A stretch of DNA of 64,000 nt. It comes from Phycisphaeraceae bacterium (GTDB lineage: Bacteria; Planctomycetota; Phycisphaerae; Phycisphaerales; Phycisphaeraceae). The position numbers and the translations under genes were made by a program. The stretch spans positions 41,790-105,789 of the forward strand of contig JBKAGS010000002.1 in assembly GCA_046290505.1 (NCBI GenBank), read 5' to 3'. The notes below the pieces were generated by a model. It was given only the letters and a program-made list of their open reading frames with translations. It ran no database searches and was not told where the DNA came from. Positions 1-64,000 of the stretch are shown one piece after another; position 1 is the first letter of the stretch; every line of letters starts with the position of its first letter.

Positions 1-62
1 CCTCGTGCGTGGCGAGGTTCAACGCTCCTTTCACCCTTCCCCTTTCTTACGGAGGAATCCCG

Positions 63-1208
63 ATGAAGATTGCTACACGATTCTTAGTGCCCGGCCTCGC
101 GCTCGCTTGTGTGGGCTACGCCCTGCCGTCCTCGGCGGTGCTCACCCACCACTGGACGTTCGACAACGCCGACGTCAGCGGCACCGGCACGTTCGGCGAC
201 CCGTTCGTCGTGTCGGACGTCGTTGGCAGCGCCGACGCGACCGCGACGGGGATCGACGGCGGCACGAACATGATGTCCGGGCAGGCCGGCGTGTTCGGCG
301 AGGCGTTCAGCTTCATGCGTGACGACGTCGGCAACGCCGGCAACAACACCCTGCCCGGCGAGCCGCTGGACTTCGAGACCGGCGTGCGCACCGCGGTGAC
401 CGGCGTCGCCCCGGCGGGCGCCGCCGAGCGCACCATCATGCTCTGGTTCAACTACGACGGCGGACCGGGCCAGAACAAGCTGTTCGGCTACGGCGGCAAC
501 AACACCGACTCGGACGCCACGACAGGCGAGGCGTTGGACGTCGGGCTCGAGGCGGACGGCATCCGCCTGCGCAACTTCAATGGCAACATGCTCTATGGCG
601 AGGGCTTTGATTTCGCCGCCGACACCGACGGCCTGGGCACGCCCGGCGCCGACGCGGGTTGGCATCACCTCGCGGTCCGCGTCAACACCGGCGCGACGAC
701 GTTCAACGACCTGGACATCTTCCTGGATGGCGTCAAGCTCAGCGCGCAATTGGTCAACGGTGCGCCAGATGCCGACCTGGACGACACGCTCGCGATCACC
801 GACAGCGCCTTTGGCATCGGCAACATCGGGTACGACCACTACCTGCTCAATGGGTTCAACGGCCTGATCGATGAGGTCCGCATCTACGACAACGCGCTCA
901 CCGACCAGGAGATCGCCGACCTCGCCGAGTTCCCTGTCCTGCCCGGCGACACCGACGGCGACGGCGACATCGACGACTCGGACCTCGGCACCGCGTTTAG
1001 CAACTACACCGGGCCGCTCGCGCCCGGCACCGGCGGCAAGACCGCGGCCGACGGCGACACCGACGGCGACGGCGACGTGGACGACTCGGACCTGGGCACC
1101 GCGTTCTCCGGCTACACCGGCCCGCTGAGCGCGCCGGTCCCCGAACCGACCAGCCTCGCGCTGATCGGCCTCGGCGGGCTCGCGCTGGTCCGTCGGCGAC
1201 GCGCCTGA
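63..1208 (+). CDS. Secreted LamG/concanavalin-like domain protein with two dockerin-type repeats and a PEP-CTERM anchor
   Basis: Lies inside ORF 9..1208. The ATG at 63 is preceded by GGAGG and followed by the signal-peptide-like MKIATRFLVPGLALACVG. LamG-type motif LNGFNGLIDEVRIYDNALTDQEI. GDTDGDGD(I/V)DDSDLG occurs twice. C-terminus is VPEPTSLALIGLGGLALVRRRRA. Confidence 0.8.
   Translation: MKIATRFLVPGLALACVGYALPSSAVLTHHWTFDNADVSGTGTFGDPFVVSDVVGSADATATGIDGGTNMMSGQAGVFGEAFSFMRDDVGNAGNNTLPGEPLDFETGVRTAVTGVAPAGAAERTIMLWFNYDGGPGQNKLFGYGGNNTDSDATTGEALDVGLEADGIRLRNFNGNMLYGEGFDFAADTDGLGTPGADAGWHHLAVRVNTGATTFNDLDIFLDGVKLSAQLVNGAPDADLDDTLAITDSAFGIGNIGYDHYLLNGFNGLIDEVRIYDNALTDQEIADLAEFPVLPGDTDGDGDIDDSDLGTAFSNYTGPLAPGTGGKTAADGDTDGDGDVDDSDLGTAFSGYTGPLSAPVPEPTSLALIGLGGLALVRRRRA
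942..1127. repeat. Dockerin x2 module, dispersed repeat copy A (pairs with 5203..5386)
   Basis: Hand alignment to 5203..5386 gives about 85-90% nucleotide identity over ~185 nt (roughly 24 mismatches counted by eye). Confidence 0.8.
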
Positions 1209-1226
1209 CGACTCGATCCTCCTTCG

Positions 1227-1259
1227 CCCGGTCGCCCCCACAAAGGTCGGCCGGGTTTT
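1227..1259 (+). terminator. Candidate rho-independent terminator after the first LamG gene
   Basis: cccggtcg...cggccggg forms an ~8-bp stem (one G-U pair) with a 13-nt loop, followed by TTTT. It sits 19 nt after the stop at 1208. Confidence 0.4.
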
Positions 1260-1290
1260 GCCTCGACTTTTTTACTGTGAGGAATGAATC

Positions 1291-2394
1291 ATGCGGGTTC
1301 AACGACTGATGTGCCTGGCGTTCTCGGGCTGCGCGGCGGGCTACGCCGGCGGCGCGGGCGCGGTGTTGACCCACTACTACAGCTTCGACGACGTTGACAT
1401 CGTCGGCTCGTCCGGCGCGGCCGACGGCGTGGGCTCGGCCAACGCGTTGCCGACCGGGGCGCTGGGCGGGGCGAACATCACGACCGGGCAGCCGGGCATT
1501 TTGGGGCAGGCCTACCGGTTCGTCCGCGACGACACCGGCAGTGCCGGCAACAACACGACGCCCGGCGACGCGAGCGACTTTGAAAACACGCTGCGCCTCG
1601 CGGCGGGCAGCGTCCCGGCCGGCAACGCCCCACGCACCATCGCGCTGTGGTTCAACTTCGGTGGCGGGGCGGGGCAGAACAAGCTGTTCGGCTACGGCAG
1701 CCCGAACACGGATAACGACGGCACGACCGGCGAAGCCCTGGACATCGGGCTCGAGGGCGGCGGCATCCGCCTGCGCAACTTCAATGGCAACATCACCTAC
1801 GGCTCGGGCCTGGACTTCGCGCCCGGCGGCGCGGACGCGGGCTGGCACCACCTCGCGCTGCGCGTGAACCCCGGGGCCAGCACCTTCGCCGACATCGAGT
1901 TGTTCCTCGACGGCACGCCGCTCGCGCCGGCCGACGCCGGCGACGCCGACCTGAACGACACGCTCGCGATCGCCGATTCCGCCTTCGGCATCGGCAACAT
2001 CGGGTACGACCACTTCCTGCTCAACGGCTTTACCGGGCTGATCGACGAGCTGCGCATCTACGACCACGCGGTGAGCAACGCCGAGATCGTCCAGCTGGCC
2101 CTGCCCCCGGGTGTGGTCCCCGGCGACACGGACAACGACGGCGACATCGACGGCTCGGACATGCTCAACGCGCTGTCCGGCTACACCGGGCCCGGCGGGA
2201 CGGGCGCGACCCCCGCGACCGGCGACACCGACGCGGACGGCGACGTGGACGACACCGACATCGGGCTCATGATGACCAACTACACCGGGCCGCTCGCGCC
2301 GCCTGCCGCGGTGCCCGAACCCGTGAGCGTCTTGTGGCTCGGCTCGGGCGGGCTCCTGTTTTCAGGCAGGCGACGCCGACAAGCGACCGCCTGA
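1291..2394 (+). CDS. LamG-domain / dockerin x2 / PEP-CTERM protein, tandem paralog of 63..1208
   Basis: ATG at 1291 with GAGGA upstream. Same motif order as its neighbour ([23 protein letters not shown]; [13 protein letters not shown] and [13 protein letters not shown]; [23 protein letters not shown]). Confidence 0.8.
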
Positions 2395-2482
2395 CAGCGC
2401 GCGAAACGAGATGGGTTGCGACGCCACGAACAACAACGGTTTGGCGCGGCCAAGCCCCGCACGACATGCATCGGAGCCGACT

Positions 2483-3316
2483 ATGAAACACCGACACGGA
2501 TTTACGCTGATTGAACTGCTGGTGGTAATCAGCATCATCGCCCTGCTGATCGCGATCCTCTTGCCGGCGCTCGGCGCGGCGCGCAGGTCGGCTCGACAGA
2601 TGCAGAACACGGTCAACCTGCGTTCGCTGCACCAGGCCCAGGTCATCTACGCGGAGCAGAACAAGGGCTACTACACCGGGCTGAACAGCGATGGCACGGT
2701 GATGACCGGGGCCGAGGTTGCTGAGGACGGCAACGTCGCGCCCAGCATGACCTGGGGCAACCCCGGGCACTTCGTGATGCCGCGTTTCGCGCTGTTGGCG
2801 TTCAACGACGTGGTGGACTACGAGCACCTGCTCAGCCCGGAAGAGAAAGACGGCAGCCGGGAGGTGTGGGACGGCGTCGCGCGGTTCAGCCACCGCTACA
2901 TCTCCTACGCGGCGCTGGACCTGGGCACGATCAGCGGGAACCCGCTCCAGCCGGACCAATACGCCCAGGCGCTCAAGTCCTGGCGCAACGACGTCGGGTC
3001 GCAAACCCCGATCTTCTGCGACCGCAACACGACCGGCAACACGAACTTCTCGCTGGACCCGGGCGCGAGCGTGTGGGACAGCGAGAAATGGACCGGCTCG
3101 GTGGTGTGGAACGACGGGCACGCGGGCACCGAAGAGGACGTGCTGATGGACAGCACGAAGGTCGGCAACAGCTCGGCCGACGAAGACCCGCTGTTCGACA
3201 ACGGCTCGTCCATGATCAATGGCAAGCCCTACCGCCGGGGTCAGCACGTGCGGATGCTCAAGTTCAACGACTCGCGCACCGCCGGCAGCTTCGCCGACCC
3301 CTCGATCGAGCCGTAA
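2483..3316 (+). CDS. Prepilin-type N-terminal cleavage/methylation domain protein (pseudopilin-like; a family abundant in Planctomycetes)
   Basis: Internal ATG at 2483 with GGAG 8 nt upstream. N-terminus is [30 protein letters not shown]. The longer ORF start at 2411 has no supporting signal. Confidence 0.75.
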
Positions 3317-3390
3317 CCGTTTCGCCCACCCGTTGCCCGCCACGACCCGCCGGCCACGCCCGGCCACCCGATGTTCAGACCGGAGTAGAC

Positions 3391-5499
3391 ATGCGTTTGT
3401 GCCGCCTGCTGATGAATGCCCTCGTGTTGTGCTGTGCCGCGTCCGCGTGCGCCCAGCCCAACGTCGTCCTGTTCATGGTCGATGACTGGGGCTGGACCGA
3501 CTGGGAGTACGACCCGGTGCTGAACCCGACCGGCAGCAGGCTGTACGAGACGCCGAACATGCTGCGCCTCGCGCAGATGGGCACCAACTTCACCAGCGGC
3601 TACACCGCCAACGCGGTCTGCTCGCCCTCGCGCGCCGCGGTCATGACGGGCAAGGACCCGGCCCGGCTGCGCATTACCGACTGGATCACCGGCGGCAACC
3701 ACACCCACCCCACCCTCGCCGACGCGCAGGGCTGGGACATGACGCTCAACAACACCGAGGTCACCCTCGCCGAGGCGCTCAAGGCCGACGGGTACCGCAC
3801 CGGGTTCGTCGGCAAGTGGCACCTGGGGACCAGCGGCAGCTCGGGCGCGAACCCCTTGGACCACGGCTTCGACGTCAATATCGGCGGCAACCACAAGGGC
3901 TCGCCGCCCGGCGGGTACTTCGCCGGCGGCGACGGCGGCTGGTCCGCGCCCAACCTCACCTCGGGCTACGGCCCGAGCGAGTACCTCACCGACGTGCTGT
4001 CCGATGCGTCCGTCGCGTTCATCGACAGCCACATGGCCACGACGCCCAACGACCCGTTTTTCCTCTTCACCTCGCACTACGGCGTGCACACACCGATCCA
4101 GGCGCCGGCCGCGACGACGCAGTACTTCCAGAACAAGCTCAACGCCAACGGCGGGCCATTCAACGAGCACGACAACGCGACCTACGCCGCCATGGTCAAG
4201 CACGTGGACGACGCGCTGGGCGACCTGCTCGACAAGCTCGAACAAGCGCAGGTCCTCGACGACACGCTGATCCTGCTCGTCTCGGACAACGGCGGGCTGT
4301 GGGCGGCGCAGGGCGACCCGACTTCCAACACCCCGCTGCGTGAGGGCAAGGGCAGCTGGTACGAGGGCGGGCTGCGCACCCCCTTCATCGTCGCCCAGCC
4401 GGGCAACCCCAACGCCGGGCAGGGGGTGATGAACGACAGCGTCGTCATCGGCCACGACATCTACACGACCGTGCTGGACATCACCGGCGTCGCGGGCAAC
4501 GCGGCGCACAACGCGCAGACCGACGGCGTCAGCTTCAAGGCCGCGTTGGAGGCCAACGCCCACGACCGCGGCGCGACCTTCTGGCACTACCCCCACATCG
4601 CCGACCAAGACAACAACAGCCCGCTGGTCACCGGCGGGACGTACGTCTCGTCGGTCCGCAAGGGCGACTGGAAGCTGATGTTTTTCTACGCCGACCGTTC
4701 GTACGAGCTGTACAACCTCGCCGAGGACCTGAGCGAAACGACCGACGTCTTCGAAGCCAACACGATCACCGCGGAGCTGAGCCAGCTCTTGCGCGACCAC
4801 CTGATCGCGATCGACGCGCAGATGCCGATCAACAAGGCGACTGGTCAGCCGGTCGCGCTGCCGGACCTGGTCTCCGACACGACGTTTGATTTGGTTTATG
4901 CCGCGCAGAGCGGCGAGCTGACGATCGATACCGACGGCAACGACCTGCACGGCTACGTGATCGACGGGTCGGGCTTCCTGGAAGAAAACCACACGCCGAT
5001 CCTGGCCGGCACGCTGACCGCGATCGATACGGAACTGGCCGAGGCGAGCCTCACGCCGGTGAGCGGGCTCTTGAGCCTGGGCAACGTGCTGCCCGCGAAC
5101 ATGAGCCGGGCGCAGATGCTCGCGGCGATCGGCCCCAACGCACGCTACGTCGGCGACCTCGGCACGCCGCAGGTCTACTTCGAGGTCCTCTACCTCGCGA
5201 TCCCCGGCGACACCGACAGCGACGGCGACATCGACGACAGCGACCTGGGCACCGCCTTCGCCAACTACACCGGCCCGCTGGCGCCCGGCACCGGCGGCAA
5301 GACCACCGCCCAGGGCGACACCGACGGCGACGGCGACATCGACGACTCGGACCTGGGCACCGCCTTTGTCAACTACACCGGCCCGCTCGCACCCGCCAAC
5401 GTCCCCGAACCCGCGTCACTCGCCCTGCTCGCGATCGCCGGGCTGGCGGGGCGCACCCGCCCGGCCACGGGGCGGCTCACACCGGGCGGTCGCATGTGA
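3391..5499 (+). CDS. Arylsulfatase-family sulfatase with a C-terminal dockerin x2 + PEP-CTERM cassette
   Basis: ATG at 3391 (GGAG upstream) followed by a signal peptide MRLCRLLMNALVLCCAASACAQ. Sulfatase motifs VVLFMVDDWGW and the C-x-P-x-R site in AVCSPSRAAVMTGK. C-terminus has GDTDSDGDIDDSDLG, GDTDGDGDIDDSDLG and VPEPASLALLAIAGLAG. Confidence 0.85.
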   Translation: MRLCRLLMNALVLCCAASACAQPNVVLFMVDDWGWTDWEYDPVLNPTGSRLYETPNMLRLAQMGTNFTSGYTANAVCSPSRAAVMTGKDPARLRITDWITGGNHTHPTLADAQGWDMTLNNTEVTLAEALKADGYRTGFVGKWHLGTSGSSGANPLDHGFDVNIGGNHKGSPPGGYFAGGDGGWSAPNLTSGYGPSEYLTDVLSDASVAFIDSHMATTPNDPFFLFTSHYGVHTPIQAPAATTQYFQNKLNANGGPFNEHDNATYAAMVKHVDDALGDLLDKLEQAQVLDDTLILLVSDNGGLWAAQGDPTSNTPLREGKGSWYEGGLRTPFIVAQPGNPNAGQGVMNDSVVIGHDIYTTVLDITGVAGNAAHNAQTDGVSFKAALEANAHDRGATFWHYPHIADQDNNSPLVTGGTYVSSVRKGDWKLMFFYADRSYELYNLAEDLSETTDVFEANTITAELSQLLRDHLIAIDAQMPINKATGQPVALPDLVSDTTFDLVYAAQSGELTIDTDGNDLHGYVIDGSGFLEENHTPILAGTLTAIDTELAEASLTPVSGLLSLGNVLPANMSRAQMLAAIGPNARYVGDLGTPQVYFEVLYLAIPGDTDSDGDIDDSDLGTAFANYTGPLAPGTGGKTTAQGDTDGDGDIDDSDLGTAFVNYTGPLAPANVPEPASLALLAIAGLAGRTRPATGRLTPGGRM
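5203..5386. repeat. Dockerin x2 module, dispersed repeat copy B (pairs with 942..1127)
   Basis: See 942..1127. Near-identical nucleotide block at the 3' end of an otherwise unrelated gene. Confidence 0.8.
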
Positions 5500-5652
5500 T
5501 GCACGCCCAGGGGTGGCCGTGGTGCACACTCGGCGAGCCGATGGCCACGCATCATCGTGACGCTGATGCGATCGCCCCGGTGTTTCACCGCCGGGGTCTA
5601 TTCAAAACACGGCCCGCGTGATACCTTGGTGTGTCGTTCGGCTGCCGTGTGA

Positions 5653-8600
5653 TTGATCCCGGGAGGGCGCTTGTCAGGCTTGAATCCGATCCCCGCCGCC
5701 GGGCTGTTTCGCTGTCTGATTGCCATCGGCGCGGGTGTCGCGTCGCCCTGGTGGTGCGTGGGTGCGCGGGCCCAGACCTTGGCGCAGTGGCTTTCGCCGG
5801 TCGATGGCAGCTGGGCGGACCCGGCCCGGTGGTCGACCGACCCGGCCTACCCGAGCAACGGGCAGCCGGGCGCGGGCGACACGTACGACGTGCGGGTCGA
5901 CGCGGCGGGCGGCCCGTACACGGTGTTGTTCGACGCTTCGGCCGGCGTGGTGACGGTGGACCGGTTGACCATCGATTCGCCCGACGCGACCGTCTACCTC
6001 AGCCCGTTCTCGAATGGTTTCACCGCGGCCAACGGCATCGACCTGCGGCAAGGCAGGCTGCTGTTTTCCGGCGGCAGGATCGTCGATACGGCGATCACCG
6101 GGGGCGGGTCGTTCGATATCGACTACGCCAGCGGGAGCCGGAAGAGCCGGCTGGAACACGTCACGCTCGGCGTCGACCTGAGCATCAGCGACAGCAGCGA
6201 AGTCGAGACGCTCGGCGACCTGGCCCTCGACAACGCCACGATCCTGCTGCAGGGCCAACAACAAAGCGCACGGCTCGGCGGCGCGAACACCCACGACCAC
6301 GCCGCCCCGGGCGGGCTGAACCTGACCGGTTCGGGCCGGCTCGAGGTCAGTGGCTACGCGAGGCTGTACAACCAGGTGGATCAGACGATGCGGTTCGGGC
6401 CGGGCATCGACGTGGTCGCCGACGACCGCGCCGGTTTTTATACCGTTGAATTGGCCTCGAGTTACCGCGGGCGGATCGTGAACGAGGGGTCGATCACGGC
6501 GGGCGCAGGCGGGACGATGACGATGTACGCCGACGAACTGGTGAACAGCGGCGTGATCCGCGCGATCGACGGCGGGGTGATCGACCTGCAAATCGATGAG
6601 GACAAGACGGTCACGACCGCGGGCCTGGGCGCGATTCAAACCGCCAACGGCGGGTACGCCATCGTCCGGGCGCAGATCGACAACAGCGGCGCGGTGCTGA
6701 ACCTGGGCGGGGACGGCCACGATTGGAGGTTGCGCTCGGGCAACAACACGCGTAGCCGGGTGTCGGGGGGCCGGATCAACGCGACAACGACGCCGGTGGT
6801 GGTCAGCGATACCGAGTTGTCCGGCGTGACCCTCGCCGGGACCCTCGCGGGCACGTACCGCGTCTACGACGGGCTGGTGATGGACGACGCCAAACTCATC
6901 GTGGACAACGCCCGCGTCTTCTTCGCCGCCGGGCAGGCCATCACCGGGCAGGGCACGATCGAGTTCGACGACCCCTACGATTCGACCTACCGCGTGCAAT
7001 TCGGCCACTACGAGCAGGCCGGCAGCGTCTTCATCGGCCCGGGCGTCGTGTTGCACAGCCTGACGAACCTGCGTCGCAACATCGAGTTTTACGACACGAT
7101 CAGCGAAGCGACGATCCTCTTCGACGGCACGACCGACCGCAACGGCGCGGGCCTGGTCGGCCGCAACTTCACGAACCGTGGGCTGATCCACGTCCGTGGC
7201 GGGAACCCGGTCCTGCAGGGCGCTTCGTTCAACGCTGTCCACGCGCCGTTTGTGAACGAGGGCGAGATCCGCGTCGAAAGCGGGGTCCATATCCGCCTGG
7301 GCAACGGGTTTGAAAACCCCGGGACGCTGACGCTCAAGCCCGATACCGCGGTGACGTTCTACGGCAGCAATACGATCGCCGCCTATCAAAACATCGACCA
7401 CCAGGGCGCGGCCTTCGAGGTCCAGGACCAGATCGACCTGCTCGGCGGGACGTTCGATTTCCAGGCGATCTTCGGCGACGCCAAGCACACGCTCGATTAC
7501 GACAGGCCCGAGTTTAAAAACGGACGCATCCTCGACTCCGCCGGCGACCTCGTCCTGTTCTACCAGGGCAGCGACCACAAGTATTTCACCGACGTCCAGT
7601 TCGCCTCCGACACCTCGCTGTTCGGCTACAACCGCGCTTCGCTGTCCGGCGACATCGGCATCCCCGCGGGCGTGACCTTCTATCTCGGGCTGGTCCCCCA
7701 GGGCGTCTCGGACACCGACCGCGCCTATCTCTACAGCGGCGCGCCGGACGGCACGACGATCTCCGGCGGCGGCGAGATCGTCGTGGTCAACGATGCCACC
7801 AACCCCACCCACGCCGGGATCGAGACCAGCCACGCCACCGACATGATCGTCGGCCCCGACATCACGGTGCGGACCCAGGGCGGCGCGGCGTTTACCTTTG
7901 AAGCCATCAATCGCGGGCGGGTCCGGCTCGACCACCCCCAGGACCTGATGCTGCTGGACGGGCGGTGGGCCAACCAGGGCGTCATCGAGGTCAACGCCGG
8001 CCAGGTCCGACTCGGCGGGTCGTTCACCGCGGACCGCGTCGGCGAGGTCCGCTCGGCACCCGGGGCGGGGCTTTACATCGTCGGCGAGCTCGACCTGGCC
8101 GGCGGGTCGTTCGACTTCGATGCGAGCGACGGCGGGCGTTGGTTTATCAATCAACGCGGGCGGGTCCGCAACGGGACGATCCAGACCACGGGTGCGCCCT
8201 TGCGCGTCGGCGATTACGGGTCGGGGACTTACGACGGCATCGGCGACCTGGAATCGGTCACCGTCGCCGGCGAAGTCGTCGTGGACCATCGCAACCTCTT
8301 GCGGATCTTCGGCGGGCTCACGCTCGAGGGCGGGCGCGTCCGGGTCGGCAGCGAAGGGTTGACTAACGGCGAATTGCTGATCGTCGCGGGCAACTTCCTA
8401 CTCGACGGCACGGGCGAGCTGCTGTTCTCCGGGAGCGGCACGCGCAACGAGCTGTCGTTCGCCAACTACGACGGCGTGCCCGAGCCGAGCTTCACGATCG
8501 GCGCGGGGGTCACGCTCCGGACCGACGGCGGCGCGGGCGTGATCGACCTCGGTGTCACGCAGGCCCGGAACCTCGGCGTGATCGCGGCCGACGCCAACCT

Positions 8601-11322
8601 GCTGCGGGTCTGGGGGGCCCCGGGCCGGTTGGTCCTGGACAACGCGCAGGGCGCGCTGGAGGCGCGGAACCTCGGCTCGTTGTCCGTGGTGGGCTTGGCG
8701 GGCGAAGCGGGCACGCTGCGGGTGATCGACGGCGGGCGCATCGAGCTGGACGGCGACTACCGCTTGAACCGGGACGTGACGCTGGGCGCGGGTGCCACGC
8801 TCGCGTTGGCCGGCACCGCCGAGTTGGACGCGCGGTTGACGGTCGGTGCCGGGGCGACGCTCCAGATCGACGCGCAATGGGCCAACCGCGGGCGGATCGA
8901 GTTGCAGGGCGGCCAGCTCAAGATCGTGCGTGCGCCCGACACCGTCGGCGACCTGTCGCTTGGCGACGGCAGCCTGGCGATCGCCGGGGCGTTGACCACC
9001 GACCAGCTCGCCGTGCTTCCGATCGGCGACGCGACCGTGCAGGTCGTCTACGGCGGGGTGATCCACAACCAAAGCAGGCTGATCGACCTGGGGGTCGATG
9101 TCGGCGTGTTCGAGCTGCGTGGCGGGCGGCTCGAGGGCGGGTTCGTCGGATCCACCGTCGGCGCGAGCCTGTTCGCGGTTGCCGCCACGAGCGAGTTGGA
9201 CGGCCTGCAAAGCATCGATGCGGCGGTCCGGGTCGCCGAGGGCGCGGTGCTCTCGATCCGCGACAGCAGCTGGACGGTGCCGGTGAGCGTTCGCGCGGGC
9301 GGGCGGCTGGACCTCGAGGGTGCGGGCTGGGCCAACCTCGCCGGCGTCGAGTCGGTGGACGGCGAGGTCCGCCTGAACGGTTTGGCCCCGCATTTGGGCG
9401 CGTACCGGCTCACCCGCTCCACGCTCTCGGTCGCGACCGCGGGTGTCGGGCCTGCGGGCGAGCCGGCCGCGATCCGGGCGCGCGTCCTGGCCGACGCGGT
9501 GGGGTTCGCCGAGCAAGCCACGATCGCGCTGCGGCCGGGCGCGGAGGTCGATAGCCAGGGCGACACGCTCGACCTCGACGACGCTTCGCTGACCTGGCGG
9601 ATGCAAGGCGGCACGCTGCGCGGCGGGCGGGTCCGCGCGACGGGCGACGCGGTCTTCGAGGTGGACGGCGGGGGCGTGTTGGACACGGTGAGGGTCGAAG
9701 CGCCGATCCACCTCGTCTCCCCCGGCGTGCTCGAACTGACCGACGGCACGACCGCCGCCGGCGGGCTGAGCTTCAACCACCGCTCGGGCGCACCCGCGAC
9801 GGTTCGGCTCGGGGACAACCAATCCCTGGCGGGGTTCGGCGACATCGTCTTCGAGGCCGGCGGGCCCCAGACCAACCGCGTGCAATCGCCCGGCGGGACG
9901 CTGGACATCCCGGCGGGGGCCGGCGTCGTGGCCCGTGACGGCGGGGGCGGGACGGTCGGGACGCTCGAGGACCCGGTGGTCAACCGCGGGGCGCTGTCGG
10001 CCCGAGGCGCGGGCAGCGTGCTGCGCATCCGTGGCTCGACGGTCACCAACGCGGGCGGGACGCTGCACGCGGTCGACGCGGGCACGCTCGATCTCCAGTG
10101 GATGGCCGGGAGCCTGGGCGAACTGGAGGTCCGCGACGACGCGACGCTGGTGCTGTACGGCGTGTTCGAGTTCGACCGGCCCACGCGGTTCGATGACGTC
10201 ACGGTGTCCCTGGCCGGCGCGTGGTCGGTCGGCGCGCCCTTACGAGCCCGCGACACCACGATGCACTGGCTCAACACGCCATACGCGGGCAAAGAGCGGA
10301 TCGACGTTGCCAACTCGCGGGTCTATCTCAGCGCCCCCGCGACGCTCGCCGACCTGCCCTCGTCGCTGGCCGGCAACCGCAACCACCTGACCTTGCGGGC
10401 CTACGGCAGCCTGGACCTCGGCGCCGGCGCGTCCGCCGGTCTCGGTTACCGGCTGACGCTCGACGGCGGGACGCTACGCAACGGCACGGTCGATGGGGCC
10501 GATGCCGATGCGCTCGAGGTGCTTTCGTCCAGCACGCTCCGCGACGTGGTCGTGTCGGCGGACCTCGCGATCGCCGGCGGTGCGCAGCTTCAACTCTCGG
10601 ACACGACGATCGGCGCGGTGACCTTGTCCGCCGGCGAAGGCGGCGAGTTCGTCGTGACCGCGGCGCGATCCGCCGTGTTTGATTCGTCCCGAGTCCAGGC
10701 GGCCGTGCAGAACCACGGCGGGCTGGTCGTGCGCGGGCCGGTCAGCATCGCCGGCGACTACACCCAATCGCACGACGCCGCGCTGACGCTGGGCCTGTAC
10801 GCCACGCCCGACGGCGGGACCGGTTCGGATCGGCTGGCGGTCGGCGGCGTGGCAGAGCTCGCCGGCACGCTCCGGGTCGAATCGAGCCCGGGCCAGCCCT
10901 TCGCGTTCATGGACCGCTTCGAGCTGTTGCAGCTCACCGATCCGCGCGGGTGGTTCCACGACCTCGTGCTGCCCGACCTGCCCGACGGCTTGAGCTGGGA
11001 ACGCGGCTATCTTCAAAGCGACGGGGTCCTGCTGGTCGTCTCGGTGCAAGGCGACACGGACGGCGACGGCGTCGTCGATCAGGCGGACCTGTCCGCGGTG
11101 ATGAACCACTTCGGCCAGCAGGTCGGCGCGCACAACCGCCCGGCAGGCGACCTGAGCGGCGACGGCCGGGTCGGCGTCGAAGACCTCGACGCCGTGCTCG
11201 CGAGTTGGCAGCCCGTGGCGGCGGCACCGACGCCGGTCCCCGAGCCCGCGGGGTTTGGCGCCCTCGTGTTGTGCGCCGGCCTGGGCCTGAGCCGACCGGC
11301 ACGCCGGCGGGAGGATGCGTGA
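5653..11322 (+). CDS. Giant (about 1889 aa) secreted repeat / beta-helix-like protein with dockerin-type repeats and a PEP-CTERM anchor
   Basis: Uninterrupted ORF with a signal-like N-terminus (AGLFRCLIAIGAGVASPWWCVGARAQ). Gly/Asp/Thr-rich repeats run throughout. C-terminus has GDTDGDGVVDQADL, GDLSGDGRVGVEDLD and VPEPAGFGALVLCAGLGLSRPARRR. The start codon (TTG in the ORF track) is uncertain. Confidence 0.7.
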   Translation: MIPGGRLSGLNPIPAAGLFRCLIAIGAGVASPWWCVGARAQTLAQWLSPVDGSWADPARWSTDPAYPSNGQPGAGDTYDVRVDAAGGPYTVLFDASAGVVTVDRLTIDSPDATVYLSPFSNGFTAANGIDLRQGRLLFSGGRIVDTAITGGGSFDIDYASGSRKSRLEHVTLGVDLSISDSSEVETLGDLALDNATILLQGQQQSARLGGANTHDHAAPGGLNLTGSGRLEVSGYARLYNQVDQTMRFGPGIDVVADDRAGFYTVELASSYRGRIVNEGSITAGAGGTMTMYADELVNSGVIRAIDGGVIDLQIDEDKTVTTAGLGAIQTANGGYAIVRAQIDNSGAVLNLGGDGHDWRLRSGNNTRSRVSGGRINATTTPVVVSDTELSGVTLAGTLAGTYRVYDGLVMDDAKLIVDNARVFFAAGQAITGQGTIEFDDPYDSTYRVQFGHYEQAGSVFIGPGVVLHSLTNLRRNIEFYDTISEATILFDGTTDRNGAGLVGRNFTNRGLIHVRGGNPVLQGASFNAVHAPFVNEGEIRVESGVHIRLGNGFENPGTLTLKPDTAVTFYGSNTIAAYQNIDHQGAAFEVQDQIDLLGGTFDFQAIFGDAKHTLDYDRPEFKNGRILDSAGDLVLFYQGSDHKYFTDVQFASDTSLFGYNRASLSGDIGIPAGVTFYLGLVPQGVSDTDRAYLYSGAPDGTTISGGGEIVVVNDATNPTHAGIETSHATDMIVGPDITVRTQGGAAFTFEAINRGRVRLDHPQDLMLLDGRWANQGVIEVNAGQVRLGGSFTADRVGEVRSAPGAGLYIVGELDLAGGSFDFDASDGGRWFINQRGRVRNGTIQTTGAPLRVGDYGSGTYDGIGDLESVTVAGEVVVDHRNLLRIFGGLTLEGGRVRVGSEGLTNGELLIVAGNFLLDGTGELLFSGSGTRNELSFANYDGVPEPSFTIGAGVTLRTDGGAGVIDLGVTQARNLGVIAADANLLRVWGAPGRLVLDNAQGALEARNLGSLSVVGLAGEAGTLRVIDGGRIELDGDYRLNRDVTLGAGATLALAGTAELDARLTVGAGATLQIDAQWANRGRIELQGGQLKIVRAPDTVGDLSLGDGSLAIAGALTTDQLAVLPIGDATVQVVYGGVIHNQSRLIDLGVDVGVFELRGGRLEGGFVGSTVGASLFAVAATSELDGLQSIDAAVRVAEGAVLSIRDSSWTVPVSVRAGGRLDLEGAGWANLAGVESVDGEVRLNGLAPHLGAYRLTRSTLSVATAGVGPAGEPAAIRARVLADAVGFAEQATIALRPGAEVDSQGDTLDLDDASLTWRMQGGTLRGGRVRATGDAVFEVDGGGVLDTVRVEAPIHLVSPGVLELTDGTTAAGGLSFNHRSGAPATVRLGDNQSLAGFGDIVFEAGGPQTNRVQSPGGTLDIPAGAGVVARDGGGGTVGTLEDPVVNRGALSARGAGSVLRIRGSTVTNAGGTLHAVDAGTLDLQWMAGSLGELEVRDDATLVLYGVFEFDRPTRFDDVTVSLAGAWSVGAPLRARDTTMHWLNTPYAGKERIDVANSRVYLSAPATLADLPSSLAGNRNHLTLRAYGSLDLGAGASAGLGYRLTLDGGTLRNGTVDGADADALEVLSSSTLRDVVVSADLAIAGGAQLQLSDTTIGAVTLSAGEGGEFVVTAARSAVFDSSRVQAAVQNHGGLVVRGPVSIAGDYTQSHDAALTLGLYATPDGGTGSDRLAVGGVAELAGTLRVESSPGQPFAFMDRFELLQLTDPRGWFHDLVLPDLPDGLSWERGYLQSDGVLLVVSVQGDTDGDGVVDQADLSAVMNHFGQQVGAHNRPAGDLSGDGRVGVEDLDAVLASWQPVAAAPTPVPEPAGFGALVLCAGLGLSRPARRREDA

Positions 11323-14300
11323 TGCCGTCACCCCTACGCACGACGACCCGGGCCCTCGCTTTCGCCGCCGCGTGCGCCGCCGCGCCCGTGGCACGGCCCG
11401 CGACCACCCCGATCGGCCAAGTCTACCCCGCGCCGTGGGTGGTGCAGCCGGACGAAGACCTGTACATCGGCGACACGCTGTTGGGCATCCTGCAGATCAA
11501 TGACGGCGACAGCCTCTCGGCCCGCCGTTCGTTGCTCGCGGTGGACCCGGGCGTCGTCGGCCGGCTCGAACTACAAGACCCCGGCAGCGCGCTGTACCTC
11601 GCCTACGGCCTCGTCGCGGCGATCCAGGGCGACGCGAGCGTCGAGGTGCGCGACGGCGCCTTGTTGTCCTCCTCGGCCGGCAGCCTCGGCGTCGAAGCGG
11701 GCAGCTCGGCGACGGTTACGATCGATGGCACGCACAGCCGCTGGCTGATGCCCGGCGACCTGACGATCGGCGGACTGGGAGAGGGGGCCGTGCACGTCAC
11801 GAACGGCGGGCGGCTCGAGGCCGACCAGATCACGCTCGCCGATCGCTACGACCCCGCGGCGGGCGACCCACCGACCGCCAGCGGGCTGCTGCGCGTCGCC
11901 GGCACCGGCTCCACCCTGGTCTTCACCGACCCGCTGACCGTCGGCGCGAACGGCCCGGGCCGGCTGGAAGTCACCTCGGGCGCCGCGCTCGACGGCAGCT
12001 CGGGCGGGTCGATGACCATCGGCGCGTCGGTGTTCGCACCCAGTTCAGCACTATTCGTCGGCACCGACACGACCGTCCAGGTCACCGGGCTGACCCTCGC
12101 CGTCGGCGGCGCCGGCTCGCTCGACCTCGCCGGCGGCGCGAGCCTGACCACCGGCGCCGTCCGCGCCGGGCTGCACGCGACGGGGCTGGCGCAGATCACC
12201 CTCGACGGCGTAGGTACCGCCTGGCAGACCACCCAGAGCGTGCGTTTGGGCGAAACCGGCGGCGCCCAGGTCCTCGTCCGTGGGTCGGCGACGCTCACCA
12301 CCAGCGACGCGCTGCTCGCTCAAGAAACCGGCGCCAACGCCCGGGTCACCGTCACCGGCGCGGGCACGGCCTGGGCGATCAACCGCCGGGCCAGCACGGG
12401 CCTGAAAGACCCGGGTGCGGCGGGTGAGCTGGTCGTCGGCCCCCGGGGAACAGGCGCACTGATCATCGCCGACCAGGCCGTCGTCACCGCCCAGGCCAAC
12501 GCGTATTTCGGGATCGACCTGCAGCGGGCTTGGGGGCACCGGGGCGGCCGGGGCGCGCTTCACCTCGCAGGGGGCACCCTGATCGCGAACAGCGTCCTGG
12601 TCAGCCCCGACGACCTGACGGGCGTCGGGCAGGTGCAGGCCGGCGGCTGGGTGCTGGACGGGGCATGGTCCGCGGCGTCGTTGGCCGACCTGCCGACCCA
12701 GCAACAAGTCCACGACGCCAACGGGTTGGCGATCGGCGTGCAGCTGGCGTGGTCCAGCGACAGCGACCTGTTCGGCGCGGGCTACCTCGGCTCGGGACGC
12801 GCCACCCTGACCGACGGTTTTGCCCTGCAGACCGGCCACGGCATCATCGGCTATGGCGGCGCTTCGGACGGCTGGGTCACCCTCCGCGGGGCGCAAACGG
12901 CTTGGGACGTCGGCCGGCTGTCGGTCGGCAACCGCGGCATCGGCGTCATGTCGGTGCAGGACGCCGCGGCCGTCACGTTCCGATCCGTGGTACTCGGCGA
13001 ATACCCCGACGCCCAGGGCCACCTGCTGATCACCGGGCAAGCCAGCCGCATGGCTCCGGCGACCTCGGGCGGCTGGCTCGTCGTCGGCGAAGAAGGCCTG
13101 GGCAACCTGCTGGTCCAAGCAAACGGCGAACTGCAAAGCGGCGACGCGACGATCGCCGCCCAGACCGGTTCGATCGGGCAAGTGACGCTGTCCGACGGCT
13201 CGTCGTGGTCGGCGACTGGCGCGATCGTCGTCGGCGACCGCGGGGCCGGGACGCTGGCGCTGGACGCCGGCTCGACGGTGCGCGGGAACCTGACCCTCGG
13301 GCCGACGCAGGCCGGGCACGGCACGCTCACGCTCCGCGGCGGGGCGCAGGCCCCGGGCCAGTTCCGCGTCTACGCGAGCAACGCGACCATCCTGGTCGAA
13401 GGCGGCGCCCACGCCCAGTGGAACGACGTCGAGCTGGGCAATACCGCGCAATGGGTCGAGCCCGACGATCACGACCCCCAGGCCGACCCGCCACCGATCG
13501 ACGTCCCCGCGCACACCCACCTCACCGTCCGGGGCGCCGAGAGCCGGGTCAGCGCCGATGACTTGCGGATCGGTCATTGGGAACACGCCGACGCCTTGAT
13601 CGAGCAGGGCGCCTCGCTCACCGCGAACGCGGCGTACCTGGGCGTCCACGAAGGCGCGTTGGGCGGCGCGACGATCAGCGGCGCGGGCGCGGTGTTCGGC
13701 GTGCAGCAACTCGCGACGATCGGCGAAAGGGGCCGGGGCGTCCTGGCCGTGCAAGACGGCGCTTCTGTCACCGCCCGGGGCATCCGCATCGGATGGAACC
13801 CGACCGCCTCGGGCTACCTCGACGCCGCCGGGCCGGGCACCACCGTGACGGTCGATCACGCGATCGAGAGCCGATACGGCGCGGACTCGGGCCTGCGCAT
13901 CGCCGGGGGCGCGAAGGTCTACGCCCCCGCCGCGACAAGGCTGATCAACACGCTCGACCCCACCCACAGCGCCGCGCTGGCCATGGACCAAGGCGAACTG
14001 TTCACCGGCGCCTTGCTCGCGAACGCGGCAAAGATCACGGGCACCGGCACCATCCACGCCGACAGCATGGTGCTCGACGGCGACTGGGTCTTCGATGCGT
14101 CCACACCCCTGCCGACCACCGTCCGGATCAACCAGCAGCCGGGGCAGGACATCGCCGTCCTGCTCGACTGGGCGGACCCCGAAACGGTCTTCGGCGCTGG
14201 CAGCGGCGCCGACGGCAGCGTCTTGCTTCGCCACGGCGCGGACCTGCGCCACGGCGTGGGCTACATCGGGCTGGCGGCGGGCGGCCACGGCAGCGTCGTC

Positions 14301-15758
14301 GTCCAGGACCAGCGCTCGCGCTGGCGGATCGACGACCGCCTGTACGTCGGCTACGGGGGGACCGGCACGCTGACGCTGAAAGACAGCGGGGTCGTCGTCG
14401 CCGACCAGCTGCACGCGGGCACCTACCCGAGCGGCGACGCCAGCGTCGTGGTGGACGGCGCGGGTTCGGTGCTCGATCTGAAAAGGCTGGCGCGCCTCGG
14501 CACCCGAGGCCGGGGCGTCTTGACCGTCCGCGATGGCGGGCTGGTGCTGGTGAACAACGGCATCGAAACCGGGCAGGAACCGGGCGCGACCGGGATCATC
14601 CGTATCACCGGCACACACGCCACGCTCCAGGCCCAGGCCGCCGTCATCGGCGATCAGGGCCACGGCGAGTTGCACGTCGCCGACGGCGGCGTCGCCTACC
14701 TCGGCGACACCGAACTGGCCTACGACGGCCGCGGCTCGGCGATCATGACCGTCACCGGAGCCGGATCGTTCGTGCAGACCCACGACCTGCTGGTCTCGCG
14801 TCACGGCTCCGGCGAACTGACCCTCGACGGCGGCGCCGCGGTCCAAACGCTCGGCGTGGCGCGCATCGGCGGGTTCTACTTCCCCGCCCGGCCCTCGCTC
14901 GCCCGCGTCTCGGGGCCCGGCACGACCTGGGACACCCGGGCGCTCTACGTCGGCGAAGGGCACCTGCTCGTGTCCGACGCGGCCCGCCTGCAAAGCGAAA
15001 ACGCCTACATCGGCGTGTGGTCCAACGCCACCGCCAGAGCCACCCTCCAAGGCGAGCAGACCGCGTGGGCGATCGAAAACAACCTCGTCGTCGGCCACAT
15101 GAACCGACCCGCCAGGCTCGAGGTCCTGCAGGACGCGGCCGTCACCGTCGCCGGCGACCTGCAAGTGACCGGCCAGGGTGAGTTGGTCCTGGGCGTCAGC
15201 GCAGGCGCCGCGCCCGCGATGACGGTTTGGGGCGATTCGGCCTTCGACGGCGGGCTCGACGTGCGACTCAACCCCAACACGATCCCCGACGACCAAAGCG
15301 TCACGATCGTCCTCGAAACCGTCGGCACGACCGCCGGGGCGTTCGATGGCCTGAACCCCGGCGACCTGCTCGGCGTGCAGTTCGGCGTGGCCATGCGACT
15401 GGTCACCGACGCGGGAGACGGCAACGACCTCGCCGTGGCCGTCGAGTACGTCCGCCCCGGCGACCTGGACGGGTCCGGCGTGATCGACCAGCAGGACCTG
15501 GGCCTGCTGATTGCCAACTGGGGACAAGCCGTCCAGCCCGGCGACTGGTCCCTCGGCGACGTCAACAACGACGGCCAGGTGGGGATCGCGGACCTGGACC
15601 TGACCCTGAGCCACTGGGACGCGCAGGGTTCGCCGCCCAACGCGATCCCCGAACCCGCCGGGCTGTTCTACCTCGGCCTCGCACTGGCGGCGTACGCGCA
15701 CCGTCGTCGGCGCGCGCCGGCCGGACCAAGGGAGCGCAAGACATGGCCCCGAGCCTGA
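11322..15758 (+). CDS. Giant (about 1478 aa) repeat protein of the T5SS/PEP-CTERM-associated-repeat type, with dockerin-type repeats and a PEP-CTERM anchor
   Basis: ATG at 11322 overlaps the previous TGA (TGATG), with GGGAGG upstream. Signal-like MPSPLRTTTRALAFAAACAAAPVA. Periodic ~55-60 aa units of the form V.G.GS.W....L.VG..G.G.L.V.DGG.V. C-terminus has GDLDGSGVIDQQDL, GDVNNDGQVGIADLD and IPEPAGLFYLGLALAAYAHRRRR. Confidence 0.75.
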   Translation: MPSPLRTTTRALAFAAACAAAPVARPATTPIGQVYPAPWVVQPDEDLYIGDTLLGILQINDGDSLSARRSLLAVDPGVVGRLELQDPGSALYLAYGLVAAIQGDASVEVRDGALLSSSAGSLGVEAGSSATVTIDGTHSRWLMPGDLTIGGLGEGAVHVTNGGRLEADQITLADRYDPAAGDPPTASGLLRVAGTGSTLVFTDPLTVGANGPGRLEVTSGAALDGSSGGSMTIGASVFAPSSALFVGTDTTVQVTGLTLAVGGAGSLDLAGGASLTTGAVRAGLHATGLAQITLDGVGTAWQTTQSVRLGETGGAQVLVRGSATLTTSDALLAQETGANARVTVTGAGTAWAINRRASTGLKDPGAAGELVVGPRGTGALIIADQAVVTAQANAYFGIDLQRAWGHRGGRGALHLAGGTLIANSVLVSPDDLTGVGQVQAGGWVLDGAWSAASLADLPTQQQVHDANGLAIGVQLAWSSDSDLFGAGYLGSGRATLTDGFALQTGHGIIGYGGASDGWVTLRGAQTAWDVGRLSVGNRGIGVMSVQDAAAVTFRSVVLGEYPDAQGHLLITGQASRMAPATSGGWLVVGEEGLGNLLVQANGELQSGDATIAAQTGSIGQVTLSDGSSWSATGAIVVGDRGAGTLALDAGSTVRGNLTLGPTQAGHGTLTLRGGAQAPGQFRVYASNATILVEGGAHAQWNDVELGNTAQWVEPDDHDPQADPPPIDVPAHTHLTVRGAESRVSADDLRIGHWEHADALIEQGASLTANAAYLGVHEGALGGATISGAGAVFGVQQLATIGERGRGVLAVQDGASVTARGIRIGWNPTASGYLDAAGPGTTVTVDHAIESRYGADSGLRIAGGAKVYAPAATRLINTLDPTHSAALAMDQGELFTGALLANAAKITGTGTIHADSMVLDGDWVFDASTPLPTTVRINQQPGQDIAVLLDWADPETVFGAGSGADGSVLLRHGADLRHGVGYIGLAAGGHGSVVVQDQRSRWRIDDRLYVGYGGTGTLTLKDSGVVVADQLHAGTYPSGDASVVVDGAGSVLDLKRLARLGTRGRGVLTVRDGGLVLVNNGIETGQEPGATGIIRITGTHATLQAQAAVIGDQGHGELHVADGGVAYLGDTELAYDGRGSAIMTVTGAGSFVQTHDLLVSRHGSGELTLDGGAAVQTLGVARIGGFYFPARPSLARVSGPGTTWDTRALYVGEGHLLVSDAARLQSENAYIGVWSNATARATLQGEQTAWAIENNLVVGHMNRPARLEVLQDAAVTVAGDLQVTGQGELVLGVSAGAAPAMTVWGDSAFDGGLDVRLNPNTIPDDQSVTIVLETVGTTAGAFDGLNPGDLLGVQFGVAMRLVTDAGDGNDLAVAVEYVRPGDLDGSGVIDQQDLGLLIANWGQAVQPGDWSLGDVNNDGQVGIADLDLTLSHWDAQGSPPNAIPEPAGLFYLGLALAAYAHRRRRAPAGPRERKTWPRA

Positions 15759-17485
15759 CCGCCCGCCAATCACCCGCCGCCGGCCAACGCCTGCGCGGCG
15801 CGGCCGCTGTTTTCGCCCTGGCGGCCCTGACCGCCGGCCACGCCCGGGCACAGGTCCAGTGGACCGGCGCGGTCTACCCCGCGCCGACCCAGACCACGCT
15901 CAACGACGACCTGTTCGTCGGTTACAACACCGCCGGCTCACTCACGATCGACGACGCCGGCGTCGTCTACGACTACTACGGCTACCTCGGCTACTACCCC
16001 TTCGCCACCGGCCAGGCCACCATCGACGGCCCGGGCTCGCTCTGGAAGCACGGCCGAAACCTCTACGTCGGCTACCGCGGCGACGCCACGCTGACCCTCC
16101 AGAACGGCGGACGCGTCGAATCGACCTACACCACCCTCGGCGACCAGCCCGGGGCGTCGGGGCAGGTCCTGGTCAGGGGCGACGGCTCAACGCTGGTTAC
16201 GACCGGGTCCATCGAGGTCGCCAACCAGGGCCGGGCCGTGCTGACCATCCAGCAAGGCGGCCGGGTCGAAACCAACTCGGTCCGCATCGGGCGCGACGCC
16301 AGCTCGCACGGGCGGGTGGTCGTTGAAGGTACCGGCTCGACGCTCGACGGCGGCGTCGTGCTCTACGGCTCGACGGCGCCCGGCCCCGACCTGATCATCC
16401 GCGACGCGGGCAAACTCACCAACGGCGACGCGTACGTCGGGCAAGCCGACAACGGCCTGAACAGCCACGTGCTCGTCGATGGGCCGGGGTCGCAATGGGA
16501 CGCCGATCGATTCGAATTGGGCTACGCGGGTACGGGCGAAGTCCTGGTCGAAGTGAAAAACGGGGCGCGACTCAACACCGGCAACGCGCAGGTCGGCTGG
16601 CAAAGTGTCGCCCGCGTCGAGGTCCACGGCCCCGCCAGCCGGTGGACCGCCGCGCAGTACATCGTCGGGATCGAAAGCGACGCGGACGTCTATATCACCG
16701 GCGGCGCCGCCGCGACGGGCACCCGCGGCTACATCGGCAACTACATCGGCGACTACCGAGGCGCGGTGACGGTGCGGGGCGCCGGCTCGTCGTGGTCCCT
16801 CAGCCAGTTCATGCTGCTGGGCGTTCGCGACGGGGCCGTGGGCGAAATCAACGCGATCGACGGCGGGCGCATCTCCGTCAACCAGTACCTGACGATCAAC
16901 GACGCGAGTCGGGTCCATGTCAGCGTCGGTCACGACGCGCTCGTTGCCCCCATCTCCATCGGCGGCGACGCGCAACTGGCGGGGGAACTGGCCGTCACGC
17001 CCGACGCCGGGGCCGCGCTCGCCGATGGCCAAGCCTTCCCGGTCATGAGCGTCGGCGCACGACGCACCGGTCAGTTCGCCGGCCTCGACGAAGGCGGCGT
17101 CGTGGATGTCTGGTCCGGCCTCGCGCTGACCATCACCTACGCCGGCGGAGACGGCAACGACGTCTGGCTGCACGCGTCCGCCGCGATGCCGGGCGACCTG
17201 AACGCGTCGGGCCTGGTGGACCAGGCCGACCTGGACATCGTGCTGAACCGATTCGGCCAATCGGTGAAACCGGGGCATTGGACCCAAGGGGACGCGGACC
17301 TCGACGGCGTCGTCGGTGTCAGCGACCTGGACGCGGTCTTGGCGAATTGGTCCAACCCCGCCAACGCCCCGGCATACGTCCCCGAACCCGCTTCGTGCGC
17401 GGTCTTTGCCCTCGCAACCGCGCTGGTCTGCCGTCCTCGGCGAGGCCCCGCGACACGCCGCCCGTCGCAACGCCCGGCCACGTGA
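15743..17485 (+). CDS. Third paralogous repeat protein (about 580 aa) with dockerin-type repeats and a PEP-CTERM anchor
   Basis: ATG at 15743 (GGGAG upstream) overlaps the previous gene by 16 nt. Signal-like AAAVFALAALTAGHARAQ. Same repeat grammar as 11322..15758. C-terminus has GDLNASGLVDQADLD, GDADLDGVVGVSDLD and VPEPASCAVFALATALVCRPRRG. Confidence 0.75.
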   Translation: MAPSLTARQSPAAGQRLRGAAAVFALAALTAGHARAQVQWTGAVYPAPTQTTLNDDLFVGYNTAGSLTIDDAGVVYDYYGYLGYYPFATGQATIDGPGSLWKHGRNLYVGYRGDATLTLQNGGRVESTYTTLGDQPGASGQVLVRGDGSTLVTTGSIEVANQGRAVLTIQQGGRVETNSVRIGRDASSHGRVVVEGTGSTLDGGVVLYGSTAPGPDLIIRDAGKLTNGDAYVGQADNGLNSHVLVDGPGSQWDADRFELGYAGTGEVLVEVKNGARLNTGNAQVGWQSVARVEVHGPASRWTAAQYIVGIESDADVYITGGAAATGTRGYIGNYIGDYRGAVTVRGAGSSWSLSQFMLLGVRDGAVGEINAIDGGRISVNQYLTINDASRVHVSVGHDALVAPISIGGDAQLAGELAVTPDAGAALADGQAFPVMSVGARRTGQFAGLDEGGVVDVWSGLALTITYAGGDGNDVWLHASAAMPGDLNASGLVDQADLDIVLNRFGQSVKPGHWTQGDADLDGVVGVSDLDAVLANWSNPANAPAYVPEPASCAVFALATALVCRPRRGPATRRPSQRPAT

Positions 17486-17785
17486 TCAGTGAGCCACCCA
17501 CGCGATCCGCACGCACAACCTCGGCGATCGCAGCGCAACGCCCGACCACGCCCACCCGGACACCCACCAGCTTGTACCAGACGCGATGGCCCGGACCGCC
17601 CCCCGGCTTCGGGACAACGGTAGACGGATCGCAAGCACCCACGGCATGGTTGCGACCGACCGGCCCCGGAACCCGATGGGCTCGTACAGCATGGATTCGC
17701 ACAACGTCCTGCGAGCGATCAGCGGTGCTCCGCGCGGCGCGTGCGAATCATCGGGACCGTACGGTCGCGTGACAACGCCGGGAGT

Positions 17786-18811
17786 TCACCGCATGGCGGG
17801 GTATTGCGGCGGGCTCTTGCCAACGCGGCTCGTGAGCTTCGGGTACCGCCCGCGCGGCACCTTGTCGTGGATCGCCAGCACGGTGACCTGGTGCCACCAG
17901 TCGTCGCCGAAGTCGAACCAGTAACCGAAAGGCTCATCGACTTTCAGCCCGATCGAGGCGATCGTGGTTTTTGTCACGTCGCCCGCGGGCTTCTGGTCGC
18001 TGAAGGGGTCATCCATCGCCATGGGCAGCACGTACCTTCGGGCATCGGCATCGTGCGGACCCTTGCCGCCGACCTGGAACTCGTACATGTGCTCGTCTTC
18101 CCGGTCGTAGGCGTCGAAGATCGCGTGGTGCAGTTCCGTGAGTGTCTGATCGCCGCGGATTTCAATCGTGCGCAGGACCTCGGGGTTCTTCTTCAGAAAC
18201 GCCTTGGTGAGTGGTCCGTCGAGCAGTGCGACTTCCAACTCAAAGAGTTTGCCTGATGAGTCCACATCGACCTCCGATTCTTGGTCTGTCTCTCGATCCG
18301 CCGGGATGTAAGGGATCAGCCCGGCCTCGTAGGCCGCGACCTGCGCCCCGCGCGGCGCAGTGCGGATGTCCATGATCAACCCGTTGACCTGCAGCATCCA
18401 CGCCAACGGGTTGTTGTCCAGCCGGCTGGGCAGCGACCAATCGGGATGCAGCCGCATCAAGTCCAACTCCTCCCAGATGATTCTGTACTTCGCCTGCATC
18501 TTCGCCAATGAAACGCCCATGCCCCTGGCGAGGTCATTCGACGTCATGTGTGGCGTTTGGTTGCGATCCGTCAGGAAGTTCACCCGGCCGATCGCGTAGA
18601 CGATCCCCGCCGCCCAACCCTCCGGCTTGCCGGTGAACAGCGGCAACGCTTCGTCACAAGCTTCCGCCGCCAACTCACGACAAAGGGTGTTGTATTCATC
18701 GTTGAGATGCGCCTCGCAAAACGCATCGATCAGATTCACCAACGCGATGAACCGGTCGGCATCATCAGCCGGGATATCTTCAAGTAAATCTTGCAGATGT
18801 CCATCCATCAA
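17786..18811 (-). CDS. pRiA4b ORF-3-like domain protein
   Basis: 341-aa ORF. The C-terminal half has the family-typical IEIRGDQTLTELHHAIFDAYDREDEHMYEF and FGYWFDFGDDWWHQVTVLAI (YDFGDxWxH-type motif, from memory). GC is visibly lower than in the flanking surface-protein genes. Confidence 0.6.
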   Translation of the reverse strand: MMDGHLQDLLEDIPADDADRFIALVNLIDAFCEAHLNDEYNTLCRELAAEACDEALPLFTGKPEGWAAGIVYAIGRVNFLTDRNQTPHMTSNDLARGMGVSLAKMQAKYRIIWEELDLMRLHPDWSLPSRLDNNPLAWMLQVNGLIMDIRTAPRGAQVAAYEAGLIPYIPADRETDQESEVDVDSSGKLFELEVALLDGPLTKAFLKKNPEVLRTIEIRGDQTLTELHHAIFDAYDREDEHMYEFQVGGKGPHDADARRYVLPMAMDDPFSDQKPAGDVTKTTIASIGLKVDEPFGYWFDFGDDWWHQVTVLAIHDKVPRGRYPKLTSRVGKSPPQYPAMR

Positions 18812-18974
18812 CGCTTCTTAATCGAAGTAATCTGTTCAGAGGCGCGGTTCAATCCCGGTCCGATGAGTTCGAAGAATCGCGCGATCTCAACAGCATCGAG
18901 GCCAACGGCGGTGTTACATCTGAGGGGCCGGGGCAGGCGAGAGTCGGAGAGTTTTTGTGAGAGAACGTCGGTGT

Positions 18975-19123
18975 GTTCTCGGGCGCGTTAACAGGTCGGT
19001 CGGCAGAGATCGCGGTGGTTCTCGTAAGTCGTTGTCCTGTCTGTCAAAACCTCTCGGGCTTGCGCGGGGTACGATGCGCGCGAGAAAAAACCGCCGTGGA
19101 TACGCGGCGGCTTTGCAAGCTCC
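18975..19123. repeat. Left copy of a diverged direct repeat, homologous to the region just 3' of tRNA-Asn (63405..63554); candidate displaced att/tRNA-downstream remnant
   Basis: Colinear anchors keep the same spacing in both copies. These are gttctc-N5-cgttaaca, an exact 14-mer cgtaagtcgttgtc (19023..19036 vs 63454..63467), agaaaaaaccg 60 nt after the 14-mer in both, and aagctcc 94 nt after it in both. 27 of 46 positions are identical in the least conserved stretch. Confidence 0.7.
19085..19110 (-). terminator. Rho-independent terminator (minus strand), counterpart of the tRNA-Asn terminator
   Basis: The minus strand reads ccgccgcgtatccacggcgg followed by TTTTTT. It occupies the same position inside the repeat as the terminator at 63516..63544. 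Confidence 0.65.
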
Positions 19124-19229
19124 GCGAGACGGACGAGTTTCAAATTAAAGGCAGGCATAACCTGCTTACTGTTCTGTGTTTACGTTAATAGTCGGAGGAT
19201 GGACGCTGTGGATTCTGTTTCATTGGCGG

Positions 19230-22200
19230 TCACACCTGGCCGCCCACCCCTTTAAACTTTTCGACAAACGCAGCAATCTTCTGGAAAACGCTCTGCTTCT
19301 TGCTCAAGTACTGCGGATTCAAAGGGCTCATCTTCGGCAGGATCGCGTTGAGTTCCGTGCCATTTTCACTGGCAAACTCGCGCTTGAGTGAGGTGGTGAT
19401 GTAGCGCTTTGCGGCATCTGTGTTCAGGTTTTCACTTTGGATGAGTGTTTCTGCTTCACGCTGCTGTTCTGCTTGGGCGAACGTGAAGAAGGCGTCAATT
19501 ACGCTGGCCTTGTCGCCGATCTGGTCAAGATCGGTTTGGTTGATGAAATCGACTAACAGGCTTTCTTTAGCTCGGTTGCCGATGCTCGCACGGATTACGC
19601 GACGCACATCATCAACCAACGCTGACTTATCTTTCACCTTTTTGTTGTTCTCAAAGATCAGCTCAAGTATGTAGTCCAGGTTGATCTCCTGCGACTTCAA
19701 TAGGTCGACTTCGAATACGACATCGTCCCAGTCGATTGTGGATTGCTCTGATTCTTTACCCGCTTTCTCGCGTCTGAGCCAGTCCCGGATGTCGTTATAG
19801 GTGGACCGATAGTCTTGGATTGCACGCTCAGAAGGAACATCGATCTGTTTCAGTTTCGCGAGATCATCGTCATCGAGATAGTGTGTAGTTTTGAAATCCT
19901 CGACAGCATCAGGATCATCAAGGTCGACGCTTTGCATCGCTTTTAGCGAAGCAAACTCATCGTAGTTCTGAAGCACGTTTTCGACTTTCAGATACTCACC
20001 AAACAACTTTACGAACTGCTTCTTGTCTGCTTCTGTCTCAATCTCAGAGGGTTCGGGGAAACGCTGCTCAAGCTCGGCGACCACATCGATATAGCCACGT
20101 CTCGCTTCACCCGTAACGATGTCGGTGAAGCCCTCCATGTACTCTTTGTAGCTCTTCTCTAGAACGACGTTTCTGGTATTCGCGTCGCCGAAGAGTGTGA
20201 TGGCGTCAATTGTTGCCTGTTCAAGATCACGGAAAGTGACAATGTTGCCAAAGGTTTTAGTGGCGTCGAAAATTCGGTTGGTTCGAGAATATGCCTGCAT
20301 CAATCCGTGGTAACGCAGGTTTTTATCAACAAATAATGTGTTGAGTGTTGGCGCATCAAAGCCGGTCAGGAACATTCCAACCACGATCAATAAGTCGATG
20401 TCCTGATCCTTGACTCGCTTTGCAAGGTCTCGATAGTAGTTTTGAAAACCATTGCTATCGATACCAAAGTTGGTCTTGAAAAATACGTTGTAATCGGTAA
20501 TGGCGGCAGCCAGAAACTCTTTGGCCGTGCTATCCATAGCCGACACCTCGAAGCTTTCATCCACGATTTCGCCGACAGCATTCTGCTCTTCATTGGCTGC
20601 GAACGAAAAGATGGTGGCAACCTTGAGTGGCTTGGCAGCATCTTGCTGTAGACGCTTGAATGCTTCGTAATAACACTTTGCCGCATCGACGCTGCTGACA
20701 GCAAACATGGCATTAAAGCCCTTGTTGCTTCCTTTGGTGCGATGCGTTTTCTGTCGAAAGTTATTCAACACGTACCGAGTGACCTCATTGATCCGATCGG
20801 GGTGGAGGAGAGCTTTTTTGTTCTCTGCAGCGGTAAGTTTCTTCTCATCTTGCTCGGATTCAATTGCCTTGAACTGAGGGCGCACGTCGTTGTAGTCGAC
20901 TTTGAACTTCAGCACCTTTTCGTCGCGTATAGCGTCGGTGATCACATAAGAATGAAGTTCACGGCCAAAAACACCGGACGTAGTATCCGCCCCTAGCGCA
21001 TTCTCAGGGAAGATCGGCGTTCCCGTGAAACCGAATTGGTAATACCGCTTGAACTTCTTCTTCAGGTTCTTCTGCGCTTCGCCGAATTGGCTGCGGTGGC
21101 ACTCGTCGAAGATGAATACAACCTGCTTCTGGTAAACCGGGAGTTCGCCCTCGCCCTTCATGAGATTGTTGAGCTTCTGGATCGTTGTGACAATGATCTT
21201 GTTGTCATCTTTGTCCAGATTTTGTCTCAACCCAGCCGTGCTGTCCGAACCATTAACGCTGTCAGGGGAGAATCGCTGGTACTCCTTCATTGTCTGGTAG
21301 TCGAGGTCCTTGCGGTCCACCACGAAAAAGACTTTGTCTATGAAATCCAGCTCCGTCGCTAAGCGAGCGGCCTTGAAGCTTGTCAGCGTCTTGCCTGAGC
21401 CTGTCGTATGCCAGATGTAGCCGCCGCCGTCGGGCTTACTCCAGTTCTTGGCCTCGTAGGAACTGGTCACCTTCCAAATAATCCGCTCGGTCGCCGCGAT
21501 CTGGTAGGGCCGCATGATGAGCAGGGTATCGCTCACATCAAAGACCGAGTACTTCAGCAAGACTTCTAGTAGCGTCTTTTTCTGAAAGAATGTCGCGGTG
21601 AAGTCTTTCAGGTCTTTGATTAGACCGTTGTCCGCCTTGGCCCAGTGCATCGTAAAGTCAAAACTGTTCTTATTGCGCTGGGTTGTGTTTGCGAAGTACC
21701 GGCTGTCGGTCCCGTTCGAGATCACGAAGATTTGAAGATACTTGAATAGGGAGTTGTCGCTGTTGAAACTTTCTTTGCTGTAGCGGTGTACCTGGTTAAA
21801 GGCCTCTCTGATCGCTACCCCGCGCTTCTTCAGTTCAACTTGCACAAGTGGCAAGCCATTGACAAGGATGGTCACGTCGTACCGATTCGCGTGAGTACCC
21901 GTCTGCTCAAACTGCGAGATCACCTGAACCTTGTTGCGGGCGATATTCTTTTTGTCCACAAGGTAGATGTTTTGAATATGCCCGTCATCAAAGACAAAGT
22001 CGTTGATATAGTCGTCGTGGATTTTTCGGGTTTTATCGACGATGGTGTCGCTGGGCTTGTCCAGGTAGGTTTCAACAAAGCGCAGCCATTCGCCGTGGCT
22101 GAACTCCATTTTGTTCAACGCCTGTAGCTGAACACGAACATTCGCAAGCATTGCTTCGGGTGTCTTAATGCCTGTCGCGTACTCGTAGCCTTGGCTTTGA

Positions 22201-22331
22201 AGGTCCTTAAGCAGTTCTTGCTCTAGGTCGTGCTCGCTCTGGTAGGAGTCCGCCGCATCAGATGCTCGCGTATACTTGTCGAGCACGATGAAGTTGTTGG
22301 ATTCCGCGATAGGCTTGGTGAAGTCAGGCAT
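19230..22331 (-). CDS. hsdR: Type I restriction enzyme R subunit
   Basis: 1033 aa. SF2 helicase motifs [13 protein letters not shown] (Walker A) and [12 protein letters not shown] (DEAH-like). The ATG overlaps the upstream gene stop by 8 nt. Confidence 0.9.
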
Positions 22332-23493
22332 TTACGACCTCCGGCTGCCAGAACCGATATTGACTGGCTAAATGTTCGACCAGGAACTTCACCATCTGCT
22401 TTTCTTCATCAGTCGGCTCTGCGATCTCTTCATTGGATAGCGAGCGATGGCTGTAAAAATGCATGATGCGCTTTGCATATGCGGCCTTGTCGCCAGGCAG
22501 CAGGTCCGACCATTGCTGGTAACCTAAGAAGCTGGCGGCCTTCTCATACAAATTTCGCAATAAATTGAAGTGGTATCGCTGCACGGCCCTTTCCTCGACA
22601 GCGCGTTCTATGAGGCGTTTGATATGCAGGTGATAGGAGAAGCTGGTATTTGAGTCGCCGCGCTTAGCCTCAAATTCGAATCCCGCTTTATCAGTGCGCC
22701 GGAGTATGTACCCCTCACTCGGCTTCAGTTCACTGAAAAGTACGTTGTAAAACAACGTGCTGTGCGTCGATATGATGAACTTGAGGCCGGACTGGCTTGA
22801 TTTAATCAGTGCAGATAAGTCAACCGCCAGTTGAATAAGATGGTTTTCATCAAGCGAACTAACCGGGTCATCGATGAAAATGTACTCGAGCGCATCAAAC
22901 TGATTCGCCTCACGTTCGGCAGGCTCGGCGACGTTGAGCACGCCGATCACCTGCTCTAGCACCGCATAGAAGATGCTCCAGATGAAGTTGCTTTCTTCGC
23001 CCTTCGAGATTTTTACGTTGTCCGTTTTCTGATCGTCTCCTCTCTCGAACGAGAAGGTGACTTCCGAGAACGCGGGTATCGTTCGCTCCGTGCCGTCCTG
23101 ATCCGTGATCTTGTAGGCTTCGTTGAACTTTGGCGTGAGCTTGTCGTCGGTATAGCGTTGGAAATGTCCGATCGCGTTTCGGTCTTGGCCCTGTTCGACG
23201 AGGGCCCATTCGGTATAAGTGTTTGGCTGGATACGCAACTTTCTCGCAACGTCTCCATCGAGATCGTTATCCCAATAGAACAGGTCTTCCGTGAAGGCGT
23301 TGTAGTAAAGGATTTTGTTGCGGGCGGGCTGGCCATCCTCCTGATCGTCTGCGGCGACTTGCTTAGGCGCGACTAGTTCCTTGAACTCCCGTGACAGCCG
23401 GGTCTTGCCCGAGCCGTTGAAGGCGTAGATCAGCTGAACCTTCTTGTCGCTGTCTTTGAGCTGCTGTGCGATCTGGGCAAGGGTTTGGCTCAT
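22324..23493 (-). CDS. prrC: PrrC-like ABC-type ATPase / putative anticodon nuclease (AAA_13 family) embedded in the type I R-M operon
   Basis: 389 aa, in the prrC position between hsdS and hsdR. Walker A FNGSGKT (25-31), signature-like ISKGEES, Walker [14 protein letters not shown]-terminal R313-x31-H345-x3-H349 has the same spacing as the PrrC R320/N352/H356 triad as I recall it (N replaced by H). Confidence 0.6.
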
Positions 23494-23494
23494 G

Positions 23495-24115
23495 CTATGC
23501 CGCCGCCTCCTCAGCCTGGGGGAACGTCAATAATTGGTCGCGGTAGTACTCGTATTGCTTGCGACGAGCCTTGATTTCGGCGGGCAAGCCGTCGGTAAGG
23601 TCGTTCACTAGTGCATCAAATTTGTCGAGTATGCCGACGATGCGGTCCTGCTCTGCCCGTGATTTCTTTGGGTCGTCGGGGTAGGGGATGGGGATGCTAA
23701 TCTTGGCCAATTTCTTTGCTGACACGTCGATGACCTTTGCGCCGGTTGCCTGCTTTCTCTTCTGTGCGAAGAAGTGTGGGGTCTGCAGGCAGTAGGATAT
23801 GTACGTTGGGTTCTGCTGATGCTTGAATACGGTTGCGTGACCGCCGGTCACAATTTGGGCATCTCCCAGCCATGCGACCCCTTTGCAAACACCCTCAATA
23901 TCTTCACTTGTATTCGTGATGATCAGGTCGCCCGGGTCAACCTTAGCGAGCTTCTCAGCTTTTTGGGGCGGGATGAATGAGATCGTTTCATTCGCCCATG
24001 TCTTATAGTGGGTGTAGATTTGCCCGTAATGGATACAGCCGACCCCCGACTCGGCGAAGTCAGACTTTGGCATCCCATTGCCGCGAACAAATGTGCCGAT
24101 CTCATCCAAGGTCAT
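23495..24115 (-). CDS. hsdS: Type I R-M specificity subunit, downstream half (TRD2 + distal conserved helix)
   Basis: 206 aa. TRD-like N-terminus MTLDEIGTFVRGNGMPKSDF. Conserved-region C-terminus RAEQDRIVGILDKFDALVNDL...IKARRKQYEYYRDQLLTF. The ATG at 24115 lies 5 nt after the upstream half's stop. Confidence 0.8.
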   Translation of the reverse strand: MTLDEIGTFVRGNGMPKSDFAESGVGCIHYGQIYTHYKTWANETISFIPPQKAEKLAKVDPGDLIITNTSEDIEGVCKGVAWLGDAQIVTGGHATVFKHQQNPTYISYCLQTPHFFAQKRKQATGAKVIDVSAKKLAKISIPIPYPDDPKKSRAEQDRIVGILDKFDALVNDLTDGLPAEIKARRKQYEYYRDQLLTFPQAEEAAA

Positions 24116-24120
24116 CCACC

Positions 24121-24785
<665 letters not shown>

Positions 24786-24789
<4 letters not shown>

Positions 24790-26342
24790 GCCTCTACCTC
24801 CACCTCTTCGATCTGCGCAACGATCTTGTCAATCTCTGTTCGCAAAACGGACTGACGCCTGACGATACCTTTGATGTCTGCATTGAGTTTGGTGATGTCG
24901 ATTACTTCACGTGAATCCTTCGGATCGACATAGCTACTCACCGAGAGGTTATAGTCATTTGCGGCAACATCCTCGAAGCTGATCGACTTGGCAAAGTGGT
25001 CGATGTCAGCCTTTGTATCGAAGGCCTCCATGATGGCTTTGATGTGGGTGTCTTCAAGGACGTTGTTGTTGGTCTTTTTCTTAAAAAGGCCACTGGCATC
25101 GATGAACTGAGTGGTGGTTTCAGTTTTGTGCTTGGAGAGCACCAAAATATTCACGGCGATTGAGGTGCCGTAGAACAAGTTGGGGGCAAGCGAGATGACG
25201 GTTTCGACGTAGTTGTTGTCAACGAGGTACTGGCGGATTTTCTGTTCCGCGCCGCTTCGGTAGAAGATGCCGGGGAAGCAGACGATGGCGGCTCGGCCCT
25301 TGCTGGAGAGGTAGCTGAGGGCGTGCATGACGAAGGCGAAGTCGGCTTTGGACTTCGGGGCGAGCGCGCCCGCGGGGGCGAAGCGTTCGTCGTTGATCAG
25401 GGTGGGGTCGTCCGAACCGATCCACTTCACGGAGTACGGGGGGTTGGAGACGATGGCGTCAAAGGGTTTGTCGCTGCCGAAGTGGGGCTTGAGCAAGGTG
25501 TTGCCGAGCTTGATGTTGAACTTGTCGTAGTTGATGTTGTGCAGGAACATGTTCATACGAGCGAGGTTGTAGGTCGTATGGTTGATTTCCTGGCCGAAGA
25601 AGCCTTCTTCGATGATATGAGCGTCGAAGTGCTTTTTGGCCTGGAGTAGCAGTGAGCCCGACCCGGCAGCGGGGTCGTAGATTTTGTTGACGCTGGTTTG
25701 TTTGTGCATCGCGAGTTGTGCGATGAGGCGAGAGACGTGCTGCGGGGTGAAGAATTCGCCGCCGGACTTGCCGGCGTTGGCGGCGTAGTTGGAGATGAGG
25801 AACTCGTAGGCGTCGCCGAAGAGGTCGATCTGGCTGCCGTGGAAGTCGCCGAAGTCGAGGCCCGCGACACCTTTGAGCACGGCCGCGAGGCGTGTGTTCT
25901 TGTCGGCAACGGTGTTACCCAGGCGGTTGCTGGTGGTATCGAAGTCGGCGAAGAGGCCTTTGATGTCCTCTTCGGAGGCGTAGCCATTAGCGGAGCTTTC
26001 GATGGCAGCGAAGATGGAGGCGAGGTCGGTGTTGAGACTCTCGTTGTCGTTGGCTTTCTTGGTTACGTTGACGAAGAGCTGGCTGGGGTAGATGAAGTAG
26101 CCCTTGGTCTTGACCGCGTCCTCTTTGATCTCGGGGGTGATGATGTCGTCTTCCAACTGGGCATAATTGACGCTTTCATCGTCGGCTTCGATGTAGCTGG
26201 CGAAGTTCTCGCTGATAAAGCGGTAGAACAGCGCGCCGAGGACGTACTGTTTGAAGTCCCATCCATCGACGGCACCGCGGACATCGTTGGCGATGGCCCA
26301 GATGGCTTTGTGCAAGGCGTCTCGTTGTGCTTGACTGGTCAT
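24786..26342 (-). CDS. hsdM: Type I R-M N6-adenine DNA methyltransferase subunit
   Basis: 518 aa. HsdM-type N-terminus ([36 protein letters not shown]). Catalytic motif [11 protein letters not shown]. AdoMet-binding motif [12 protein letters not shown]. Confidence 0.9.
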
Positions 26343-26384
26343 GCGTGTTCGTTTTCTCGGTTCGTCGTTTTACTAGGGGCGTAT

Positions 26385-27440
26385 TTAGTCTGCCTGGTCG
26401 GTATCGCTAGACGCCACGGTCCAGACGCGCTTAAGCGGTATTTCCGCTCTTAAATCGTCGTCGAGTTTGTCGTAGACGGCGAGGAACTGGTCGATCAGGT
26501 CGTTCTGATCCCACAGCCTAACTTTGAAGAAGAGTCGCGGGACCTCGGCCATGATCGTCTTCTTGAATCCGCCCCAACAGACGAGCAGGCCCTGGTCGGC
26601 CCCGACGTGCTGCATCGTGCCGACGAGCTGATCGAGCACGGGGCGTTCCAGTGCCGAGTCCTGGCTTTTTACCTGCACGCAGATGCGCGGCTGGCCGAAG
26701 CCCAGCGTGTCGGGCGCGGCGAGGATGTCGATACCGCCGTCCGCGCCTTTTGTGCTGTGGTGAGTGGTGAAGCCTTGGGCGTTGAGGATCGCTTCGACAA
26801 GAGACTCGAGGCCGTGGCCTTTGTACTGGGCGTAGATCGTCCTGGCGATCTGGTCGCGGGCGATTTGTTCGAGGTCAAACTCGGTTGCCGATTCTTCGTC
26901 GGTGGCGATTTCATCATCCGATGATTCGAGGGCAGGTTTGGCCTTCACGCCGACGGACTTCCAGCCATTGGTCTTCATTGCACGGATGCGGGCCTCGGCG
27001 TCGTTGCGTTTGATCTGGCAGATCGTGGAGAAGGCCCCGAGCGAGTGCAGGAGGTCCTGGTCGAAGTTGGTGCGCGGGATGTCGGTGGCGATCCACTTCA
27101 CGGTGCGGTGGTGGAAGTACGGGTCTTCGGCTTTCGCTTCGTAGGTGTAGTCGCTGGTGATCTCGCCGATATGGATAGTCTTCCGCTTGCTGGGCATGCA
27201 GACCCAGTCGCCCTTAGCCATGCGTTGGGTGAAGGCCCAGATTTGGCCGGAGTGCTGGCGTCGTTTGTTGACGCCCGCCTTGGGGTAGACCTCGGCGAGC
27301 ACGGACATCAGGTCGTCGCGAGTGGTCAGTTTGGCCAGGTTTTTGTTCAGGCCCCACCAGGTTAGATAGATTCGGCCATCATCCAGAAACTTGGATTCGT
27401 GCTCGCAGTGACGTCCGGATCGGTTTAGCCATAGAGCCAT
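26385..27440 (-). CDS. mrr: Mrr-family (type IV-like) restriction endonuclease
   Basis: 351 aa. C-terminal Mrr catalytic core HSTKGADGGIDILAAP...RICVQVKSQ. The N-terminal region is typical of this family (WLNRSGRH.EHE...; TDIPRTNFDQDLLHSLGAFSTICQIKRNDAEARI). GGAG lies 9 nt upstream of the ATG. Confidence 0.75.
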   Translation of the reverse strand: MALWLNRSGRHCEHESKFLDDGRIYLTWWGLNKNLAKLTTRDDLMSVLAEVYPKAGVNKRRQHSGQIWAFTQRMAKGDWVCMPSKRKTIHIGEITSDYTYEAKAEDPYFHHRTVKWIATDIPRTNFDQDLLHSLGAFSTICQIKRNDAEARIRAMKTNGWKSVGVKAKPALESSDDEIATDEESATEFDLEQIARDQIARTIYAQYKGHGLESLVEAILNAQGFTTHHSTKGADGGIDILAAPDTLGFGQPRICVQVKSQDSALERPVLDQLVGTMQHVGADQGLLVCWGGFKKTIMAEVPRLFFKVRLWDQNDLIDQFLAVYDKLDDDLRAEIPLKRVWTVASSDTDQAD

Positions 27441-27671
27441 CGGCTTGCTCCGTTTGATGAACTGCCCGGGCGATTCAGATGGGGTGGGCGGACCGCCCCC
27501 TACGGCCCCATGAGACGCTGGAACAGCATTTCACCCGTTCTAGGGGGTGGTGTCAATAAACGGCTATTCAATCAGGACTTGCCGTAGATAAAAACGCCCG
27601 GCCAGCGTTAAGCCGGCTCGGACGCTTCCGGGGGCAGTGATGTAAGAATCCTACCGCGCTGGGCGGTATGG

Positions 27672-28040
27672 TCAACCGTTCGGCGGGGTGTTTACTGGCG
27701 GCTCGTCGGCTGCCAGGCGTTGATCGTGGGATCGTTTGGCGAGGTTCTCCCAGTCGGGCTGCGTGCCCGCCGCCTGGTATGCCTTCCGCGCTTCACGGAT
27801 AGCGGCATGGAGTTCGGGCCACACTTGTGACTCGTCTTCAGCTTCGAACAGATGCCCGATCGCACGCAGCCGATAGGCGTAGCCCTCTCGCGCTTCGGTG
27901 AGGAGCACAAGTGCCGCGCCCAGGTGCTTCTCGACGCACGCAATGCAACTCGGTCGGGTCGGGGTCAGGCCACGCCGTGGGATGACCAGTGGCGGGCAGT
28001 TGGTGCACGGCTTCTGCTTGGGTGTGACTGGATTGGGCAT
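27672..28040 (-). CDS. Hypothetical Cys-rich phage protein (last prophage gene before the defence module)
   Basis: 122-aa ORF with an ATG start. Two CxxC pairs (CTNC...CIAC) followed by a helical region. GC is similar to the rest of the prophage. Confidence 0.5.
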   Translation of the reverse strand: MPNPVTPKQKPCTNCPPLVIPRRGLTPTRPSCIACVEKHLGAALVLLTEAREGYAYRLRAIGHLFEAEDESQVWPELHAAIREARKAYQAAGTQPDWENLAKRSHDQRLAADEPPVNTPPNG

Positions 28041-28050
28041 AACGGGATTC

Positions 28051-28668
28051 CTATACGGGTACGAAGGTCAAGTCGAACCGATACCACGCGCCGGCGTGGT
28101 AAAGCGCATCGTTGGTCGTCGCGTCGATAAAGAGTGTGTGGACGCCCGGCGCAAGGACGACCTGTTGCGGTGGCGCGGGGTTGGAGACGACCGGGCCCAT
28201 GCCGCCTTCGCAGCCGAGTTGTCCGCCCGGGGCGTGTGCCGAGCCGATTAGGCCACCGTCCACGAAGAGGCTCATTAGCTCGAAGTCGGGGTCCTGAGTC
28301 TCGCCCTCGCCTGACCACGCGATGGTCATCGTCACGGCGAACGGCACGATGATCTCGGCGGTCGCGGTCGCCGACTGGGTGTATGGGTTGTAGCTCTGGC
28401 AGTTGTCGTCGTCTTCCCAGTCGAGGCGCAGGCCAAGGCCACCATTCAAAATCGACCACGGACTCGCGGGTACATCGCCGGGGTTGTCATAGGCGCGGAA
28501 GGCTCCGTCCTGTCCGCCGGTGATAAAACCGTCGTCGGTGAAGGACCAGGTCTGCGAGAAGGTCACGCAGCAGCAGTCTTCGAATGCCTGCTGGTCGATG
28601 AGCACCGGGAACCCGTTCTGCACCGGGAACCAGCCCGCGGTCTTGTTCCAGTAGTACGGCCCGGGCAT
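28051..28668 (-). CDS. Putative tail fibre / receptor-binding accessory protein
   Basis: The internal ATG at 28668 overlaps the upstream stop (TGATG). About 205 aa, Gly/Trp/Asp-rich and beta-rich in appearance. Assigned by position after the large tail protein. Confidence 0.45.
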   Translation of the reverse strand: MPGPYYWNKTAGWFPVQNGFPVLIDQQAFEDCCCVTFSQTWSFTDDGFITGGQDGAFRAYDNPGDVPASPWSILNGGLGLRLDWEDDDNCQSYNPYTQSATATAEIIVPFAVTMTIAWSGEGETQDPDFELMSLFVDGGLIGSAHAPGGQLGCEGGMGPVVSNPAPPQQVVLAPGVHTLFIDATTNDALYHAGAWYRFDLTFVPV

Positions 28669-30869
28669 CAACCACCTCCACCGGAACCGCCCGGGCACTG
28701 GAACTCTTGGACCTGCTGCCAGAAGGGAGCGCCGCCGCTGCTCATCAGCACGTGGTCACCCCCGGCAGGCGGGCTGAGGATCACCCACTTCAGCCCGTCC
28801 CAGTACAGCATCTCTCCTTCGTCCAGGCCCTTCGGGAGCGCGAGCCACTTTAAATAGATGGGGTCGAGCGGCACCGGGTCGGGCTGTCGGCCGACCAGGT
28901 CGCTGTGGCCCTTGCGGTCGCGGATGTACCGCCAGGTCTCGATCTCGATCCAGGCATACCCATCGGGCGGTGTCGAGGGGTTGGTCGTGACGCCACCACC
29001 GTTGTCTTCCCAAGACATCAATGAAGGGACGCTGTCCTCAACAAGGTTGCTATCCCAGTCCTTGTGCTCGATGAGCAGCTTGTTGTCCGCAGCGCCACCG
29101 GGATCGACGGCCTTGCTTAACCAAGACGGACCACCACCGGGCGGGTCCGTGATGATCTCGTCGTTCAAGAATCCGGGGGTCGTGTCGGTCGCGTCGGTGT
29201 AGACCACGCCCGGCAGCTTGATGTAGTGCTTGATCGGCTGCATCCCACCATCGATCTGTGGCGAGAGCAGGCTGTGGTGCTTGGCGTCGAAGTGGTCGCG
29301 GACCTCCTGGTACTCGATGTACGGCGCGAGGTTGGGCTGGGCCTGCAGGATCTCCACGCCGTTGCCACCGACGAGATTGCCGGGGACCGGGTCGGACTTC
29401 TGGACATTGGGCTCGTCCCAGTCGTTGTGCTCGAGCAGCAGCTTGTTGTCAGCGACGCCGCCGGGGTCAACCGTTTTCTTAATCCATTCGTGTCCGCCGC
29501 CGGGAGGGGTGACGATGATCTCTTCGTCGAGGTAGCCGGGCGTGGTGTCGTCGGCATCAGTCTTGACCTTGAACGATCCCAGCGACTCGGGGTCGAGCAC
29601 GAACCACGGTGCCCAGCCCTTGCCGTCGTTGTCCTGATTCATGAACATCTTGCCGAGGACGTGGACGTGATCGCTGTTGCCGGGGTCGCCGGTGATGTCT
29701 GTGGAGGATGGGGCCTGCTCGGTGCCGTAGAGCGAGTAGCCTGTGTCAGGCAACCACTGCTGGTAGCCCTTGAATGCTTCGGTTCTACTGAAGATGCAAC
29801 CGCCGATGCCGTTGACCTCAGTTGCATAGCGCACATAGACAAAGATGCTGTCGCTGGAAAAGTCCGTGTAGAGCGGACGCCCCAGCGCGTTACGCCAGAC
29901 CTTGATCGTCTGCTCCTGGTCCTGGTCGTCGAGGATCGGCGTTCCCGCTTCGTCAGTGATCGTCAATTCGATGTCGGCATCGAATGGCACATCGCTCTCG
30001 CCTGAGACGGGCTTACCGAAGCCGATGGTCTGCGGCAGCTCATACTGGAAGAGCCACGCGGGTAGTAGGCCTGACTCGGGGTTCTGAGGGTCGAAGGCCG
30101 GGTTGGGTAGCGCGAGCACGACGGTATCGATGGGGATGTTCGCGGTCGCGTTGACCTCGTAGAGCGTGCCGCTGTTGGTGCCGGTCAGGCCATGGACGAC
30201 CGAGGACCAGGTCAATCCGCCTTCGCCGTCGTCCACGACCTCGACCTGCTGCCAGCTGTCGTAAACACCGAGGTTGTCGGGAGCGGTCGCCGTGATCTGG
30301 AACCAGAAGCCGGTGGTCACACTGTTGCCGATCCGGACGACCGCCCAGACATCGCCTGCCTGCGGCTGATGCCACAAGACATCGACGGACCCACCGACCT
30401 TCGGGCCCAGCGCGACCGCGTCCTGGTCCATGATCTCGGCCTCGGCGTAGGTCTTGGTCCCGTCATCCACGCGCAATCGTGCGACGGTGATGCCCGAGAT
30501 GCAGGCCCGGCCCACCGCGTCGGCGGCGATAGGCTCAAGCAGCACAACGAACTTCCCCGCATGCTCCATGGCATCCGGCGTATCGCCACGGAAGGCCACC
30601 GCGTTCATGAACGACCGCTCCGCGCCGGCAGGCCCGTCGGGCAGGAACAGCGGCTCGCCCAGGCCGAGCACATCGAACCGGGCGCGGTCTGTGCCCGACT
30701 CGTTCTTGACCATGACGATCCCGGACGAGCGCGAAGTCGGCGTGGCCTGCTGCCCAAGGTTAGCGGTGCGAGCGCGGAAGTCCTGTGCCGCGTCGATGAA
30801 CGCGTTGTATGTGGTCGCGGGGATCACCAGCGCATCGCCGGAGCGGACTTTCTTCATGCCGTCACTCAT
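28668..30869 (-). CDS. Large tail tip / host-specificity protein with an internal ~49-aa duplication
   Basis: 733 aa. The start overlaps the upstream stop (ATGA). Third gene after the tape measure. Repeats TDADDTTPGYLDEEIIVTPPGGGHEWIKKTVDPGGVADNKLLLEHNDWD and TDATDTTPGFLNDEIITDPPGGGPSWLSKAVDPGGAADNKLLIEHKDWD. Confidence 0.6.
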   Translation of the reverse strand: MSDGMKKVRSGDALVIPATTYNAFIDAAQDFRARTANLGQQATPTSRSSGIVMVKNESGTDRARFDVLGLGEPLFLPDGPAGAERSFMNAVAFRGDTPDAMEHAGKFVVLLEPIAADAVGRACISGITVARLRVDDGTKTYAEAEIMDQDAVALGPKVGGSVDVLWHQPQAGDVWAVVRIGNSVTTGFWFQITATAPDNLGVYDSWQQVEVVDDGEGGLTWSSVVHGLTGTNSGTLYEVNATANIPIDTVVLALPNPAFDPQNPESGLLPAWLFQYELPQTIGFGKPVSGESDVPFDADIELTITDEAGTPILDDQDQEQTIKVWRNALGRPLYTDFSSDSIFVYVRYATEVNGIGGCIFSRTEAFKGYQQWLPDTGYSLYGTEQAPSSTDITGDPGNSDHVHVLGKMFMNQDNDGKGWAPWFVLDPESLGSFKVKTDADDTTPGYLDEEIIVTPPGGGHEWIKKTVDPGGVADNKLLLEHNDWDEPNVQKSDPVPGNLVGGNGVEILQAQPNLAPYIEYQEVRDHFDAKHHSLLSPQIDGGMQPIKHYIKLPGVVYTDATDTTPGFLNDEIITDPPGGGPSWLSKAVDPGGAADNKLLIEHKDWDSNLVEDSVPSLMSWEDNGGGVTTNPSTPPDGYAWIEIETWRYIRDRKGHSDLVGRQPDPVPLDPIYLKWLALPKGLDEGEMLYWDGLKWVILSPPAGGDHVLMSSGGAPFWQQVQEFQCPGGSGGGG

Positions 30870-31705
30870 GATCCAATCCCCAGCGCCGCGAAGTTGCCGT
30901 CCTCGTAGACCTTCTCGACGTAGGCCGCGATCGGCTGCTTGACCAGGGTGTTGCTCGCGGTATCCTCGACGTCTGCGTAGCGCACCCAGAGGTACTCCCA
31001 GCCCTTCTTGGCGATGCCCGCGATCGGCCCGACACTGATGCCGGTGCGGTTGGGCGAGCCCGCGAAGCGGAAGGTGATCTCCCAGTCGCCCCCGGAAGGA
31101 TCGCTATCCGGCACACGCCGAGAGCCCGACGCGCCGAGGAACAGGCACTCGCCAGCAGCCAGCCCGCGGAAACTCCCGTTGTTCACCTTGCCGGTCAGGT
31201 TGAAGAGCGTGCCCTTGTAGGCGTTGGTGACGTTCGCAGCCGGGATGTAGTGCGTCTCGGAGAAGTTGTAGACCGGGATCGTGATGTCCACGCCTTCGAC
31301 GTTGTCGTGAGTAACACCGATCGCCCCTTTGAAGTCTGGCGCGGGACCGCTGGCCGAGTAACTCCCGACGGTCGAGAGCGACTGGGTGATGTGCTGGGTG
31401 CCGCCACCGGTGTCGAAGCTGAAGGTCGAGTCGCCGGTCTCGGGCTCCTCGTACTGCGACGGCGCGTAGTTGACCGTACCCGTCCAGATGCAGCGGTCGG
31501 CATTGATCGGGTCGGTGTCGATGTAGACCGGCTCAAGCGTCGGGTTCTGCCGCAGCAGGTCCTGGAAGATCAGCGGCGATGTCGCCTTGAGTGAAGCCAC
31601 CGCAGCGCCCTCGTCGGCCGTGCCACGGACGATGTACGTCAGCGTCGCCGATTCCTTCTCGGTGAACTCCCGCGAGTCGATCTGTTCGGTGCAGGTGATC
31701 GGCAT
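30866..31705 (-). CDS. Tail protein (distal-tail-like by position)
   Basis: 279-aa ORF starting 13 nt after the tape-measure stop. No motif recognised. Confidence 0.5.
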   Translation of the reverse strand: MPITCTEQIDSREFTEKESATLTYIVRGTADEGAAVASLKATSPLIFQDLLRQNPTLEPVYIDTDPINADRCIWTGTVNYAPSQYEEPETGDSTFSFDTGGGTQHITQSLSTVGSYSASGPAPDFKGAIGVTHDNVEGVDITIPVYNFSETHYIPAANVTNAYKGTLFNLTGKVNNGSFRGLAAGECLFLGASGSRRVPDSDPSGGDWEITFRFAGSPNRTGISVGPIAGIAKKGWEYLWVRYADVEDTASNTLVKQPIAAYVEKVYEDGNFAALGIGS

Positions 31706-31717
31706 GGGTTCCGGGCG

Positions 31718-33730
31718 TTAAGCGAATGTCACGCCACCGGCGACGGCGGCTTGGGCGAGTCTCTTGGTGTTCTTCGCTGTCTCTTCGGTGGCCTTGGCGG
31801 TGCGGTCGGCGGCGTTGCCGGTACTCAGGCCGCGTGCGCCGGCGGCATAAAACGTTCCGCGCACGCCGACCTTGGCGACCTCGGCATCAACGACATCACC
31901 GATCCCTTCGAGGGCATCCCGCGCCCGGTCGATGATGGCGTCTGGGTCTTCGAGTTGGCCGGGGCCGGCATCTTCGGATTCTTTTTCTTCACGCTTCTGG
32001 CGGGCCTCGTCCACAGCACGTTGCCATTCTTCGCGGGCGCGCTGGAGGTCCTGCTCGTTCTCCGACATCCGTTGGGCATACTCATCTTCGAGTTCCTGCT
32101 GGCGGTCGAGGTTCTCCTGACCGATGCCTGCGAGGGTCTGCTCGTGGATGGCGCGTGCCCGTTCACGTTCACGCTGTCGCTGGGCCTCGCGCTCGGCGAT
32201 CCGTCGCTGCTGGTCGTCCTCGATCTGTGCGATCGCGGCGTTCTTCTGGTCCTCGACGAGCTGGTTCTCGGCCTGCAGGTCGATCGAGTCGTCGAACAAC
32301 GACTTGATCCAGTTCCACGCCTTCTTCGCGCCGGCCTTGATACGCTCCCAGGTCGCGGCGAAGAAACCCACGAACCCCTGCCACGCCTTGGCGAAGAAGG
32401 CGGTTGTCTCGATCCAGCCCACTTCGAGCGCGTGCCAGACGATCTCGGCGATGGCGAGTAGCCCATGCCAGGCGTCGTACCCGATCTGGATGAAGAACCC
32501 GCGGAAGCCCAGCCACATGTTCTCGAGGAAGTTGGTCCCGCGGGTCCATTCCATCTTGATCGTCAGCCAGAGGACCTTGACCGCCAGGCCGATGTCCCCG
32601 GCCGCAAGTGCATCCGCGATGCCCTGGTACGCCTTGAGCGCATCGTCCTTGAGGACCATGAACTTCTGGCCCAACCATGACAACGCCTTGGCTCCGGCGT
32701 CGGTGGCATAGATCAGATATGCAGCCAAACCTGCAACCGCAGCGATCACGATGCCGATGGGCGAGACAAGGAACAGCAGCACCGCTCCTAGGGTCTTGAT
32801 GACGAGAACCACGGTCGTGATGACTGTGATAAATGCGCCGAGCACACCAGCGAAAATGGAGATCGTTGTGCCAAGGAGTGTGATCGCCACACCAACCGCT
32901 ATGACAGCAACCACGACCTTCAGGACCGTGGCGATGACGGTGCGGTTCTCATTCATCCACGCGGAGACCTGCACGCTCAGCGCCGTGATCGTGTCGGCGA
33001 CCTTCTGCAATGTCGGGGCGAGCGCCGCGCCGATATGGAACACGCCCATCTTGACGACCTTCCAAAGCCGGTCGAGCGCGTCGGTGAACTCCTCAGCAGC
33101 GGCGGCGTCCTCGCCGGACATCGTCAGCCCGAGCCGGCGTGCCTCGGCCTGGAGGACCTCGATGCCCCGAGCACCACTGGCGAACATCGGCAGGAGGTTG
33201 GTGCCGGTGCGACCGAACAACGTCATCGCGATCGCGGCCTTGCGGGTCGGGTCCTCGATCATCGAGATACGGTCGGCCAGGAGCTTGAACTGCTCCTCGG
33301 GGGAGAGTCCATCTAGGTCGGCGAAGGTCAGCCCGAGGTCGCTGAGTGCATCGACCTGCGTCGAGAGACCACGCCCCGCGTCGTAGATCGAGCGCTGCAT
33401 CTTGCGGAAGGCCATCTCAAGTGACTCGAACTCCGTGCCGGTCTGGGTGGCCACGAATCGCAGCTCGCTGAGGGTTTCGACGGACAGGCCGGTCCGCTTG
33501 GCCATCTTGGCGACCTGGTCCCCGTATCCGCTGAAGAGCTTGGCCGAGGCGACCAGCGGCGCGAGCATGGCCGATCCCAGTGCGGTCAGTTTCAGGCCGA
33601 AGTTACGGATTGAGTCCCCGAATGCCCGTAGCCGACGCTCGGCCCGGCGGAGTCCGCGCACGAGCTTGCTGTCGTCGGCGAAGAGCTCGACGAACGCCCG
33701 GCCCGCTCGGATGCCCTGGGTTCCTGCCAT
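31718..33730 (-). CDS. Tail tape measure protein
   Basis: 670 aa. N-terminal TP901-type core (KMAKRTGLSVETLSELRFVATQTGTEFESLEMAFRKMQ; AIAMTLFGRTGTNLLPMF), central multi-TM-like hydrophobic block, coiled-coil C-terminus. Confidence 0.85.
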   Translation of the reverse strand: MAGTQGIRAGRAFVELFADDSKLVRGLRRAERRLRAFGDSIRNFGLKLTALGSAMLAPLVASAKLFSGYGDQVAKMAKRTGLSVETLSELRFVATQTGTEFESLEMAFRKMQRSIYDAGRGLSTQVDALSDLGLTFADLDGLSPEEQFKLLADRISMIEDPTRKAAIAMTLFGRTGTNLLPMFASGARGIEVLQAEARRLGLTMSGEDAAAAEEFTDALDRLWKVVKMGVFHIGAALAPTLQKVADTITALSVQVSAWMNENRTVIATVLKVVVAVIAVGVAITLLGTTISIFAGVLGAFITVITTVVLVIKTLGAVLLFLVSPIGIVIAAVAGLAAYLIYATDAGAKALSWLGQKFMVLKDDALKAYQGIADALAAGDIGLAVKVLWLTIKMEWTRGTNFLENMWLGFRGFFIQIGYDAWHGLLAIAEIVWHALEVGWIETTAFFAKAWQGFVGFFAATWERIKAGAKKAWNWIKSLFDDSIDLQAENQLVEDQKNAAIAQIEDDQQRRIAEREAQRQRERERARAIHEQTLAGIGQENLDRQQELEDEYAQRMSENEQDLQRAREEWQRAVDEARQKREEKESEDAGPGQLEDPDAIIDRARDALEGIGDVVDAEVAKVGVRGTFYAAGARGLSTGNAADRTAKATEETAKNTKRLAQAAVAGGVTFA

Positions 33731-33738
33731 GGGTTCCC

Positions 33739-33945
33739 TTAGTCAGGCTTCTTGTTAAGACGGGCCCGTGCGGCCGCGACCTCCGCATCGACCCGTGTAT
33801 CGGTCAGGTCGGCGGCGGCGAGGATGGACTCACGCTGTTCGGCGGTGAGTACCCCGGCCTGCTCGGCCAAGCGGTACTGGGACAGCCCGAGGTCCAGCAG
33901 CGATCGGGCGGATTGGATCAGGGCGAGGATTTCAGCGGGGGTCAT
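33739..33945 (-). CDS. Small helical hypothetical protein
   Basis: ATG at 33945 with GGAG 9 nt upstream; the ORF-track start at 33972 is a TTG. 68 aa. Confidence 0.45.
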   Translation of the reverse strand: MTPAEILALIQSARSLLDLGLSQYRLAEQAGVLTAEQRESILAAADLTDTRVDAEVAAARARLNKKPD

Positions 33946-34267
33946 CGGGGATGTCTCCGTTTTGTAAGGCAATGATGTGGATCAGCAACGTCTCCACGAG
34001 GTCGAGCGCGGCATCAAAGCCCGGCCCGCCGTCGGGTAGTTGCGCCTGGGCCAGGTCGAGCTGCTGCCGGGCGGTCTGGAGCAGTTCGCCGTAGCGGACG
34101 ATCTCCTCGTCGGGCAGGACTGGGACATGGGCCAGGTAGATGCGGTTGGCGGTGTTGAGCGCCTCGCGCTGCTGAAACCAGCGGTCCTCGGGCGTCGCCG
34201 CGCAACCGGCCACGGCCAGGAGCGCGAACAGCACGATCAGGTTCAGAACGGGTCGGATGGGTTTCAT
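33932..34267 (-). CDS. Predicted lipoprotein
   Basis: Internal ATG at 34267 with AGGAG 7 nt upstream. The N-terminus MKPIRPVLNLIVLFALLAVAGC is a lipobox signal peptide. The upstream 89 codons of the track ORF look like out-of-frame GC-rich junk. Confidence 0.6.
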   Translation of the reverse strand: MKPIRPVLNLIVLFALLAVAGCAATPEDRWFQQREALNTANRIYLAHVPVLPDEEIVRYGELLQTARQQLDLAQAQLPDGGPGFDAALDLVETLLIHIIALQNGDIPDDPR

Positions 34268-34283
34268 CTGTCGTCTCCTTGGG

Positions 34284-34655
34284 TCAGGGCTTGGACAACC
34301 CGCCGAAGCGGTCGAGGTCGGCATGCTTGATCTGGATGCCCTGCTTGATCTGCTCGACGAGCTTGGCCGGGGCCTCTTTGCCGTTGTTCGCCTCGGCGTA
34401 GGCCTTGAGCACAAACCGAAGCGCCGCGTCGAGCTTGGCAAGGCCGGCGTCGGGCGTGTCGTCAGCGATCTGCTTCTCGGCCAGCTTGATCGCGGTGATG
34501 ATCGAGCCTTCCCACTGCCGCCACTTCTCCTCAAACGGGTTGAACTTGCTGGCCAGCCAGATGAAGAAGCCGACCACGGCCACCCAGGTGATGGCGAAGC
34601 CGACGCCGGAGTTGAAGAACGCGTTGATCGCTTCGAACAGGTCAGTGAGTTTCAT
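34284..34655 (-). CDS. Single-pass membrane protein (resembles an LL-H-type holin, weakly supported)
   Basis: 123 aa. N-terminal TM segment GVGFAITWVAVVGFFIWLA, then an amphipathic helical domain (AIKLAEKQIADD...LDAALRFVLKAY). The ATG lies 2 nt after the upstream stop. Confidence 0.5.
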   Translation of the reverse strand: MKLTDLFEAINAFFNSGVGFAITWVAVVGFFIWLASKFNPFEEKWRQWEGSIITAIKLAEKQIADDTPDAGLAKLDAALRFVLKAYAEANNGKEAPAKLVEQIKQGIQIKHADLDRFGGLSKP

Positions 34656-34656
34656 G

Positions 34657-35076
34657 TCATTTGCCTTTCATGCCCGTCAGGGCTTCGCGGAGGAACTGGA
34701 GGTCCTGGTTGTCGGCGACCTTCCGTGATCGCCGGGTTCGTTCGTAGGGGTCAAAGTCCGATGGTTTGAATGGCCGGTGCTTCTTCGGGTCGCGGTTGGC
34801 GTTGGCGATCAGGCAGCAGAGCATCGAGGTGTGCGCCCAGCGTTCCCGGCCCAGGCCCTCGGCCATCCACAACAATTCACGCAACGTCAGTTCTTTAAGC
34901 TCGCTGGGTCCGAGGCCGAGGCTTCCTGCAAGCCGCCAGACATCGCTCCAAGGATCGTCTGGTCGATGTTGATGCTGTCGATCCGTGTTTCGATCGCGGT
35001 CACCGCCGCGTCGATCATGGCCATCTGCTTGGCGACCGCCTTGGCCCGATCCTTGCGCCCGCGCGATTGGAAAAAA
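34657..35076 (-). CDS. Putative -1 frameshift extension of the tail chaperone (gpT-like; rcc01693-family-like domain)
   Basis: The -1 frame encodes PWSDVWRLAGSLGLGPSELKELTLRELLWMAEGLG (W..L.R.G..LGL.P.E...LT..EL pattern). That frame has no ATG/GTG/TTG for more than 40 codons upstream of the domain. Confidence 0.45.
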   Translation of the reverse strand, partial: FFPIARAQGSGQGGRQADGHDRRGGDRDRNTDRQHQHRPDDPWSDVWRLAGSLGLGPSELKELTLRELLWMAEGLGRERWAHTSMLCCLIANANRDPKKHRPFKPSDFDPYERTRRSRKVADNQDLQFLREALTGMKGK

Positions 35077-35366
35077 TTGACCAGCTCCTCGTAAAACGCC
35101 TTCTGCGCCGCGAGCAGCGTCTGCCCGTCGAAACAGGCCCTCACGTCGTCCTCCGTAACCTTGTGCACGGCGAACTGGCCCTCGAGCATCACGCAGAGGA
35201 CCTCGCCGAGCAGCATCTCGTCGGTGCCAAGGCGGGTAAGCAGAGGCGGGTCGCCTTGCTCGGGCTGGAGCAGGTCGATGTCGAGCCTGGCCTTCACCGT
35301 CATCGCGGTGCCGAGGTTCAGCGTCAGCGTCCAACTGCGTCCGTTAGCGTCAGTGAATGTTTTCAT
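34887..35366 (-). CDS. Tail assembly chaperone (gpG-like)
   Basis: 159 aa, directly after the major tail gene. Contains the slippery T_TTT_TTC at codons 97-99. Confidence 0.6.
   Translation of the reverse strand: MKTFTDANGRSWTLTLNLGTAMTVKARLDIDLLQPEQGDPPLLTRLGTDEMLLGEVLCVMLEGQFAVHKVTEDDVRACFDGQTLLAAQKAFYEELVNFFQSRGRKDRAKAVAKQMAMIDAAVTAIETRIDSINIDQTILGAMSGGLQEASASDPASLKN
35070..35076 (-). promoter_or_regulatory. Candidate -1 programmed frameshift heptamer T_TTT_TTC
   Basis: On the minus strand, aat ttt ttc is in the gpG-like frame. It is the only canonical X_XXY_YYZ found upstream of the T-like domain. Confidence 0.4.
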
Positions 35367-35388
35367 GTGGTGTCAGTCCGTAGGGGTA

Positions 35389-35832
35389 TTAAGGAAGGGG
35401 AACTTCGTACCACTCGTCGAAGACGGCGAGTTTGGCGGTGACGCTGACCATGACCGCTTCTTCGAGCGGTTCGCCGCGACTGAAGTTGGTGATGGAGAAG
35501 TCCGCGACCGGGCCCTCGGTCCCCTCGGCGGCCTGATCGCCGGTGAGTACGGCCAGGCGCAAAGTGCTCGAGGTGAGGTAAGCGGTCTTCACGGCGTCGA
35601 AGCCGGCGTCGCCGGGCTTCCAGAGCATCTCGAACTCGGCGGTGCATTCGCGCAGGGTCGGCGCGGTGGCCCGCCAGCCCTGGTTCGCGCGGGTGGTCAC
35701 GTCGGCTTCGCCGGCCTCGAGGTTGAGCGTCACGTCCTTGACGTTGCTCATCTCGGTGAGGCTGGCCAGGACCGTGCCCGCGGGCCCCTGGTAAATCTTG
35801 GCGTTCATGCCGAGCAGGAATTCTTGCGGCAT
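35389..35832 (-). CDS. Major tail protein
   Basis: 147 aa with a TP901-1/phi13-like look (MNAKIYQGPAG...DVTLNLEAGEADVTTR...WKPGDAGFDAVKTAY). Sits between the head-tail genes and the chaperones. Confidence 0.7.
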   Translation of the reverse strand: MPQEFLLGMNAKIYQGPAGTVLASLTEMSNVKDVTLNLEAGEADVTTRANQGWRATAPTLRECTAEFEMLWKPGDAGFDAVKTAYLTSSTLRLAVLTGDQAAEGTEGPVADFSITNFSRGEPLEEAVMVSVTAKLAVFDEWYEVPLP

Positions 35833-35843
35833 CGTGGTATTCC

Positions 35844-36275
35844 TTATGAAGAGACGCTGTCACGCCACATGGCGGGCAGCTTGGGTTGTTCTTGTTCGAA
35901 GGCTGGGCCCATGAAGGGCCTGCCCCGGTAGTTGGCTCGGACACGCTTGCCGCGTCGGTTCAGAGTCGTGCTTCCGCCGTATTCGAGGAGTTCGGGCGCT
36001 TGGCCACGCCCGTTCTGCGAGAGGCGGACCGGCCCGATGACCACGCTGTTGGCGGAGGGGTCGTAGCCGAAGTAGATGAACTTCTTGAGCAGGCCGGTGT
36101 GACTCGATGGGGGAGTACCGGGCTCGCTGACCTTCTTGCGTTTGCGGATGCTGCTGCGAGCGGTGCGGCGCACGAACGCCCCGAAGCGCGAGAGCACACG
36201 TCGAGTCCCGGCATCGACTTTGTCACGGACGGCCTTCTTGTCGAAGAAGAGCTTGGTGATCTCGAACCCGATCAT
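35844..36275 (-). CDS. Tail completion / HK97 gp10-like morphogenesis protein
   Basis: 143 aa. RRTARSSIRKRKKVSEPGTPPSSHTGLLKKFIYFGYD resembles that family. ATGA overlap with the upstream gene. Confidence 0.5.
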   Translation of the reverse strand: MIGFEITKLFFDKKAVRDKVDAGTRRVLSRFGAFVRRTARSSIRKRKKVSEPGTPPSSHTGLLKKFIYFGYDPSANSVVIGPVRLSQNGRGQAPELLEYGGSTTLNRRGKRVRANYRGRPFMGPAFEQEQPKLPAMWRDSVSS

Positions 36276-36535
36276 GGGCGCACCTCCTGCCCCGGACGAT
36301 CCGGGCGGGTCGGAACGCGGCGCTGCGGCTTGGCCGTGAGTTTGAGTCGGTCGATCTCCGCGTCGATCTCGGACTTCGTCCCCGCGACCATCGTGTTGCG
36401 GGGATGTGTACCGAACTTCCCACTTCCGGGGGCGACGACCTCGATGATCTGTGTGCCGTCGTGGACGAGGACGTATTCGTCCTCGTGCCCGTCGGAGAGC
36501 TTCACTTGCACGGTTGTGGGTTGAATCTGCTTCAT
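36272..36535 (-). CDS. Hypothetical phage protein
   Basis: 87-aa ORF, ATG start, coupled to the downstream gene. Confidence 0.45.
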   Translation of the reverse strand: MKQIQPTTVQVKLSDGHEDEYVLVHDGTQIIEVVAPGSGKFGTHPRNTMVAGTKSEIDAEIDRLKLTAKPQRRVPTRPDRPGQEVRP

Positions 36536-36555
36536 AAACCTTCCGGGGGCGGGGG

Positions 36556-37131
36556 TTAGTTGTGGTAGACGTTCCAGCCGCGATTGACGAGGATGGCCTT
36601 GAGTGCGAGGCCGTCGGGGTTTGATGGCGATGCGCTGCCGCCGCCGTTCATCTGCAGGTAGCCGTTGGTGGCACCGTTATTCACGAGGTCTTCAAGGAGT
36701 TGATCCACGGCCGCGACGCTGAAATTGCAGCCGTAGGCGTAGAGGTAATTGAGGTTGGTGCAGCCGCTGAAGTCCATCGACTCGATCGCGGTGCAGTCAT
36801 AGAGGTCCAGGCTGTTCAGAACCGTCTGGTCGTGCGCGTCGATCGTGATCAGGCTCTGGTTGTAGCTCGCGTACACATACGACAGGTTGGGGGCCTGCCA
36901 GAGGTCGAGCGTGATGAAGCTGCATCCGTAGATCGAGAGGTAGGAGAGGTTCGGCAGCTCGTCCCACGGCAGCGACTGGATCGGGTTGTAGTCGCAGTAC
37001 ATCTCGTAGAGATTGGGCATGTTGAAATGCGACACCTCAGTCACGCTGCTGTCCCAAGGCATGCCAAGGAATGACCACTCGCGCATCGGCGGCTGGCTGA
37101 CCACAGGTAATGGCTCTTGGATGAACGGCAT
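36556..37131 (-). CDS. Leucine-rich-repeat (LRR) protein inside the head-tail module
   Basis: ATG at 37131 overlaps the upstream stop (TGATG). About 191 aa with ~22-aa repeats (LPNLSYLSIYGCSFITLDL / APNLSYVYASYNQSLITIDA / VLNSLDLYDCTAIESMDF / CTNLNYLYAYGCNFS). GC is visibly lower than in its neighbours. Confidence 0.65.
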   Translation of the reverse strand: MPFIQEPLPVVSQPPMREWSFLGMPWDSSVTEVSHFNMPNLYEMYCDYNPIQSLPWDELPNLSYLSIYGCSFITLDLWQAPNLSYVYASYNQSLITIDAHDQTVLNSLDLYDCTAIESMDFSGCTNLNYLYAYGCNFSVAAVDQLLEDLVNNGATNGYLQMNGGGSASPSNPDGLALKAILVNRGWNVYHN

Positions 37132-37385
37132 CACCAGGTCCCCCCGATGACGGTGACGATGTCGCCGGGCGTGCCCCGCACTTGAAGCTCCGCGAGGTTG
37201 ATGCTTTTGAAGCGGTGCCATTCCCCCGGAATCATGGGCACATCATCGCCGGTGTCGCCAAGCAGCTGCACAGGCTCGGCGTTGCTCGGTGGCGCGGTGA
37301 TCGTGAACGAACCCACCACGCGCTCGCTTGTCAGCGGCTGGTAGCTGGCGGTCACCGTGATGCGTCGGAGGATGGCGTTGTTCAT
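37131..37385 (-). CDS. Hypothetical head-tail protein
   Basis: ATG at 37385 overlaps the upstream stop (ATGA). 84 aa. Confidence 0.5.
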   Translation of the reverse strand: MNNAILRRITVTASYQPLTSERVVGSFTITAPPSNAEPVQLLGDTGDDVPMIPGEWHRFKSINLAELQVRGTPGDIVTVIGGTW

Positions 37386-37825
37386 TTCAGTGCCCGGTAG
37401 GTCAGGGTCAGGACGCTGGTAAAGACTCGCTTCTCCAGCAGGTGCTCGGGCGCGTAGACCGGGTCGTTGATGGTGTTCACCCACGCGGCATAGGGCGCAA
37501 CAGTGAGCTTGCGTTGGCGCAGGTACTCGGCGATCTGGTCCACGACCGCGCCGAGGGATTCAACCTCGGCTTCGAGCGCGTTGGGTGAGCCAAGTTTCTT
37601 CTGGATGCCGATGTCGATGGCGAAGTCATACTGGCTGGCGCTGCGCGTCGAGCCGGTGATCTCCACGGTTTTGGGCACCACAGTCACCTTCAGGCCTGCG
37701 AGCTCCTGCAGTTCATAAAACGGCAGCACCTTCCGCACGGCGGTGAACGACTGGGCGAAGGTGCCAGGTGCAGCGGCGTTCAGTTCCGCGGTCACCGCGT
37801 CGGCGATCTCGGTGATCAGGCTCAT
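37382..37825 (-). CDS. Hypothetical head-tail adaptor-like protein
   Basis: ATG at 37825 forms an ATGA with the upstream stop. An alternative ATG lies at 37852. Confidence 0.5.
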   Translation of the reverse strand: MSLITEIADAVTAELNAAAPGTFAQSFTAVRKVLPFYELQELAGLKVTVVPKTVEITGSTRSASQYDFAIDIGIQKKLGSPNALEAEVESLGAVVDQIAEYLRQRKLTVAPYAAWVNTINDPVYAPEHLLEKRVFTSVLTLTYRALK

Positions 37826-38067
37826 GGCAGCACCCCCGTACTCATCAGCCATGTGAAGATGCTTGAGCCCGCAGCGGTGGCGGCACCGCCGAGGATCAGC
37901 CAGGTCAAACGTGACTGGCGCTTGGCGTTCTGCTCTAGGCGGTCGAGGCGCAGCTGGATGCCGGGCTTGCCGTTGCCACGGATGGCCTCATCCAACTGCT
38001 CGAGCTTCTTGTAGATCGCCTCGAGCGGGTTCTGGCCGGGATCAAATGGGCTCTTGTCGTTGCTCAA
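37822..38067 (-). CDS. Small protein with a C-terminal transmembrane helix
   Basis: TTG at 38067 overlaps the upstream TGA (TTGA). Coiled-coil LEAIYKKLEQLDEAIRGNG...RLDRLEQ, then LTWLILGGAATAAGSSIFTWLM. Start is uncertain. Confidence 0.35.
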   Translation of the reverse strand: MSNDKSPFDPGQNPLEAIYKKLEQLDEAIRGNGKPGIQLRLDRLEQNAKRQSRLTWLILGGAATAAGSSIFTWLMSTGVLP

Positions 38068-38426
38068 GGGTTCGGGCCTGTGTCTTTCGTATGGATGCGG
38101 TAGGTGGTGCGATACGGATCGGACCAGCGCCATGCGCCTTGACCCGCGAGGTCCATCACCTCGTAGCGCCGGTTGTCCGCGACGATCACGTCACCCACCT
38201 GAGGATCGAAGCCGAGCACCTCGGCGGTGATGAGGAAGTCGATCACGTGGGCACGCAGGGTCGCGCCGCTGTACGACGCGTCACCGACCTCGTAGTCGGT
38301 CTTGCCTTTGGTGGCCGGCACGTTGACGATCGGCCCATCAGCACGCTCGTAGACCACCAAGCTGGTGAGGTGATTCCCACGCTGCTGGGCCAGCCAACTC
38401 GCACTATCTTTGAGCAAGTCGGGCAT
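38064..38426 (-). CDS. Hypothetical head-tail connector-like protein
   Basis: 120-aa ORF with an ATG start, 3 nt after the upstream stop. Confidence 0.5.
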   Translation of the reverse strand: MPDLLKDSASWLAQQRGNHLTSLVVYERADGPIVNVPATKGKTDYEVGDASYSGATLRAHVIDFLITAEVLGFDPQVGDVIVADNRRYEVMDLAGQGAWRWSDPYRTTYRIHTKDTGPNP

Positions 38427-38429
38427 GGA

Positions 38430-38768
38430 TTACTGCTCCAGCTTCACGCGGGTGGTGGTGTCGTTGTCGCCTGCGGCGAGGGTCGTCTTGCCGAGGTACT
38501 TGTTCGCCCCGGCCTCGGCGTCTTCCTTGGCGACCTGGTCGGCGACATCCCAGTACACCTTCGCGCCGGCGGGGATCGCCTCGCCGACACCTGCAGTCTT
38601 GGGCACGTCGAAGACGCCGGTGGTGGCGAGCGCACCGAGTGTGTTGGCAGGGATGTCGCGTTTGGCGATACCGACGAGGTCGCCTTGGACGACAACATCG
38701 CCTGCGGAGACACCGACACTGGGGGTGTAGTCGATGCTGTTACCGTCTTGGATGAACTGTGTAGTCAT
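38430..38768 (-). CDS. DUF2190-like head decoration/cement protein
   Basis: 112 aa. Pattern GNSIDYTP...AGDVVVQGDLVGIAKRDI...GVFDVPK...GAKVYWD is typical of DUF2190. Lies directly after the capsid gene. Confidence 0.65.
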   Translation of the reverse strand: MTTQFIQDGNSIDYTPSVGVSAGDVVVQGDLVGIAKRDIPANTLGALATTGVFDVPKTAGVGEAIPAGAKVYWDVADQVAKEDAEAGANKYLGKTTLAAGDNDTTTRVKLEQ

Positions 38769-38802
38769 GGAGTGTTCCTTTATGGATCAGTGCTGAAAGG
38801 GA

Positions 38803-40794
38803 TTAGGCTTCGCCCTTGAACTTCACGCCGCCGCGATATTCCTGAAGGGCGACACCGAAGTCGTGGTAGCCACGCATCTGGATTCCCAGCACGTTGAAGT
38901 CGGCATCTGCGGATTCGACGACCGGTTCCTGTTTGCCGTTGAGGAAGGCGACCTCGATGACCGGCATATCCGCCGGCTCCGCGAGCAGATACCACGCCTT
39001 CGTGCTTGATCCGGTGTACTTGGCGTTGGCCAGATAGCTGGACCGGACGACACGGAACTTGCCGGTGTGCGGGTTGTTTGTCGGGTACTTGGTCTTGCTT
39101 GAGTTGCCGTCTTCCCGCACCTCGGTTGCATTCATCAGTTGCGTCGCCGTGACGAGCAGGCCATTGGGCACAAGGAGGATTGACGGACTGATCGCCATCG
39201 GGTGACCATCGGGGTCGGTCTGGTCGAGGTACAACTGCTCGGCCTGGGTGAGCGAGTCGATACCGAGTGCGGTACTCGCACCTGCTGCGTAATTCCCCCG
39301 TGGCGTGGTGTAGAACGCCGCGTTGTTCAGGAAGGCGGTCCAGAACACGTCATTCAGTTTCAGTGCAGCACCACGGCCGAGGCGTCGAGGAACCGAAGTC
39401 AACGCGCCGAGATCGTCGTTGATCAGGTCGGTGCGGGTCAGGCTGAACATTCGCCCGTAGGTGCGGGCCTGGTTGGTGTAGTTCTCTTCGCCGACCTTAG
39501 CGTGCTTGAGTTCGCCATCCGGACCGACTTCCTCGTACTCGAAACCACCGGTCAGGCGGTAGCTCGTTACTTGCTTAAAGTCCTGGACGTTGCGGGTCGC
39601 GGCGATTGACCGCCAGGCAGATTCGACGGCGGTGAAACCTTCGAGCAGGAACTTGTTGGATGTGTTCGAGAGGATGCCGGGCAGGCTGAAGGTGCTGAAA
39701 GCGGCTTGCAATACGCCGCGCATATCCGCGCGGAAGTTACGCCCGTCATAGCCGTTGGCCCAAGCGGCTTCGAGAAGCAGTTGCTGTAGGCCGATCTGCC
39801 CGCGGAACCGCTGGTCTGCTGCGTCGAGGGTTTGCTCGTCGAACTGTTCCTCTGGCTTCTGAATTCCACCCGCCAGGCAGACGGCAGCGGCTAGGACATG
39901 GGGGAGATTCACGGAGTCATTCCGCTGGCCCGAGCCGGGGGCAGTAGCTTTGGGTCGGCTCGCGCGGAGCACTTCGAGTTCGGCCTTTTCGACGGACCAG
40001 CCTTGCTCAATCGCCTGCGCTGCGATCTCAGCGTGTTTCTCGCCGCAGGTGTTGCGGATCGCCGACTGGCGTCGCAGTTCATCCGCTGCCTGCTTACGGC
40101 TCGCGTTGAGGATGTCCTCGGATTCATCGGACGCCTGAACACTGATATTGTCGGGCTTGGCATCGCTGCTCTTGGCGCGATCGGTCGTGGTGGTTGTGTC
40201 TTGGGATTCGGACATGGTGTGATGTTCCTTGTGTTGTGCTGCGATGGTCGCGGAGGTCGCACCATCCGCACCGAGATCGACGAAGCTGATTTCGCCCAGG
40301 GTGGTCTTGCGGGCGACGTAGACGGGGCCTTCAAATTGACGGCCGTTGACGTTGACGAACTTGCCTGCACGGATCAGTTCGGCGTTCTGAACCGATGCGC
40401 CGATTGATGCTTGCCAGGGGAAGCCACGCTTGCCGCTGGTAACAACCTCTTTCGCGGCAGGCGTATCTCGTGAGATGACCCCCTCGGCGATCAGCTGATT
40501 GCCCTCAGCAGCGATCCGCTCACTGTGGCCGATACCTTGGAATGCGCTGTGCGCGAAACGGATCGGACGGCGTTGGGACGGAATGTGCAGGCCCTGAAGG
40601 TCAACGACAACCGGGTGACGCCATCCGTTGATCCGCATGGCGTCGCCGGTGTATGCGACCATGCGGAACGTCGGCAGCACGGCCTCGCCGTTATCGCTTG
40701 GCTTCGCTGCCTCGACCGAGATCGAGGTTTCCTCGCAGATCAGTGAAAGCGCATCCGGGATTGATTCAGGTTGTTCTACGGTCTGTTCGCTCAT
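38803..40794 (-). CDS. Major capsid protein (Mu gpT-like region) fused to an N-terminal prohead protease/scaffold-like region
   Basis: ATG at 40794 with AGGAGG upstream. About 663 aa. The C-terminal ~330 aa looks capsid-like (ILSNTSNKFLLEGF...NYTNQARTYGRMFSLTRTDLINDDLGAL). No separate protease or scaffold gene lies between portal and capsid. Confidence 0.7.
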   Translation of the reverse strand: MSEQTVEQPESIPDALSLICEETSISVEAAKPSDNGEAVLPTFRMVAYTGDAMRINGWRHPVVVDLQGLHIPSQRRPIRFAHSAFQGIGHSERIAAEGNQLIAEGVISRDTPAAKEVVTSGKRGFPWQASIGASVQNAELIRAGKFVNVNGRQFEGPVYVARKTTLGEISFVDLGADGATSATIAAQHKEHHTMSESQDTTTTTDRAKSSDAKPDNISVQASDESEDILNASRKQAADELRRQSAIRNTCGEKHAEIAAQAIEQGWSVEKAELEVLRASRPKATAPGSGQRNDSVNLPHVLAAAVCLAGGIQKPEEQFDEQTLDAADQRFRGQIGLQQLLLEAAWANGYDGRNFRADMRGVLQAAFSTFSLPGILSNTSNKFLLEGFTAVESAWRSIAATRNVQDFKQVTSYRLTGGFEYEEVGPDGELKHAKVGEENYTNQARTYGRMFSLTRTDLINDDLGALTSVPRRLGRGAALKLNDVFWTAFLNNAAFYTTPRGNYAAGASTALGIDSLTQAEQLYLDQTDPDGHPMAISPSILLVPNGLLVTATQLMNATEVREDGNSSKTKYPTNNPHTGKFRVVRSSYLANAKYTGSSTKAWYLLAEPADMPVIEVAFLNGKQEPVVESADADFNVLGIQMRGYHDFGVALQEYRGGVKFKGEA

Positions 40795-42295
40795 CGCTTG
40801 GCGACTCCTCCTCTCGTTCGTCTTCGGTGTCGTTTGCCTTGGGTTCTGTGTCGACCGCGCCACTGGTCAGGCCGAGTTCCTTCATCAACGCCAACTCCTT
40901 GGCGCGCTGACGAAGCTCCTGTTCCCAGTCGAGGCCAGCTTTGGCGTACTCGGACGCGAGCGTGGTGGTATTGCTGTTGAGTCGTGTTGCTTGCGCGCCG
41001 GCTTCCTTGGCCGGATCGACATGCTCGAATCCGTCCCAGAACCATTGGTGCGGATAGCCATCGGCTTCAGCAACCACGGTGCGGACGGACTGCGGGAGCA
41101 GCCCTTCTATGAGCACGGCCTCATTGATCCAAGCACGGAAGATTCGGTCGAGCGCGATGTCCGCGAGGTGGGACTGGTCGATCCGGATTGCCTTGAAGAA
41201 CGATTGGTGGTCCAACCGACCCGAGGCGTAGTTGTAGCCGGCGCTGTTGCCCGAAGCGATGTTGAACGGCATGTTCAATGGCCGGGCGATCTCGTTGAGC
41301 ACCTTGGAGGTGTAGTCGCCATACATCGTGGTCGGCTGCTCGGCCTTGATCTGGCCGACCTTCCAGCCGTAGGGCATCGTGAGCCAAAGCCCACGGTCCA
41401 TTTCGACCTGGTCCATCGGTTCAACGCTCGCGGCTTCACTGTCCGCCGGGGCGTCGGTATAGATCACACCGCTGGGGAGTGCGGCCTGCTCCGCGCTCGA
41501 CAGCACCGCGAGTGAGTAGCGGCGAAGCATGGCGAAGAGCGATAGCGAACTGGTGATCTCCGGCACACCCCGCGTCTGGCCCGGCCGTTCGGCACGGTAC
41601 AGATGTACGACGGCGTCGGCCGGGATGACATCGAAGTCATCCGTGCCATCATCCCCTGGTCCAGCCTTGAAGAATGAAGTGTCGCCGGGATGACGTTTGA
41701 GAACGAAGTATGCGAGAGGGTTGCCGAACTCGTCGTACTGGATGCCGTCAATAAGGTATGCGTCGTCACGGAACCGCCACGGTGTAGCGACTTGATCGGA
41801 TTCAACGAGCCGCAAGTCGAGCTTGATCGGTGCGTCTACGCGAGGGTTGGTCGCCAGCACACCGAAGACCTCGCCCGATTCGCACTGGCTGACCCGCATG
41901 GTCCAGAGTTTGTGAGCCAACCGGACGGACTTCGCCCAGCGCGAGAACTCGCGTTCGATGACGCGGTTCGCCTCGGGGTCCTCCGTCAGCATCTGCAGAC
42001 GCGGGCCGGTGCCGATGACGTAGTTGGCGAGCGTGTTGACGATGCCTTTGGCGTAGCCGTTGTTGGCGACTTCGTAGCGTGCGCGGTTGCGAAGCGTGCG
42101 TCGCACCTGCGGGTTCATCGCCGCGTTGGCGGACAGCGCATCGGCGTTCGCCCAGTGGCGTCGGTTCTCGTCGGTGGTCTGGGCCGCGTCGTAACGGGCA
42201 CGCAGGCCGGGCAGATTCGCCACGGCAAAACGCAGCGGTCCACGCTGGGTACGCGGGGCTTTGCCGAATCCGAGTTGGCTTAACCATTGCAGCAA
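40766..42295 (-). CDS. Portal protein (lambda-family-like)
   Basis: 509 aa. RNRARYEVANNGYAKGIVNTLANYVIGTGPRLQM matches the lambda portal family pattern. TTG start with GGAG 7 nt upstream. Confidence 0.8.
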   Translation of the reverse strand: MLQWLSQLGFGKAPRTQRGPLRFAVANLPGLRARYDAAQTTDENRRHWANADALSANAAMNPQVRRTLRNRARYEVANNGYAKGIVNTLANYVIGTGPRLQMLTEDPEANRVIEREFSRWAKSVRLAHKLWTMRVSQCESGEVFGVLATNPRVDAPIKLDLRLVESDQVATPWRFRDDAYLIDGIQYDEFGNPLAYFVLKRHPGDTSFFKAGPGDDGTDDFDVIPADAVVHLYRAERPGQTRGVPEITSSLSLFAMLRRYSLAVLSSAEQAALPSGVIYTDAPADSEAASVEPMDQVEMDRGLWLTMPYGWKVGQIKAEQPTTMYGDYTSKVLNEIARPLNMPFNIASGNSAGYNYASGRLDHQSFFKAIRIDQSHLADIALDRIFRAWINEAVLIEGLLPQSVRTVVAEADGYPHQWFWDGFEHVDPAKEAGAQATRLNSNTTTLASEYAKAGLDWEQELRQRAKELALMKELGLTSGAVDTEPKANDTEDEREEESPSDERTDRRTT

Positions 42296-42313
42296 GCGAG
42301 GCTCCGAAGGGGT

Positions 42314-42523
42314 TCAGGACGCTCCGGGTGGAACGATCTTGGTCATGCGGAGGCCCAAGCCCTTTTTGCTCGCCGCTTTGGATGAGAGGTAGCGGTCCGC
42401 TTCGATCTGGTCTCGCAGCGGATGCTGCTTGACCGATTGGCCGTCGACCGCCGCCTCGGCTGGCGAGGCGGCGTTGTCCTTGATCTTGTTGGCCAGGTCA
42501 TCGGGCATGGGTGGGTCCGTCAC
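42314..42523 (-). CDS. Small gpW-like head-tail joining protein (assigned by position and size)
   Basis: 69 aa, immediately upstream of the portal gene as in the lambda A-W-B order. GTG start, with an alternative ATG at 42508. Confidence 0.4.
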   Translation of the reverse strand: MTDPPMPDDLANKIKDNAASPAEAAVDGQSVKQHPLRDQIEADRYLSSKAASKKGLGLRMTKIVPPGAS

Positions 42524-42663
42524 CAGCTACATCAGCAGGTGAAAGACCAAACCAACGCTCAATGTTTTGACGAGGTGATTTCGTTCCAGATTTGGAACGA
42601 CAGCGATCAGTGGAGCCTATATTGCGGTGGCAACCGGGAACAGTGCGGTGAATACCGGGCGGA

Positions 42664-42702
42664 TAAAAAGGCACACACTTATGAGGATTTGTGTCCCTTT
42701 TT
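42664..42702 (-). terminator. Rho-independent (bidirectional-looking) terminator closing the moron
   Basis: aaaaaggcacaca-cttatgaggatt-tgtgtcccttttt: a 7-bp stem with one bulge, flanked by an A-run and a T-run. Confidence 0.6.
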
Positions 42703-42894
42703 GTCCAAACCAGGCTTGATCTTGCGGCTTAAACGGCGAAGAGATCGCGGAGCACATCAAAGAAAGGTGCGATTTGATCGGGCTCGCGCCACAGCGGGTG
42801 CTGCCGCATTGCCAGTATTACCGTCGCCAAACAGAACGCGATTGGATGCATTCCCAATCGCAAGATGAATGTCCAGCATGCTGGTGCTCAAGGA

Positions 42895-43929
42895 TCAGCC
42901 TGCACCAATCATCGCCTCTCGCAGCAGTAGTTTTTCCCGCAAAGGCTCAGCGGCTTCATGACTGCGTTTGTCGCCATCGGCCATCTCCAGCCAGACCTGT
43001 ATTGGTGAGGCGACGAGCTTATCGCGGGCATCGAAGAACACCCGCTGGTCATCGGTCTGGATCAGCTTCAGGTTTGGGAACGCAGTTGTCTGCTTGGGCT
43101 CGTCACCGATAGCCGACAAGACTTCTTGGATCGGGCGGCGGGTATACAGCGACACGGCTTTGTCTCCGCCGAAGACCACGTAGCTGGCGGCACTGGCCAT
43201 GCCGGTCTTGACCACGTCCCCAGCGAAGTTGCCGAACAGCCGATCCAGGAGTTCATCTTCACGGATCATACACTTGCCGGTCCATGTGGCTTTTACCTTC
43301 GGCGGCTCGTACCCGTCGGTCAGACCTTCCATCAACGCGCGCGGATCGATGACCTGCACTGATCGCTTATTCGAGCGTGATACAGCCCCTTCTTTATCCA
43401 GACGTTTGAGTACCTTCGAGACAGTGCTCATGGCGAGCTGCCCGCCTCGGGCTTGGATCAACTCGAGCACTGCGCTGACCGAGTCGATCTCGTCACGGAG
43501 CATCAACGCTCGCGGCACCAGCGAACTGTCGCCGCGATAGACGGACTTGATCCCCCGGCGCTCGGGATAGCGGTTCGGTTCACCGGATCGGTTGTAGAAC
43601 GATTGACCAAGGAACACGACCCCGTTGCCGCACAAGTCGATTCCGCTGATCCGGTCACTCATCAAACGGTTGAGCTTGTCTTGGTCGTAGTACGGAGCGA
43701 CCAACAGCGGGCGGGGCCCTGGCGTGTCTCTCTCCTGTCCGATCGCTCGGTCCAGAGTCCGGGGGTTCGCGTCAGGCAGGGGCACCACGCGGAACACACT
43801 CGGCTGATCATCATTGACCCCAAACAGGGTGACCGTTCGGTCAGAGGGATAGCCCTCGGCCTCGATCCTCAGTGGGATCATGTTCAGGCCGTCCTGCTCG
43901 ATGCGGGCTTGTACGTCGTCGGTGTTCAT
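42895..43929 (-). CDS. Moron-encoded protein of unknown function with a central wHTH-like segment
   Basis: ATG at 43929 (AGGAAA upstream). 344 aa. Segment QLAMSTVSKVLKRLDKEGAVS looks like a winged helix. The C-terminal ASPIQVWLEMADGDKRSHEAAEPL is reminiscent of AbiEi-type antitoxin C-termini (weak, from memory). AT-richer than the flanks. Confidence 0.6.
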   Translation of the reverse strand: MNTDDVQARIEQDGLNMIPLRIEAEGYPSDRTVTLFGVNDDQPSVFRVVPLPDANPRTLDRAIGQERDTPGPRPLLVAPYYDQDKLNRLMSDRISGIDLCGNGVVFLGQSFYNRSGEPNRYPERRGIKSVYRGDSSLVPRALMLRDEIDSVSAVLELIQARGGQLAMSTVSKVLKRLDKEGAVSRSNKRSVQVIDPRALMEGLTDGYEPPKVKATWTGKCMIREDELLDRLFGNFAGDVVKTGMASAASYVVFGGDKAVSLYTRRPIQEVLSAIGDEPKQTTAFPNLKLIQTDDQRVFFDARDKLVASPIQVWLEMADGDKRSHEAAEPLREKLLLREAMIGAG

Positions 43930-43946
43930 TTTCCTATCATGGTATA

Positions 43947-43964
43947 TTTTCCCGCACGGGAAAA
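43947..43964. promoter_or_regulatory. Perfect 8-2-8 inverted repeat TTTTCCCG-CA-CGGGAAAA (candidate operator) in the moron promoter region
   Basis: Read directly. Further TTTTCC/GGAAAA half-sites lie at 43929..43934, 43977..43985 and 44011..44016. Confidence 0.55.
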
Positions 43965-44041
43965 CAAACGAAAACAGGAAATTTTCTGCAAACACATATT
44001 CCCTCGGCTCGGAAAACCGCTAATTCCAGAAAAAACTGTCC

Positions 44042-44176
44042 TTACATCCGCTCCCGCGTTGTCACCCGCTTCCCGCAGTGGCGGCAACGGCGGACCCGCT
44101 GGATGTGTCCAGGGCGCTGGCGGGTGTACCAGACCGGCAGATGCCGACACCCGCATTTGGGGCATGCCAAGCCCAC
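44042..44176 (-). CDS. Small C4 zinc-ribbon protein (NrdR/Ogr-like finger)
   Basis: From GTG at 44176: VGLACPKCGCRHLPVWYTRQRPGHIQRVRRCRHCGKRVTTRERM. This fits the pattern CPxCG..x..TR...R.RRC..CG.R.TT.E. No clear SD, so the start is uncertain. Confidence 0.4.
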   Translation of the reverse strand: MGLACPKCGCRHLPVWYTRQRPGHIQRVRRCRHCGKRVTTRERM

Positions 44177-44220
44177 GTCACGATTCTGTGAAGGGGTAGA
44201 TTCCGGTGATTGATTAATTT

Positions 44221-46533
44221 TCAATGCCAACCCCCGGCTAAGGATGAGAGGCGGATCGGCTGAGGCTTTGCTTCTCGAGTCTGCAGTTCGACACCGAAGC
44301 GCACCCCGCACATGCTCGCGGCGACGGCGCAGCCGACCAGACAGTCGAGCCAGTGGTTGTCGGGCTTGCTGGGTTTGATCGACCACTCGCAGACCGATCG
44401 ACCGTGCCCCTCGGTCCGGACGAAGGTCTCTGCTCCGGCGACATGGTCGGCGAGCAGCCGGTGCTCACCTTTCGCACTGGCCTTGCCGAAGATCGTCATC
44501 GCTCCGCGATCCCCAGAGCTCGTTGCGAGTCGAGCGTGCAGAAAGCTCTTCCAGAAATTGGTATCGATCATCACGTGCCGCAGTTCACTCGTGCGAGACA
44601 CGTTAGGCACGTACCAGTGATGGCCGTGACGTTCACCACGTTTGCGGCGGTAGGTGCTCATCGGTTTCTGGCCGGCGCGGATGCCCACTCCCTTTGATGG
44701 CATGACCACGCCTGATCCGCCGGGGAGTTGAAGGCAGGCGTTCTCGATCACGCCGGGCAGGTAACCCGCATCGACCAGGCATCGTTCGATCTGCGCGACA
44801 CCACCACCGCCCGCGATCGACCATTGCGCGGAGAGCAGCTTCGGCAGCAACTCCATCAGCCCGGCCTGCACCGCGCCCTCGATCCCCGCACCAGTGAACC
44901 GACCGGCCAGGGTCTTATTCGCATCCCTCAATGTGAAGTAGCGACGCCGTTGGTCGGGATAGGTGCCGTAGTCGATGACGTAGCCGGTGAAGTCGGGCTC
45001 CCACGCGCAGACCGCGTAGTACAACAGCTTCTCTTGCACGTCGATGAATGCAGTCACGCAGTTCGCTGACTTGGGCACCTGCATCCGCGGGCGACCGTTG
45101 ATTTTGCTCGCCACCTGGTCGGGGGTCAGCAAGTCCTCGTCCAACTGCGCGCTCAGCGGCTCGTTCTGATACTCCGCGAAGAACGCTTCTTCGTCCCGCA
45201 GCTTGAGGTTCATCGCGTGCTGCAGGGCCGAGAGTTCGTCCGCGTTGAAACGCTCGGGCCATGCGGTCTGTGCGCCACGGTCCATCTTCGCGCGGTGCTC
45301 ATCATAAAACGCGGTCGCACGCTTGCCGCCGTCTCCCTCGCGCAGGCCCTCGGCCCGGAGTTGAGCGTACTGGTCCCAGAGCTTTTCCGCTTCGGTGCTG
45401 GCGGGGAAGGCGTAGACCATCTTCGTGCATTCGCCTTGCCACTCGGGGTTCTTCTCGCGGTCGAGGATCTGGTCGGCCAGGTCGTCGTGATAAATCTTGG
45501 TGCAGGTCATGAAGCCCGCGATCTTCACGTTCGGCCCGGCCATGCCCAGCACGTCACCATTCAAGATCGAGAGCCGGTGCTTGGTCTGCGTGGGGGAGGC
45601 GGCGGATTGTCGGGTCTGCGGGTCGTCGAGGATGACCAGCGATGGGCGGACGACGGTGCCGTCGAGCTTGGTGTGGTGCTGGCCACGGATGTTCGAGTCC
45701 AGGCCGGCCACGGTGATGATCGCGCCCGACGATGGCGAGCCCTCCATCGTCGGCATGACCAGTCGGTCAGCCGCCCAGGTGATGTACGTCGGCTTGCCGT
45801 TGCAGAGTTGGCCCGCCTGCTTGCGTGCGTTGTTTTCGAGCTTGCGGATCGGGTAGATCGCCTCGGGGAAGTCTTCGAGCAGGCGTTCGTTGCCGAGCAT
45901 CTCGCGGCGGATCGCGTCGAGCATCATCTTCGCCTGGTCCTCGGCCGAGCCGATCAGACAGATGTAGTCGCGGTAGCCGCAGAGCAGCGCCCACAACCCC
46001 GCCGCCCGGCAGAGCGTCGTCTTGCCCGAGCCGCGTGGCATTGCGAAGGCGAACAAGCCGCCCTCGAGCACCGACCGCTCGATCTTCTCGATGATGCGCA
46101 GGTGGTCCTCGCTCCACGGCAGACTGAACGCGGCAGGGAAGTAGGTCGTGCAGAAGGCCTCGAAGCTCTTCTCGCAGCGACGGCGGCGAGCGGCGTTGAC
46201 CACCTCCGGTGGCGGGCCGATGTCGCGGCCGATGCGGCTAGCGGCGAGCTTGCGTTCGAGGTCGCGGCGCAGGCGTGCTTCGTAGGCGCTGCCGGTCTCG
46301 GCGGGATCGGCGCGATCCGCATCTTCATCGCGCCGTCGGGCCATCCACGCAACGTACTTGATGAGGTTGATGCGCTTGCCGTCCGGCGAGGTCACACGCA
46401 GGCCCGCCTCGTTGAGCTGTCGATGCAGGCGTGGCGCATTCGTTACCGCGCCCAACGGCGTGCTGTTGAGTAGGCGCACCAGCTGCGTCGGGCTGAGGTT
46501 CTGCGGATCGAGTTGGCGGCGGGGATCAGGCAT
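44221..46533 (-). CDS. terL: Terminase large subunit
   Basis: 770 aa. Walker A in FAFAMPRGSGKTTLCRAAGLW, Walker B-like LVILDDPQ. C-terminal nuclease-like half. Positioned upstream of gpW-like and portal. Confidence 0.8.
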   Translation of the reverse strand: MPDPRRQLDPQNLSPTQLVRLLNSTPLGAVTNAPRLHRQLNEAGLRVTSPDGKRINLIKYVAWMARRRDEDADRADPAETGSAYEARLRRDLERKLAASRIGRDIGPPPEVVNAARRRRCEKSFEAFCTTYFPAAFSLPWSEDHLRIIEKIERSVLEGGLFAFAMPRGSGKTTLCRAAGLWALLCGYRDYICLIGSAEDQAKMMLDAIRREMLGNERLLEDFPEAIYPIRKLENNARKQAGQLCNGKPTYITWAADRLVMPTMEGSPSSGAIITVAGLDSNIRGQHHTKLDGTVVRPSLVILDDPQTRQSAASPTQTKHRLSILNGDVLGMAGPNVKIAGFMTCTKIYHDDLADQILDREKNPEWQGECTKMVYAFPASTEAEKLWDQYAQLRAEGLREGDGGKRATAFYDEHRAKMDRGAQTAWPERFNADELSALQHAMNLKLRDEEAFFAEYQNEPLSAQLDEDLLTPDQVASKINGRPRMQVPKSANCVTAFIDVQEKLLYYAVCAWEPDFTGYVIDYGTYPDQRRRYFTLRDANKTLAGRFTGAGIEGAVQAGLMELLPKLLSAQWSIAGGGGVAQIERCLVDAGYLPGVIENACLQLPGGSGVVMPSKGVGIRAGQKPMSTYRRKRGERHGHHWYVPNVSRTSELRHVMIDTNFWKSFLHARLATSSGDRGAMTIFGKASAKGEHRLLADHVAGAETFVRTEGHGRSVCEWSIKPSKPDNHWLDCLVGCAVAASMCGVRFGVELQTREAKPQPIRLSSLAGGWH

Positions 46534-46771
46534 CGGGTTCGGACGGTTCCATATTCAGCCAGGCGGCGTAGTGCACGAGGTTGAGTCGATCCCCACCCCC
46601 GGGGCCGGGTTGCCGGGGTGCCCCCTCGGCCAGGTGGCGGCGGATCGTGGCCTCGGGCACGCCTAGCGCCCGGGCCAGTTCCGCGACCGACATCGAGGCC
46701 GGGTTGACCGGGGCCTGGGGGCCGTCTTCGGGGATTTCGGGGCCCGGGGGCGGGGGTGTTTCCGTGGGCAA
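46526..46771 (-). CDS. Small HTH DNA-binding protein (candidate small terminase subunit)
   Basis: 81 aa. TTG start with AGGAG upstream. HTH MSVAELARALGVPEATIRRHL. Overlaps the terL start by 8 nt. Confidence 0.45.
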   Translation of the reverse strand: MPTETPPPPGPEIPEDGPQAPVNPASMSVAELARALGVPEATIRRHLAEGAPRQPGPGGGDRLNLVHYAAWLNMEPSEPDA

Positions 46772-46797
46772 AATATTCTCCTAAATAACTGCAATTA

Positions 46798-46826
46798 CTG
46801 GAATTAACGCCTTGATTAACTTCCAG
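46798..46826. promoter_or_regulatory. Imperfect inverted repeat CTGGAATTAA-N8-TTAACTTCCAG in the AT-rich divergent promoter region
   Basis: Read directly. Lies between the packaging operon (minus) and the 5-gene cassette (plus). A TGGAAC element (minus strand) is at 46847..46852. Confidence 0.4.
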
Positions 46827-46867
46827 GATCGAGGCTTAATGTGGTTGTTCCAACCCGGAGATACGCG

Positions 46868-47062
46868 ATGCAAAACACCCGCCTGAACCTCGACGACTAC
46901 CGCCCGACCAGCCCCGCCTACCAGGGCCGGCTGCGGGACGACCTCCAGAACTACAAGGCCTTCGGGGCCAACGGCCGGGCCTACAGCGACCTGGTCCGCC
47001 GGGCCAAGAAGGTCGCCAAGGCCACAGGCCTGACCGTCCAAGAGATCTTCGAACAAGCCTGA
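46868..47062 (+). CDS. Hypothetical small protein (cassette gene 1)
   Basis: ATG at 46868 with GGAG 8 nt upstream. 64 aa. Confidence 0.55.
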   Translation: MQNTRLNLDDYRPTSPAYQGRLRDDLQNYKAFGANGRAYSDLVRRAKKVAKATGLTVQEIFEQA

Positions 47063-47101
47063 ACCCCGTCCCCGGAATTCAAACCAAGAACGGAGCCCGC
47101 C

Positions 47102-47302
47102 ATGACCACCGCCAAGCCCACCAAGACCGCGCTCAAGACCATCGAACGGATCGCCCGCGAGGAGCTCGACCTTGAAACGCTCGAAACCCGCAAGTGGGAC
47201 AGCTACGACTTCAAAGAGCACGCGGTCTGGAGCATCAAGAAGGCGCTGCTCGAGGCCTACGCCGCAGGCTTCGAAGCAGGCAAAGCCTCTCGCGCCAAGT
47301 AA
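47102..47302 (+). CDS. Hypothetical small protein (cassette gene 2)
   Basis: ATG with GGAG upstream. 66 aa, helical and charged. Confidence 0.55.
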   Translation: MTTAKPTKTALKTIERIAREELDLETLETRKWDSYDFKEHAVWSIKKALLEAYAAGFEAGKASRAK

Positions 47303-47338
47303 GCCCACCCACACCAACCCCTCACCCGGAGCACACCC

Positions 47339-47557
47339 ATGCCCAAGCAACCCCAAGGACACGACGACACGGAACTCTTCGAACACATCCGCGAGCAGTT
47401 CAGCCCCGAGGCCGTCGCCGCGATCGCGGCCTGGCTTCAGCCCGCCAGCACGAACAATCCCGAGGTCGACCGCCAGATGCAATGGCTGATCGACAAGCTC
47501 ATCGAGATGCTCGGGGTCGAGCAATACAACGCCCTCTGTGATGACCTGGGACTGTGA
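47339..47557 (+). CDS. Hypothetical small acidic protein (cassette gene 3)
   Basis: ATG with GGAG upstream. 72 aa. Confidence 0.55.
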   Translation: MPKQPQGHDDTELFEHIREQFSPEAVAAIAAWLQPASTNNPEVDRQMQWLIDKLIEMLGVEQYNALCDDLGL

Positions 47558-47599
47558 GCCCAGGTCTTTTTCTATACCCCCTCCGAAAGGAAACGCATC

Positions 47600-48241
47600 A
47601 TGAAGAAAGACCAAGTACTGATCGGACAGCTCTACGCCGCGAAGATCACGGACAAGATCGTGCCCGTCCGCATCGACGCCGAGCACAAAGACGGCGGCTG
47701 GACCGCCACCAACACCCAGACCAACCGAAAGGTCCGGATCAAGACGGCGCAGAAGCTGCGGAACAAGATCGGCTCGACACCGAAGGACGACAGCGACAAA
47801 CCCGCCACGCGCCAGGCCGTCAAGAAGAAGCTCTCCGCCGCCGAACGCAAGAAGCTGCTCGCCCAGCACAAGGCCGACCAGGAGAACGCGCGTCTGCGTG
47901 AAGAGCGCGAAGCCAGCCCCGAGGGCATGACCGCAAGCGAAGCGGCGATGAGCAAGAGCGCTGGCAAGAAGCGGACGAAGAAGGCCAAGGACGCCCCGGC
48001 CAATTCCGGGGGGAAGCTCAGCCTGATCGCCGCCGCCGCGCAGGTTCTCGCCAAGGCGAAGAAGCCCATGACCACCAAGGAGATGGTGGACCAGGTTGTC
48101 GCCGCCGGGCTCTGGACTCCGGGCGCGGGCAAGACGCCCCACGCCACGCTCTACAGCGCCATCCTCCGCGACCTGAAGTCCGAGACCCCGCGCTTCGAGA
48201 AGGTTGATCGCGGACAGTTCACCTTGGCGAAGGGAGCGTGA
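47600..48241 (+). CDS. Lys-rich DNA-binding-like protein with a C-terminal HARE-HTH-like winged helix
   Basis: 213 aa. AAGGAA upstream. C-terminus LSLIAAAAQVLAKAKKPMTTKEMVDQVVAAGLWTPGAGKTPHATLYSAILRDLKSETPRFEKVDRGQFTL matches the HARE-HTH pattern. Central KK/AK-rich linker. Confidence 0.6.
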   Translation: MKKDQVLIGQLYAAKITDKIVPVRIDAEHKDGGWTATNTQTNRKVRIKTAQKLRNKIGSTPKDDSDKPATRQAVKKKLSAAERKKLLAQHKADQENARLREEREASPEGMTASEAAMSKSAGKKRTKKAKDAPANSGGKLSLIAAAAQVLAKAKKPMTTKEMVDQVVAAGLWTPGAGKTPHATLYSAILRDLKSETPRFEKVDRGQFTLAKGA

Positions 48242-48244
48242 CCG

Positions 48245-48595
48245 ATGCCGACGCGAAGCAGAAACCGCATCGTCACCTTCGACGTCGTCGATGACCACCT
48301 GGAGATGAAGGTCGTCTTCCCCGACAACCCGGCCCGGGACTACGTGCATCGCTGCACCCGGGACATCTTCCGCGAGGTCGCCTTCACGATCGAAGAGAAG
48401 GCGGCGGGCGGAACGACGCTCGAAGATCTGGTCGCCGCGATGGACGCGCCCTTCACGCAGGTCAACGTCGCCTTGGCCTTCATGAAAGAACGCGGGTGCG
48501 TCGAGGTCCGACACAGACGCACCTATCCCGCCTCGGGCGCGCTCTACGAGGACGCAATGATCGAGTTCTGCTACCTGGCTGACGCGCCGTACTGA
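48245..48595 (+). CDS. Hypothetical protein (cassette gene 5)
   Basis: ATG with GGGAG upstream. 116 aa. Converges on the methyltransferase gene with a 5-nt gap. Confidence 0.55.
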   Translation: MPTRSRNRIVTFDVVDDHLEMKVVFPDNPARDYVHRCTRDIFREVAFTIEEKAAGGTTLEDLVAAMDAPFTQVNVALAFMKERGCVEVRHRRTYPASGALYEDAMIEFCYLADAPY

Positions 48596-48600
48596 CCGCA

Positions 48601-49986
48601 TCAAACACCCGCTTCCTCTACCCCGGCGCTGGCCGGGGTTTTCTCAGTCAAGGCGGGGATGCGTTCCGCCTTCTGCCCGGTGAACTTCTCCCAGCGTTCA
48701 ACAATGACATCGCAGTACGGCGGGTCGAGTTCCATCAGGAACGCGCGACGCCCGGTCTGTTCACAGCCGATCAGCGTCGAGCCGCTGCCGCCGAAGAGGT
48801 CGAGCACGTTCTGTCCGGGCTGGGACGAGTATTGGATCGCACGCACCGCGAGTTCGACGGGCTTCTCGGTCAAGTGAACCATCGACTGCGGGTTGACCTT
48901 CTTCACGTGCCAGAGGTCGGTCGCGTTGTTCGGGCCGTAGAACTTGTGGCCCGCGCCTTCCTTCCAGCCGTAGAACGCGATCTCGAACGCGCCCATGAAG
49001 TCCTTTCGCGTCAGCACCGGGTGCTGCTTGTCCCACACGATGCCCTGCGAGAAGTACAGCCCGGCACGTTTGAGAGGCGCGGGGTAGTTGCCGAGGTTGG
49101 CGTAGCCGCCCCAGACGTAGAACGATCCACCGGGCACGAGCACGCGCGAGGCGTTGCCGAACCAGGCGTCGAGCATCTCATCGAACGCCTCGTCGGTCAC
49201 GAAGTCGTTGGCGAGCGGCCGGTCCTTCGCTCGCATCTGCTTGTGCGTCGGCTTGGACTTTTCGGGGTGCCGGGCGAGGTCGAGCTTCTGGTGGTGCCCG
49301 CCTGATCCTTTGGCTTTGGGGAAAGAAGAGTTGCCCGCGGCGATCGCGTTGTTGCTGCGCGGCTCGACCTTCACGTTGTACGGCGGGTCCATGTTGACCA
49401 AGTGGATCGTCTCGCCGTCGAGGAGCCGGTCGAGGTCATCGGGCTTGGTCGAGTCGCCACACATCAGGCGGTGGTTGCCGAGCACCCAGATGTCGCCGCG
49501 CTGCGTGACCGGGTCGGCCGGGGGCTCGGGGATGTCGTCGGGATCGGTATTGCCGGCGGTGACGCCTTCTTCGCCGGAGAGCAGTCGCGCGAGCTCGTCG
49601 CCGTCGAAGCCGAGCAGGTCCAGGTCGAACCCCTCGTCGCGTAGACCGGCCAGTTCGATCGGCAAGAGGTCGAAGTCCCAGTCCGCAATCGTCGCGGTCT
49701 GGTTGTCGGCGATGCGGTAGGCGCGGAGCTTATCGGCGGGCAGGTCCTTGGCGACATGCACCGGTACCTTCTCGAAGCCGAGCTTGGTCGCGGCCTTCCA
49801 CCGGGTGTGGCCGACGACGATAACGCCGTCGCCATCAACGACGATCGGTTGGCGGAACCCGAACTGCTCGATGCTGCGCGCGACGGCATCGACCGCTTCA
49901 TCATTGAGCCGGGGGTTGTGCTCATAGGGCTTGATGCTGGCCAGGGGACGGAGTTCGATCTTCAAGTTGTGTTGCGTTGCGGTCAT
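48601..49986 (-). CDS. ParB-like nuclease domain fused to a beta-class DNA methyltransferase (N6A/N4C)
   Basis: 461 aa. ParB-N motifs (IKPYEHNPRLN...VVGHTRWKAA). Catalytic VNMDPPYNV precedes the AdoMet motif LDLFGGSGST. Confidence 0.85.
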   Translation of the reverse strand: MTATQHNLKIELRPLASIKPYEHNPRLNDEAVDAVARSIEQFGFRQPIVVDGDGVIVVGHTRWKAATKLGFEKVPVHVAKDLPADKLRAYRIADNQTATIADWDFDLLPIELAGLRDEGFDLDLLGFDGDELARLLSGEEGVTAGNTDPDDIPEPPADPVTQRGDIWVLGNHRLMCGDSTKPDDLDRLLDGETIHLVNMDPPYNVKVEPRSNNAIAAGNSSFPKAKGSGGHHQKLDLARHPEKSKPTHKQMRAKDRPLANDFVTDEAFDEMLDAWFGNASRVLVPGGSFYVWGGYANLGNYPAPLKRAGLYFSQGIVWDKQHPVLTRKDFMGAFEIAFYGWKEGAGHKFYGPNNATDLWHVKKVNPQSMVHLTEKPVELAVRAIQYSSQPGQNVLDLFGGSGSTLIGCEQTGRRAFLMELDPPYCDVIVERWEKFTGQKAERIPALTEKTPASAGVEEAGV

Positions 49987-50324
49987 CGGGGTGTCCTTGC
50001 GTTGGGGTTGTTGGTTAGGGATATTCCGGGGGCGAACGAATCAAACAAACGGCGCGTCCGTTCCCGCCGGGGGTGGGAGGGAGAGGGGGTCGCCGGAGTA
50101 CCTAATCCCGCCTCGTCTCTGCCACTCTGGCACCCCGGCGGGAGTTCGCCCACGTTGGCCCGTGTTGCGGCGGTGGCCGGGTCGAAGGGTTGTCCGACCA
50201 CGTTCGTGCTCTAGCACACGGCCCAACGTGGCGCGATGTTGTGCGACGCGGTTACCACCACCACACGCGCGTAGGCGCGCGGAGGCGAAAATGGGCCTAT
50301 CTACGCGTGCGCGAGGGGGGTAGA

Positions 50325-50492
50325 TGAGGGAATGAGGGAATAGAAGAGAGAGAGTTGTTTCTTCTTGTTTTTCTTGACTTTTCACCTTCTCCAGTTCCCA
50401 CATCGGGCATGCGGTAACCGTGTGGCAACTGAGGGAACGACCCCTCAGATCGGCCTGAGTTCCCACATCAGAATGAGGGAACTGTGGGAACT
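50325..50492. repeat. Iteron cluster: TGAGGGAA x4 and AGTTCCCACA x3 (two direct as 12-mers, one inverted), plus a 7-6-7 palindrome
   Basis: TGAGGGAA at 50325, 50333, 50430 and 50474. AGTTCCCACATC at 50393 and 50458. TGTGGGAACT at 50483. CTGAGGG-aacgac-CCCTCAG at 50429..50448. Confidence 0.8.
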
Positions 50493-50507
50493 CGGTGCTA
50501 ACTCGGA

Positions 50508-52640
50508 TCATCGTTCGCCCTCCGGTGTTAGTCGGTATCGCAGGCCTGAGCGCCCGCCGCGCGAGGTTGAGCCGGCCTGGAACTCGATGCGTTCCTGACC
50601 GAGCAGGGCGTCACGCACCTCGTCCATCTCACGGTCCGACCACTTGAGCCGGCGCGACAAGTCCCAGTGCGGCATCCACGCATCGCCGCGTCGCTGACGC
50701 CATGCGGCGAGCACCTCGGTCATGCGTTTGCACTTGCTGTCGAACTCGCCTTCGGCCACATACTGGTCGGCCATGTAGAGCATCCGCCGGGTCTGGTAGT
50801 CCACGAACCGCCACGCCCATCGGGCTGCCGACTCGGTGATCTGCGGCGAGCGGTGGTTCTCGCTGACGGCGTAGATCAATGCGAGCTTGCGGGCCTTCTC
50901 GTAAGCGCGGGCCCAGATCGCCATCGCGGTGGGGTCGTCCTTCTCCTCGGCTTGCGCGTAGCGAGCATCGGCCTCTTCACGGAGTTCGCGGAAGACCGCT
51001 TTGGCTTGAGCCGTCTCGGGCACGAGCGCGGGTCTGGGGTGCCAGCGGGAGAGGTTGGCTTTGCCGCTCGCTCCGGGGGCCGGTTCGTACTGCACCCACC
51101 ACTGGGCGGTCTCGACGATCTGCTTGGGCAAATCTTCGCCAGAGGGGTCTTGGCCCTGACCGCGTTTACTCGCTTCGAGGATCAGGAGTCGTGCAAAGAA
51201 GCCGTTGTTGAGCATCCGCATCGACAGCGCTTCGTAGTAGTAGCGGGGCACGGCGGTGCCGAGCATGCAGAGCGAGGGCTGGTCTATGACGCCGGGTTCG
51301 TCCTTGCCGGCCTTCACGCGCATCGGGTAGATCGCGTTGCTGCTCGTATACATCTTCAGCAGCACGTTGAGGATGCTCTCGTGCCGGGCGTCGCCGGCGC
51401 GGTTGATGGACTGCATCAATCCGTCGATCTCGTCGGTCTGGAACAGCATCGAGGGCTGGGCGAACAGGCGGTCTTCGATGCCTTCGCCACTGGCGAACTT
51501 GTCGCCCATGCACCCCGGTAGGTCGGCGGCGACCAAGATGCGTTGATTCACTTTCCGTGGGTGGTCCTTGCCCGCGCCGGAGTTGGCCAGGGCCAGGACG
51601 TACAGGTTGGTGCGACTATCCGAAGCGTCGCGGACCTTGCGCCCTGCGAGGAAGGCCTGCAGCGCGATCGCGCCGGCGAAGGCGAGGATCGGCTGCGGGT
51701 ACGGCGCGGTGCGGAGCGTGTACTGCATCACCTCCTGCACGAACCCGGGCACATTCAAAAGGTCGTCGGGGAATGCGCCGGGATCGTCAGACCCCGATGT
51801 CGCTTCACTTGCAGTTGCCAGATTCCGGGGGCGGTCCTGGTCGTAGTGGTTCTCGACGAGTGCAGTGGCCACGGCGTCGGGCTCGTAGCGCGCGATGCTC
51901 GTTGCGATCCGATCCACTTCAAGGGTTGGAAGCGGGGGCTCGCAGCGGGAGGCGTTGGTCGCCTGCAGGGCGGCGGCGATCTCGTCTCGACCCATGCCGA
52001 CACGACGCATTGCGCCGGCCAGCCGGGCGAGTGTCGCGTTGCGTTCGCCCGAAGGGATCGCGTTGGCGTTATACGATGTGTGCGGTGTGATCGTCGGCTC
52101 GGACGCGAGGGCATCGAGCATCTCGATCAGCCACGCCGGGGGCAGCGGCAACGCGTCGGGTCCATCCTCCAACTCGAAGCCGGGTACCCAGGCGTACTGC
52201 TTGTCACCGACGAGCACGGACGGGGGAACGACGATGTACCCGCCATCGGCGCGGGTATCGACATGCGGGGCGAGGCTGCCCGTCGTGTTCCGGTAGGCGT
52301 TTGCATCGTGCGGTTGCCGGAAGATGTACTGGCGACCACCGTTGCCGGTTCGGGACTGCGGCGCGACAGCGAGTTCGAGCAGCTTGTCCGGTTCGTCGGT
52401 CAGCCAGGGGTTGTCCGCGCCGTCCACGTCGATGACGATCAGGCCCTGCGTCGGGATGCCGATGTTCGCTCCCGGAAACCGCGTCCACCAGATTTCAATT
52501 TGCGATGCGTCGGTTGACGCGTCCTTGAAGCCGTGCTCAGTCAGCGGACGCTTCATCCCCGGCGCGCACGGGAAGACCGGGTAGCCGAGTTCGGCCAATC
52601 GGAGTGCTTGTTCCAGCATCGTCGTGTTGGTCTTGCTCAT
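50508..52640 (-). CDS. Bifunctional primase-polymerase (Prim-Pol N-terminus) with a DUF3987-like helicase/loader domain
   Basis: 710 aa. LAELGYPVFPCAPGMKRPLTEHGFKDAS and GLIVIDVDG match Prim-Pol. Central YPQPILAFAGAIALQAFLAGRKV...LANSGAGKDHPRK is DUF3987-like. Confidence 0.8.
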   Translation of the reverse strand: MSKTNTTMLEQALRLAELGYPVFPCAPGMKRPLTEHGFKDASTDASQIEIWWTRFPGANIGIPTQGLIVIDVDGADNPWLTDEPDKLLELAVAPQSRTGNGGRQYIFRQPHDANAYRNTTGSLAPHVDTRADGGYIVVPPSVLVGDKQYAWVPGFELEDGPDALPLPPAWLIEMLDALASEPTITPHTSYNANAIPSGERNATLARLAGAMRRVGMGRDEIAAALQATNASRCEPPLPTLEVDRIATSIARYEPDAVATALVENHYDQDRPRNLATASEATSGSDDPGAFPDDLLNVPGFVQEVMQYTLRTAPYPQPILAFAGAIALQAFLAGRKVRDASDSRTNLYVLALANSGAGKDHPRKVNQRILVAADLPGCMGDKFASGEGIEDRLFAQPSMLFQTDEIDGLMQSINRAGDARHESILNVLLKMYTSSNAIYPMRVKAGKDEPGVIDQPSLCMLGTAVPRYYYEALSMRMLNNGFFARLLILEASKRGQGQDPSGEDLPKQIVETAQWWVQYEPAPGASGKANLSRWHPRPALVPETAQAKAVFRELREEADARYAQAEEKDDPTAMAIWARAYEKARKLALIYAVSENHRSPQITESAARWAWRFVDYQTRRMLYMADQYVAEGEFDSKCKRMTEVLAAWRQRRGDAWMPHWDLSRRLKWSDREMDEVRDALLGQERIEFQAGSTSRGGRSGLRYRLTPEGER

Positions 52641-54331
52641 CAGAATGGGATGTCGTCCTCGTCGATGGCGGCGGGGCTGTAGGCGAGGTCTGATTCGTCG
52701 GCATCGCTGCCAGCCCAGGCCGGCTTCTGGGTGAGTTCGTAGTCAACGATCTGGTCGTACTTCTCACCGGGCTTGCTGCGGACCGTCACGCCGGTGGTGT
52801 CGGCCAGAGCGCCCGCGTGCGCGAGTTCGACCGCTTCCGCCGCCGTGTCTGGGACCGGGGCGTTTGACCGGGCACGCCACCATGCTTCGGCCTTCTGCCG
52901 GGCGTAACCGTTGCTTGGGTGCTCGAAACAGATCCACTCGGATCGGAAGTCGTAGTAGCCGACCTCGTACTCGACGCGCATCGTTTTTGGCGCGTCCTCC
53001 GGCGCGTCGCGTTTCGTATGAACGCTGTAGAGCACCTTCCTCACGGTGCGGTGCGTGTCGGTGTGCTGATCGGAGAGGATGCCGCCGGCGTGGGCCTTTG
53101 CGCTGTGCTTCTCCCGCTCGGGCGGCGGGAAGGCAAAGCCGCACTCGGGGCAGGTGCCGTAGGCCGAGTGGATCAGGGCGTGGCACTCGGGGCACTCCTT
53201 GACGGGCGCTTCGCCGGTGCCGGCCTGCGAGTCGGTGACGGAGATCTGATCGACCGGGCCGTGCCGCAGGACGTTGCCGCCGAAGTCGAGCACGAGGCAG
53301 TCGGCCTTGTCCGGGTGTAGACGGAATCCCCGCCCGACCATCTGGTAGTAAAGGCCGGGCGACATCGTCGGGCGCAGCATCGCCACGCAGTCCACGCCGG
53401 GCGCATCGAAACCGGTGGTGAGCACGTTCACGTTGGCCAGGTACTTCAACTCCCCGGCCTTGAAGCGAGTGAGGATCGCGTCGCGCTCGGCGCTGGGCGT
53501 CTCGCCATCGACGAACCCGCAGTCCACGTCGTGGCTGCGCTTCAGTTCTTCTACGACGTGCCGACCGTGACGAATGCCGCTGGTGAAGATCAGCACGGAT
53601 CGTCGGCTAGCAGTCTGTTCGATGATCTCGCCGCACGCGGACCGGACCAACTCATCCTTGTCCATGAGGTCTTCGACCTCGCCCGCGATGAACTCGCCTG
53701 CGCGGATGTGGAGACCCGAGGTGTCAGCCTTCACCGCGCCGGCCCGGGTGCGGAGCGGCGAGAGGAAGCCCTGCACGATCAGTTCACGGACGCCGATCTC
53801 ATAGCAGACCTCATTGAGGTAGCCGTCGGGAGTGCAGATCGACCCCGACTTCATCCGGAACGGTGTGGCGGTCAACCCGATGACTCGGACGTTGGGGTTG
53901 ATCACGCAGAGGTCGGCAAGCATTTGTTGGTACATGCCGTCGCCGTCGGGCGGAATCATGTGTGCCTCATCGATGAGGACGAGGTCAAAACCCCCGAGCT
54001 CACACGCGCGTCGATAGACCGACTGGATGCCTGCGATGATCACCGGGTGCTCGGTGTCGCGTCGCTTCAGGCCTGCGGAGTAGATGCCGAAGTCCACCTC
54101 GGGGCAGACCGCCCGGAGTTTGTCGGCCGCTTGTTCGAGTAACTCCTTCACGTGCGCGAGGATGAGCACGCGGCCGCTCCATCGCGTCACCGCGTCCTTG
54201 CAGATCGTGGCGATGACCGGCGTCTTGCCCCCGCCGGTGGGGATGACCACGCAGGGGTTGTCGTCGCGGTCGGCGAGGTGCTGGTAGACCGCGTCCACCG
54301 CCGCCTGCTGGTATTCACGCAGTGTGATCAT
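52640..54331 (-). CDS. SF2 DEAD/DEAH-box helicase
   Basis: ATG at 54331. 563 aa. Motifs VVIPTGGGKT, LIDEAHM and the C-terminal Zn-ribbon-like CPECHALIHSAYGTCPEC. Confidence 0.85.
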   Translation of the reverse strand: MITLREYQQAAVDAVYQHLADRDDNPCVVIPTGGGKTPVIATICKDAVTRWSGRVLILAHVKELLEQAADKLRAVCPEVDFGIYSAGLKRRDTEHPVIIAGIQSVYRRACELGGFDLVLIDEAHMIPPDGDGMYQQMLADLCVINPNVRVIGLTATPFRMKSGSICTPDGYLNEVCYEIGVRELIVQGFLSPLRTRAGAVKADTSGLHIRAGEFIAGEVEDLMDKDELVRSACGEIIEQTASRRSVLIFTSGIRHGRHVVEELKRSHDVDCGFVDGETPSAERDAILTRFKAGELKYLANVNVLTTGFDAPGVDCVAMLRPTMSPGLYYQMVGRGFRLHPDKADCLVLDFGGNVLRHGPVDQISVTDSQAGTGEAPVKECPECHALIHSAYGTCPECGFAFPPPEREKHSAKAHAGGILSDQHTDTHRTVRKVLYSVHTKRDAPEDAPKTMRVEYEVGYYDFRSEWICFEHPSNGYARQKAEAWWRARSNAPVPDTAAEAVELAHAGALADTTGVTVRSKPGEKYDQIVDYELTQKPAWAGSDADESDLAYSPAAIDEDDIPF

Positions 54332-54713
54332 GGTCGGCTCCTTGATCCTTGATGAATGGTTTGATCGTGACCCGGACCATGCCTCCCGCGACGACCTCGG
54401 CCTTTTCGATGAGAAGCCAGACGATCTGGCTGTCGTCGCGGTAGACCCCGGCATGCTCAAGCGAGTCGCCCACGGCTTTGAGTAAGTTGTCCAGGTCCCG
54501 CCGCCGACGGTCGGGCGGGAACGCTTCGATTCGAACACGAAGCAGCCCGTCAATCGGGAACGCTTCGATTCCCGTCGCCCCCACGGCCGAGCGCACCGAC
54601 TCGCGGTACGCTCGGCCGCGCTTGCTGATCACCATCCGCCCCCGCCACATCCGCCAGTAGTGGTTGACCGACGGGGGGAACGGCAGGTCGAACTCGAAGG
54701 CCGTTGCTACCAA
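54315..54713 (-). CDS. rusA: RusA-family Holliday junction resolvase
   Basis: TTG at 54713 overlapping the upstream stop. FEFDLPFPPSVNHYW and RRRDLDNLLKAVGDSL motifs. About 132 aa. Confidence 0.75.
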   Translation of the reverse strand: MVATAFEFDLPFPPSVNHYWRMWRGRMVISKRGRAYRESVRSAVGATGIEAFPIDGLLRVRIEAFPPDRRRRDLDNLLKAVGDSLEHAGVYRDDSQIVWLLIEKAEVVAGGMVRVTIKPFIKDQGADHDHTA

Positions 54714-54943
54714 CGAACCTCCCGTTTGCCCCAGGTGGACTTGGCCACCTTGTCGCAGAGCCAGAAGACCAAGTAGATGAGCAGGCAGTAGGGCCCGCAG
54801 CACAATGAGAACGCCATGGCACCGCAGCGGTTCGCGTTGTCCCACTTCAGGTACTGCGACTTTTTGTGTTCTCGTCGCATGAGCAGGTAGCTCGGGATCG
54901 CCGACAACAGCCAGATGCTGAGCATGATGGTCAGAAAGTTCAT
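54707..54943 (-). CDS. Small two-TM membrane protein
   Basis: 78 aa, ATG start. Hydrophobic segments LTIMLSIWLLSAIPSYLL and PYCLLIYLVFWL. AT-richer patch. Confidence 0.45.
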   Translation of the reverse strand: MNFLTIMLSIWLLSAIPSYLLMRREHKKSQYLKWDNANRCGAMAFSLCCGPYCLLIYLVFWLCDKVAKSTWGKREVRW

Positions 54944-54964
54944 GGTGTTAGCTCCGTTGGGGGT

Positions 54965-55441
54965 TCATCGTTTCCAGGGCGGTGTCGTTCCGCCCGCGGC
55001 GGTCGTCTGCTGGGGCGTTGCGGCCTTGGCCGCGTCCGAGGACGCGCCCTTCTTCGCGTAGCCCTTGATCTCGTTGGTGATCTCCCCGGTGTCTTCGCGC
55101 TTCTTGCACTTGACCGTGATCTGCAGCGGCAGGTTGTGCAGTTCGACCGAGTCCTTGGGGGCCATGACGCCGACGGCCCGGCAGATCGCCGACAACTCGG
55201 CGCGCGCGATCTGCACCGCCACGGCGTTGGCGTTCTGCAGGTTCAGACGCGCCCAGAGCATCCGCCCCTTGTGCGGGCCGTCCAGCACCTGGAACGTCAG
55301 CTGCAGGTAGCTGCCGCGCCCGTTCTTGGTGGGCTTGGTTTCGCTCTCGACGATGGCGGCGACGTACTTGCCCGCGGGCAGCGGGTCGAAGTTGCTCGTC
55401 GGCTCCACGTTGTTTGCATCGAATCCGTTGAGATCAGCCAT
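54965..55441 (-). CDS. DUF669-like phage protein (ssDNA-binding-like partner of Sak4-type ATPases)
   Basis: 158 aa. FDPLPAGKYVAAIVESETKPTKNGRGSYLQLTFQVLDGPHKGR pattern. Overlaps the upstream ATPase gene by 8 nt. Confidence 0.6.
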   Translation of the reverse strand: MADLNGFDANNVEPTSNFDPLPAGKYVAAIVESETKPTKNGRGSYLQLTFQVLDGPHKGRMLWARLNLQNANAVAVQIARAELSAICRAVGVMAPKDSVELHNLPLQITVKCKKREDTGEITNEIKGYAKKGASSDAAKAATPQQTTAAGGTTPPWKR

Positions 55442-56243
55442 GGGTCTGGGCTCCTTGGGGTTGGGGGTCGGTGGCTTGGTCGGTGGGTTGATCCGCAGCC
55501 GAGCGATCGGTGCGGAGGTATTGGGCGTAGGCGTTGAAATCCAGCGGCAGTTCTTCGGGCAGGTTCAGCCGGTTCTTGGCGACATGGGCGGGCCGCTCAG
55601 TGGTGCGCATGACACGCTCGCCGCTACCGATCCCCTGCGTGCGGGTGCGGTTGAACCCCTCGTCGGTCTGCTTGGTGTAGACCTGGTAGGTGGCGAAGAA
55701 GACCTCATCGCACCACTCCTGAACAATCGCGGAAGCGAGCTTGTGCAGGCGCGGGACGTAGCGGTCGTAGGTGTCGGTCTCGGGGTTCTCGAAGCGCTCG
55801 ATCTTGCAGTGGGCGAGCAGCACGACAGACATGCCTCGCTCGTTACGCAGGGCATCGAGCCCGGCGAGGACCTCGCGCCACTGTGTCAGCGCGAAGACGT
55901 ACCCCTTGCTGTAGCCGATGTCCTCGATCGTCTCGACATTGCGCTTCTGGCTGACCTCGTTCCAGAACAGCTGCTCGAGCCAGTCGAGGCTGTCGATCAC
56001 GACGGTGCGATAGTCGTGCGGCTCGGAGTAGAGTTCGCCGAGCGCCGCGAGGACCTGGTCGTAGCTTGTGAGCAGCGGGAAGCTCGCGCAGTCGATCTCG
56101 CCGAGGCCCTCCTCGGTGGGGAGGAAGATCGGCTTCTCGGCCATCGCGCCGAAGGTGCTCTTGCCGATGCCGTGGACGCCGTACAGCATCACTCGCCGAG
56201 GCGCGGGTCGTTTGCCGGTGTGGACTTGAGAGAGAAGGCTCAT
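55434..56243 (-). CDS. AAA_24/Sak4-like RecA-family ATPase
   Basis: ATG at 56243. Walker A MLYGVHGIGKSTFG, Walker B VVIDSLD. Confidence 0.7.
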   Translation of the reverse strand: MSLLSQVHTGKRPAPRRVMLYGVHGIGKSTFGAMAEKPIFLPTEEGLGEIDCASFPLLTSYDQVLAALGELYSEPHDYRTVVIDSLDWLEQLFWNEVSQKRNVETIEDIGYSKGYVFALTQWREVLAGLDALRNERGMSVVLLAHCKIERFENPETDTYDRYVPRLHKLASAIVQEWCDEVFFATYQVYTKQTDEGFNRTRTQGIGSGERVMRTTERPAHVAKNRLNLPEELPLDFNAYAQYLRTDRSAADQPTDQATDPQPQGAQTHG

Positions 56244-56405
56244 ATCTGAAAGCTCCTTGTGGTTTGAAAAAGGCGGGCGGCCAGTGCGGGCCTCGCCGCT
56301 CAGGAACGGCGGCATCGTGCCGCGGAGCCGGGCGACACTTCTCGCCGGGTTCCTGGGGCGTAAGGCGGTTGCAGTGACCGCCCGCCGGGGCGGTGCAGTG
56401 CGGGG

Positions 56406-57221
56406 CTACAGGTGGTCGAAGACACGCACCTCCTCGTAGCCGGTGGGCCAGTGATCGGTCTGCACGCACTGGCGCAGCCGCTTCATGGCGTTCTCGTTGT
56501 CTTGTTGCGCGATCGCGAGGATGTCCTGGCCGACGATCCAGACCCCGGTGCGGAACGGCTCCTTCTTCTCCACCGCGATCAGGTGGATCGGGAGCAGTTC
56601 ATCAGTCACCTGCCAGATCACCGATCGGTAGAACGCGAGCTGGTGAACGTAGCCGTACCGACGCGCGTCGGCTTCGAACCAATCGAGGTCGTCGCAGGTC
56701 TTGAGATCGACGATTGCACCGTGCCCGCCAACGATCGTCATCCAGTCCGGACGGACCTGGCATTCAACGTCGAGGTGGCGGGTACGGACAACACCTTCGG
56801 CAACGCCGTCTTCCAGAAGCGAAGCCGCGCGGTCGTGACCACATACGGATGCGTACATCTGCTCGACGACGACCGCCTGTTCGTCGGTCAGCACGTCTTT
56901 GCCCTGCGCGGCCGACCATTCGGAGAACGCTTTGGTGTTCGCGCCGTAGGGCTTGCCGGTCTTCTCGTTGATCGGCCCGCCGACGGCGTACTCCGCATCG
57001 AAACGGGTACGGCCCTCAAGGATCAGGGCGTGTGCCGCACGACCGACCAGGTAAGCGGGGCGGTCCACGTCTTCGATCAGGCCCAGTTGCTTGCGTCGGT
57101 AGAGCAGCGGGCAGCGCCGGAAGTCAGCCAGCTTGTGGCTGCTGAGGTACTGCCGCGACTTGGCGTGATAAACATTCGCCGGCTCACTGATCAGAAATGT
57201 GAACGGGTTGGCAACGGTCAT
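56406..57221 (-). CDS. PD-(D/E)XK (Cas4/RecB-like) nuclease
   Basis: ATG at 57221. AIVDLKT (D..ExK-type core) and YVHQLAFY (QxxxY) motifs. Confidence 0.65.
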   Translation of the reverse strand: MTVANPFTFLISEPANVYHAKSRQYLSSHKLADFRRCPLLYRRKQLGLIEDVDRPAYLVGRAAHALILEGRTRFDAEYAVGGPINEKTGKPYGANTKAFSEWSAAQGKDVLTDEQAVVVEQMYASVCGHDRAASLLEDGVAEGVVRTRHLDVECQVRPDWMTIVGGHGAIVDLKTCDDLDWFEADARRYGYVHQLAFYRSVIWQVTDELLPIHLIAVEKKEPFRTGVWIVGQDILAIAQQDNENAMKRLRQCVQTDHWPTGYEEVRVFDHL

Positions 57222-57302
57222 CGTGGCTCCGAAAGAAAAGTTCCCGGCGACGAGCACTGCTGCCCGCCGCCGAGAACTACATCAGTCAACGATCACTCAG
57301 AC

Positions 57303-57878
57303 TTACCCCTTCTTGAGCAGGTCTTGAATGCCCGCTTCCTCGAAGTGCTCCCGAATCTGCTTGCGGGCCCGATGGATCGTGGTCTCGCTGACGCCAAGCT
57401 CACGAGCGGCTTCCGCCTGCGTGTGCGACATCAAAAGCACCGCGATCTTGTGCAGTCGCTCGGGCAGCTGCTGCACCGCCTTCTGCACGACCTCTGCGAC
57501 TTCGGACTGATCGGCCGAGTCGTCGGGGCGATAGCCGGTCATGCGTTGGCGCTGGTCCTGGTCGATCTCGTCACCCATCGCCGCCTCGAGGGAAGTGCCG
57601 CCCCGACGCTTGGGATGGCGTGCTTCGCGCAGGAGATGGATGCACCTGCGGTTGACCACACGCGAGATGTACGTCGGCAGGCTCGCCTTGCTCGGGTCGA
57701 ACTTGGGCAGCGCCTTGAGCAGGTCGAGTGCGAGTTCCTGCTCGATGTCGGGCACATCGCTGGGGGTGAAGCCCGGCTTTCGGCTTAGACGGCGGGCGTG
57801 ATACTCGATCCGTTTTTGTGCGTAGGGATCGATCGGACTCTGCGAGTCCACGGCGGGGGCGGTTGCGTTCTGCAACAT
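57303..57878 (-). CDS. Sigma-70 family (ECF-like, two-domain) RNA polymerase sigma factor
   Basis: 191 aa. Region-2-like EQELALDLLKALPKFDPSKASLPTYISRVVNRRCIHLLRE. Region-4 HTH QAEAARELGVSETTIHRARKQIREHF. GGAG 8 nt upstream of the ATG. Confidence 0.8.
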   Translation of the reverse strand: MLQNATAPAVDSQSPIDPYAQKRIEYHARRLSRKPGFTPSDVPDIEQELALDLLKALPKFDPSKASLPTYISRVVNRRCIHLLREARHPKRRGGTSLEAAMGDEIDQDQRQRMTGYRPDDSADQSEVAEVVQKAVQQLPERLHKIAVLLMSHTQAEAARELGVSETTIHRARKQIREHFEEAGIQDLLKKG

Positions 57879-58011
57879 ATCGCGGCTCCAAATTGGAGGG
57901 GAGATATGCGGCCCACAGCGGGCCGCGACGCCCTCCGCCGCAGTTGCAGAAGTCCGGTTTTAAAAAACTGCAAGAAGACGCAAGCCCATGCAGATCAGTG
58001 GCTTGCGCGCA

Positions 58012-58058
58012 TAAAAAAAGCTCTTGCAGTTGCGCGAAATCGCGCGAAGTGCAAGAGC
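58012..58058 (-). terminator. Strong rho-independent terminator ending the recombinase-proximal operon
   Basis: The minus strand reads GCTCTTGCActtcGCGCGatttCGCGCaacTGCAAGAGC followed by TTTTTTT. It lies 24 nt after the stop at 58082. Confidence 0.8.
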
Positions 58059-58081
58059 GATCTGGTTGTCAGTGTTTGGGG

Positions 58082-59074
58082 CTACTTGCGGCCGAAGCGC
58101 ATCACGGCTTCGAGATCGTTTGCTGTATCCCAAAGCAGGCTGAGCATCTGGTCATCATTTTTGCAGCGGGTGAAATCGGATTCACTAACTCCCGCACGCT
58201 TGGCCATTTCTTTCTGAGTGGGACGAGGCAGTAGTTGGGCAGGCTCATCACGATCAACTAACGAGAACGCATGATCACGAGCGCTCCGCAGATGCTCTTC
58301 GATAGCCTTCCGTAGTGATTCTGCCTTCGCAGTTCGCTCGGCCCGTTTCTTCTTCGTCTGGCGCTTTGGCTTGGTAACCGTAAGGCCTCGGGTTGACGCG
58401 AGTGCAGCGAGGTGTTGCGTGCGATACGACTCCACGATTTCATCCCAGGCGGAGAGCATGGTCATCGCCTTGCCATCCCAGCCGATGGCATCCGAGAGTA
58501 GGCATACAAACCCATGCTTCGCCCGAATCATCGTGGCGGTTGTATTGTCGATCGCACCTTCATGTGTAGTCAGAGCAATGAAGCCCGGTTCAGGACGCAT
58601 GCATAGGTCCTGTAGCTCGCGCGTGAACAACTTCACCGATGCGGGCAGGATCATGTAGGCCGGGACCGACATGTTCTGGTCGATCGGAACATCACCGATC
58701 GAGTATGAGCCGTGCAACCCGTTGATCGGGGTTGGGTTGGCTCGCATGCCGAGCGCAGCTGCGATCGACCGGCGTACTGCCAGCAGGTCAAGACGATAGC
58801 AACGGACGTCGGCCTCCTCGATCCCGGTTGCGGCTACAGTGCCCGTCGATTCGCAGACAAGCTGATAACCGGACCTCGCCGGGACCACATCTAATAGTCG
58901 ATCGTGGTCGTTGGCTCGACAACTCGCCGCAATACCCATTCCTTGAAAATGGGTCGACTTCAACGCACCCCATGTGGCATCGCCGAGTACCGACTGCCAT
59001 TCCATACTGCTTGCGTCAAGGCCTTGCCTGAGGTTTAAGAACTTCCACAGCGGTTCCAAGGAAGATGTTTCCAT
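58082..59074 (-). CDS. Unknown protein (330 aa) with a C-terminal basic linker and an HTH-like tail; second gene of a coupled pair
   Basis: The ATG at 59074 overlaps the upstream TAA (TAATG). C-terminus has KPKRQTKKKRAERTAKAE and PTQKEMAKRAGVSESDFTR. No family recognised. Confidence 0.6.
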   Translation of the reverse strand: METSSLEPLWKFLNLRQGLDASSMEWQSVLGDATWGALKSTHFQGMGIAASCRANDHDRLLDVVPARSGYQLVCESTGTVAATGIEEADVRCYRLDLLAVRRSIAAALGMRANPTPINGLHGSYSIGDVPIDQNMSVPAYMILPASVKLFTRELQDLCMRPEPGFIALTTHEGAIDNTTATMIRAKHGFVCLLSDAIGWDGKAMTMLSAWDEIVESYRTQHLAALASTRGLTVTKPKRQTKKKRAERTAKAESLRKAIEEHLRSARDHAFSLVDRDEPAQLLPRPTQKEMAKRAGVSESDFTRCKNDDQMLSLLWDTANDLEAVMRFGRK

Positions 59075-60252
59075 TAGGCTGCACCCCCGCGACGATTAAC
59101 AAGGAATCCGCGTTCGGCCAGGAAACGGTGAGCCAGCTCGGCGTCGTTCTCGTGGTCATAGACGGAGATGTTCGGCCATTGGAGCTTAATGTTGCGCTCG
59201 CCGCCCAGCTCTGTGCTGGGAATGATCTTCAGCGCCATATAGACAAGCTCGACGCCTTCGGGGATGTCGTCCTGCGTGTGCTCCAATCCAGTGAAAACAT
59301 CCACCGCCTTGTGAGTCTGGCAGTACTTGTTGTTGCCGGGGAACCGATAGCGCAACTCGACAAGCCGTGCAGAGTCGATCCCGTCAACATCGGTGCAGTC
59401 CAGCGCCGCGCGGCCACGTTCACGAAGCGGCTCAAGGGAATACTTTGGCGTATCGCCGGACTCGAAGAAGGTGTCGCTGCCAAAGAGATTCTTGCCGAAG
59501 TAGCGGCAGTAAGCGGCACGCTCTCTCTTGCCGTTGCTCGAGTTGTAGATTTCCAGCGTGCCCTGCTTGTGGTGATAGATCAGCAGGTCGTATGCCTCGG
59601 GCCGATAGAAGACCATCGTCGGCTTGCCGTCCTCGAGCGCGTTTTCACGCTTGAAGGTCTCGCCGTGCCGGACGATGAACCAAACCGCGTCGTCTTTTTC
59701 GACAAGGGTGATGCGCGTACCCGAGCCCTTCATCTGCGACTCGTACCAGTAATCCATATCCCGCTCTAGGCGATTGATCTTCTCTTGCGATGGCATGGCC
59801 CACTTCGGAATGGCAGCAACGGTGGCGTCGTATGACAAGAACCGTTTTTTCTTACGCAGCAGACCGTGGGCGTGGCAGGCCGCATGGAGGTCTTCGAGAT
59901 CGTTGGGGGCATCGAGCCGAACGATCAGTGCCATTTCCTCTTTCGTCGCTTCTTGGTCGAACTTGATCTCATGCTTTTCGGCAATCGAAATGAGGTCTTC
60001 CGCATCCGCCATATCAGCGACTTCATCCCAATAGAAAAGGTCTGCCATCAGGGGGGCGGGCATCGCTTCGCTGGGTGCCATCAACAGCACCGACAAGCGG
60101 TCGTAGTCCAGATCACTGGGCGCGGCGGGGATCACGCCTTTGGGCTCAAAGAATTCTTTGTGTTTGTTCAGGAGCCGGATGAGGACGGATGGCGAGATGA
60201 TTCCGAGAAGCTGAGCAGAAGCGATGTGTTTCGGCGTGAAGTTGCTGGCCAT
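59074..60252 (-). CDS. Unknown protein (392 aa); first gene of a coupled pair
   Basis: ATG at 60252 with GGAGG 6 nt upstream. The longer track ORF (to 60426) lacks any signal. No Walker or nuclease motif recognised. Confidence 0.6.
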   Translation of the reverse strand: MASNFTPKHIASAQLLGIISPSVLIRLLNKHKEFFEPKGVIPAAPSDLDYDRLSVLLMAPSEAMPAPLMADLFYWDEVADMADAEDLISIAEKHEIKFDQEATKEEMALIVRLDAPNDLEDLHAACHAHGLLRKKKRFLSYDATVAAIPKWAMPSQEKINRLERDMDYWYESQMKGSGTRITLVEKDDAVWFIVRHGETFKRENALEDGKPTMVFYRPEAYDLLIYHHKQGTLEIYNSSNGKRERAAYCRYFGKNLFGSDTFFESGDTPKYSLEPLRERGRAALDCTDVDGIDSARLVELRYRFPGNNKYCQTHKAVDVFTGLEHTQDDIPEGVELVYMALKIIPSTELGGERNIKLQWPNISVYDHENDAELAHRFLAERGFLVNRRGGAA

Positions 60253-60438
60253 GAAGCCTCCGTGCTGCGCCCCCGGTGGAGGCTGGAACGTCAATAGGAC
60301 AACCCTGTCCTGCTCGCTTCTATGCAAGTGGCGCGCCAACAAAGACTTAGCGCGCAAGCGCGTTAGGGCGCAAGACTTGTGAGTATTGCGAATCCCTGCG
60401 GCAGATGTGTTGGGATGCCCAAACAAGCGCCGAACGGA

Positions 60439-60867
60439 TTAGGGGCTGCCGATCTGGCGGTTAGATGGCAGGCGAGCCCACCATGCCCGCTGCTCATCCC
60501 AGTCCACGATCTTCATGATCGGCTTGAGCTGCCGCTCTTGGACGCGGTCTTTGCCCGACATGGTTGGCGGCAGATTCAGGATCGCTTCCTGAATATCCGG
60601 AGCCAGATGCAGCAGGTTCATGATCTGTGTGACTCGGGCCCGGCTGACGTGGCTGAGCCGGGCGATCTCGGCCTGGTTCTCGACAACGCCGTCGTCGATG
60701 AGTTGCTGGAACCGGACCGCGAGTGCCATCAGGCGGGAGATGCGCGGAACCCTCCCCTGGCCGGTTGGCGACGGCTTGCTCTGGACCGGGAGTTTGCTGC
60801 GTCGCGCACGGTGCTCTCGGCCGAACCCGACCTTCTTGGTGACTACGAACGTGTTTGAATTCGTCAT
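60439..60867 (-). CDS. HTH protein commonly linked to large serine recombinases
   Basis: 142 aa. ISRLMALAVRFQQLIDDGVVENQAEIARLSHVSRARVTQIMNLLHLAPDIQEAIL. ATGA overlap with the recombinase stop. Confidence 0.6.
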   Translation of the reverse strand: MTNSNTFVVTKKVGFGREHRARRSKLPVQSKPSPTGQGRVPRISRLMALAVRFQQLIDDGVVENQAEIARLSHVSRARVTQIMNLLHLAPDIQEAILNLPPTMSGKDRVQERQLKPIMKIVDWDEQRAWWARLPSNRQIGSP

Positions 60868-62447
60868 GCTGTTACCTCTTCATGTTGTTGGCCGAGACTG
60901 GCGGAGCGGAAGGCGACGGATACCGAGTCGTTTTCGCCGTCGTAATCGACACGCTCGATCAGCATCTGCACGATGCTCGTCTGCTCGGCCGGGCTGAGTG
61001 ATTCCCACACCGGATCGAACGCTTCGATCGCTTTGGCGATAGCTCGGTCATCGACGAGTTTTCGCTCGAGGTCGATGATCTTGCTGCCGATCTGCGTGAC
61101 CTCCTGCTCGGCCTGGGTCAGTTCATCCTGCAACTCCGCGAGTTGGTCGGTGCCGGCACCGATCAGACCAGCCTTGGGGGCAAGCTCTCGGATTTCCTCG
61201 GCGATACGCTTGGCGTTCTGCTTGGCCGCGTCGTGTTCGATCCTAAGTTCATCGATCGCGTCGGTGATCTGTTCCTGCGCGGCGTAGAGCACGTCGCGGA
61301 ACATCTGCGAGCTTCTCCCGACCTCCCGAATCTGATCGACGACAAATTGCTCGAGCGCTGGTGCGGGCACGGACGCGGTCGGGCAGCTGTCCCAACCCTT
61401 CTTCTGCGCGTTGGCGCAGACGTAGTAGCGGTAGCGTGTGGTTGCCTTGCCGTTCTTTCGCTTGGTCGTGAAGTGGTGGGTCATCGCGACGCCGCAGGAG
61501 GCGCACTGCACCAGGCCCCGCAACATGGCGTTGTTCTTATTTCGCCCCTTGGCGTACTTGCCACCACTGCGTTTGTTGCTTCGCAAGAGGGCTTGGACAT
61601 TGTTGTAGAGGTCCAGCGGCACGATCGCGTCGTGTTCACCGTCGTAGACGCTGTCGCCGTGCGTGATCTTGCCGATGTAGACCACGCTGCTGAGCAGGCG
61701 GTGCAGAGCGGGCTTATCAAAGGCTTTCCCGCCCATGTCCCGGCCCTTCTTCGTGGTCCACCGCTTGTTCCGCCAGCCCCGACGGTTAAGTTCTTTTACG
61801 GCGGGCATCAACGAGCCCTCTTCCAAGAACAACTCAAAGATCTGTACAACCCGCTTGGCCTCCTTCGGGTTTGGCTCGATACGTGACCCGGATGGGCTAG
61901 TGACGATGTTGTATCCCAGCAGCGGCCAGCCCCCGGACCACTTCCCTTTACGACGAGCGGCGGCGATCTTGTCTCGGGTCCGCTCGGAGATGATTTCCCT
62001 TTCGAATTGGGCGAAGGACAGGAGAATGTTGAGCGTGAGCCGGCCCATCGAATGGGTCGTGTTGAACTGCTGGGTGACCGAAACGAACGAGACCTTGTGC
62101 TTGTCGAACACCTCCATCATGCGGGCGAAATCGAGAAGCGAGCGGCTCAGGCGGTCTACCTTGTAGACCACAACACAGTCCACCAGCCCGGCCTCGATGT
62201 CGGCGGTGAGCTGCTTAAGCGCAGGCCGGTCCATATTCCCGCCGGTGTATCCGCCGTCGTCGTAACGCTGAGGCAGGCAGGTCCATCCTTCGTGACGCTG
62301 GCTGGCGATGTAGGACTCGGCGCTTTCGCGTTGCGCGTCGAGTGAGTTGAAGTCGAGTTCCAGCCCCTCGTCCGTGCTCTTGCGGGTATAGATCGCACAG
62401 CGGATCAGGGGTGGGAGCTTTGGTTTGTTTGTTCGTCGTTCAATCAT
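60864..62447 (-). CDS. Large serine recombinase (integrase)
   Basis: ATG at 62447 forms an ATGA with the DUF2924 stop. IRCAIYTRKSTDEGLELDFNSLDAQRE (catalytic Ser region) and VVVYKVDRLSRS. Recombinase and Zn-ribbon region (VQCASCG...YYVC), then a coiled-coil C-terminus. Confidence 0.85.
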   Translation of the reverse strand: MIERRTNKPKLPPLIRCAIYTRKSTDEGLELDFNSLDAQRESAESYIASQRHEGWTCLPQRYDDGGYTGGNMDRPALKQLTADIEAGLVDCVVVYKVDRLSRSLLDFARMMEVFDKHKVSFVSVTQQFNTTHSMGRLTLNILLSFAQFEREIISERTRDKIAAARRKGKWSGGWPLLGYNIVTSPSGSRIEPNPKEAKRVVQIFELFLEEGSLMPAVKELNRRGWRNKRWTTKKGRDMGGKAFDKPALHRLLSSVVYIGKITHGDSVYDGEHDAIVPLDLYNNVQALLRSNKRSGGKYAKGRNKNNAMLRGLVQCASCGVAMTHHFTTKRKNGKATTRYRYYVCANAQKKGWDSCPTASVPAPALEQFVVDQIREVGRSSQMFRDVLYAAQEQITDAIDELRIEHDAAKQNAKRIAEEIRELAPKAGLIGAGTDQLAELQDELTQAEQEVTQIGSKIIDLERKLVDDRAIAKAIEAFDPVWESLSPAEQTSIVQMLIERVDYDGENDSVSVAFRSASLGQQHEEVTA

Positions 62448-62980
62448 CGGGCCCGCGATCCCTTCTGGTTTTGCTTCTTCGGCGGGGTGAGCCCGAAGAA
62501 GAGGTAGCCGTTCCAATGGCTGCCGGTGATCGCCTTGGCGACCGCACTCAGCGACTTGTATATCTGCCCGTCCATCTCGAAGCCGACAGGCATGACGGTG
62601 ACAGAGTAGTTCGTGCCTTTGAATGTTCGAGTGAGCACGGTGCCGGGGACGGGCAGACGATCATCTTCGATCTTAAGAGTGCCGGTCCTGACCTCGCAGG
62701 TCGGGTCCAGCCCGCCCTGGCGTTCCCGAAACGCTGGCGGGGGTGTTGTCCGCACGTCGGCGTCGCGGGCCAATTCAGATGCACGCGCCCGGATGCGCTT
62801 GGCGCGCTCCGCGAGGTCGCCCTCGGCCTGGGCCTGTAGCCGCCAGGCGATCCGTCTGAATAGGTACTCGCGGTGTCCGGTGGGGTTCGTCTCGCCGAAC
62901 AATTCGATGTGCTGCCGACGCAGCTGCGTGACGGACATCTTGCGCAGCTCGGCGATCTTTCGTTTGAGGTCGAGGTCCAT
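62444..62980 (-). CDS. DUF2924-like protein (usual upstream partner of serine recombinases)
   Basis: 178 aa. MSVTQLRRQHIELFGETNPTGHREYLFRRIAWRLQAQAEGDL. Confidence 0.65.
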   Translation of the reverse strand: MDLDLKRKIAELRKMSVTQLRRQHIELFGETNPTGHREYLFRRIAWRLQAQAEGDLAERAKRIRARASELARDADVRTTPPPAFRERQGGLDPTCEVRTGTLKIEDDRLPVPGTVLTRTFKGTNYSVTVMPVGFEMDGQIYKSLSAVAKAITGSHWNGYLFFGLTPPKKQNQKGSRAR

Positions 62981-63025
62981 GCGGTTGGTTCCTTTGCTTG
63001 CCGTGTTCTCGGGTTCTCCGTGGCG

Positions 63026-63223
63026 TTAACCACTAGACACATGGAGCCTCAATTCGGCGGGCACCTCAAGTCCATTTTCGGCCTTGTGGGCAACTTCTTC
63101 GATGCTTGAGTTTGGATGGTTTTCGGATAGTTGGCGGACGACACCTCGGGCGAGCAGTTCAGCGATGCGCTGGCGTTGTTCTTGATCTGAAGCCTGGTCG
63201 TACTGATCGCGCACCTTGGTCAT
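63026..63223 (-). CDS. Small hypothetical protein
   Basis: 65-aa ORF, ATG start. First ORF of the island on the tRNA side. Confidence 0.35.
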   Translation of the reverse strand: MTKVRDQYDQASDQEQRQRIAELLARGVVRQLSENHPNSSIEEVAHKAENGLEVPAELRLHVSSG

Positions 63224-63404
63224 CGAGACTCCTTGCGGGCCGAGGTAGGAATTGCCGGGTTGGCGTATAGGGCTGTTAACTACATCAGCACGCGAGTTCG
63301 AAAACTTGCGGCCACGGTTAGGCAGACGAGACTTGCGGTGGCGTTAAATCCGAGGGGCAGGAAGGGGTGAGAGTTAGAGAGTTCTCACGCCAGGACGCTG
63401 GGGA

Positions 63405-63554
63405 GTTCTCCGCCTCGTTAACACCTCGGTAAACGCGAGAACAGAGTGTGCGCCGTAAGTCGTTGTCGTAACGAGCGAAACGTGGCGGGGTTGCGGACGG
63501 CTTGATTCGCGCAAGAAAAAACCGTCAGGCTTTCGCTTTGACGGTGGAAGCTCC
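63405..63554. repeat. Right copy of the diverged direct repeat (region immediately 3' of tRNA-Asn)
   Basis: See 18975..19123. Same anchors and spacing, with the exact 14-mer at 63454..63467. Confidence 0.7.
63516..63544 (-). terminator. Rho-independent terminator of tRNA-Asn
   Basis: The minus strand reads ccgtca-aagcgaaagcc-tgacgg followed by TTTTTT, starting 7 nt after the tRNA 3' end. Confidence 0.7.
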
Positions 63555-63623
63555 CCCGGCTGGACTCGAACCAGCAACCTGCGGATTAACAGTCCGACGC
63601 TCTACCGATTGAGCTACAGGGGA
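63551..63623 (-). tRNA. tRNA-Asn: tRNA-Asn (anticodon GUU), 73 nt, CCA not encoded
   Basis: Hand-folded cloverleaf. Acceptor UCCCCUG/CGGGGGA, D arm GCUC/GAGC, anticodon loop CUGUUAA, variable loop AGGUU, T arm GCUGG-UUCGAGU-CCAGC, discriminator G. Confidence 0.9.
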
Positions 63624-63720
63624 TTGGGTGGTCTTGGGTTGTCGAGCCGCAAAGTGTAGCACACCTGTGGCGGGCTTCAAGTTTGGATCGGCCCTTGATC
63701 TCCGCCGAGCGTGTGCGGGC

Positions 63721-64000
63721 TCAATCGCGGAGGATGACCACGTCGGCGGGGTCGACGGCGAGGGTGGCCTGGTCCCCGGCGTCGGCGGGGCGGGGGTTGA
63801 GCTCGAACAGCTTGATCTCGTGGTCCGCGGCGGCCAGGCGGTGCTGGGCCAGCGAGCCGAGGTAGATCAGCCGTTGACGCCGGGCGGTGAAGGTATTGGC
63901 CTGGCCGTTGACTTGAGACGGCGCGAGCAGCCTGAGCGCCTCGGGGCGGATCGAGCAGGTGACGGCCCCGCCCTGGGGCAGGTCGTCGGGGTAGGCGGCG
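63721..64000 (-). CDS. 3' end of an ABC-transporter ATPase-like gene (TOBE-like C-terminal domain); partial, runs off the window
   Basis: The minus frame reads ...FELNPRPADAGDQATLAVDPADVVILRD with a stop at 63721..63723. GC returns to chromosomal level. Not in the ORF track because no start codon lies in the window. Confidence 0.5.
   Translation of the reverse strand, partial: AAYPDDLPQGGAVTCSIRPEALRLLAPSQVNGQANTFTARRQRLIYLGSLAQHRLAAADHEIKLFELNPRPADAGDQATLAVDPADVVILRD

Follow-up and report, generated by a model that had tools for sequence, protein, structure and literature searches.

What is the DNA that breaks the minus-strand order TerL, gpW-like gene, portal in the prophage of this 64,000-nucleotide stretch (the window), and does it still act for its carrier? 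A preliminary description had read it as a self-contained and uncharacterised superinfection-exclusion or defence cassette, made up of a zinc ribbon, an operator, a 344-aa winged-helix-like protein and a terminator. We consider it likely that the insert is instead a decayed AbiE-type toxin-antitoxin (TA)/abortive-infection cassette of the COG4861 (AbiEi_2) plus COG4849/DUF1814 subclass, carried as cargo by a Phycisphaerae-type (Planctomycetota) prophage. The features of the locus are listed below, with related loci given the prefix L.

42314..42523, minus strand: gpW-like 69-aa gene (flank), which adjoins the portal gene in 75/80 related loci
42581..42600, minus strand: inverted repeat of the backbone, TCGTTCCA-N4-TGGAACGA, immediately before gpW; it marks the hotspot's right border and is shared by L005, L090 and L172, with a degenerate form in the empty-site L010
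42601..44041, minus strand: inserted cassette (moron), comprising the regulatory region, the antitoxin gene, the remains of the toxin gene and the terminator hairpin; lacking in L010 and L011, lower in GC
42661..42706, minus strand: terminator-like hairpin with 17-nt arms, a 12-nt loop and A-run and T-run flanks (-19.8 / -21.5 kcal/mol, z -3.1 / -3.9)
42729..42821, minus strand: toxin C-terminal relic (ending in AMRQHPLWREPDQIAPFFDVLRDLFAV and the stop codon), which accounts for a 40-codon ORF
42821..42826, minus strand: deletion junction, with ~687 bp (L172 1529-2215) missing and alignment blocks overlapping by 6 nt
42822..42905, minus strand: toxin N-terminal relic, its start overlapping the antitoxin stop as in relatives, with a 1-nt deletion (CCC to CC, ~42892)
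42895..43929, minus strand: gene (ATG 43929) of a 344-aa protein assigned as an AbiEi_2/COG4861-type antitoxin and transcriptional regulator by transitive homology and one BLASTP
43927..43934, minus strand: half-site GGAAAATG overlapping the start codon, part of an extended inverted repeat
43947..43964, minus strand: predicted proximal operator, perfect palindrome TTTTCCCG-N2-CGGGAAAA, centred 26 nt before the ATG
43969..43974, minus strand: position of the -35 hexamer, TTTTCG in the window and TTGACT in L172, L005, L002 and L001 (3/6 positions changed)
43977..43986, minus strand: middle palindrome GAAAATTTCC, its centre 52 nt ahead of the ATG; all relatives have GGAAATTTCC
43999..44016, minus strand: predicted distal operator, decayed, TTTTCC-N7-GGGAA, centred 78 nt before the ATG
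44042..44224, minus strand: C4 zinc-ribbon gene of 60 codons, the left border of the hotspot (Pfam Zn_ribbon_NrdR, 31.0 bits vs a cut-off of 27.2)

The cargo site between the zinc-ribbon gene and gpW

The packaging order is interrupted by AT-richer DNA, as had been noted at the outset: the GC content is 56.5% over 42524-44041 and 41% over the 112-bp regulatory region, vs 64.7% in TerL and 62.2% in the portal gene. The insert is bordered on the left by the stop codon of the zinc-ribbon gene and on the right by the GTTCCA repeat before gpW. Its closest empty-site relatives, L010 (TerL identity 86%) and L011, have the order TerL, zinc ribbon, gpW, portal, with ~90-130 nt separating the zinc ribbon from gpW, and in both the zinc-ribbon stop is followed within ~10 nt by a GTTCCA-N4-nGnAAC repeat preceding gpW. 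Among 78 related loci, this gap measures less than 400 nt in 40 and 1 kb or more in 33. In other relatives it holds varied cargo, including canonical AbiE, PIN, restriction and other TA or defence genes; the canonical AbiEi_4/AbiEii pairs found there constitute a separate cargo type. Hence the gap between the TerL-coupled zinc-ribbon gene and gpW is a real cargo hotspot, and the view of the insert as a moron-type insertion at such a site stands. The cassette is ~2.1 kb long when intact, in relatives, and ~1.4 kb in the window, and in L001 the same cassette lies in a different genomic context. Among cultured phages TerL has no relative above ~25% identity, so that there is no annotated phage for comparison. 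None of 50,697 deposited phage genomes was matched in a tblastn search with the 344-aa antitoxin, the gpW-like 69-aa protein matched nothing in Pfam or PHROG, and an Rfam search of 42200-44400 returned nothing meaningful.

The zinc ribbon had been placed inside the cassette as a 44-codon gene. It is indeed a C4 ribbon, but it has 60 codons and is a core phage gene outside the insert, because 66 of 80 related IMG/VR contigs have it directly after TerL regardless of cargo; the supposed unit of zinc ribbon and regulator is thereby dissolved. The gene begins with a TTG at 44224 that shares bases with the TerL stop codon (TTGA in the window, ATGA in relatives), and both the ORF and the ATGA overlap are kept in L002-L006 and L010. 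Homology of L001 to the cassette starts at window position 44058 and so takes in only the last 17 bases of the zinc-ribbon gene, which leaves L001 with the cassette and no adjoining zinc-ribbon gene. The 60-aa product lacks the ATP-cone domain that membership of NrdR also requires, scores 13 vs 125 with TIGR00244 and gives no Ogr/Delta match.

The putative antitoxin-regulator and its predicted operators

Transitive homology and one pairwise BLASTP together place the 344-aa protein in the COG4861/AbiEi_2 branch of AbiE antitoxin-regulators. The window protein itself falls below every Pfam, NCBIfam, PHROG and PADLOC threshold: searches of PADLOC, PHROGs and NCBIfam gave no matches, AbiEi_4 of Pfam was not matched, nor was PF09952 even at an E value of 10, and the only Pfam matches are weak HTH ones over aa 150-200 (HTH_Crp_2, 21.4 bits vs a cut-off of 27). 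The assignment comes through its homologues, of which there are at least 234 (and 3188 50%-cluster representatives). PF09952 scores 26-27.5 bits, above its cut-off of 21, over model positions 1-140/143 in relatives that share 37-40% identity with the window protein (E 1e-43 to 1e-50), and 16 of 70 relatives match this profile over their C-terminal domain at E below 0.01, four of them above the curated cut-off. By BLASTP the window protein matches an ‘AbiEi family antitoxin’ of Sphingobium pTK2 over aa 74-337 (E 1e-15), and beside the Sphingobium plasmid antitoxin gene lies a 289-aa AbiEii/AbiGii gene, which gives the pair the same 350+289 aa arrangement. The faint AbiEi-like character first seen in the C-terminus is thus upheld by the PF09952 matches of relatives and by this BLASTP match.

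The protein is predicted to comprise an N-terminal alpha/beta domain (~aa 1-125), a central winged-helix (wHTH) domain (~133-205) and a C-terminal AbiEi_2-like domain (~206-340). The AF2 model (pLDDT 89.5) places helices at 133-144, 151-160 and 167-179 and a beta wing at 183-193, and within the recognition helix TVSKVLKRL residues S171 and K172 are invariant and the others nearly so. A structure search, as proposed in the preliminary description, supported the central winged helix, in that Foldseek matched the model to wHTH regulators only (probability up to 1.0); it gave no full-length match to AbiEi or Rv2827c, whose solved structures are absent from the top 50 hits. Neither PDB nor BFVD yielded anything for the N- or C-terminal domains with Foldseek, and PDB sequences searched with a profile of the antitoxin alignment gave weak wHTH matches only. 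The N-terminal ~125 aa are highly conserved, with D98, N102, G103, G116 and N119 invariant, and are perhaps a new domain, perhaps one for sensing. An assignment of this domain to the PD-(D/E)xK fold was considered and not adopted (PaqCI, Foldseek probability 0.12-0.18; TnsA-like Pfam match, E 0.14, in one relative). The antitoxin ORF is intact, it keeps all family-invariant residues, and its dN/dS of 0.11-0.16 is like that of intact cassettes; the purifying selection in this ratio, which is inseparable from recent toxin loss, could equally well reflect continuing function.

In the alignment of relatives, the DNA upstream of ATG 43929 changes in the manner of non-coding sequence, retaining motifs but no reading frame and accumulating indels, which supports the start codon chosen in the preliminary description. 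The perfect 8-2-8 palindrome that it had reported lies exactly at 43947-43964 and has the properties of an operator. No second copy occurs in the window, and 100 shuffles gave none with up to 2 mismatches allowed. L172, L005, L002 and L001, the four closest relatives, carry both arms unchanged amid diverging DNA, and L090 keeps 7 of 8 positions per arm (TTTCCCG-TGT-GGGAAAA). The palindrome spans the promoter spacer and the -10-like GAAAAT (43946-43951). Further TTTTCC/GGAAAA half-sites, also reported earlier, are present as well, four of the window's 11 GGAAAA hexamers falling within 88 bp (43929-44016), and a 25-nt imperfect extended inverted repeat pairs 43930-43954 with 43957-43981. The distal operator reads TTTTCC-N6-GGAAAA or TTTCCCG-AT-CGGGAAA in relatives. 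Of 77 family members, drawn from several phyla, 68 are preceded by similar TTTCY-N2-10-RGAAA repeats, a ~240-fold enrichment; across the 77 loci, half-site density is 8.98 per kb upstream vs 0.037 per kb elsewhere in the same loci. The preferred half-site position in the family, 18-22 nt before the start codon, is that of the window site, and an inverted repeat of the TTTTC half-site is also found upstream of the Mesorhizobium and Sphingobium plasmid copies. These patterns of conservation identify the 43947-43964 palindrome as a predicted operator of the AbiEi_2/COG4861 antitoxin family.

Two other elements of the regulatory architecture had been described in terms that the window copy bears out in part. 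An own promoter, TTGACT-17-GAAAAT, is found by promoter scan at the same place in L005, but the scan of the window found no sigma-70-like promoter because the -35 hexamer is mutated. The terminator, given earlier as 42664..42702, is a real hairpin at 42661-42706. L172 and L090 have it behind their intact toxin genes, with both of its arms changed, but it fails a simple terminator scan because of its 12-nt loop.

The predicted toxin gene in relatives and its remains in the window

In L172 (90% aa identity) and in L005, L002, L003 and L001 (83-85%), the antitoxin gene is followed by an overlapping gene of 280-289 aa. An NTase gene lies directly downstream of the antitoxin in 65 of 77 genomic family members, as it also does in L090, and 12 of the 77 are solitary. 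PF12281 is matched by 28 of 59 partner toxins and PF08843 (AbiEii) by 23 of 59, and NCBI calls one member of the toxin family ‘AbiEii/AbiGii toxin’. In the toxins of relatives, GGG, DLD and KLTAYRDR are invariant or nearly so (invariant residues G28, G29, D61, D63, K191, L192, A194 and R196), the last conforming to the KLxAaxxR motif of COG4849 defined in Dy et al. (2014; PMC3985639). Structurally, the toxin model (pLDDT 92.9) comes closest to MenT3/Rv1045 (E 2e-4, probability 1.0), with a low TM-score (0.39), and a profile search of PDB sequences with the toxin alignment found nothing.

Alignment of the window by blastn with L172, L005, L002 and L001 indicates that the window lineage lost ~690 bp from the middle of this toxin gene, which also carries a frameshift. 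Two toxin relics in different frames flank the gap. The N-terminal relic has a cluster of G/C to A/T changes by which the catalytic GGG is now GDG; the rest of the toxin motifs hG[GS], DhD and KLxAaxxR is deleted, so that the window contains none of them. A search of the whole 64-kb window with the toxin HMM gave a single match, the C-terminal relic (E 1.7e-6), and no cognate toxin elsewhere. The possible 40-codon ORF (42729..42851) of the preliminary description is accordingly no gene, as it consists of the last 27 codons of the deleted toxin gene read through the junction. Lineage-private substitutions (11/58 in the N-terminal relic, 1/84 in the C-terminal relic and 30/1035 in the antitoxin gene) are ambiguous on selection after the deletion. 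A possible second toxin loss, in L007 with its gene call of 109 aa, was rejected when translation gave an intact toxin ORF.

Proposed mechanism and alternative explanations

The association of COG4861 with COG4849 and the autoregulation of AbiEi at inverted repeats are described in Dy et al. (2014; PMC3985639). Such a pair has thus already been described bioinformatically and is named by PGAP on plasmids, so the system is not an uncharacterised one. The cassette resembles other COG4861-COG4849 pairs (AbiEi_2/PF09952 with DUF1814/NTP_transf_8), including MenA2-MenT2 of M. tuberculosis (Rv0837c-Rv0836c), in its ~345-365-aa antitoxin with an internal wHTH and an AbiEi_2 C-terminal domain and, in intact relatives, in its ~289-aa toxin with hG[GS], DhD and KLxAaxxR. 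Unlike the known pairs, it lies inside a phage late operon and its toxin, in the window, is deleted. Overlapping, translationally coupled genes and a TTTTC half-site operator are shared with the ‘AbiEi family antitoxin’/‘AbiEii/AbiGii toxin’ pairs annotated by PGAP on proteobacterial plasmids, although identity to these is 24-27% and the window protein is below the Pfam cut-off. Canonical AbiE of Lactococcus and Streptococcus agalactiae (COG5340-COG2253), MenA3-MenT3 and MenA4-MenT4 are comparable bicistronic operons of abortive-infection or TA logic, in which a wHTH antitoxin that represses its own operon at paired inverted repeats is followed by a DUF1814 NTase toxin; MenT3 is the best structural match of the partner toxin. 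However, canonical AbiEi (COG5340) consists of an N-terminal wHTH and a C-terminal domain, vs the central wHTH behind a ~125-aa N-terminal domain here, and AbiEi (COG5340) and COG4861 share no sequence identity (PMC3985639). As an insertion, the cassette is comparable with lambda morons and P2/P4 hotspots (PMC9122126), being a discrete AT-richer insert with late genes on either side and a putative promoter/operator and terminator, which close relatives lack and in whose place other relatives have alternative TA, restriction and defence cargo. It differs from both in its position between zinc ribbon and gpW, in its Planctomycetota host and in being a degenerate copy.

We propose that the intact operon would be transcribed from the sigma-70-like promoter TTGACT-17-GAAAAT, set in an array of TTTTCC...GGAAAA inverted repeats with 26 bp spacing, through the 344-aa antitoxin gene and the overlapping 289-aa toxin gene to the hairpin terminator. 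By analogy with AbiEi and Rv2827c, the 344-aa protein would bind the palindromes as a dimer via its wHTH and repress its own promoter. In intact copies the toxin, like the MenT toxins and AbiEii, may block translation by adding nucleotides to tRNA 3' ends, and the antitoxin would neutralise it, possibly by inducing toxin auto-phosphorylation; tRNA modification and antitoxin-induced toxin auto-phosphorylation are described in bioRxiv 10.64898/2026.01.19.700257. For the COG4861-COG4849 subclass this mechanism is by analogy alone, toxicity or an anti-phage phenotype never having been demonstrated, and the only such toxin tested, the COG4861-paired MenT2, showed no toxicity in either M. smegmatis or E. 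coli (PMC7450476). The window copy has an intact antitoxin gene, predicted proximal operator and terminator-like hairpin, and a decayed -35 hexamer and distal operator. Because its toxin gene is deleted, it would no longer be able to abort infection or to addict the host, and most likely the window protein is an orphan autorepressor/antitoxin that no longer defends, ordinary and probably disarmed cargo.

An orphan antitoxin may also be kept because it is useful without its toxin, as a counter-defence or anti-addiction gene of the prophage that would neutralise related DUF1814 toxins or repress TTTTC...GAAAA AbiE-like operons of the host or of competing elements. We regard this as unlikely here, even though the antitoxin has retained its ORF, invariant residues and low dN/dS, and its proximal operator and terminator have stayed intact although the toxin was destroyed. 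The 12 solitary copies among 77 genomic family members fit such a role, and conservation of half-site and recognition helix across phyla would make cross-regulation physically plausible. A precedent is provided by phage orphan antitoxins that act as counter-defence against DarTG1 (PMC11825919). Like those anti-DarT1 antitoxin-like enzymes, the window protein is a phage-borne antitoxin homologue without toxin; it differs in having been orphaned by deletion inside a resident TA cassette, not captured as a lone antitoxin, and in being known here from its sequence alone. The deletion may, however, be recent, as the single private change in 84 positions of the C-terminal relic indicates, leaving the antitoxin without time to decay; the decay of the -35 hexamer and distal operator is against strong selection on expression, no cognate toxin is found elsewhere in the 64-kb window, and MenA antitoxins show no cross-talk between pairs (PMC7450476). 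That a toxin-less AbiEi_2-type protein is a retained prophage function, silencing AbiE-like operons of host or rivals or neutralising their NTase toxins, we judge to be quite improbable. If true, the lone copy would disarm a widespread, still uncharacterised TA/Abi class, and the ~15% of solitary members would represent a recurrent, selected state.

The defence cassette of the preliminary description, whose wHTH protein would itself, alone or together with the zinc ribbon, be sensor and effector and be expressed in the lysogen from its own promoter, accords with the hotspot location, where relatives carry defence genes, with the presence of a regulatory region and terminator, and with the strong conservation of the N-terminal domain and its five invariant residues. 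We nevertheless give it very little credence, since its gene is the first of a conserved pair, with the downstream NTase as the plausible effector, and that effector gene is destroyed in the window by the ~690-bp deletion; moreover, the zinc ribbon is present with or without cargo, PADLOC matches none of it and the promoter consensus is lost. It is similarly hard to believe that the toxin deletion arose artificially in assembly or consensus building and that the AbiE-like pair is whole and functional in the actual prophage. The sequence does come from a single metagenome-type contig, and the protein cluster contains this source only, but a frameshift specific to this lineage and the 11 private substitutions of the N-terminal relic border the junction, as in a real pseudogene history, and both flanks are colinear with relatives. 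The decayed AbiE-type cassette thus remains the reading that we prefer.

With this reading, ~1.4 kb of ‘hypothetical’ prophage DNA can be named, and a tempting call of a new defence system becomes a probably disarmed copy of a known TA class. The locus also provides handles on the COG4861-COG4849 branch, namely the intact, closely related phage-borne pairs of L172 and L005, a putative operator array (TTTTCC...GGAAAA, 26-bp spacing), precisely defined and conserved throughout the family, and a natural toxin-less allele for cross-neutralisation. Finally, it defines in an uncultured group of Planctomycetota phages a hotspot that can be mined for defence genes.

Locus layout and the insertion hotspot

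The window is a prophage, and the group formed by a large serine recombinase (60864-62516), a DUF2924 gene (62444-62980) and tRNA-Asn (63550-63623) at one end of the window likely marks its integration end (60864-63623). Past the tail-gene end lies HsdR, a 1033-aa Type I restriction-modification R subunit (19230-22331, -), with more ORFs after it within 19230-27440 (-). The packaging region is laid out as follows.

Features of the packaging region
46526-46771, minus: small HTH, terminase-small-like protein
44221-46533, minus: TerL (GpA_nuclease; PHROG terminase large subunit)
44042-44224, minus: C4 zinc-ribbon ORF
43930-44041, minus: AT-rich spacer, 112 bp
42895-43929, minus: 344-aa ORF
42524-42894, minus: ~370 bp without a convincing gene
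42314-42523, minus: gpW-like gene, 69 aa
40766-42295, minus: lambda-type portal
38803-40863, minus: N-terminal domain without family match, fused to the major capsid protein (Phage_capsid_4, aa 388-681)

The preliminary description reported AT-richer DNA between the packaging genes, and the insert is indeed at 56.5% GC as a whole and 41% in its spacer, compared with 64.7% in TerL and 62.2% in the portal. It also counted the zinc ribbon as part of a self-contained moron. The conserved frame of that gene opens at a codon overlapping the TerL stop (TTGA in the window, ATGA in relatives), giving 60 aa (44042-44224, -), and the gene is translationally coupled to TerL. A homologue lies directly 3' of TerL in 66 of 80 related IMG/VR contigs (uncultured viral), with cargo present or absent, and the homology of L001, a related locus whose cassette is located elsewhere, includes only the final 17 bases of the zinc-ribbon gene; the ribbon is thus not a component of the cassette. 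The protein matches Zn_ribbon_NrdR at the level of the fold (31 bits, cut-off 27.2), no ATP-cone was found in it, and it is outside the NrdR and Ogr families.

The interval between the zinc ribbon and gpW is a hypervariable cargo hotspot (loci L013-L089), and the cassette is an insertion there, which bears out the proposal of a moron-type insertion. The site is empty in L010 (TerL 86% identical; same metagenome as the cassette relative L005) and L011, where the zinc-ribbon stop leads directly to a GTTCCA-N4-nGnAAC repeat and then gpW. Of 78 related loci, 40 have a distance below 400 nt and 33 one of 1 kb or more; in the phage group it ranges from 86 to 3466 nt. Cargo among the 33 long intervals includes a canonical AbiEii (Pfam 2.5e-45; PADLOC 1e-110) with AbiEi_4, as well as PIN, SocA/Panacea, DpnII-type REase, HNH, NucS/PD-(D/E)xK and Endonuclease_NS, together with the PADLOC candidates PDC-S02, PDC-S11, PDC-M19 and PD-Lambda-2. 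This moron/hotspot context is like the P2/P4 and lambda cases.

A conserved inverted repeat of the phage backbone, GTTCCA-N4-TGGAAC, lies at 42581-42600 just 5' of gpW and is also present in L005 (6930-6951), L090 and L172; it forms the right border of the hotspot, is degenerate in the empty site L010, and may act in regulation or recombination. L001 (JGI 3300037791, a 570-kb contig) carries the same cassette at 84% identity, with the toxin intact, near a related TerL. Two reverse-strand genes lie between TerL and the cassette, non-phage genes follow (Clp_N, HAD hydrolases), and gpW and portal were not detected. Since this context differs, either the cassette moved or the L001 prophage was rearranged or degraded.

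The two-gene module and its family

Every close relative with sufficient flanking DNA has an overlapping gene of 280-289 aa after the 344-aa gene, namely L172 (90% aa identity), L005, L002, L003 and L001 (83-85%), and L090 (a Phycisphaeraceae MAG). Of 77 genomic loci whose downstream DNA has room for the partner, 65 carry it directly downstream, and in 12 the 344-aa gene is solitary. The 344-aa gene is one half of a two-gene module. The solitary loci (L094, L100, L118, L119, L129, L131, L133, L138, L140, L143, L145 and L160) include both Kolteria novifilia Pan216 copies and the Singulisphaera acidiphila DSM 18658 copy, with no NTase detected downstream; at L126, L142 and L164 the toxin HMM match spans only part of the model.

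The partner is a predicted DUF1814-superfamily nucleotidyltransferase (NTase): PF12281 NTP_transf_8 is matched by 28 of 59 members and PF08843 AbiEii by 23 of 59, and one carries the NCBI name 'AbiEii/AbiGii toxin family'. The motifs GGG, DLD and KLTAYRDR are invariant or nearly so, the last conforming to KLxAaxxR, the COG4849 motif (Dy et al., PMC3985639). The top PDB match of the partner model (pLDDT 92.9) is MenT3/TglT Rv1045 (E 2e-4, probability 1.0, TM 0.39).

Clustering at 90% identity groups the homologues of the 344-aa protein into at least 234 clusters; at 50% identity (E up to 1e-3) there are 3188 representatives. Species-representative genomes contain 383 loci, the majority from Planctomycetota and others from Latescibacterota, Armatimonadota, Acidobacteriota, Melainabacteria and additional phyla. 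The window protein is below every curated threshold (Pfam, PHROG, PADLOC, NCBIfam). Pfam AbiEi_2 (PF09952), a 143-position model covering the C-terminal domain, is matched by 16 of 70 relatives, and those at 37-40% identity score 26-27.5 bits, above its cut-off of 21. By tblastn, 13 plasmid records match, the 12 listed showing 24-27% identity and 76-82% query coverage. Most of the matches fall on genes that carry the annotation 'type IV toxin-antitoxin system AbiEi family antitoxin'; in both records examined a 'nucleotidyl transferase AbiEii/AbiGii toxin family protein' gene comes next, in the same overlapping layout of 350+289 aa. Pairwise BLASTP aligns aa 74-337 with the Sphingobium pTK2 protein at E 1e-15. 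Because the 344-aa protein is homologous to named members, we link it to the AbiEi_2 family despite the missed thresholds, and its sequence points to a diverged antitoxin of the COG4861-COG4849 branch of AbiE/MenAT, which is the closest known system. Dy et al. (2014, PMC3985639) report a strong association for that pair (STRING 99%) and set it apart by sequence from the COG5340-COG2253 AbiE that has been tested. An example of the pair is M. tuberculosis MenA2-MenT2, MenT2 being non-toxic in the assays used (PMC7450476).

The AF2 model (pLDDT 89.5, pTM 0.66) has three parts: an N-terminal alpha/beta domain (~aa 1-125) holding the family's most conserved residues (D98, N102, G103, G116, N119), a central wHTH with recognition helix 167-179 (TVSKVLKRL; S171 and K172 invariant), and a C-terminal alpha/beta domain. 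Foldseek of this model against PDB and BFVD recognised the wHTH alone, and therefore the protein is not a structural copy of COG5340 AbiEi.

Operator array, promoter and terminator

The perfect 8-2-8 palindrome noticed earlier, TTTTCCCG-CA-CGGGAAAA, lies exactly at 43947-43964 and occurs once in the window (0 of 100 shuffles matched, two mismatches allowed), and 4 of the 11 GGAAAA hexamers in the 64 kb are inside 43929-44016. Comparison of five cassettes (window, L172, L005, L002, L001) shows a diverged spacer in which a regular array of sites is retained.

Sites of the array, by centre relative to the antitoxin start
-78: distal inverted repeat TTTTCC-N6-GGAAAA
-52: middle palindrome GGAAATTTCC
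-26: proximal operator TTTTCCCG-N2-CGGGAAAA
On the start codon: half-site GGAAAATG

The spacing is exactly 26 bp centre to centre through to the start codon (window 43927-44016; L005 4921-5010; L002, L001), and the predicted operator is conserved. The half-site polarity of the middle site is reversed, and the distal and proximal operators are 52 bp apart, ~5 helical turns. In relatives the promoter reads TTGACT-17-GAAAAT, and the proximal palindrome covers its spacer and -10. In the window the -35 (TTTTCG) and the distal repeat have decayed, the middle palindrome carries one change, and the proximal operator is intact. Of 77 genomic loci, 68 have one or more TTTCY-N2-10-RGAAA repeats within 136 nt upstream; the density there is 8.98 per kb, versus 0.037 per kb in the remainder of these loci, and the repeats favour positions 18-22 nt and 67-90 nt ahead of the start. 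Proteobacterial plasmid copies have TTTTCA...TGAAAA. The half-site thus distributed belongs to the whole antitoxin family. The arrangement has a parallel in abiE, where AbiEi represses its own operon by binding paired inverted repeats (PMC3985639).

The terminator-like hairpin placed near 42664-42702 also holds: at 42661-42706 it folds with ~-20 kcal/mol (z -3.1 on one strand, -3.9 on the other). In L172 and L090 it lies 3' of a toxin gene that is intact, and both of its arms show changes. This putative terminator belongs to the cassette.

Loss of the toxin gene and proposed working

The toxin gene has been lost in the window. Alignment with L172 gives two blocks (44300-42821 = L172 48-1528; 42826-42250 = L172 2216-2793) that overlap by 6 nt (42821-42826) and leave out ~687 bp of the toxin gene, and the same gap is seen against L005, L002 and L001. 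The N-terminal relic (42822-42905, -), whose start still overlaps the antitoxin stop, lacks one nucleotide; where L172 has MLDIWHAMGDAADRVLLGGG, it shows MLDIHLAIGNASNRVLFGDG. Read in another frame, the C-terminal relic (42729-42821, -) gives AMRQHPLWREPDQIAPFFDVLRDLFAV*; it accounts for what had been noted as a possible 40-codon ORF, and the toxin HMM matched nothing else in the 64-kb window. At the operon level, where AbiE is recognised by the presence of the toxin gene, the window has none, and its cassette is therefore a degenerate instance.

Lineage-private substitutions amount to 30/1035 (2.9%) in the antitoxin gene, 1/84 (1.2%) in the C-terminal relic and 11/58 (19%) in the N-terminal relic (42822-42879, -), where 9 of the 11 are G/C to A/T; antitoxin dN/dS is 0.11-0.16, equal to that of intact cassettes. 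The orphan antitoxin may be a leftover or may be kept for a purpose. Beside the junction, the mutated stretch now forms a perfect hairpin of 8 bp (42838-42861) with a T-rich tail behind it. Candidate causes of the cluster are break-associated repair, a patch from another allele, and selection for a new terminator.

With the cassette architecture and the homology of both partners established, we propose a working drawn from AbiE and MenAT knowledge (PMC3985639; PMC7450476; bioRxiv 10.64898/2026.01.19.700257). Specifically, a dimer of the wHTH protein would bind the inverted repeats and repress its own operon, and it would neutralise the toxin post-translationally, possibly via induced auto-phosphorylation. 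In intact copies phage infection would release the NTase, which would extend tRNA 3' ends and so block translation. Only the repressor/antitoxin arm remains in the window and therefore the cassette should not defend. Phage orphan antitoxins have a precedent (PMC11825919); that this one acts against related AbiE-like systems strikes us as improbable. The value of the locus lies in the putative family-wide operator, the Planctomycetota phage hotspot, and the intact phage-borne relatives for testing the COG4861-COG4849 subclass.

Follow-up and report, generated by a model that had tools for sequence, protein, structure and literature searches.

A two-gene module at the junction of integration and early genes in Planctomycetota (pro)phages as a candidate regulator of the phage sigma factor

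The locus described here raises the question of what a pair of genes without prior annotation does in a planctomycete prophage in which no CI/Cro-like pair is evident. To our knowledge, the temperate phages of Planctomycetota are almost unstudied. The window that was analysed (the whole stretch of 64,000 nucleotides) carries on its minus strand two translationally coupled open reading frames, gene A (60252..59074, ATG to TAA, 392 aa) and gene B (59074..58082, ATG start, 330 aa). A sequence-only reading had described both frames and a TAATG overlap at their junction; frames and overlap are confirmed in the sequence, and the A/B gene overlap is also present in relatives. The ATG at 60252 is taken as the start of A because every homologue begins at the same MAS.. 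residue, and for the same reason a TTG start giving a 450-aa protein was rejected. The same reading could place neither protein in a family, and this stands after searches of Pfam, NCBIfam, PHROGs and PADLOC, none of which returned a family match for A or B; no defence-protein model of PADLOC-DB v2 matches either at E<=1, and a search of the published literature found nothing relevant. Neither protein matches an HTH_3/XRE-type or S24 (LexA-like) peptidase domain. The missing CI/Cro-like pair is likewise borne out, with no such protein among the prophage proteins scanned and the phage genes identified all on one strand.

Synteny, derived from profile searches of six-frame ORFs, shows that A-B belongs to the shared core in more than 90 related (pro)phage loci. 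The genes commonly run in the order DUF2924, serine recombinase, a 142-aa HTH protein, A, B, sigma, DUF3799, AAA_24, DUF669, RusA, helicase and primase, with A-B at the junction of the integration module and a sigma-led early operon of recombination and replication genes. The two genes are linked across genomes: the gene directly 3' of A carries the B N-terminal domain in 79 of 87 related loci, and A and this domain occur as a single polypeptide in P0184, P0229 and P0239, the last with a sequence that looks frameshifted. Judged by these sequences, A and B are an obligate pair. A constant place beside a serine recombinase, which had also been considered, does not hold. Some loci depart from the common order, in that A-B is divergent from the sigma/early operon or has a tyrosine integrase or an ImmA-like M78 peptidase as its neighbour; in about 15 loci the pair lies apart from the recombination module and is transcribed divergently. 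Because A-B occurs with tyrosine integrases (L006, L019 and L044) and elsewhere away from the recombinase, the link to serine recombinases is incidental.

The rates at which these genes diverge set A, B and sigma apart from their surroundings. Helicase, recombinase and DUF669 hold 50-70% identity across loci, whereas identity drops from 57-69% to 31-37% for A, to 22-42% for B and to 25-34% for the sigma factor, whose gene was found in 80 related loci. A, B and sigma thus diverge at a much higher rate than the core genes on either side, a pattern known from immunity regions. The divergence of the B N-domain parallels that of A, and A remains 57-69% identical in loci where sigma is only 25-31% identical. 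Base composition also differs locally, as the sequence-only reading had noticed: GC content is 55-59% in the A-B region and 62-67% in the flanks. A GC dip is seen in 64 of 79 related loci (mean -2.5 points) and is therefore a trait of the gene family and does not point to recent import.

Gene A belongs to an uncharacterised family of 1,617 clusters at 50% identity, of which 61 close homologues were found and in which the named members and all genome matches are from Planctomycetota. A repeat homologue search with a broad A alignment gave almost only proteins already known, 89 diverse A relatives had no Pfam or PHROGs match, and a tblastn search of cultured phages and plasmids gave no match to A or to a distant relative. 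The AlphaFold2 model of A (pLDDT 87, pTM 0.81) retrieved CENP-N (E 6.7e-5), E. coli RdgC (E 8.7e-5) and phage RdgC-like proteins (E 6e-6 to 3e-3) with Foldseek. E. coli RdgC (2owl) aligned with probability 1.0 over ~320 columns, at TM 0.34/0.42 and an rmsd of 8.8 A, and the likeness to RdgC/CENP-N as a whole is modest (TM 0.33-0.45, rmsd 8-15 A); relative to RdgC the model has an extra helical N-terminal region of ~130 residues. On this model, A is predicted to have an RdgC/CENP-N-like fold. At the level of sequence, the RdgC family (Pfam PF04381) matched neither A nor 88 relatives, and a profile search of PDB sequences with A did not recover RdgC even at E<=10, its sole hit being a chance one. 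Catalytic motifs of the HEPN or PD-(D/E)xK type were considered for A and rejected, with none among the conserved residues. The N-terminal domains of RnlA toxins gave a weak structural echo in the search with A (Foldseek probability 0.25-0.35).

Protein B divides into a conserved part and an exchangeable one. Its N-terminal domain (about residues 1-228; 58391..59074, minus strand) is the conserved part that accompanies A; a Foldseek search of the PDB with the B model gave nothing significant and no fold match for this domain. The C-terminal domain (about residues 245-330; 58085..58342, minus strand) comprises a long helix and a helix-turn-helix (..LLPRPTQKEMAKRAGVSESDFTRC..). An HTH-like tail had been proposed for the 330-aa protein, and it is indeed the most conserved block among B proteins of the same type. 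For the B of this prophage the HTH assignment depends on weak matches (E 6.5e-4; about 0.09): residues 283-309 match phrog_725, 'CII-like regulator', at E 6.5e-4 and phrog_191 at E 0.068, and the isolated tail reaches HTH_31 only below threshold (E 0.086). Across relatives the C-terminal domains are swapped among at least three main alternative types and some minor ones. Two types, one of them minor, are recognisable as HTH or winged-HTH, and one minor type is Rrf2-like (E 4e-6). These comparisons suggest that the C-terminal domain is one of several interchangeable DNA-binding domains and that B probably binds DNA.

The DNA between B and the sigma gene offers candidate sites for such a domain. 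Directly after B lies an intrinsic terminator (58058..58012, minus strand) with a 9+5 bp stem, -25.8 kcal/mol and z -3.6, followed by U7. It had been called the strongest in the window; the terminator is real but not clearly the strongest, as a hairpin 3' of the sigma gene (57278..57239) reaches -35.6 kcal/mol with a poorer U tract. The arms of the terminator stem are an inverted pair of TTGCA/TGCAA boxes. Most related loci examined have a hairpin and T-run after B, and the arm sequences are invariant among loci sharing a B type. Upstream of the sigma gene (57303..57878, minus strand; ECF-like, with Pfam Sigma70_r2, Sigma70_ECF and r4_2) lies an operator-like region (57943..58011, minus strand) containing TGCGCGCAA, CTTGCG-N-CTTGCAG and TCTGCAAC. 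The second of these includes a single TTGC-N6-TTGC element at 57983..57970; in relatives the conserved boxes are for the most part TTGCAG/CTGCAA pairs in inverted orientation. TTGCAG/CTGCAA boxes form their densest cluster in the 64 kb between the terminator arm and the very start of the sigma gene, with 4 sites in 200 nt against a mean of 0.08, and they do not vary among 8 loci despite identities of only 22-31% in the B and sigma proteins. An Rfam search of the L012 intergenic region gave only sub-threshold noise.

Two other roles for this DNA were considered. A replication origin inside the genes was rejected: 57880..60460 contains no iterons and no repeat family with more than 2 copies. The intergenic boxes, at 2-4 copies and mostly inverted, do not have the form of an iteron-type origin. 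Further sigma-54 promoters among the TTGCAG boxes were also rejected, as GG-N10-GC spacing does not fit on direct reading.

The type of the B C-terminal domain matches the type of box. At least two TTGCAG/CTGCAA boxes are found exclusively with type 3 (11 of 14 loci) and G[TC]CAC-N5-8-GTG[AG]C exclusively with type 2 (10 of 12 loci); GAAATTTC is exclusive to type 1, where it is present in only about half of the loci. Shared ancestry might produce such a pattern, yet this prophage combines a type-3 domain and type-3 boxes with an A protein 57-69% identical to the A of type-2 loci, a mosaic that breaks the confounding with phylogeny. The motif matching the B type sits upstream of the sigma gene in every gene arrangement, and where A-B is divergent and distant, pairs of GAAATTTC are still found upstream of sigma. 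The boxes track the sigma gene and not B. A replication initiator and its origin would equally be expected to show a match between a DNA-binding domain and the type of nearby repeats.

The 186-bp leader 5' of A contains a candidate promoter of its own. TGGCGCGCCACTTGCA (60338..60323, minus strand), 86 nt upstream of the A ATG, matches the -24/-12 consensus TGGCAC-N5-TTGCW with GG-N10-GC spacing; the 'GC palindrome' GGCGCGCC described earlier is present, but is actually the spacer of this sigma-54-type promoter. Exact matches to the pattern number 3 in the 64-kb window against 0.49 expected. The promoter is conserved in 13 related loci, 96-116 nt 5' of A and with unchanged GG and TTGC; a motif score of at least 21 is found in 13 of 88 loci and in 0.1% of background windows, and the motif is confined to one clade. 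These features suggest that the A-B promoter uses sigma-54. No enhancer-binding activator is recognisable in those proteins of the window that were scanned. Immediately upstream of the promoter are direct repeats (60342..60378, minus strand), AAGTCTT twice and CTTGCGC twice in minus-strand reading, which the sequence-only reading had located correctly as AAGACTT (60342, 60372) and GCGCAAG (60352, 60368). They are only partly conserved in relatives (L093, L004 and L012) and could be a putative regulator-binding site. Just downstream of the predicted transcription start, an inverted repeat or hairpin, GGACAGGGTTGTCC (60297..60310, minus strand), recurs at the same position in 14 of 14 promoter-carrying loci, with a mostly GGA-containing loop and differing arm sequences; Rfam has no match in 57900..60600, this hairpin included. 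The Shine-Dalgarno sequence GGAGG (60261..60257, minus strand) is present before the A ATG at a spacing of 4 nt, not the 6 nt first given. A possible anti-SD, AGCCTCC (60284..60278, minus strand), is complementary to it, but the whole leader folds no more stably than shuffled controls (z -0.4), so sequestration of the Shine-Dalgarno sequence by AGCCTCC can be offered only as a possibility.

We hypothesize that A and B jointly regulate the sigma factor of their own phage and are functionally the 'immunity region' of a large family of Planctomycetota (pro)phages, and we put the probability of this reading at about 0.55. The sequence-only reading had mentioned an unconventional lysogeny-control module, and this suggestion fits best, given the position at the integration/early-operon junction, the fast divergence and a B type that predicts the motif upstream of sigma. 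B would be the DNA-reading subunit, its conserved N-domain docking to A and its C-terminal HTH reading repeated, mostly inverted boxes, here TTGCAG/CTGCAA, which are located in the terminator that follows B and in the DNA directly 5' of the sigma gene. A would be the obligate partner that supplies the regulatory input of B or its effect on DNA. Through the boxes the putative A-B complex would set production of the ECF-like sigma factor, by activation or by repression, and the recombination and replication genes downstream, along with later genes, would in turn be under the control of the sigma factor. The terminator would stop A-B transcription from entering the sigma gene, and since A-B in this clade is preceded by a sigma-54-type promoter of its own, a host enhancer-binding activator should be needed to express the pair.

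The position and predicted fold of the pair also suit roles in DNA metabolism. A replication initiator acting on its origin would have the variable domain of B read the B-sigma intergenic repeats as the origin, while A, as a ring-shaped DNA-binding partner, would aid DNA opening or the loading of the phage helicase-primase. Initiator-iteron pairs, too, typically show a match of domain and repeat types, the pair closely precedes the recombination and replication genes in most loci, the predicted RdgC-like fold of A is DNA-encircling, and the region has a T-run and several hairpins. We nevertheless consider an initiator unlikely. There are only 2-4 repeats, most of them palindromic or inverted, with no direct-iteron arrays beside an AT-rich segment, and they remain upstream of sigma when A-B relocates. 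The phage moreover already has a Prim-Pol/DUF3987 primase-helicase, and P4 alpha-like primase-helicase proteins usually recognise their own origin. A, B and sigma also diverge together in an immunity-like manner, while the replication genes are conserved. A recombination or repair accessory, in which A, in the manner of RdgC, would tune the activity of RecA or of the Sak4-like recombinase of the phage on DNA, B would target or regulate A, and the pair would belong with the adjacent module of exonuclease, AAA_24, SSB and RusA, draws on the resemblance of A to RdgC and to phage proteins with RdgC or recombination-associated annotations, and on DUF3799, AAA_24, DUF669 and RusA adjoining the pair in the commonest arrangement. 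This role appears quite improbable: it leaves the swappable sequence-specific domain of B and the matching boxes upstream of sigma unexplained, a sequence match to the RdgC family is absent, the recombination genes evolve far more slowly than A and B, and the pair stands apart from the recombination module, and divergent, in about 15 loci.

Roles tied to the neighbouring integrase fare worse. The leading idea of the sequence-only reading, that A-B is defence, exclusion or immunity cargo of the prophage, here taken to include toxin-antitoxin cargo, can draw on the location of the pair near the integrase, its own terminator, its lower GC content and the lack of a known family, and the RnlA-like structural echoes (probability 0.25-0.35) would agree with it. 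Our analysis does not support it, and we regard it as very unlikely, since PADLOC gives no match, A-B occupies the same place in essentially all related loci and is not a variable insert, low GC is common to the whole family, some loci have the pair with a tyrosine integrase or at a distance from any integrase, and the domain type of B matches boxes upstream of the phage's own sigma gene. There is similarly little chance that the pair is an accessory of site-specific recombination, as a recombination directionality factor or in excision control, or an anti-sigma for the phage sigma factor. Such roles would suit the place of A-B after DUF2924, serine recombinase and HTH protein and before sigma in most loci, and in one protein of the databases, P0154, a recombinase N-terminus is fused to A; P0154 is, however, possibly an assembly or frameshift artefact, and A-B is also found with tyrosine integrases or with the recombinase elsewhere. 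Sigma fails to co-vary with A (25-31% versus 57-69% identity), which argues against a tight sigma/anti-sigma pair.

Regulation of sigma by A-B may be part of a more elaborate arrangement, a lysis-lysogeny switch without a CI-like repressor, although in this full form we find it doubtful. A, as a DNA-encircling RdgC-like protein, would sense the state of the DNA, for example damage or stalled forks; B, as an adaptor with a plug-in DNA-binding domain, would gate the sigma factor driving the lytic programme; and the sigma-54 promoter with its enhancer-binding activator would tie the switch to a host signalling pathway. If A-B does regulate the sigma factor, the lytic programme of a very large set of environmental prophages is governed in a way unlike the classical repressor-operator pair, and two previously undescribed protein families act on a phage-encoded sigma factor. 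A family of more than 1,600 clusters without any annotation would thereby gain a first lead to its function. The joint exchange of B domains and boxes would provide a ready set of predicted protein-DNA recognition pairs, and the sigma-54 promoter would suggest a direct route from host signalling to prophage behaviour.

Among known systems, the immunity regions of lambda (cI/cro/cII), P2 (C/Cox) and 186 (CI/Apl/CII) offer the closest parallels in arrangement. As in those regions, A-B lies between the integration genes and the early operon, is divergent from the early operon in some relatives and diverges much faster than flanking genes, and its presumed DNA-binding specificity and operators appear to be exchanged together as a cassette. 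In contrast to the proteins of the classical regions, to which they are not related in sequence, A and B are far larger (392 + 330 aa), have no S24 peptidase or Cro-like partner, would target a phage sigma factor and not an early promoter pair, and here are co-directional with the early genes behind a promoter of sigma-54 type. The HTH of B is weakly similar to CII-like regulators, and the sites of lambda CII are direct TTGC-N6-TTGC repeats at the -35 region, an architecture of which the window has one element; in contrast to small CII-like activators, B has 330 aa and a large extra N-terminal domain.

RdgC, a recombination-associated DNA-binding ring of E. coli, and the eukaryotic CENP-N/CENP-L are the best structural matches to the A model, which covers nearly the whole RdgC chain. 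A differs in its lack of detectable sequence similarity, its TM of only 0.33-0.45 and its extra N-terminal region of ~130 residues; RdgC acts alone as a homodimer, whereas A is paired with B in relatives (79/87 loci). KorB-KorA of plasmid RK2 may serve as a conceptual analogue, combining a non-specific DNA-encircling protein with a site-specific HTH partner at promoters. KorB is a CTP-dependent clamp of the ParB family and KorA a small site-specific HTH co-repressor; A-B has no homology to them, and a clamp or sliding activity of A is a purely conceptual suggestion. Finally, although the input part of A-B is split over two genes and belongs to no known sensor family, the pair resembles one-component regulators in joining a large input part, A and the B N-domain, which are sometimes fused, to a short, swapped DNA-binding output.

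The genes under study, A and B, lie at the left end of a prophage that adjoins tRNA-Asn (63550..63623), with every identified phage gene on the minus strand across ~44 kb (window 19230-62980) spanning DUF2924 through the tail genes. The order begins with DUF2924, a large serine recombinase, a 142-aa ParB-HTH-like protein (HTH142), A, B and an ECF-like sigma factor, continues with a DUF3799 exonuclease, AAA_24, DUF669, RusA, a helicase and a Prim-Pol primase, and ends with a methylase, terminase, lambda-type portal and capsid. No CI/Cro-like protein was found among the window proteins scanned, and no divergent regulatory gene or XRE/S24-type repressor among the ORFs scanned in 19230-62980; a 366-aa ORF (42895..43995) gave a weak Crp-like HTH match (E 2.8e-4). 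Directly following the replication genes, a minus-strand gene (48601-49986) fuses ParB_N to an N6/N4 DNA methylase (Pfam E 4e-25 and 1.6e-8), an architecture shared by the related locus L007. Immediately after the HTH142 stop, the box GTTCGGCGCTTGTTTGGGCA (60416-60435, minus strand) is non-coding yet conserved (nearly identical in related loci L093 and L015, partial in L012 and L004), and could be a protein-binding site of the recombinase module.

Gene A (392 aa, minus strand) runs from ATG 60252 to TAA 59074 and gene B (330 aa, minus strand) from ATG 59074 to 58082, the stop and start sharing a TAATG overlap; the two coupled ORFs described in the sequence-only reading are thus seen in the sequence. 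The start of A was placed at 60252 because all its homologues share the MAS.. start residue. A GGAGG does precede this ATG, at a measured spacing of 4 nt rather than the 6 nt first reported, and the short repeats noticed upstream (AAGACTT at 60342 and 60372, GCGCAAG at 60352 and 60368) are present. The A-B region is, as had also been remarked, less GC-rich than its neighbors (55-59% vs. 62-67% on both flanks). This lower GC is common to the family (64 of 79 loci, mean -2.5 points) and therefore gives no indication of recent import into this prophage.

Neither protein matched Pfam, PADLOC or NCBIfam, and the sole PHROGs match below E 0.01 was a weak CII-like HTH at B residues 283-309 (E 6.5e-4). 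For A, 61 close homologues (52-88% identity) and a more distant one at 32% were found, all labeled 'hypothetical', the named ones mostly from Phycisphaerae MAGs. Searching 1.84 billion representative proteins with a profile expanded the family to 1,617 clusters at E<=1e-3 (482 at E<=1e-30), of which 89 diverse members gave no match in Pfam or PHROGs. Close relatives in genomes all came from Phycisphaerae/Planctomycetota MAGs except for one 1.5-kb contig, one distant member is likewise labeled Planctomycetota, and the cultured phages and plasmids in the collections searched held no A homologue. For B there are only four close homologues; the others are 20-30% identical and share mainly the C-terminal block ..HLRSARDHAF..LLPRPxQK-HTH. 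Among the ~90 loci with an A homologue gathered for comparison, the B N-terminal domain (~205 aa) was encoded by a gene starting at or just before the A stop in 79 of 87, and several of the remaining eight cluster with B through their C-terminal part. Three database proteins (P0184, P0229 and P0239, the last apparently frameshifted) carry A and the B N-domain in a single chain. A and B are an obligate pair. Two other database entries may be assembly or frameshift artefacts instead of real fusions: P0154, in which A is attached to the N-terminal half of a serine recombinase, and P0056, in which A residues 1-240 are attached to an unrelated coiled-coil or tape-measure-like sequence.

The structural model of A is confident (pLDDT 87, pTM 0.81), with CENP-N (E 6.7e-5) and E. 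coli RdgC (E 8.7e-5) as best PDB matches, the latter aligned over nearly the whole RdgC chain; among its best viral matches are proteins with an RdgC or recombination-associated annotation (E 6e-6 to 3e-3). Because TM-scores were only 0.33-0.45 and a profile search of PDB sequences found no sequence support, we describe A as having a predicted RdgC/CENP-N-like fold and do not assign it to the RdgC family. The predicted B structure (pLDDT 87, pTM 0.62), which had no fold match in the PDB, comprises, in order, an N-terminal helix/strand part whose secondary structure reads as winged-helix-like, a beta unit (with CxxC...CxxC in many relatives), an alpha/beta unit, a basic linker that is disordered, and a long helix with a helical tail.

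Profile searches for ten neighboring genes across all loci revealed five arrangements. The commonest (i) is the co-directional order of the window. In about 15 loci (ii), minus-strand AAA_24, sigma, HTH142, recombinase and DUF2924 are followed by a divergent A-B at the edge of the predicted provirus. In the others, minus-strand AAA_24 is followed by A, B and sigma and then DUF2924, recombinase and HTH142 (iii), a tyrosine integrase or reversed serine recombinase precedes A, B and sigma (iv), or minus-strand DUF3799 and sigma are followed by A and B (v). An ImmA-like M78 peptidase adjoins A in some loci. The constant of A-B location is the junction of the integration genes with the sigma/early operon, not the serine recombinase. 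On ~15 viral contigs from IMG/VR (L040, L052, L053, L055, L059 and others) A-B is the outermost gene pair, points outward and has the recombinase on one side and the attachment site on the other; the provirus boundary is predicted 0-1.7 kb from A, often 3 bp past the B stop. Some relatives (L020, L027, L033, L038, L046) contain an extra ~130-aa ORF between B and sigma (motif LLELMQxINFGRIExL..DGEPVFDPPP..VKFGG) that the window lacks; its location downstream of the operator-like boxes would place it under the same control as sigma.

Upstream of A, the 'GC palindrome' of the sequence-only reading is present and forms the spacer of a sigma-54-type element, TGGCGCGCCACTTGCA (60338..60323, minus strand), with an exact GG-N10-GC, a pattern occurring three times in the window vs. 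0.49 expected. In 13 related loci, some of which have a tyrosine integrase, this element recurs 96-116 nt ahead of A, and its GG and TTGC are invariant. High-scoring sites (13 of 88 loci vs. 0.1% of background windows) are confined to the window's clade, and the window proteins scanned included no enhancer-binding activator. A hairpin or inverted repeat (60297-60310 in the window) follows the element in 14 of 14 loci (the window, L004, L006, L010-L012, L014, L015, L017, L019, L057, L066, L078 and L093), beginning 4-15 nt past it, most often 12-15 nt. Its loop contains GGA in most loci, its arm sequences vary, and it matched no Rfam family; it may represent either structured leader RNA or a palindromic operator.

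Downstream of B, the terminator (58058..58012, minus strand; 9+5 bp then U7; -25.8 kcal/mol, z -3.6) is real, but its billing as the strongest in the window is not established, since an 18-bp hairpin right after the sigma gene (57278..57239, minus strand) is more stable (-35.6 kcal/mol, z -6.5), albeit with a poorer U tract. Bracketed on both sides by terminator-like structures, the sigma gene therefore looks like its own transcription unit.

The C-terminal parts of B cluster into three main types and some minor ones, including an Rrf2-like type 5 (E 4e-6); the window B belongs to type 3 (LLPRP-HTH). Within 300 nt downstream of B in non-redundant loci, G[TC]CAC-N5-8-GTG[AG]C occurred only with type 2 (10/12 loci), two or more TTGCAG/CTGCAA only with type 3 (11/14), and GAAATTTC only with type 1 (~10/35), with further cases upstream of sigma in divergent loci. 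As judged from these sequences, B is modular and the type of its C-terminal domain predicts which DNA motif lies ahead of the sigma gene. The window has a mosaic make-up, with an A that is 57-69% identical to that of type-2 loci yet accompanied by a type-3 domain and type-3 boxes, and type-1 loci with a divergent, distant A-B keep paired GAAATTTC palindromes upstream of sigma, not beside B; both set the domain-motif match apart from shared ancestry. Across eight type-3 loci whose B and sigma proteins are only ~22-31% identical, the terminator arms (TTGCA...TGCAA), CTTGCAG and TCTGCAA are invariant and TGCGCGCAA is retained in most. This is also the densest TTGCAG/CTGCAA cluster of the 64-kb window (4 in 200 nt vs. 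a mean of 0.08). In type-2 relatives (L001, L004, L006, L010-L015) the ~150-nt B-sigma intergenic sequence (e.g., L012:3657-3830; ..GCCCCGCCGGTGAAGAGCGAAAGCCGGCGAG..GGCCCGCTGAAGCGCTCCCGCCGGTGTTCTTCAGCGGGCCTTTTT..) is almost identical while the proteins are only ~60% identical; it is a candidate small RNA or complex operator/terminator, and Rfam gave sub-threshold matches only.

The best-supported reading, we infer, is that A-B is a regulatory module controlling the phage sigma-factor gene. B would be the sequence-specific subunit and A its obligate partner, the pair would be transcribed from its own predicted sigma-54-type promoter, and the terminator, whose arms are themselves boxes, would insulate it from the sigma gene. 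A repressor would fit the divergent arrangements and the looping-type paired sites, an activator the CII-like match and one TTGC-N6-TTGC element. In the main rival reading A-B and the boxes would form a replication initiator-origin pair, for which a match of domain type to repeat type is also expected; however, the boxes occur in small numbers and mostly as inverted copies, they remain with the sigma gene when A-B moves, and the phage encodes its own primase-helicase. It is less likely that A is a recombination accessory, or that the pair acts as a recombination directionality factor, an anti-sigma factor or defence cargo; the last, an earlier suggestion, is not supported, as low GC is family-wide and the serine recombinase is not a constant neighbor.

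Control of the sigma gene by A-B accords with the alternative first offered from the sequence, an unconventional lysogeny-control module, which gains support from the junction position, the domain-motif match and an immunity-region-like divergence. Compared locus by locus with the window's proteins, relatives were 50-57% identical in the recombinase (every locus with a full-length match), 57-70% in DUF669 and 59-66% in the helicase (every locus). A was 57-69% identical in one group and 31-37% in the rest, the B N-domain fell in step from 42% to 22%, and sigma was 25-34% identical in every locus with a full-length match. A and B represent two undescribed protein families in a known functional niche, and the divergence of A, B and sigma relative to their flanking genes resembles that of immunity regions.
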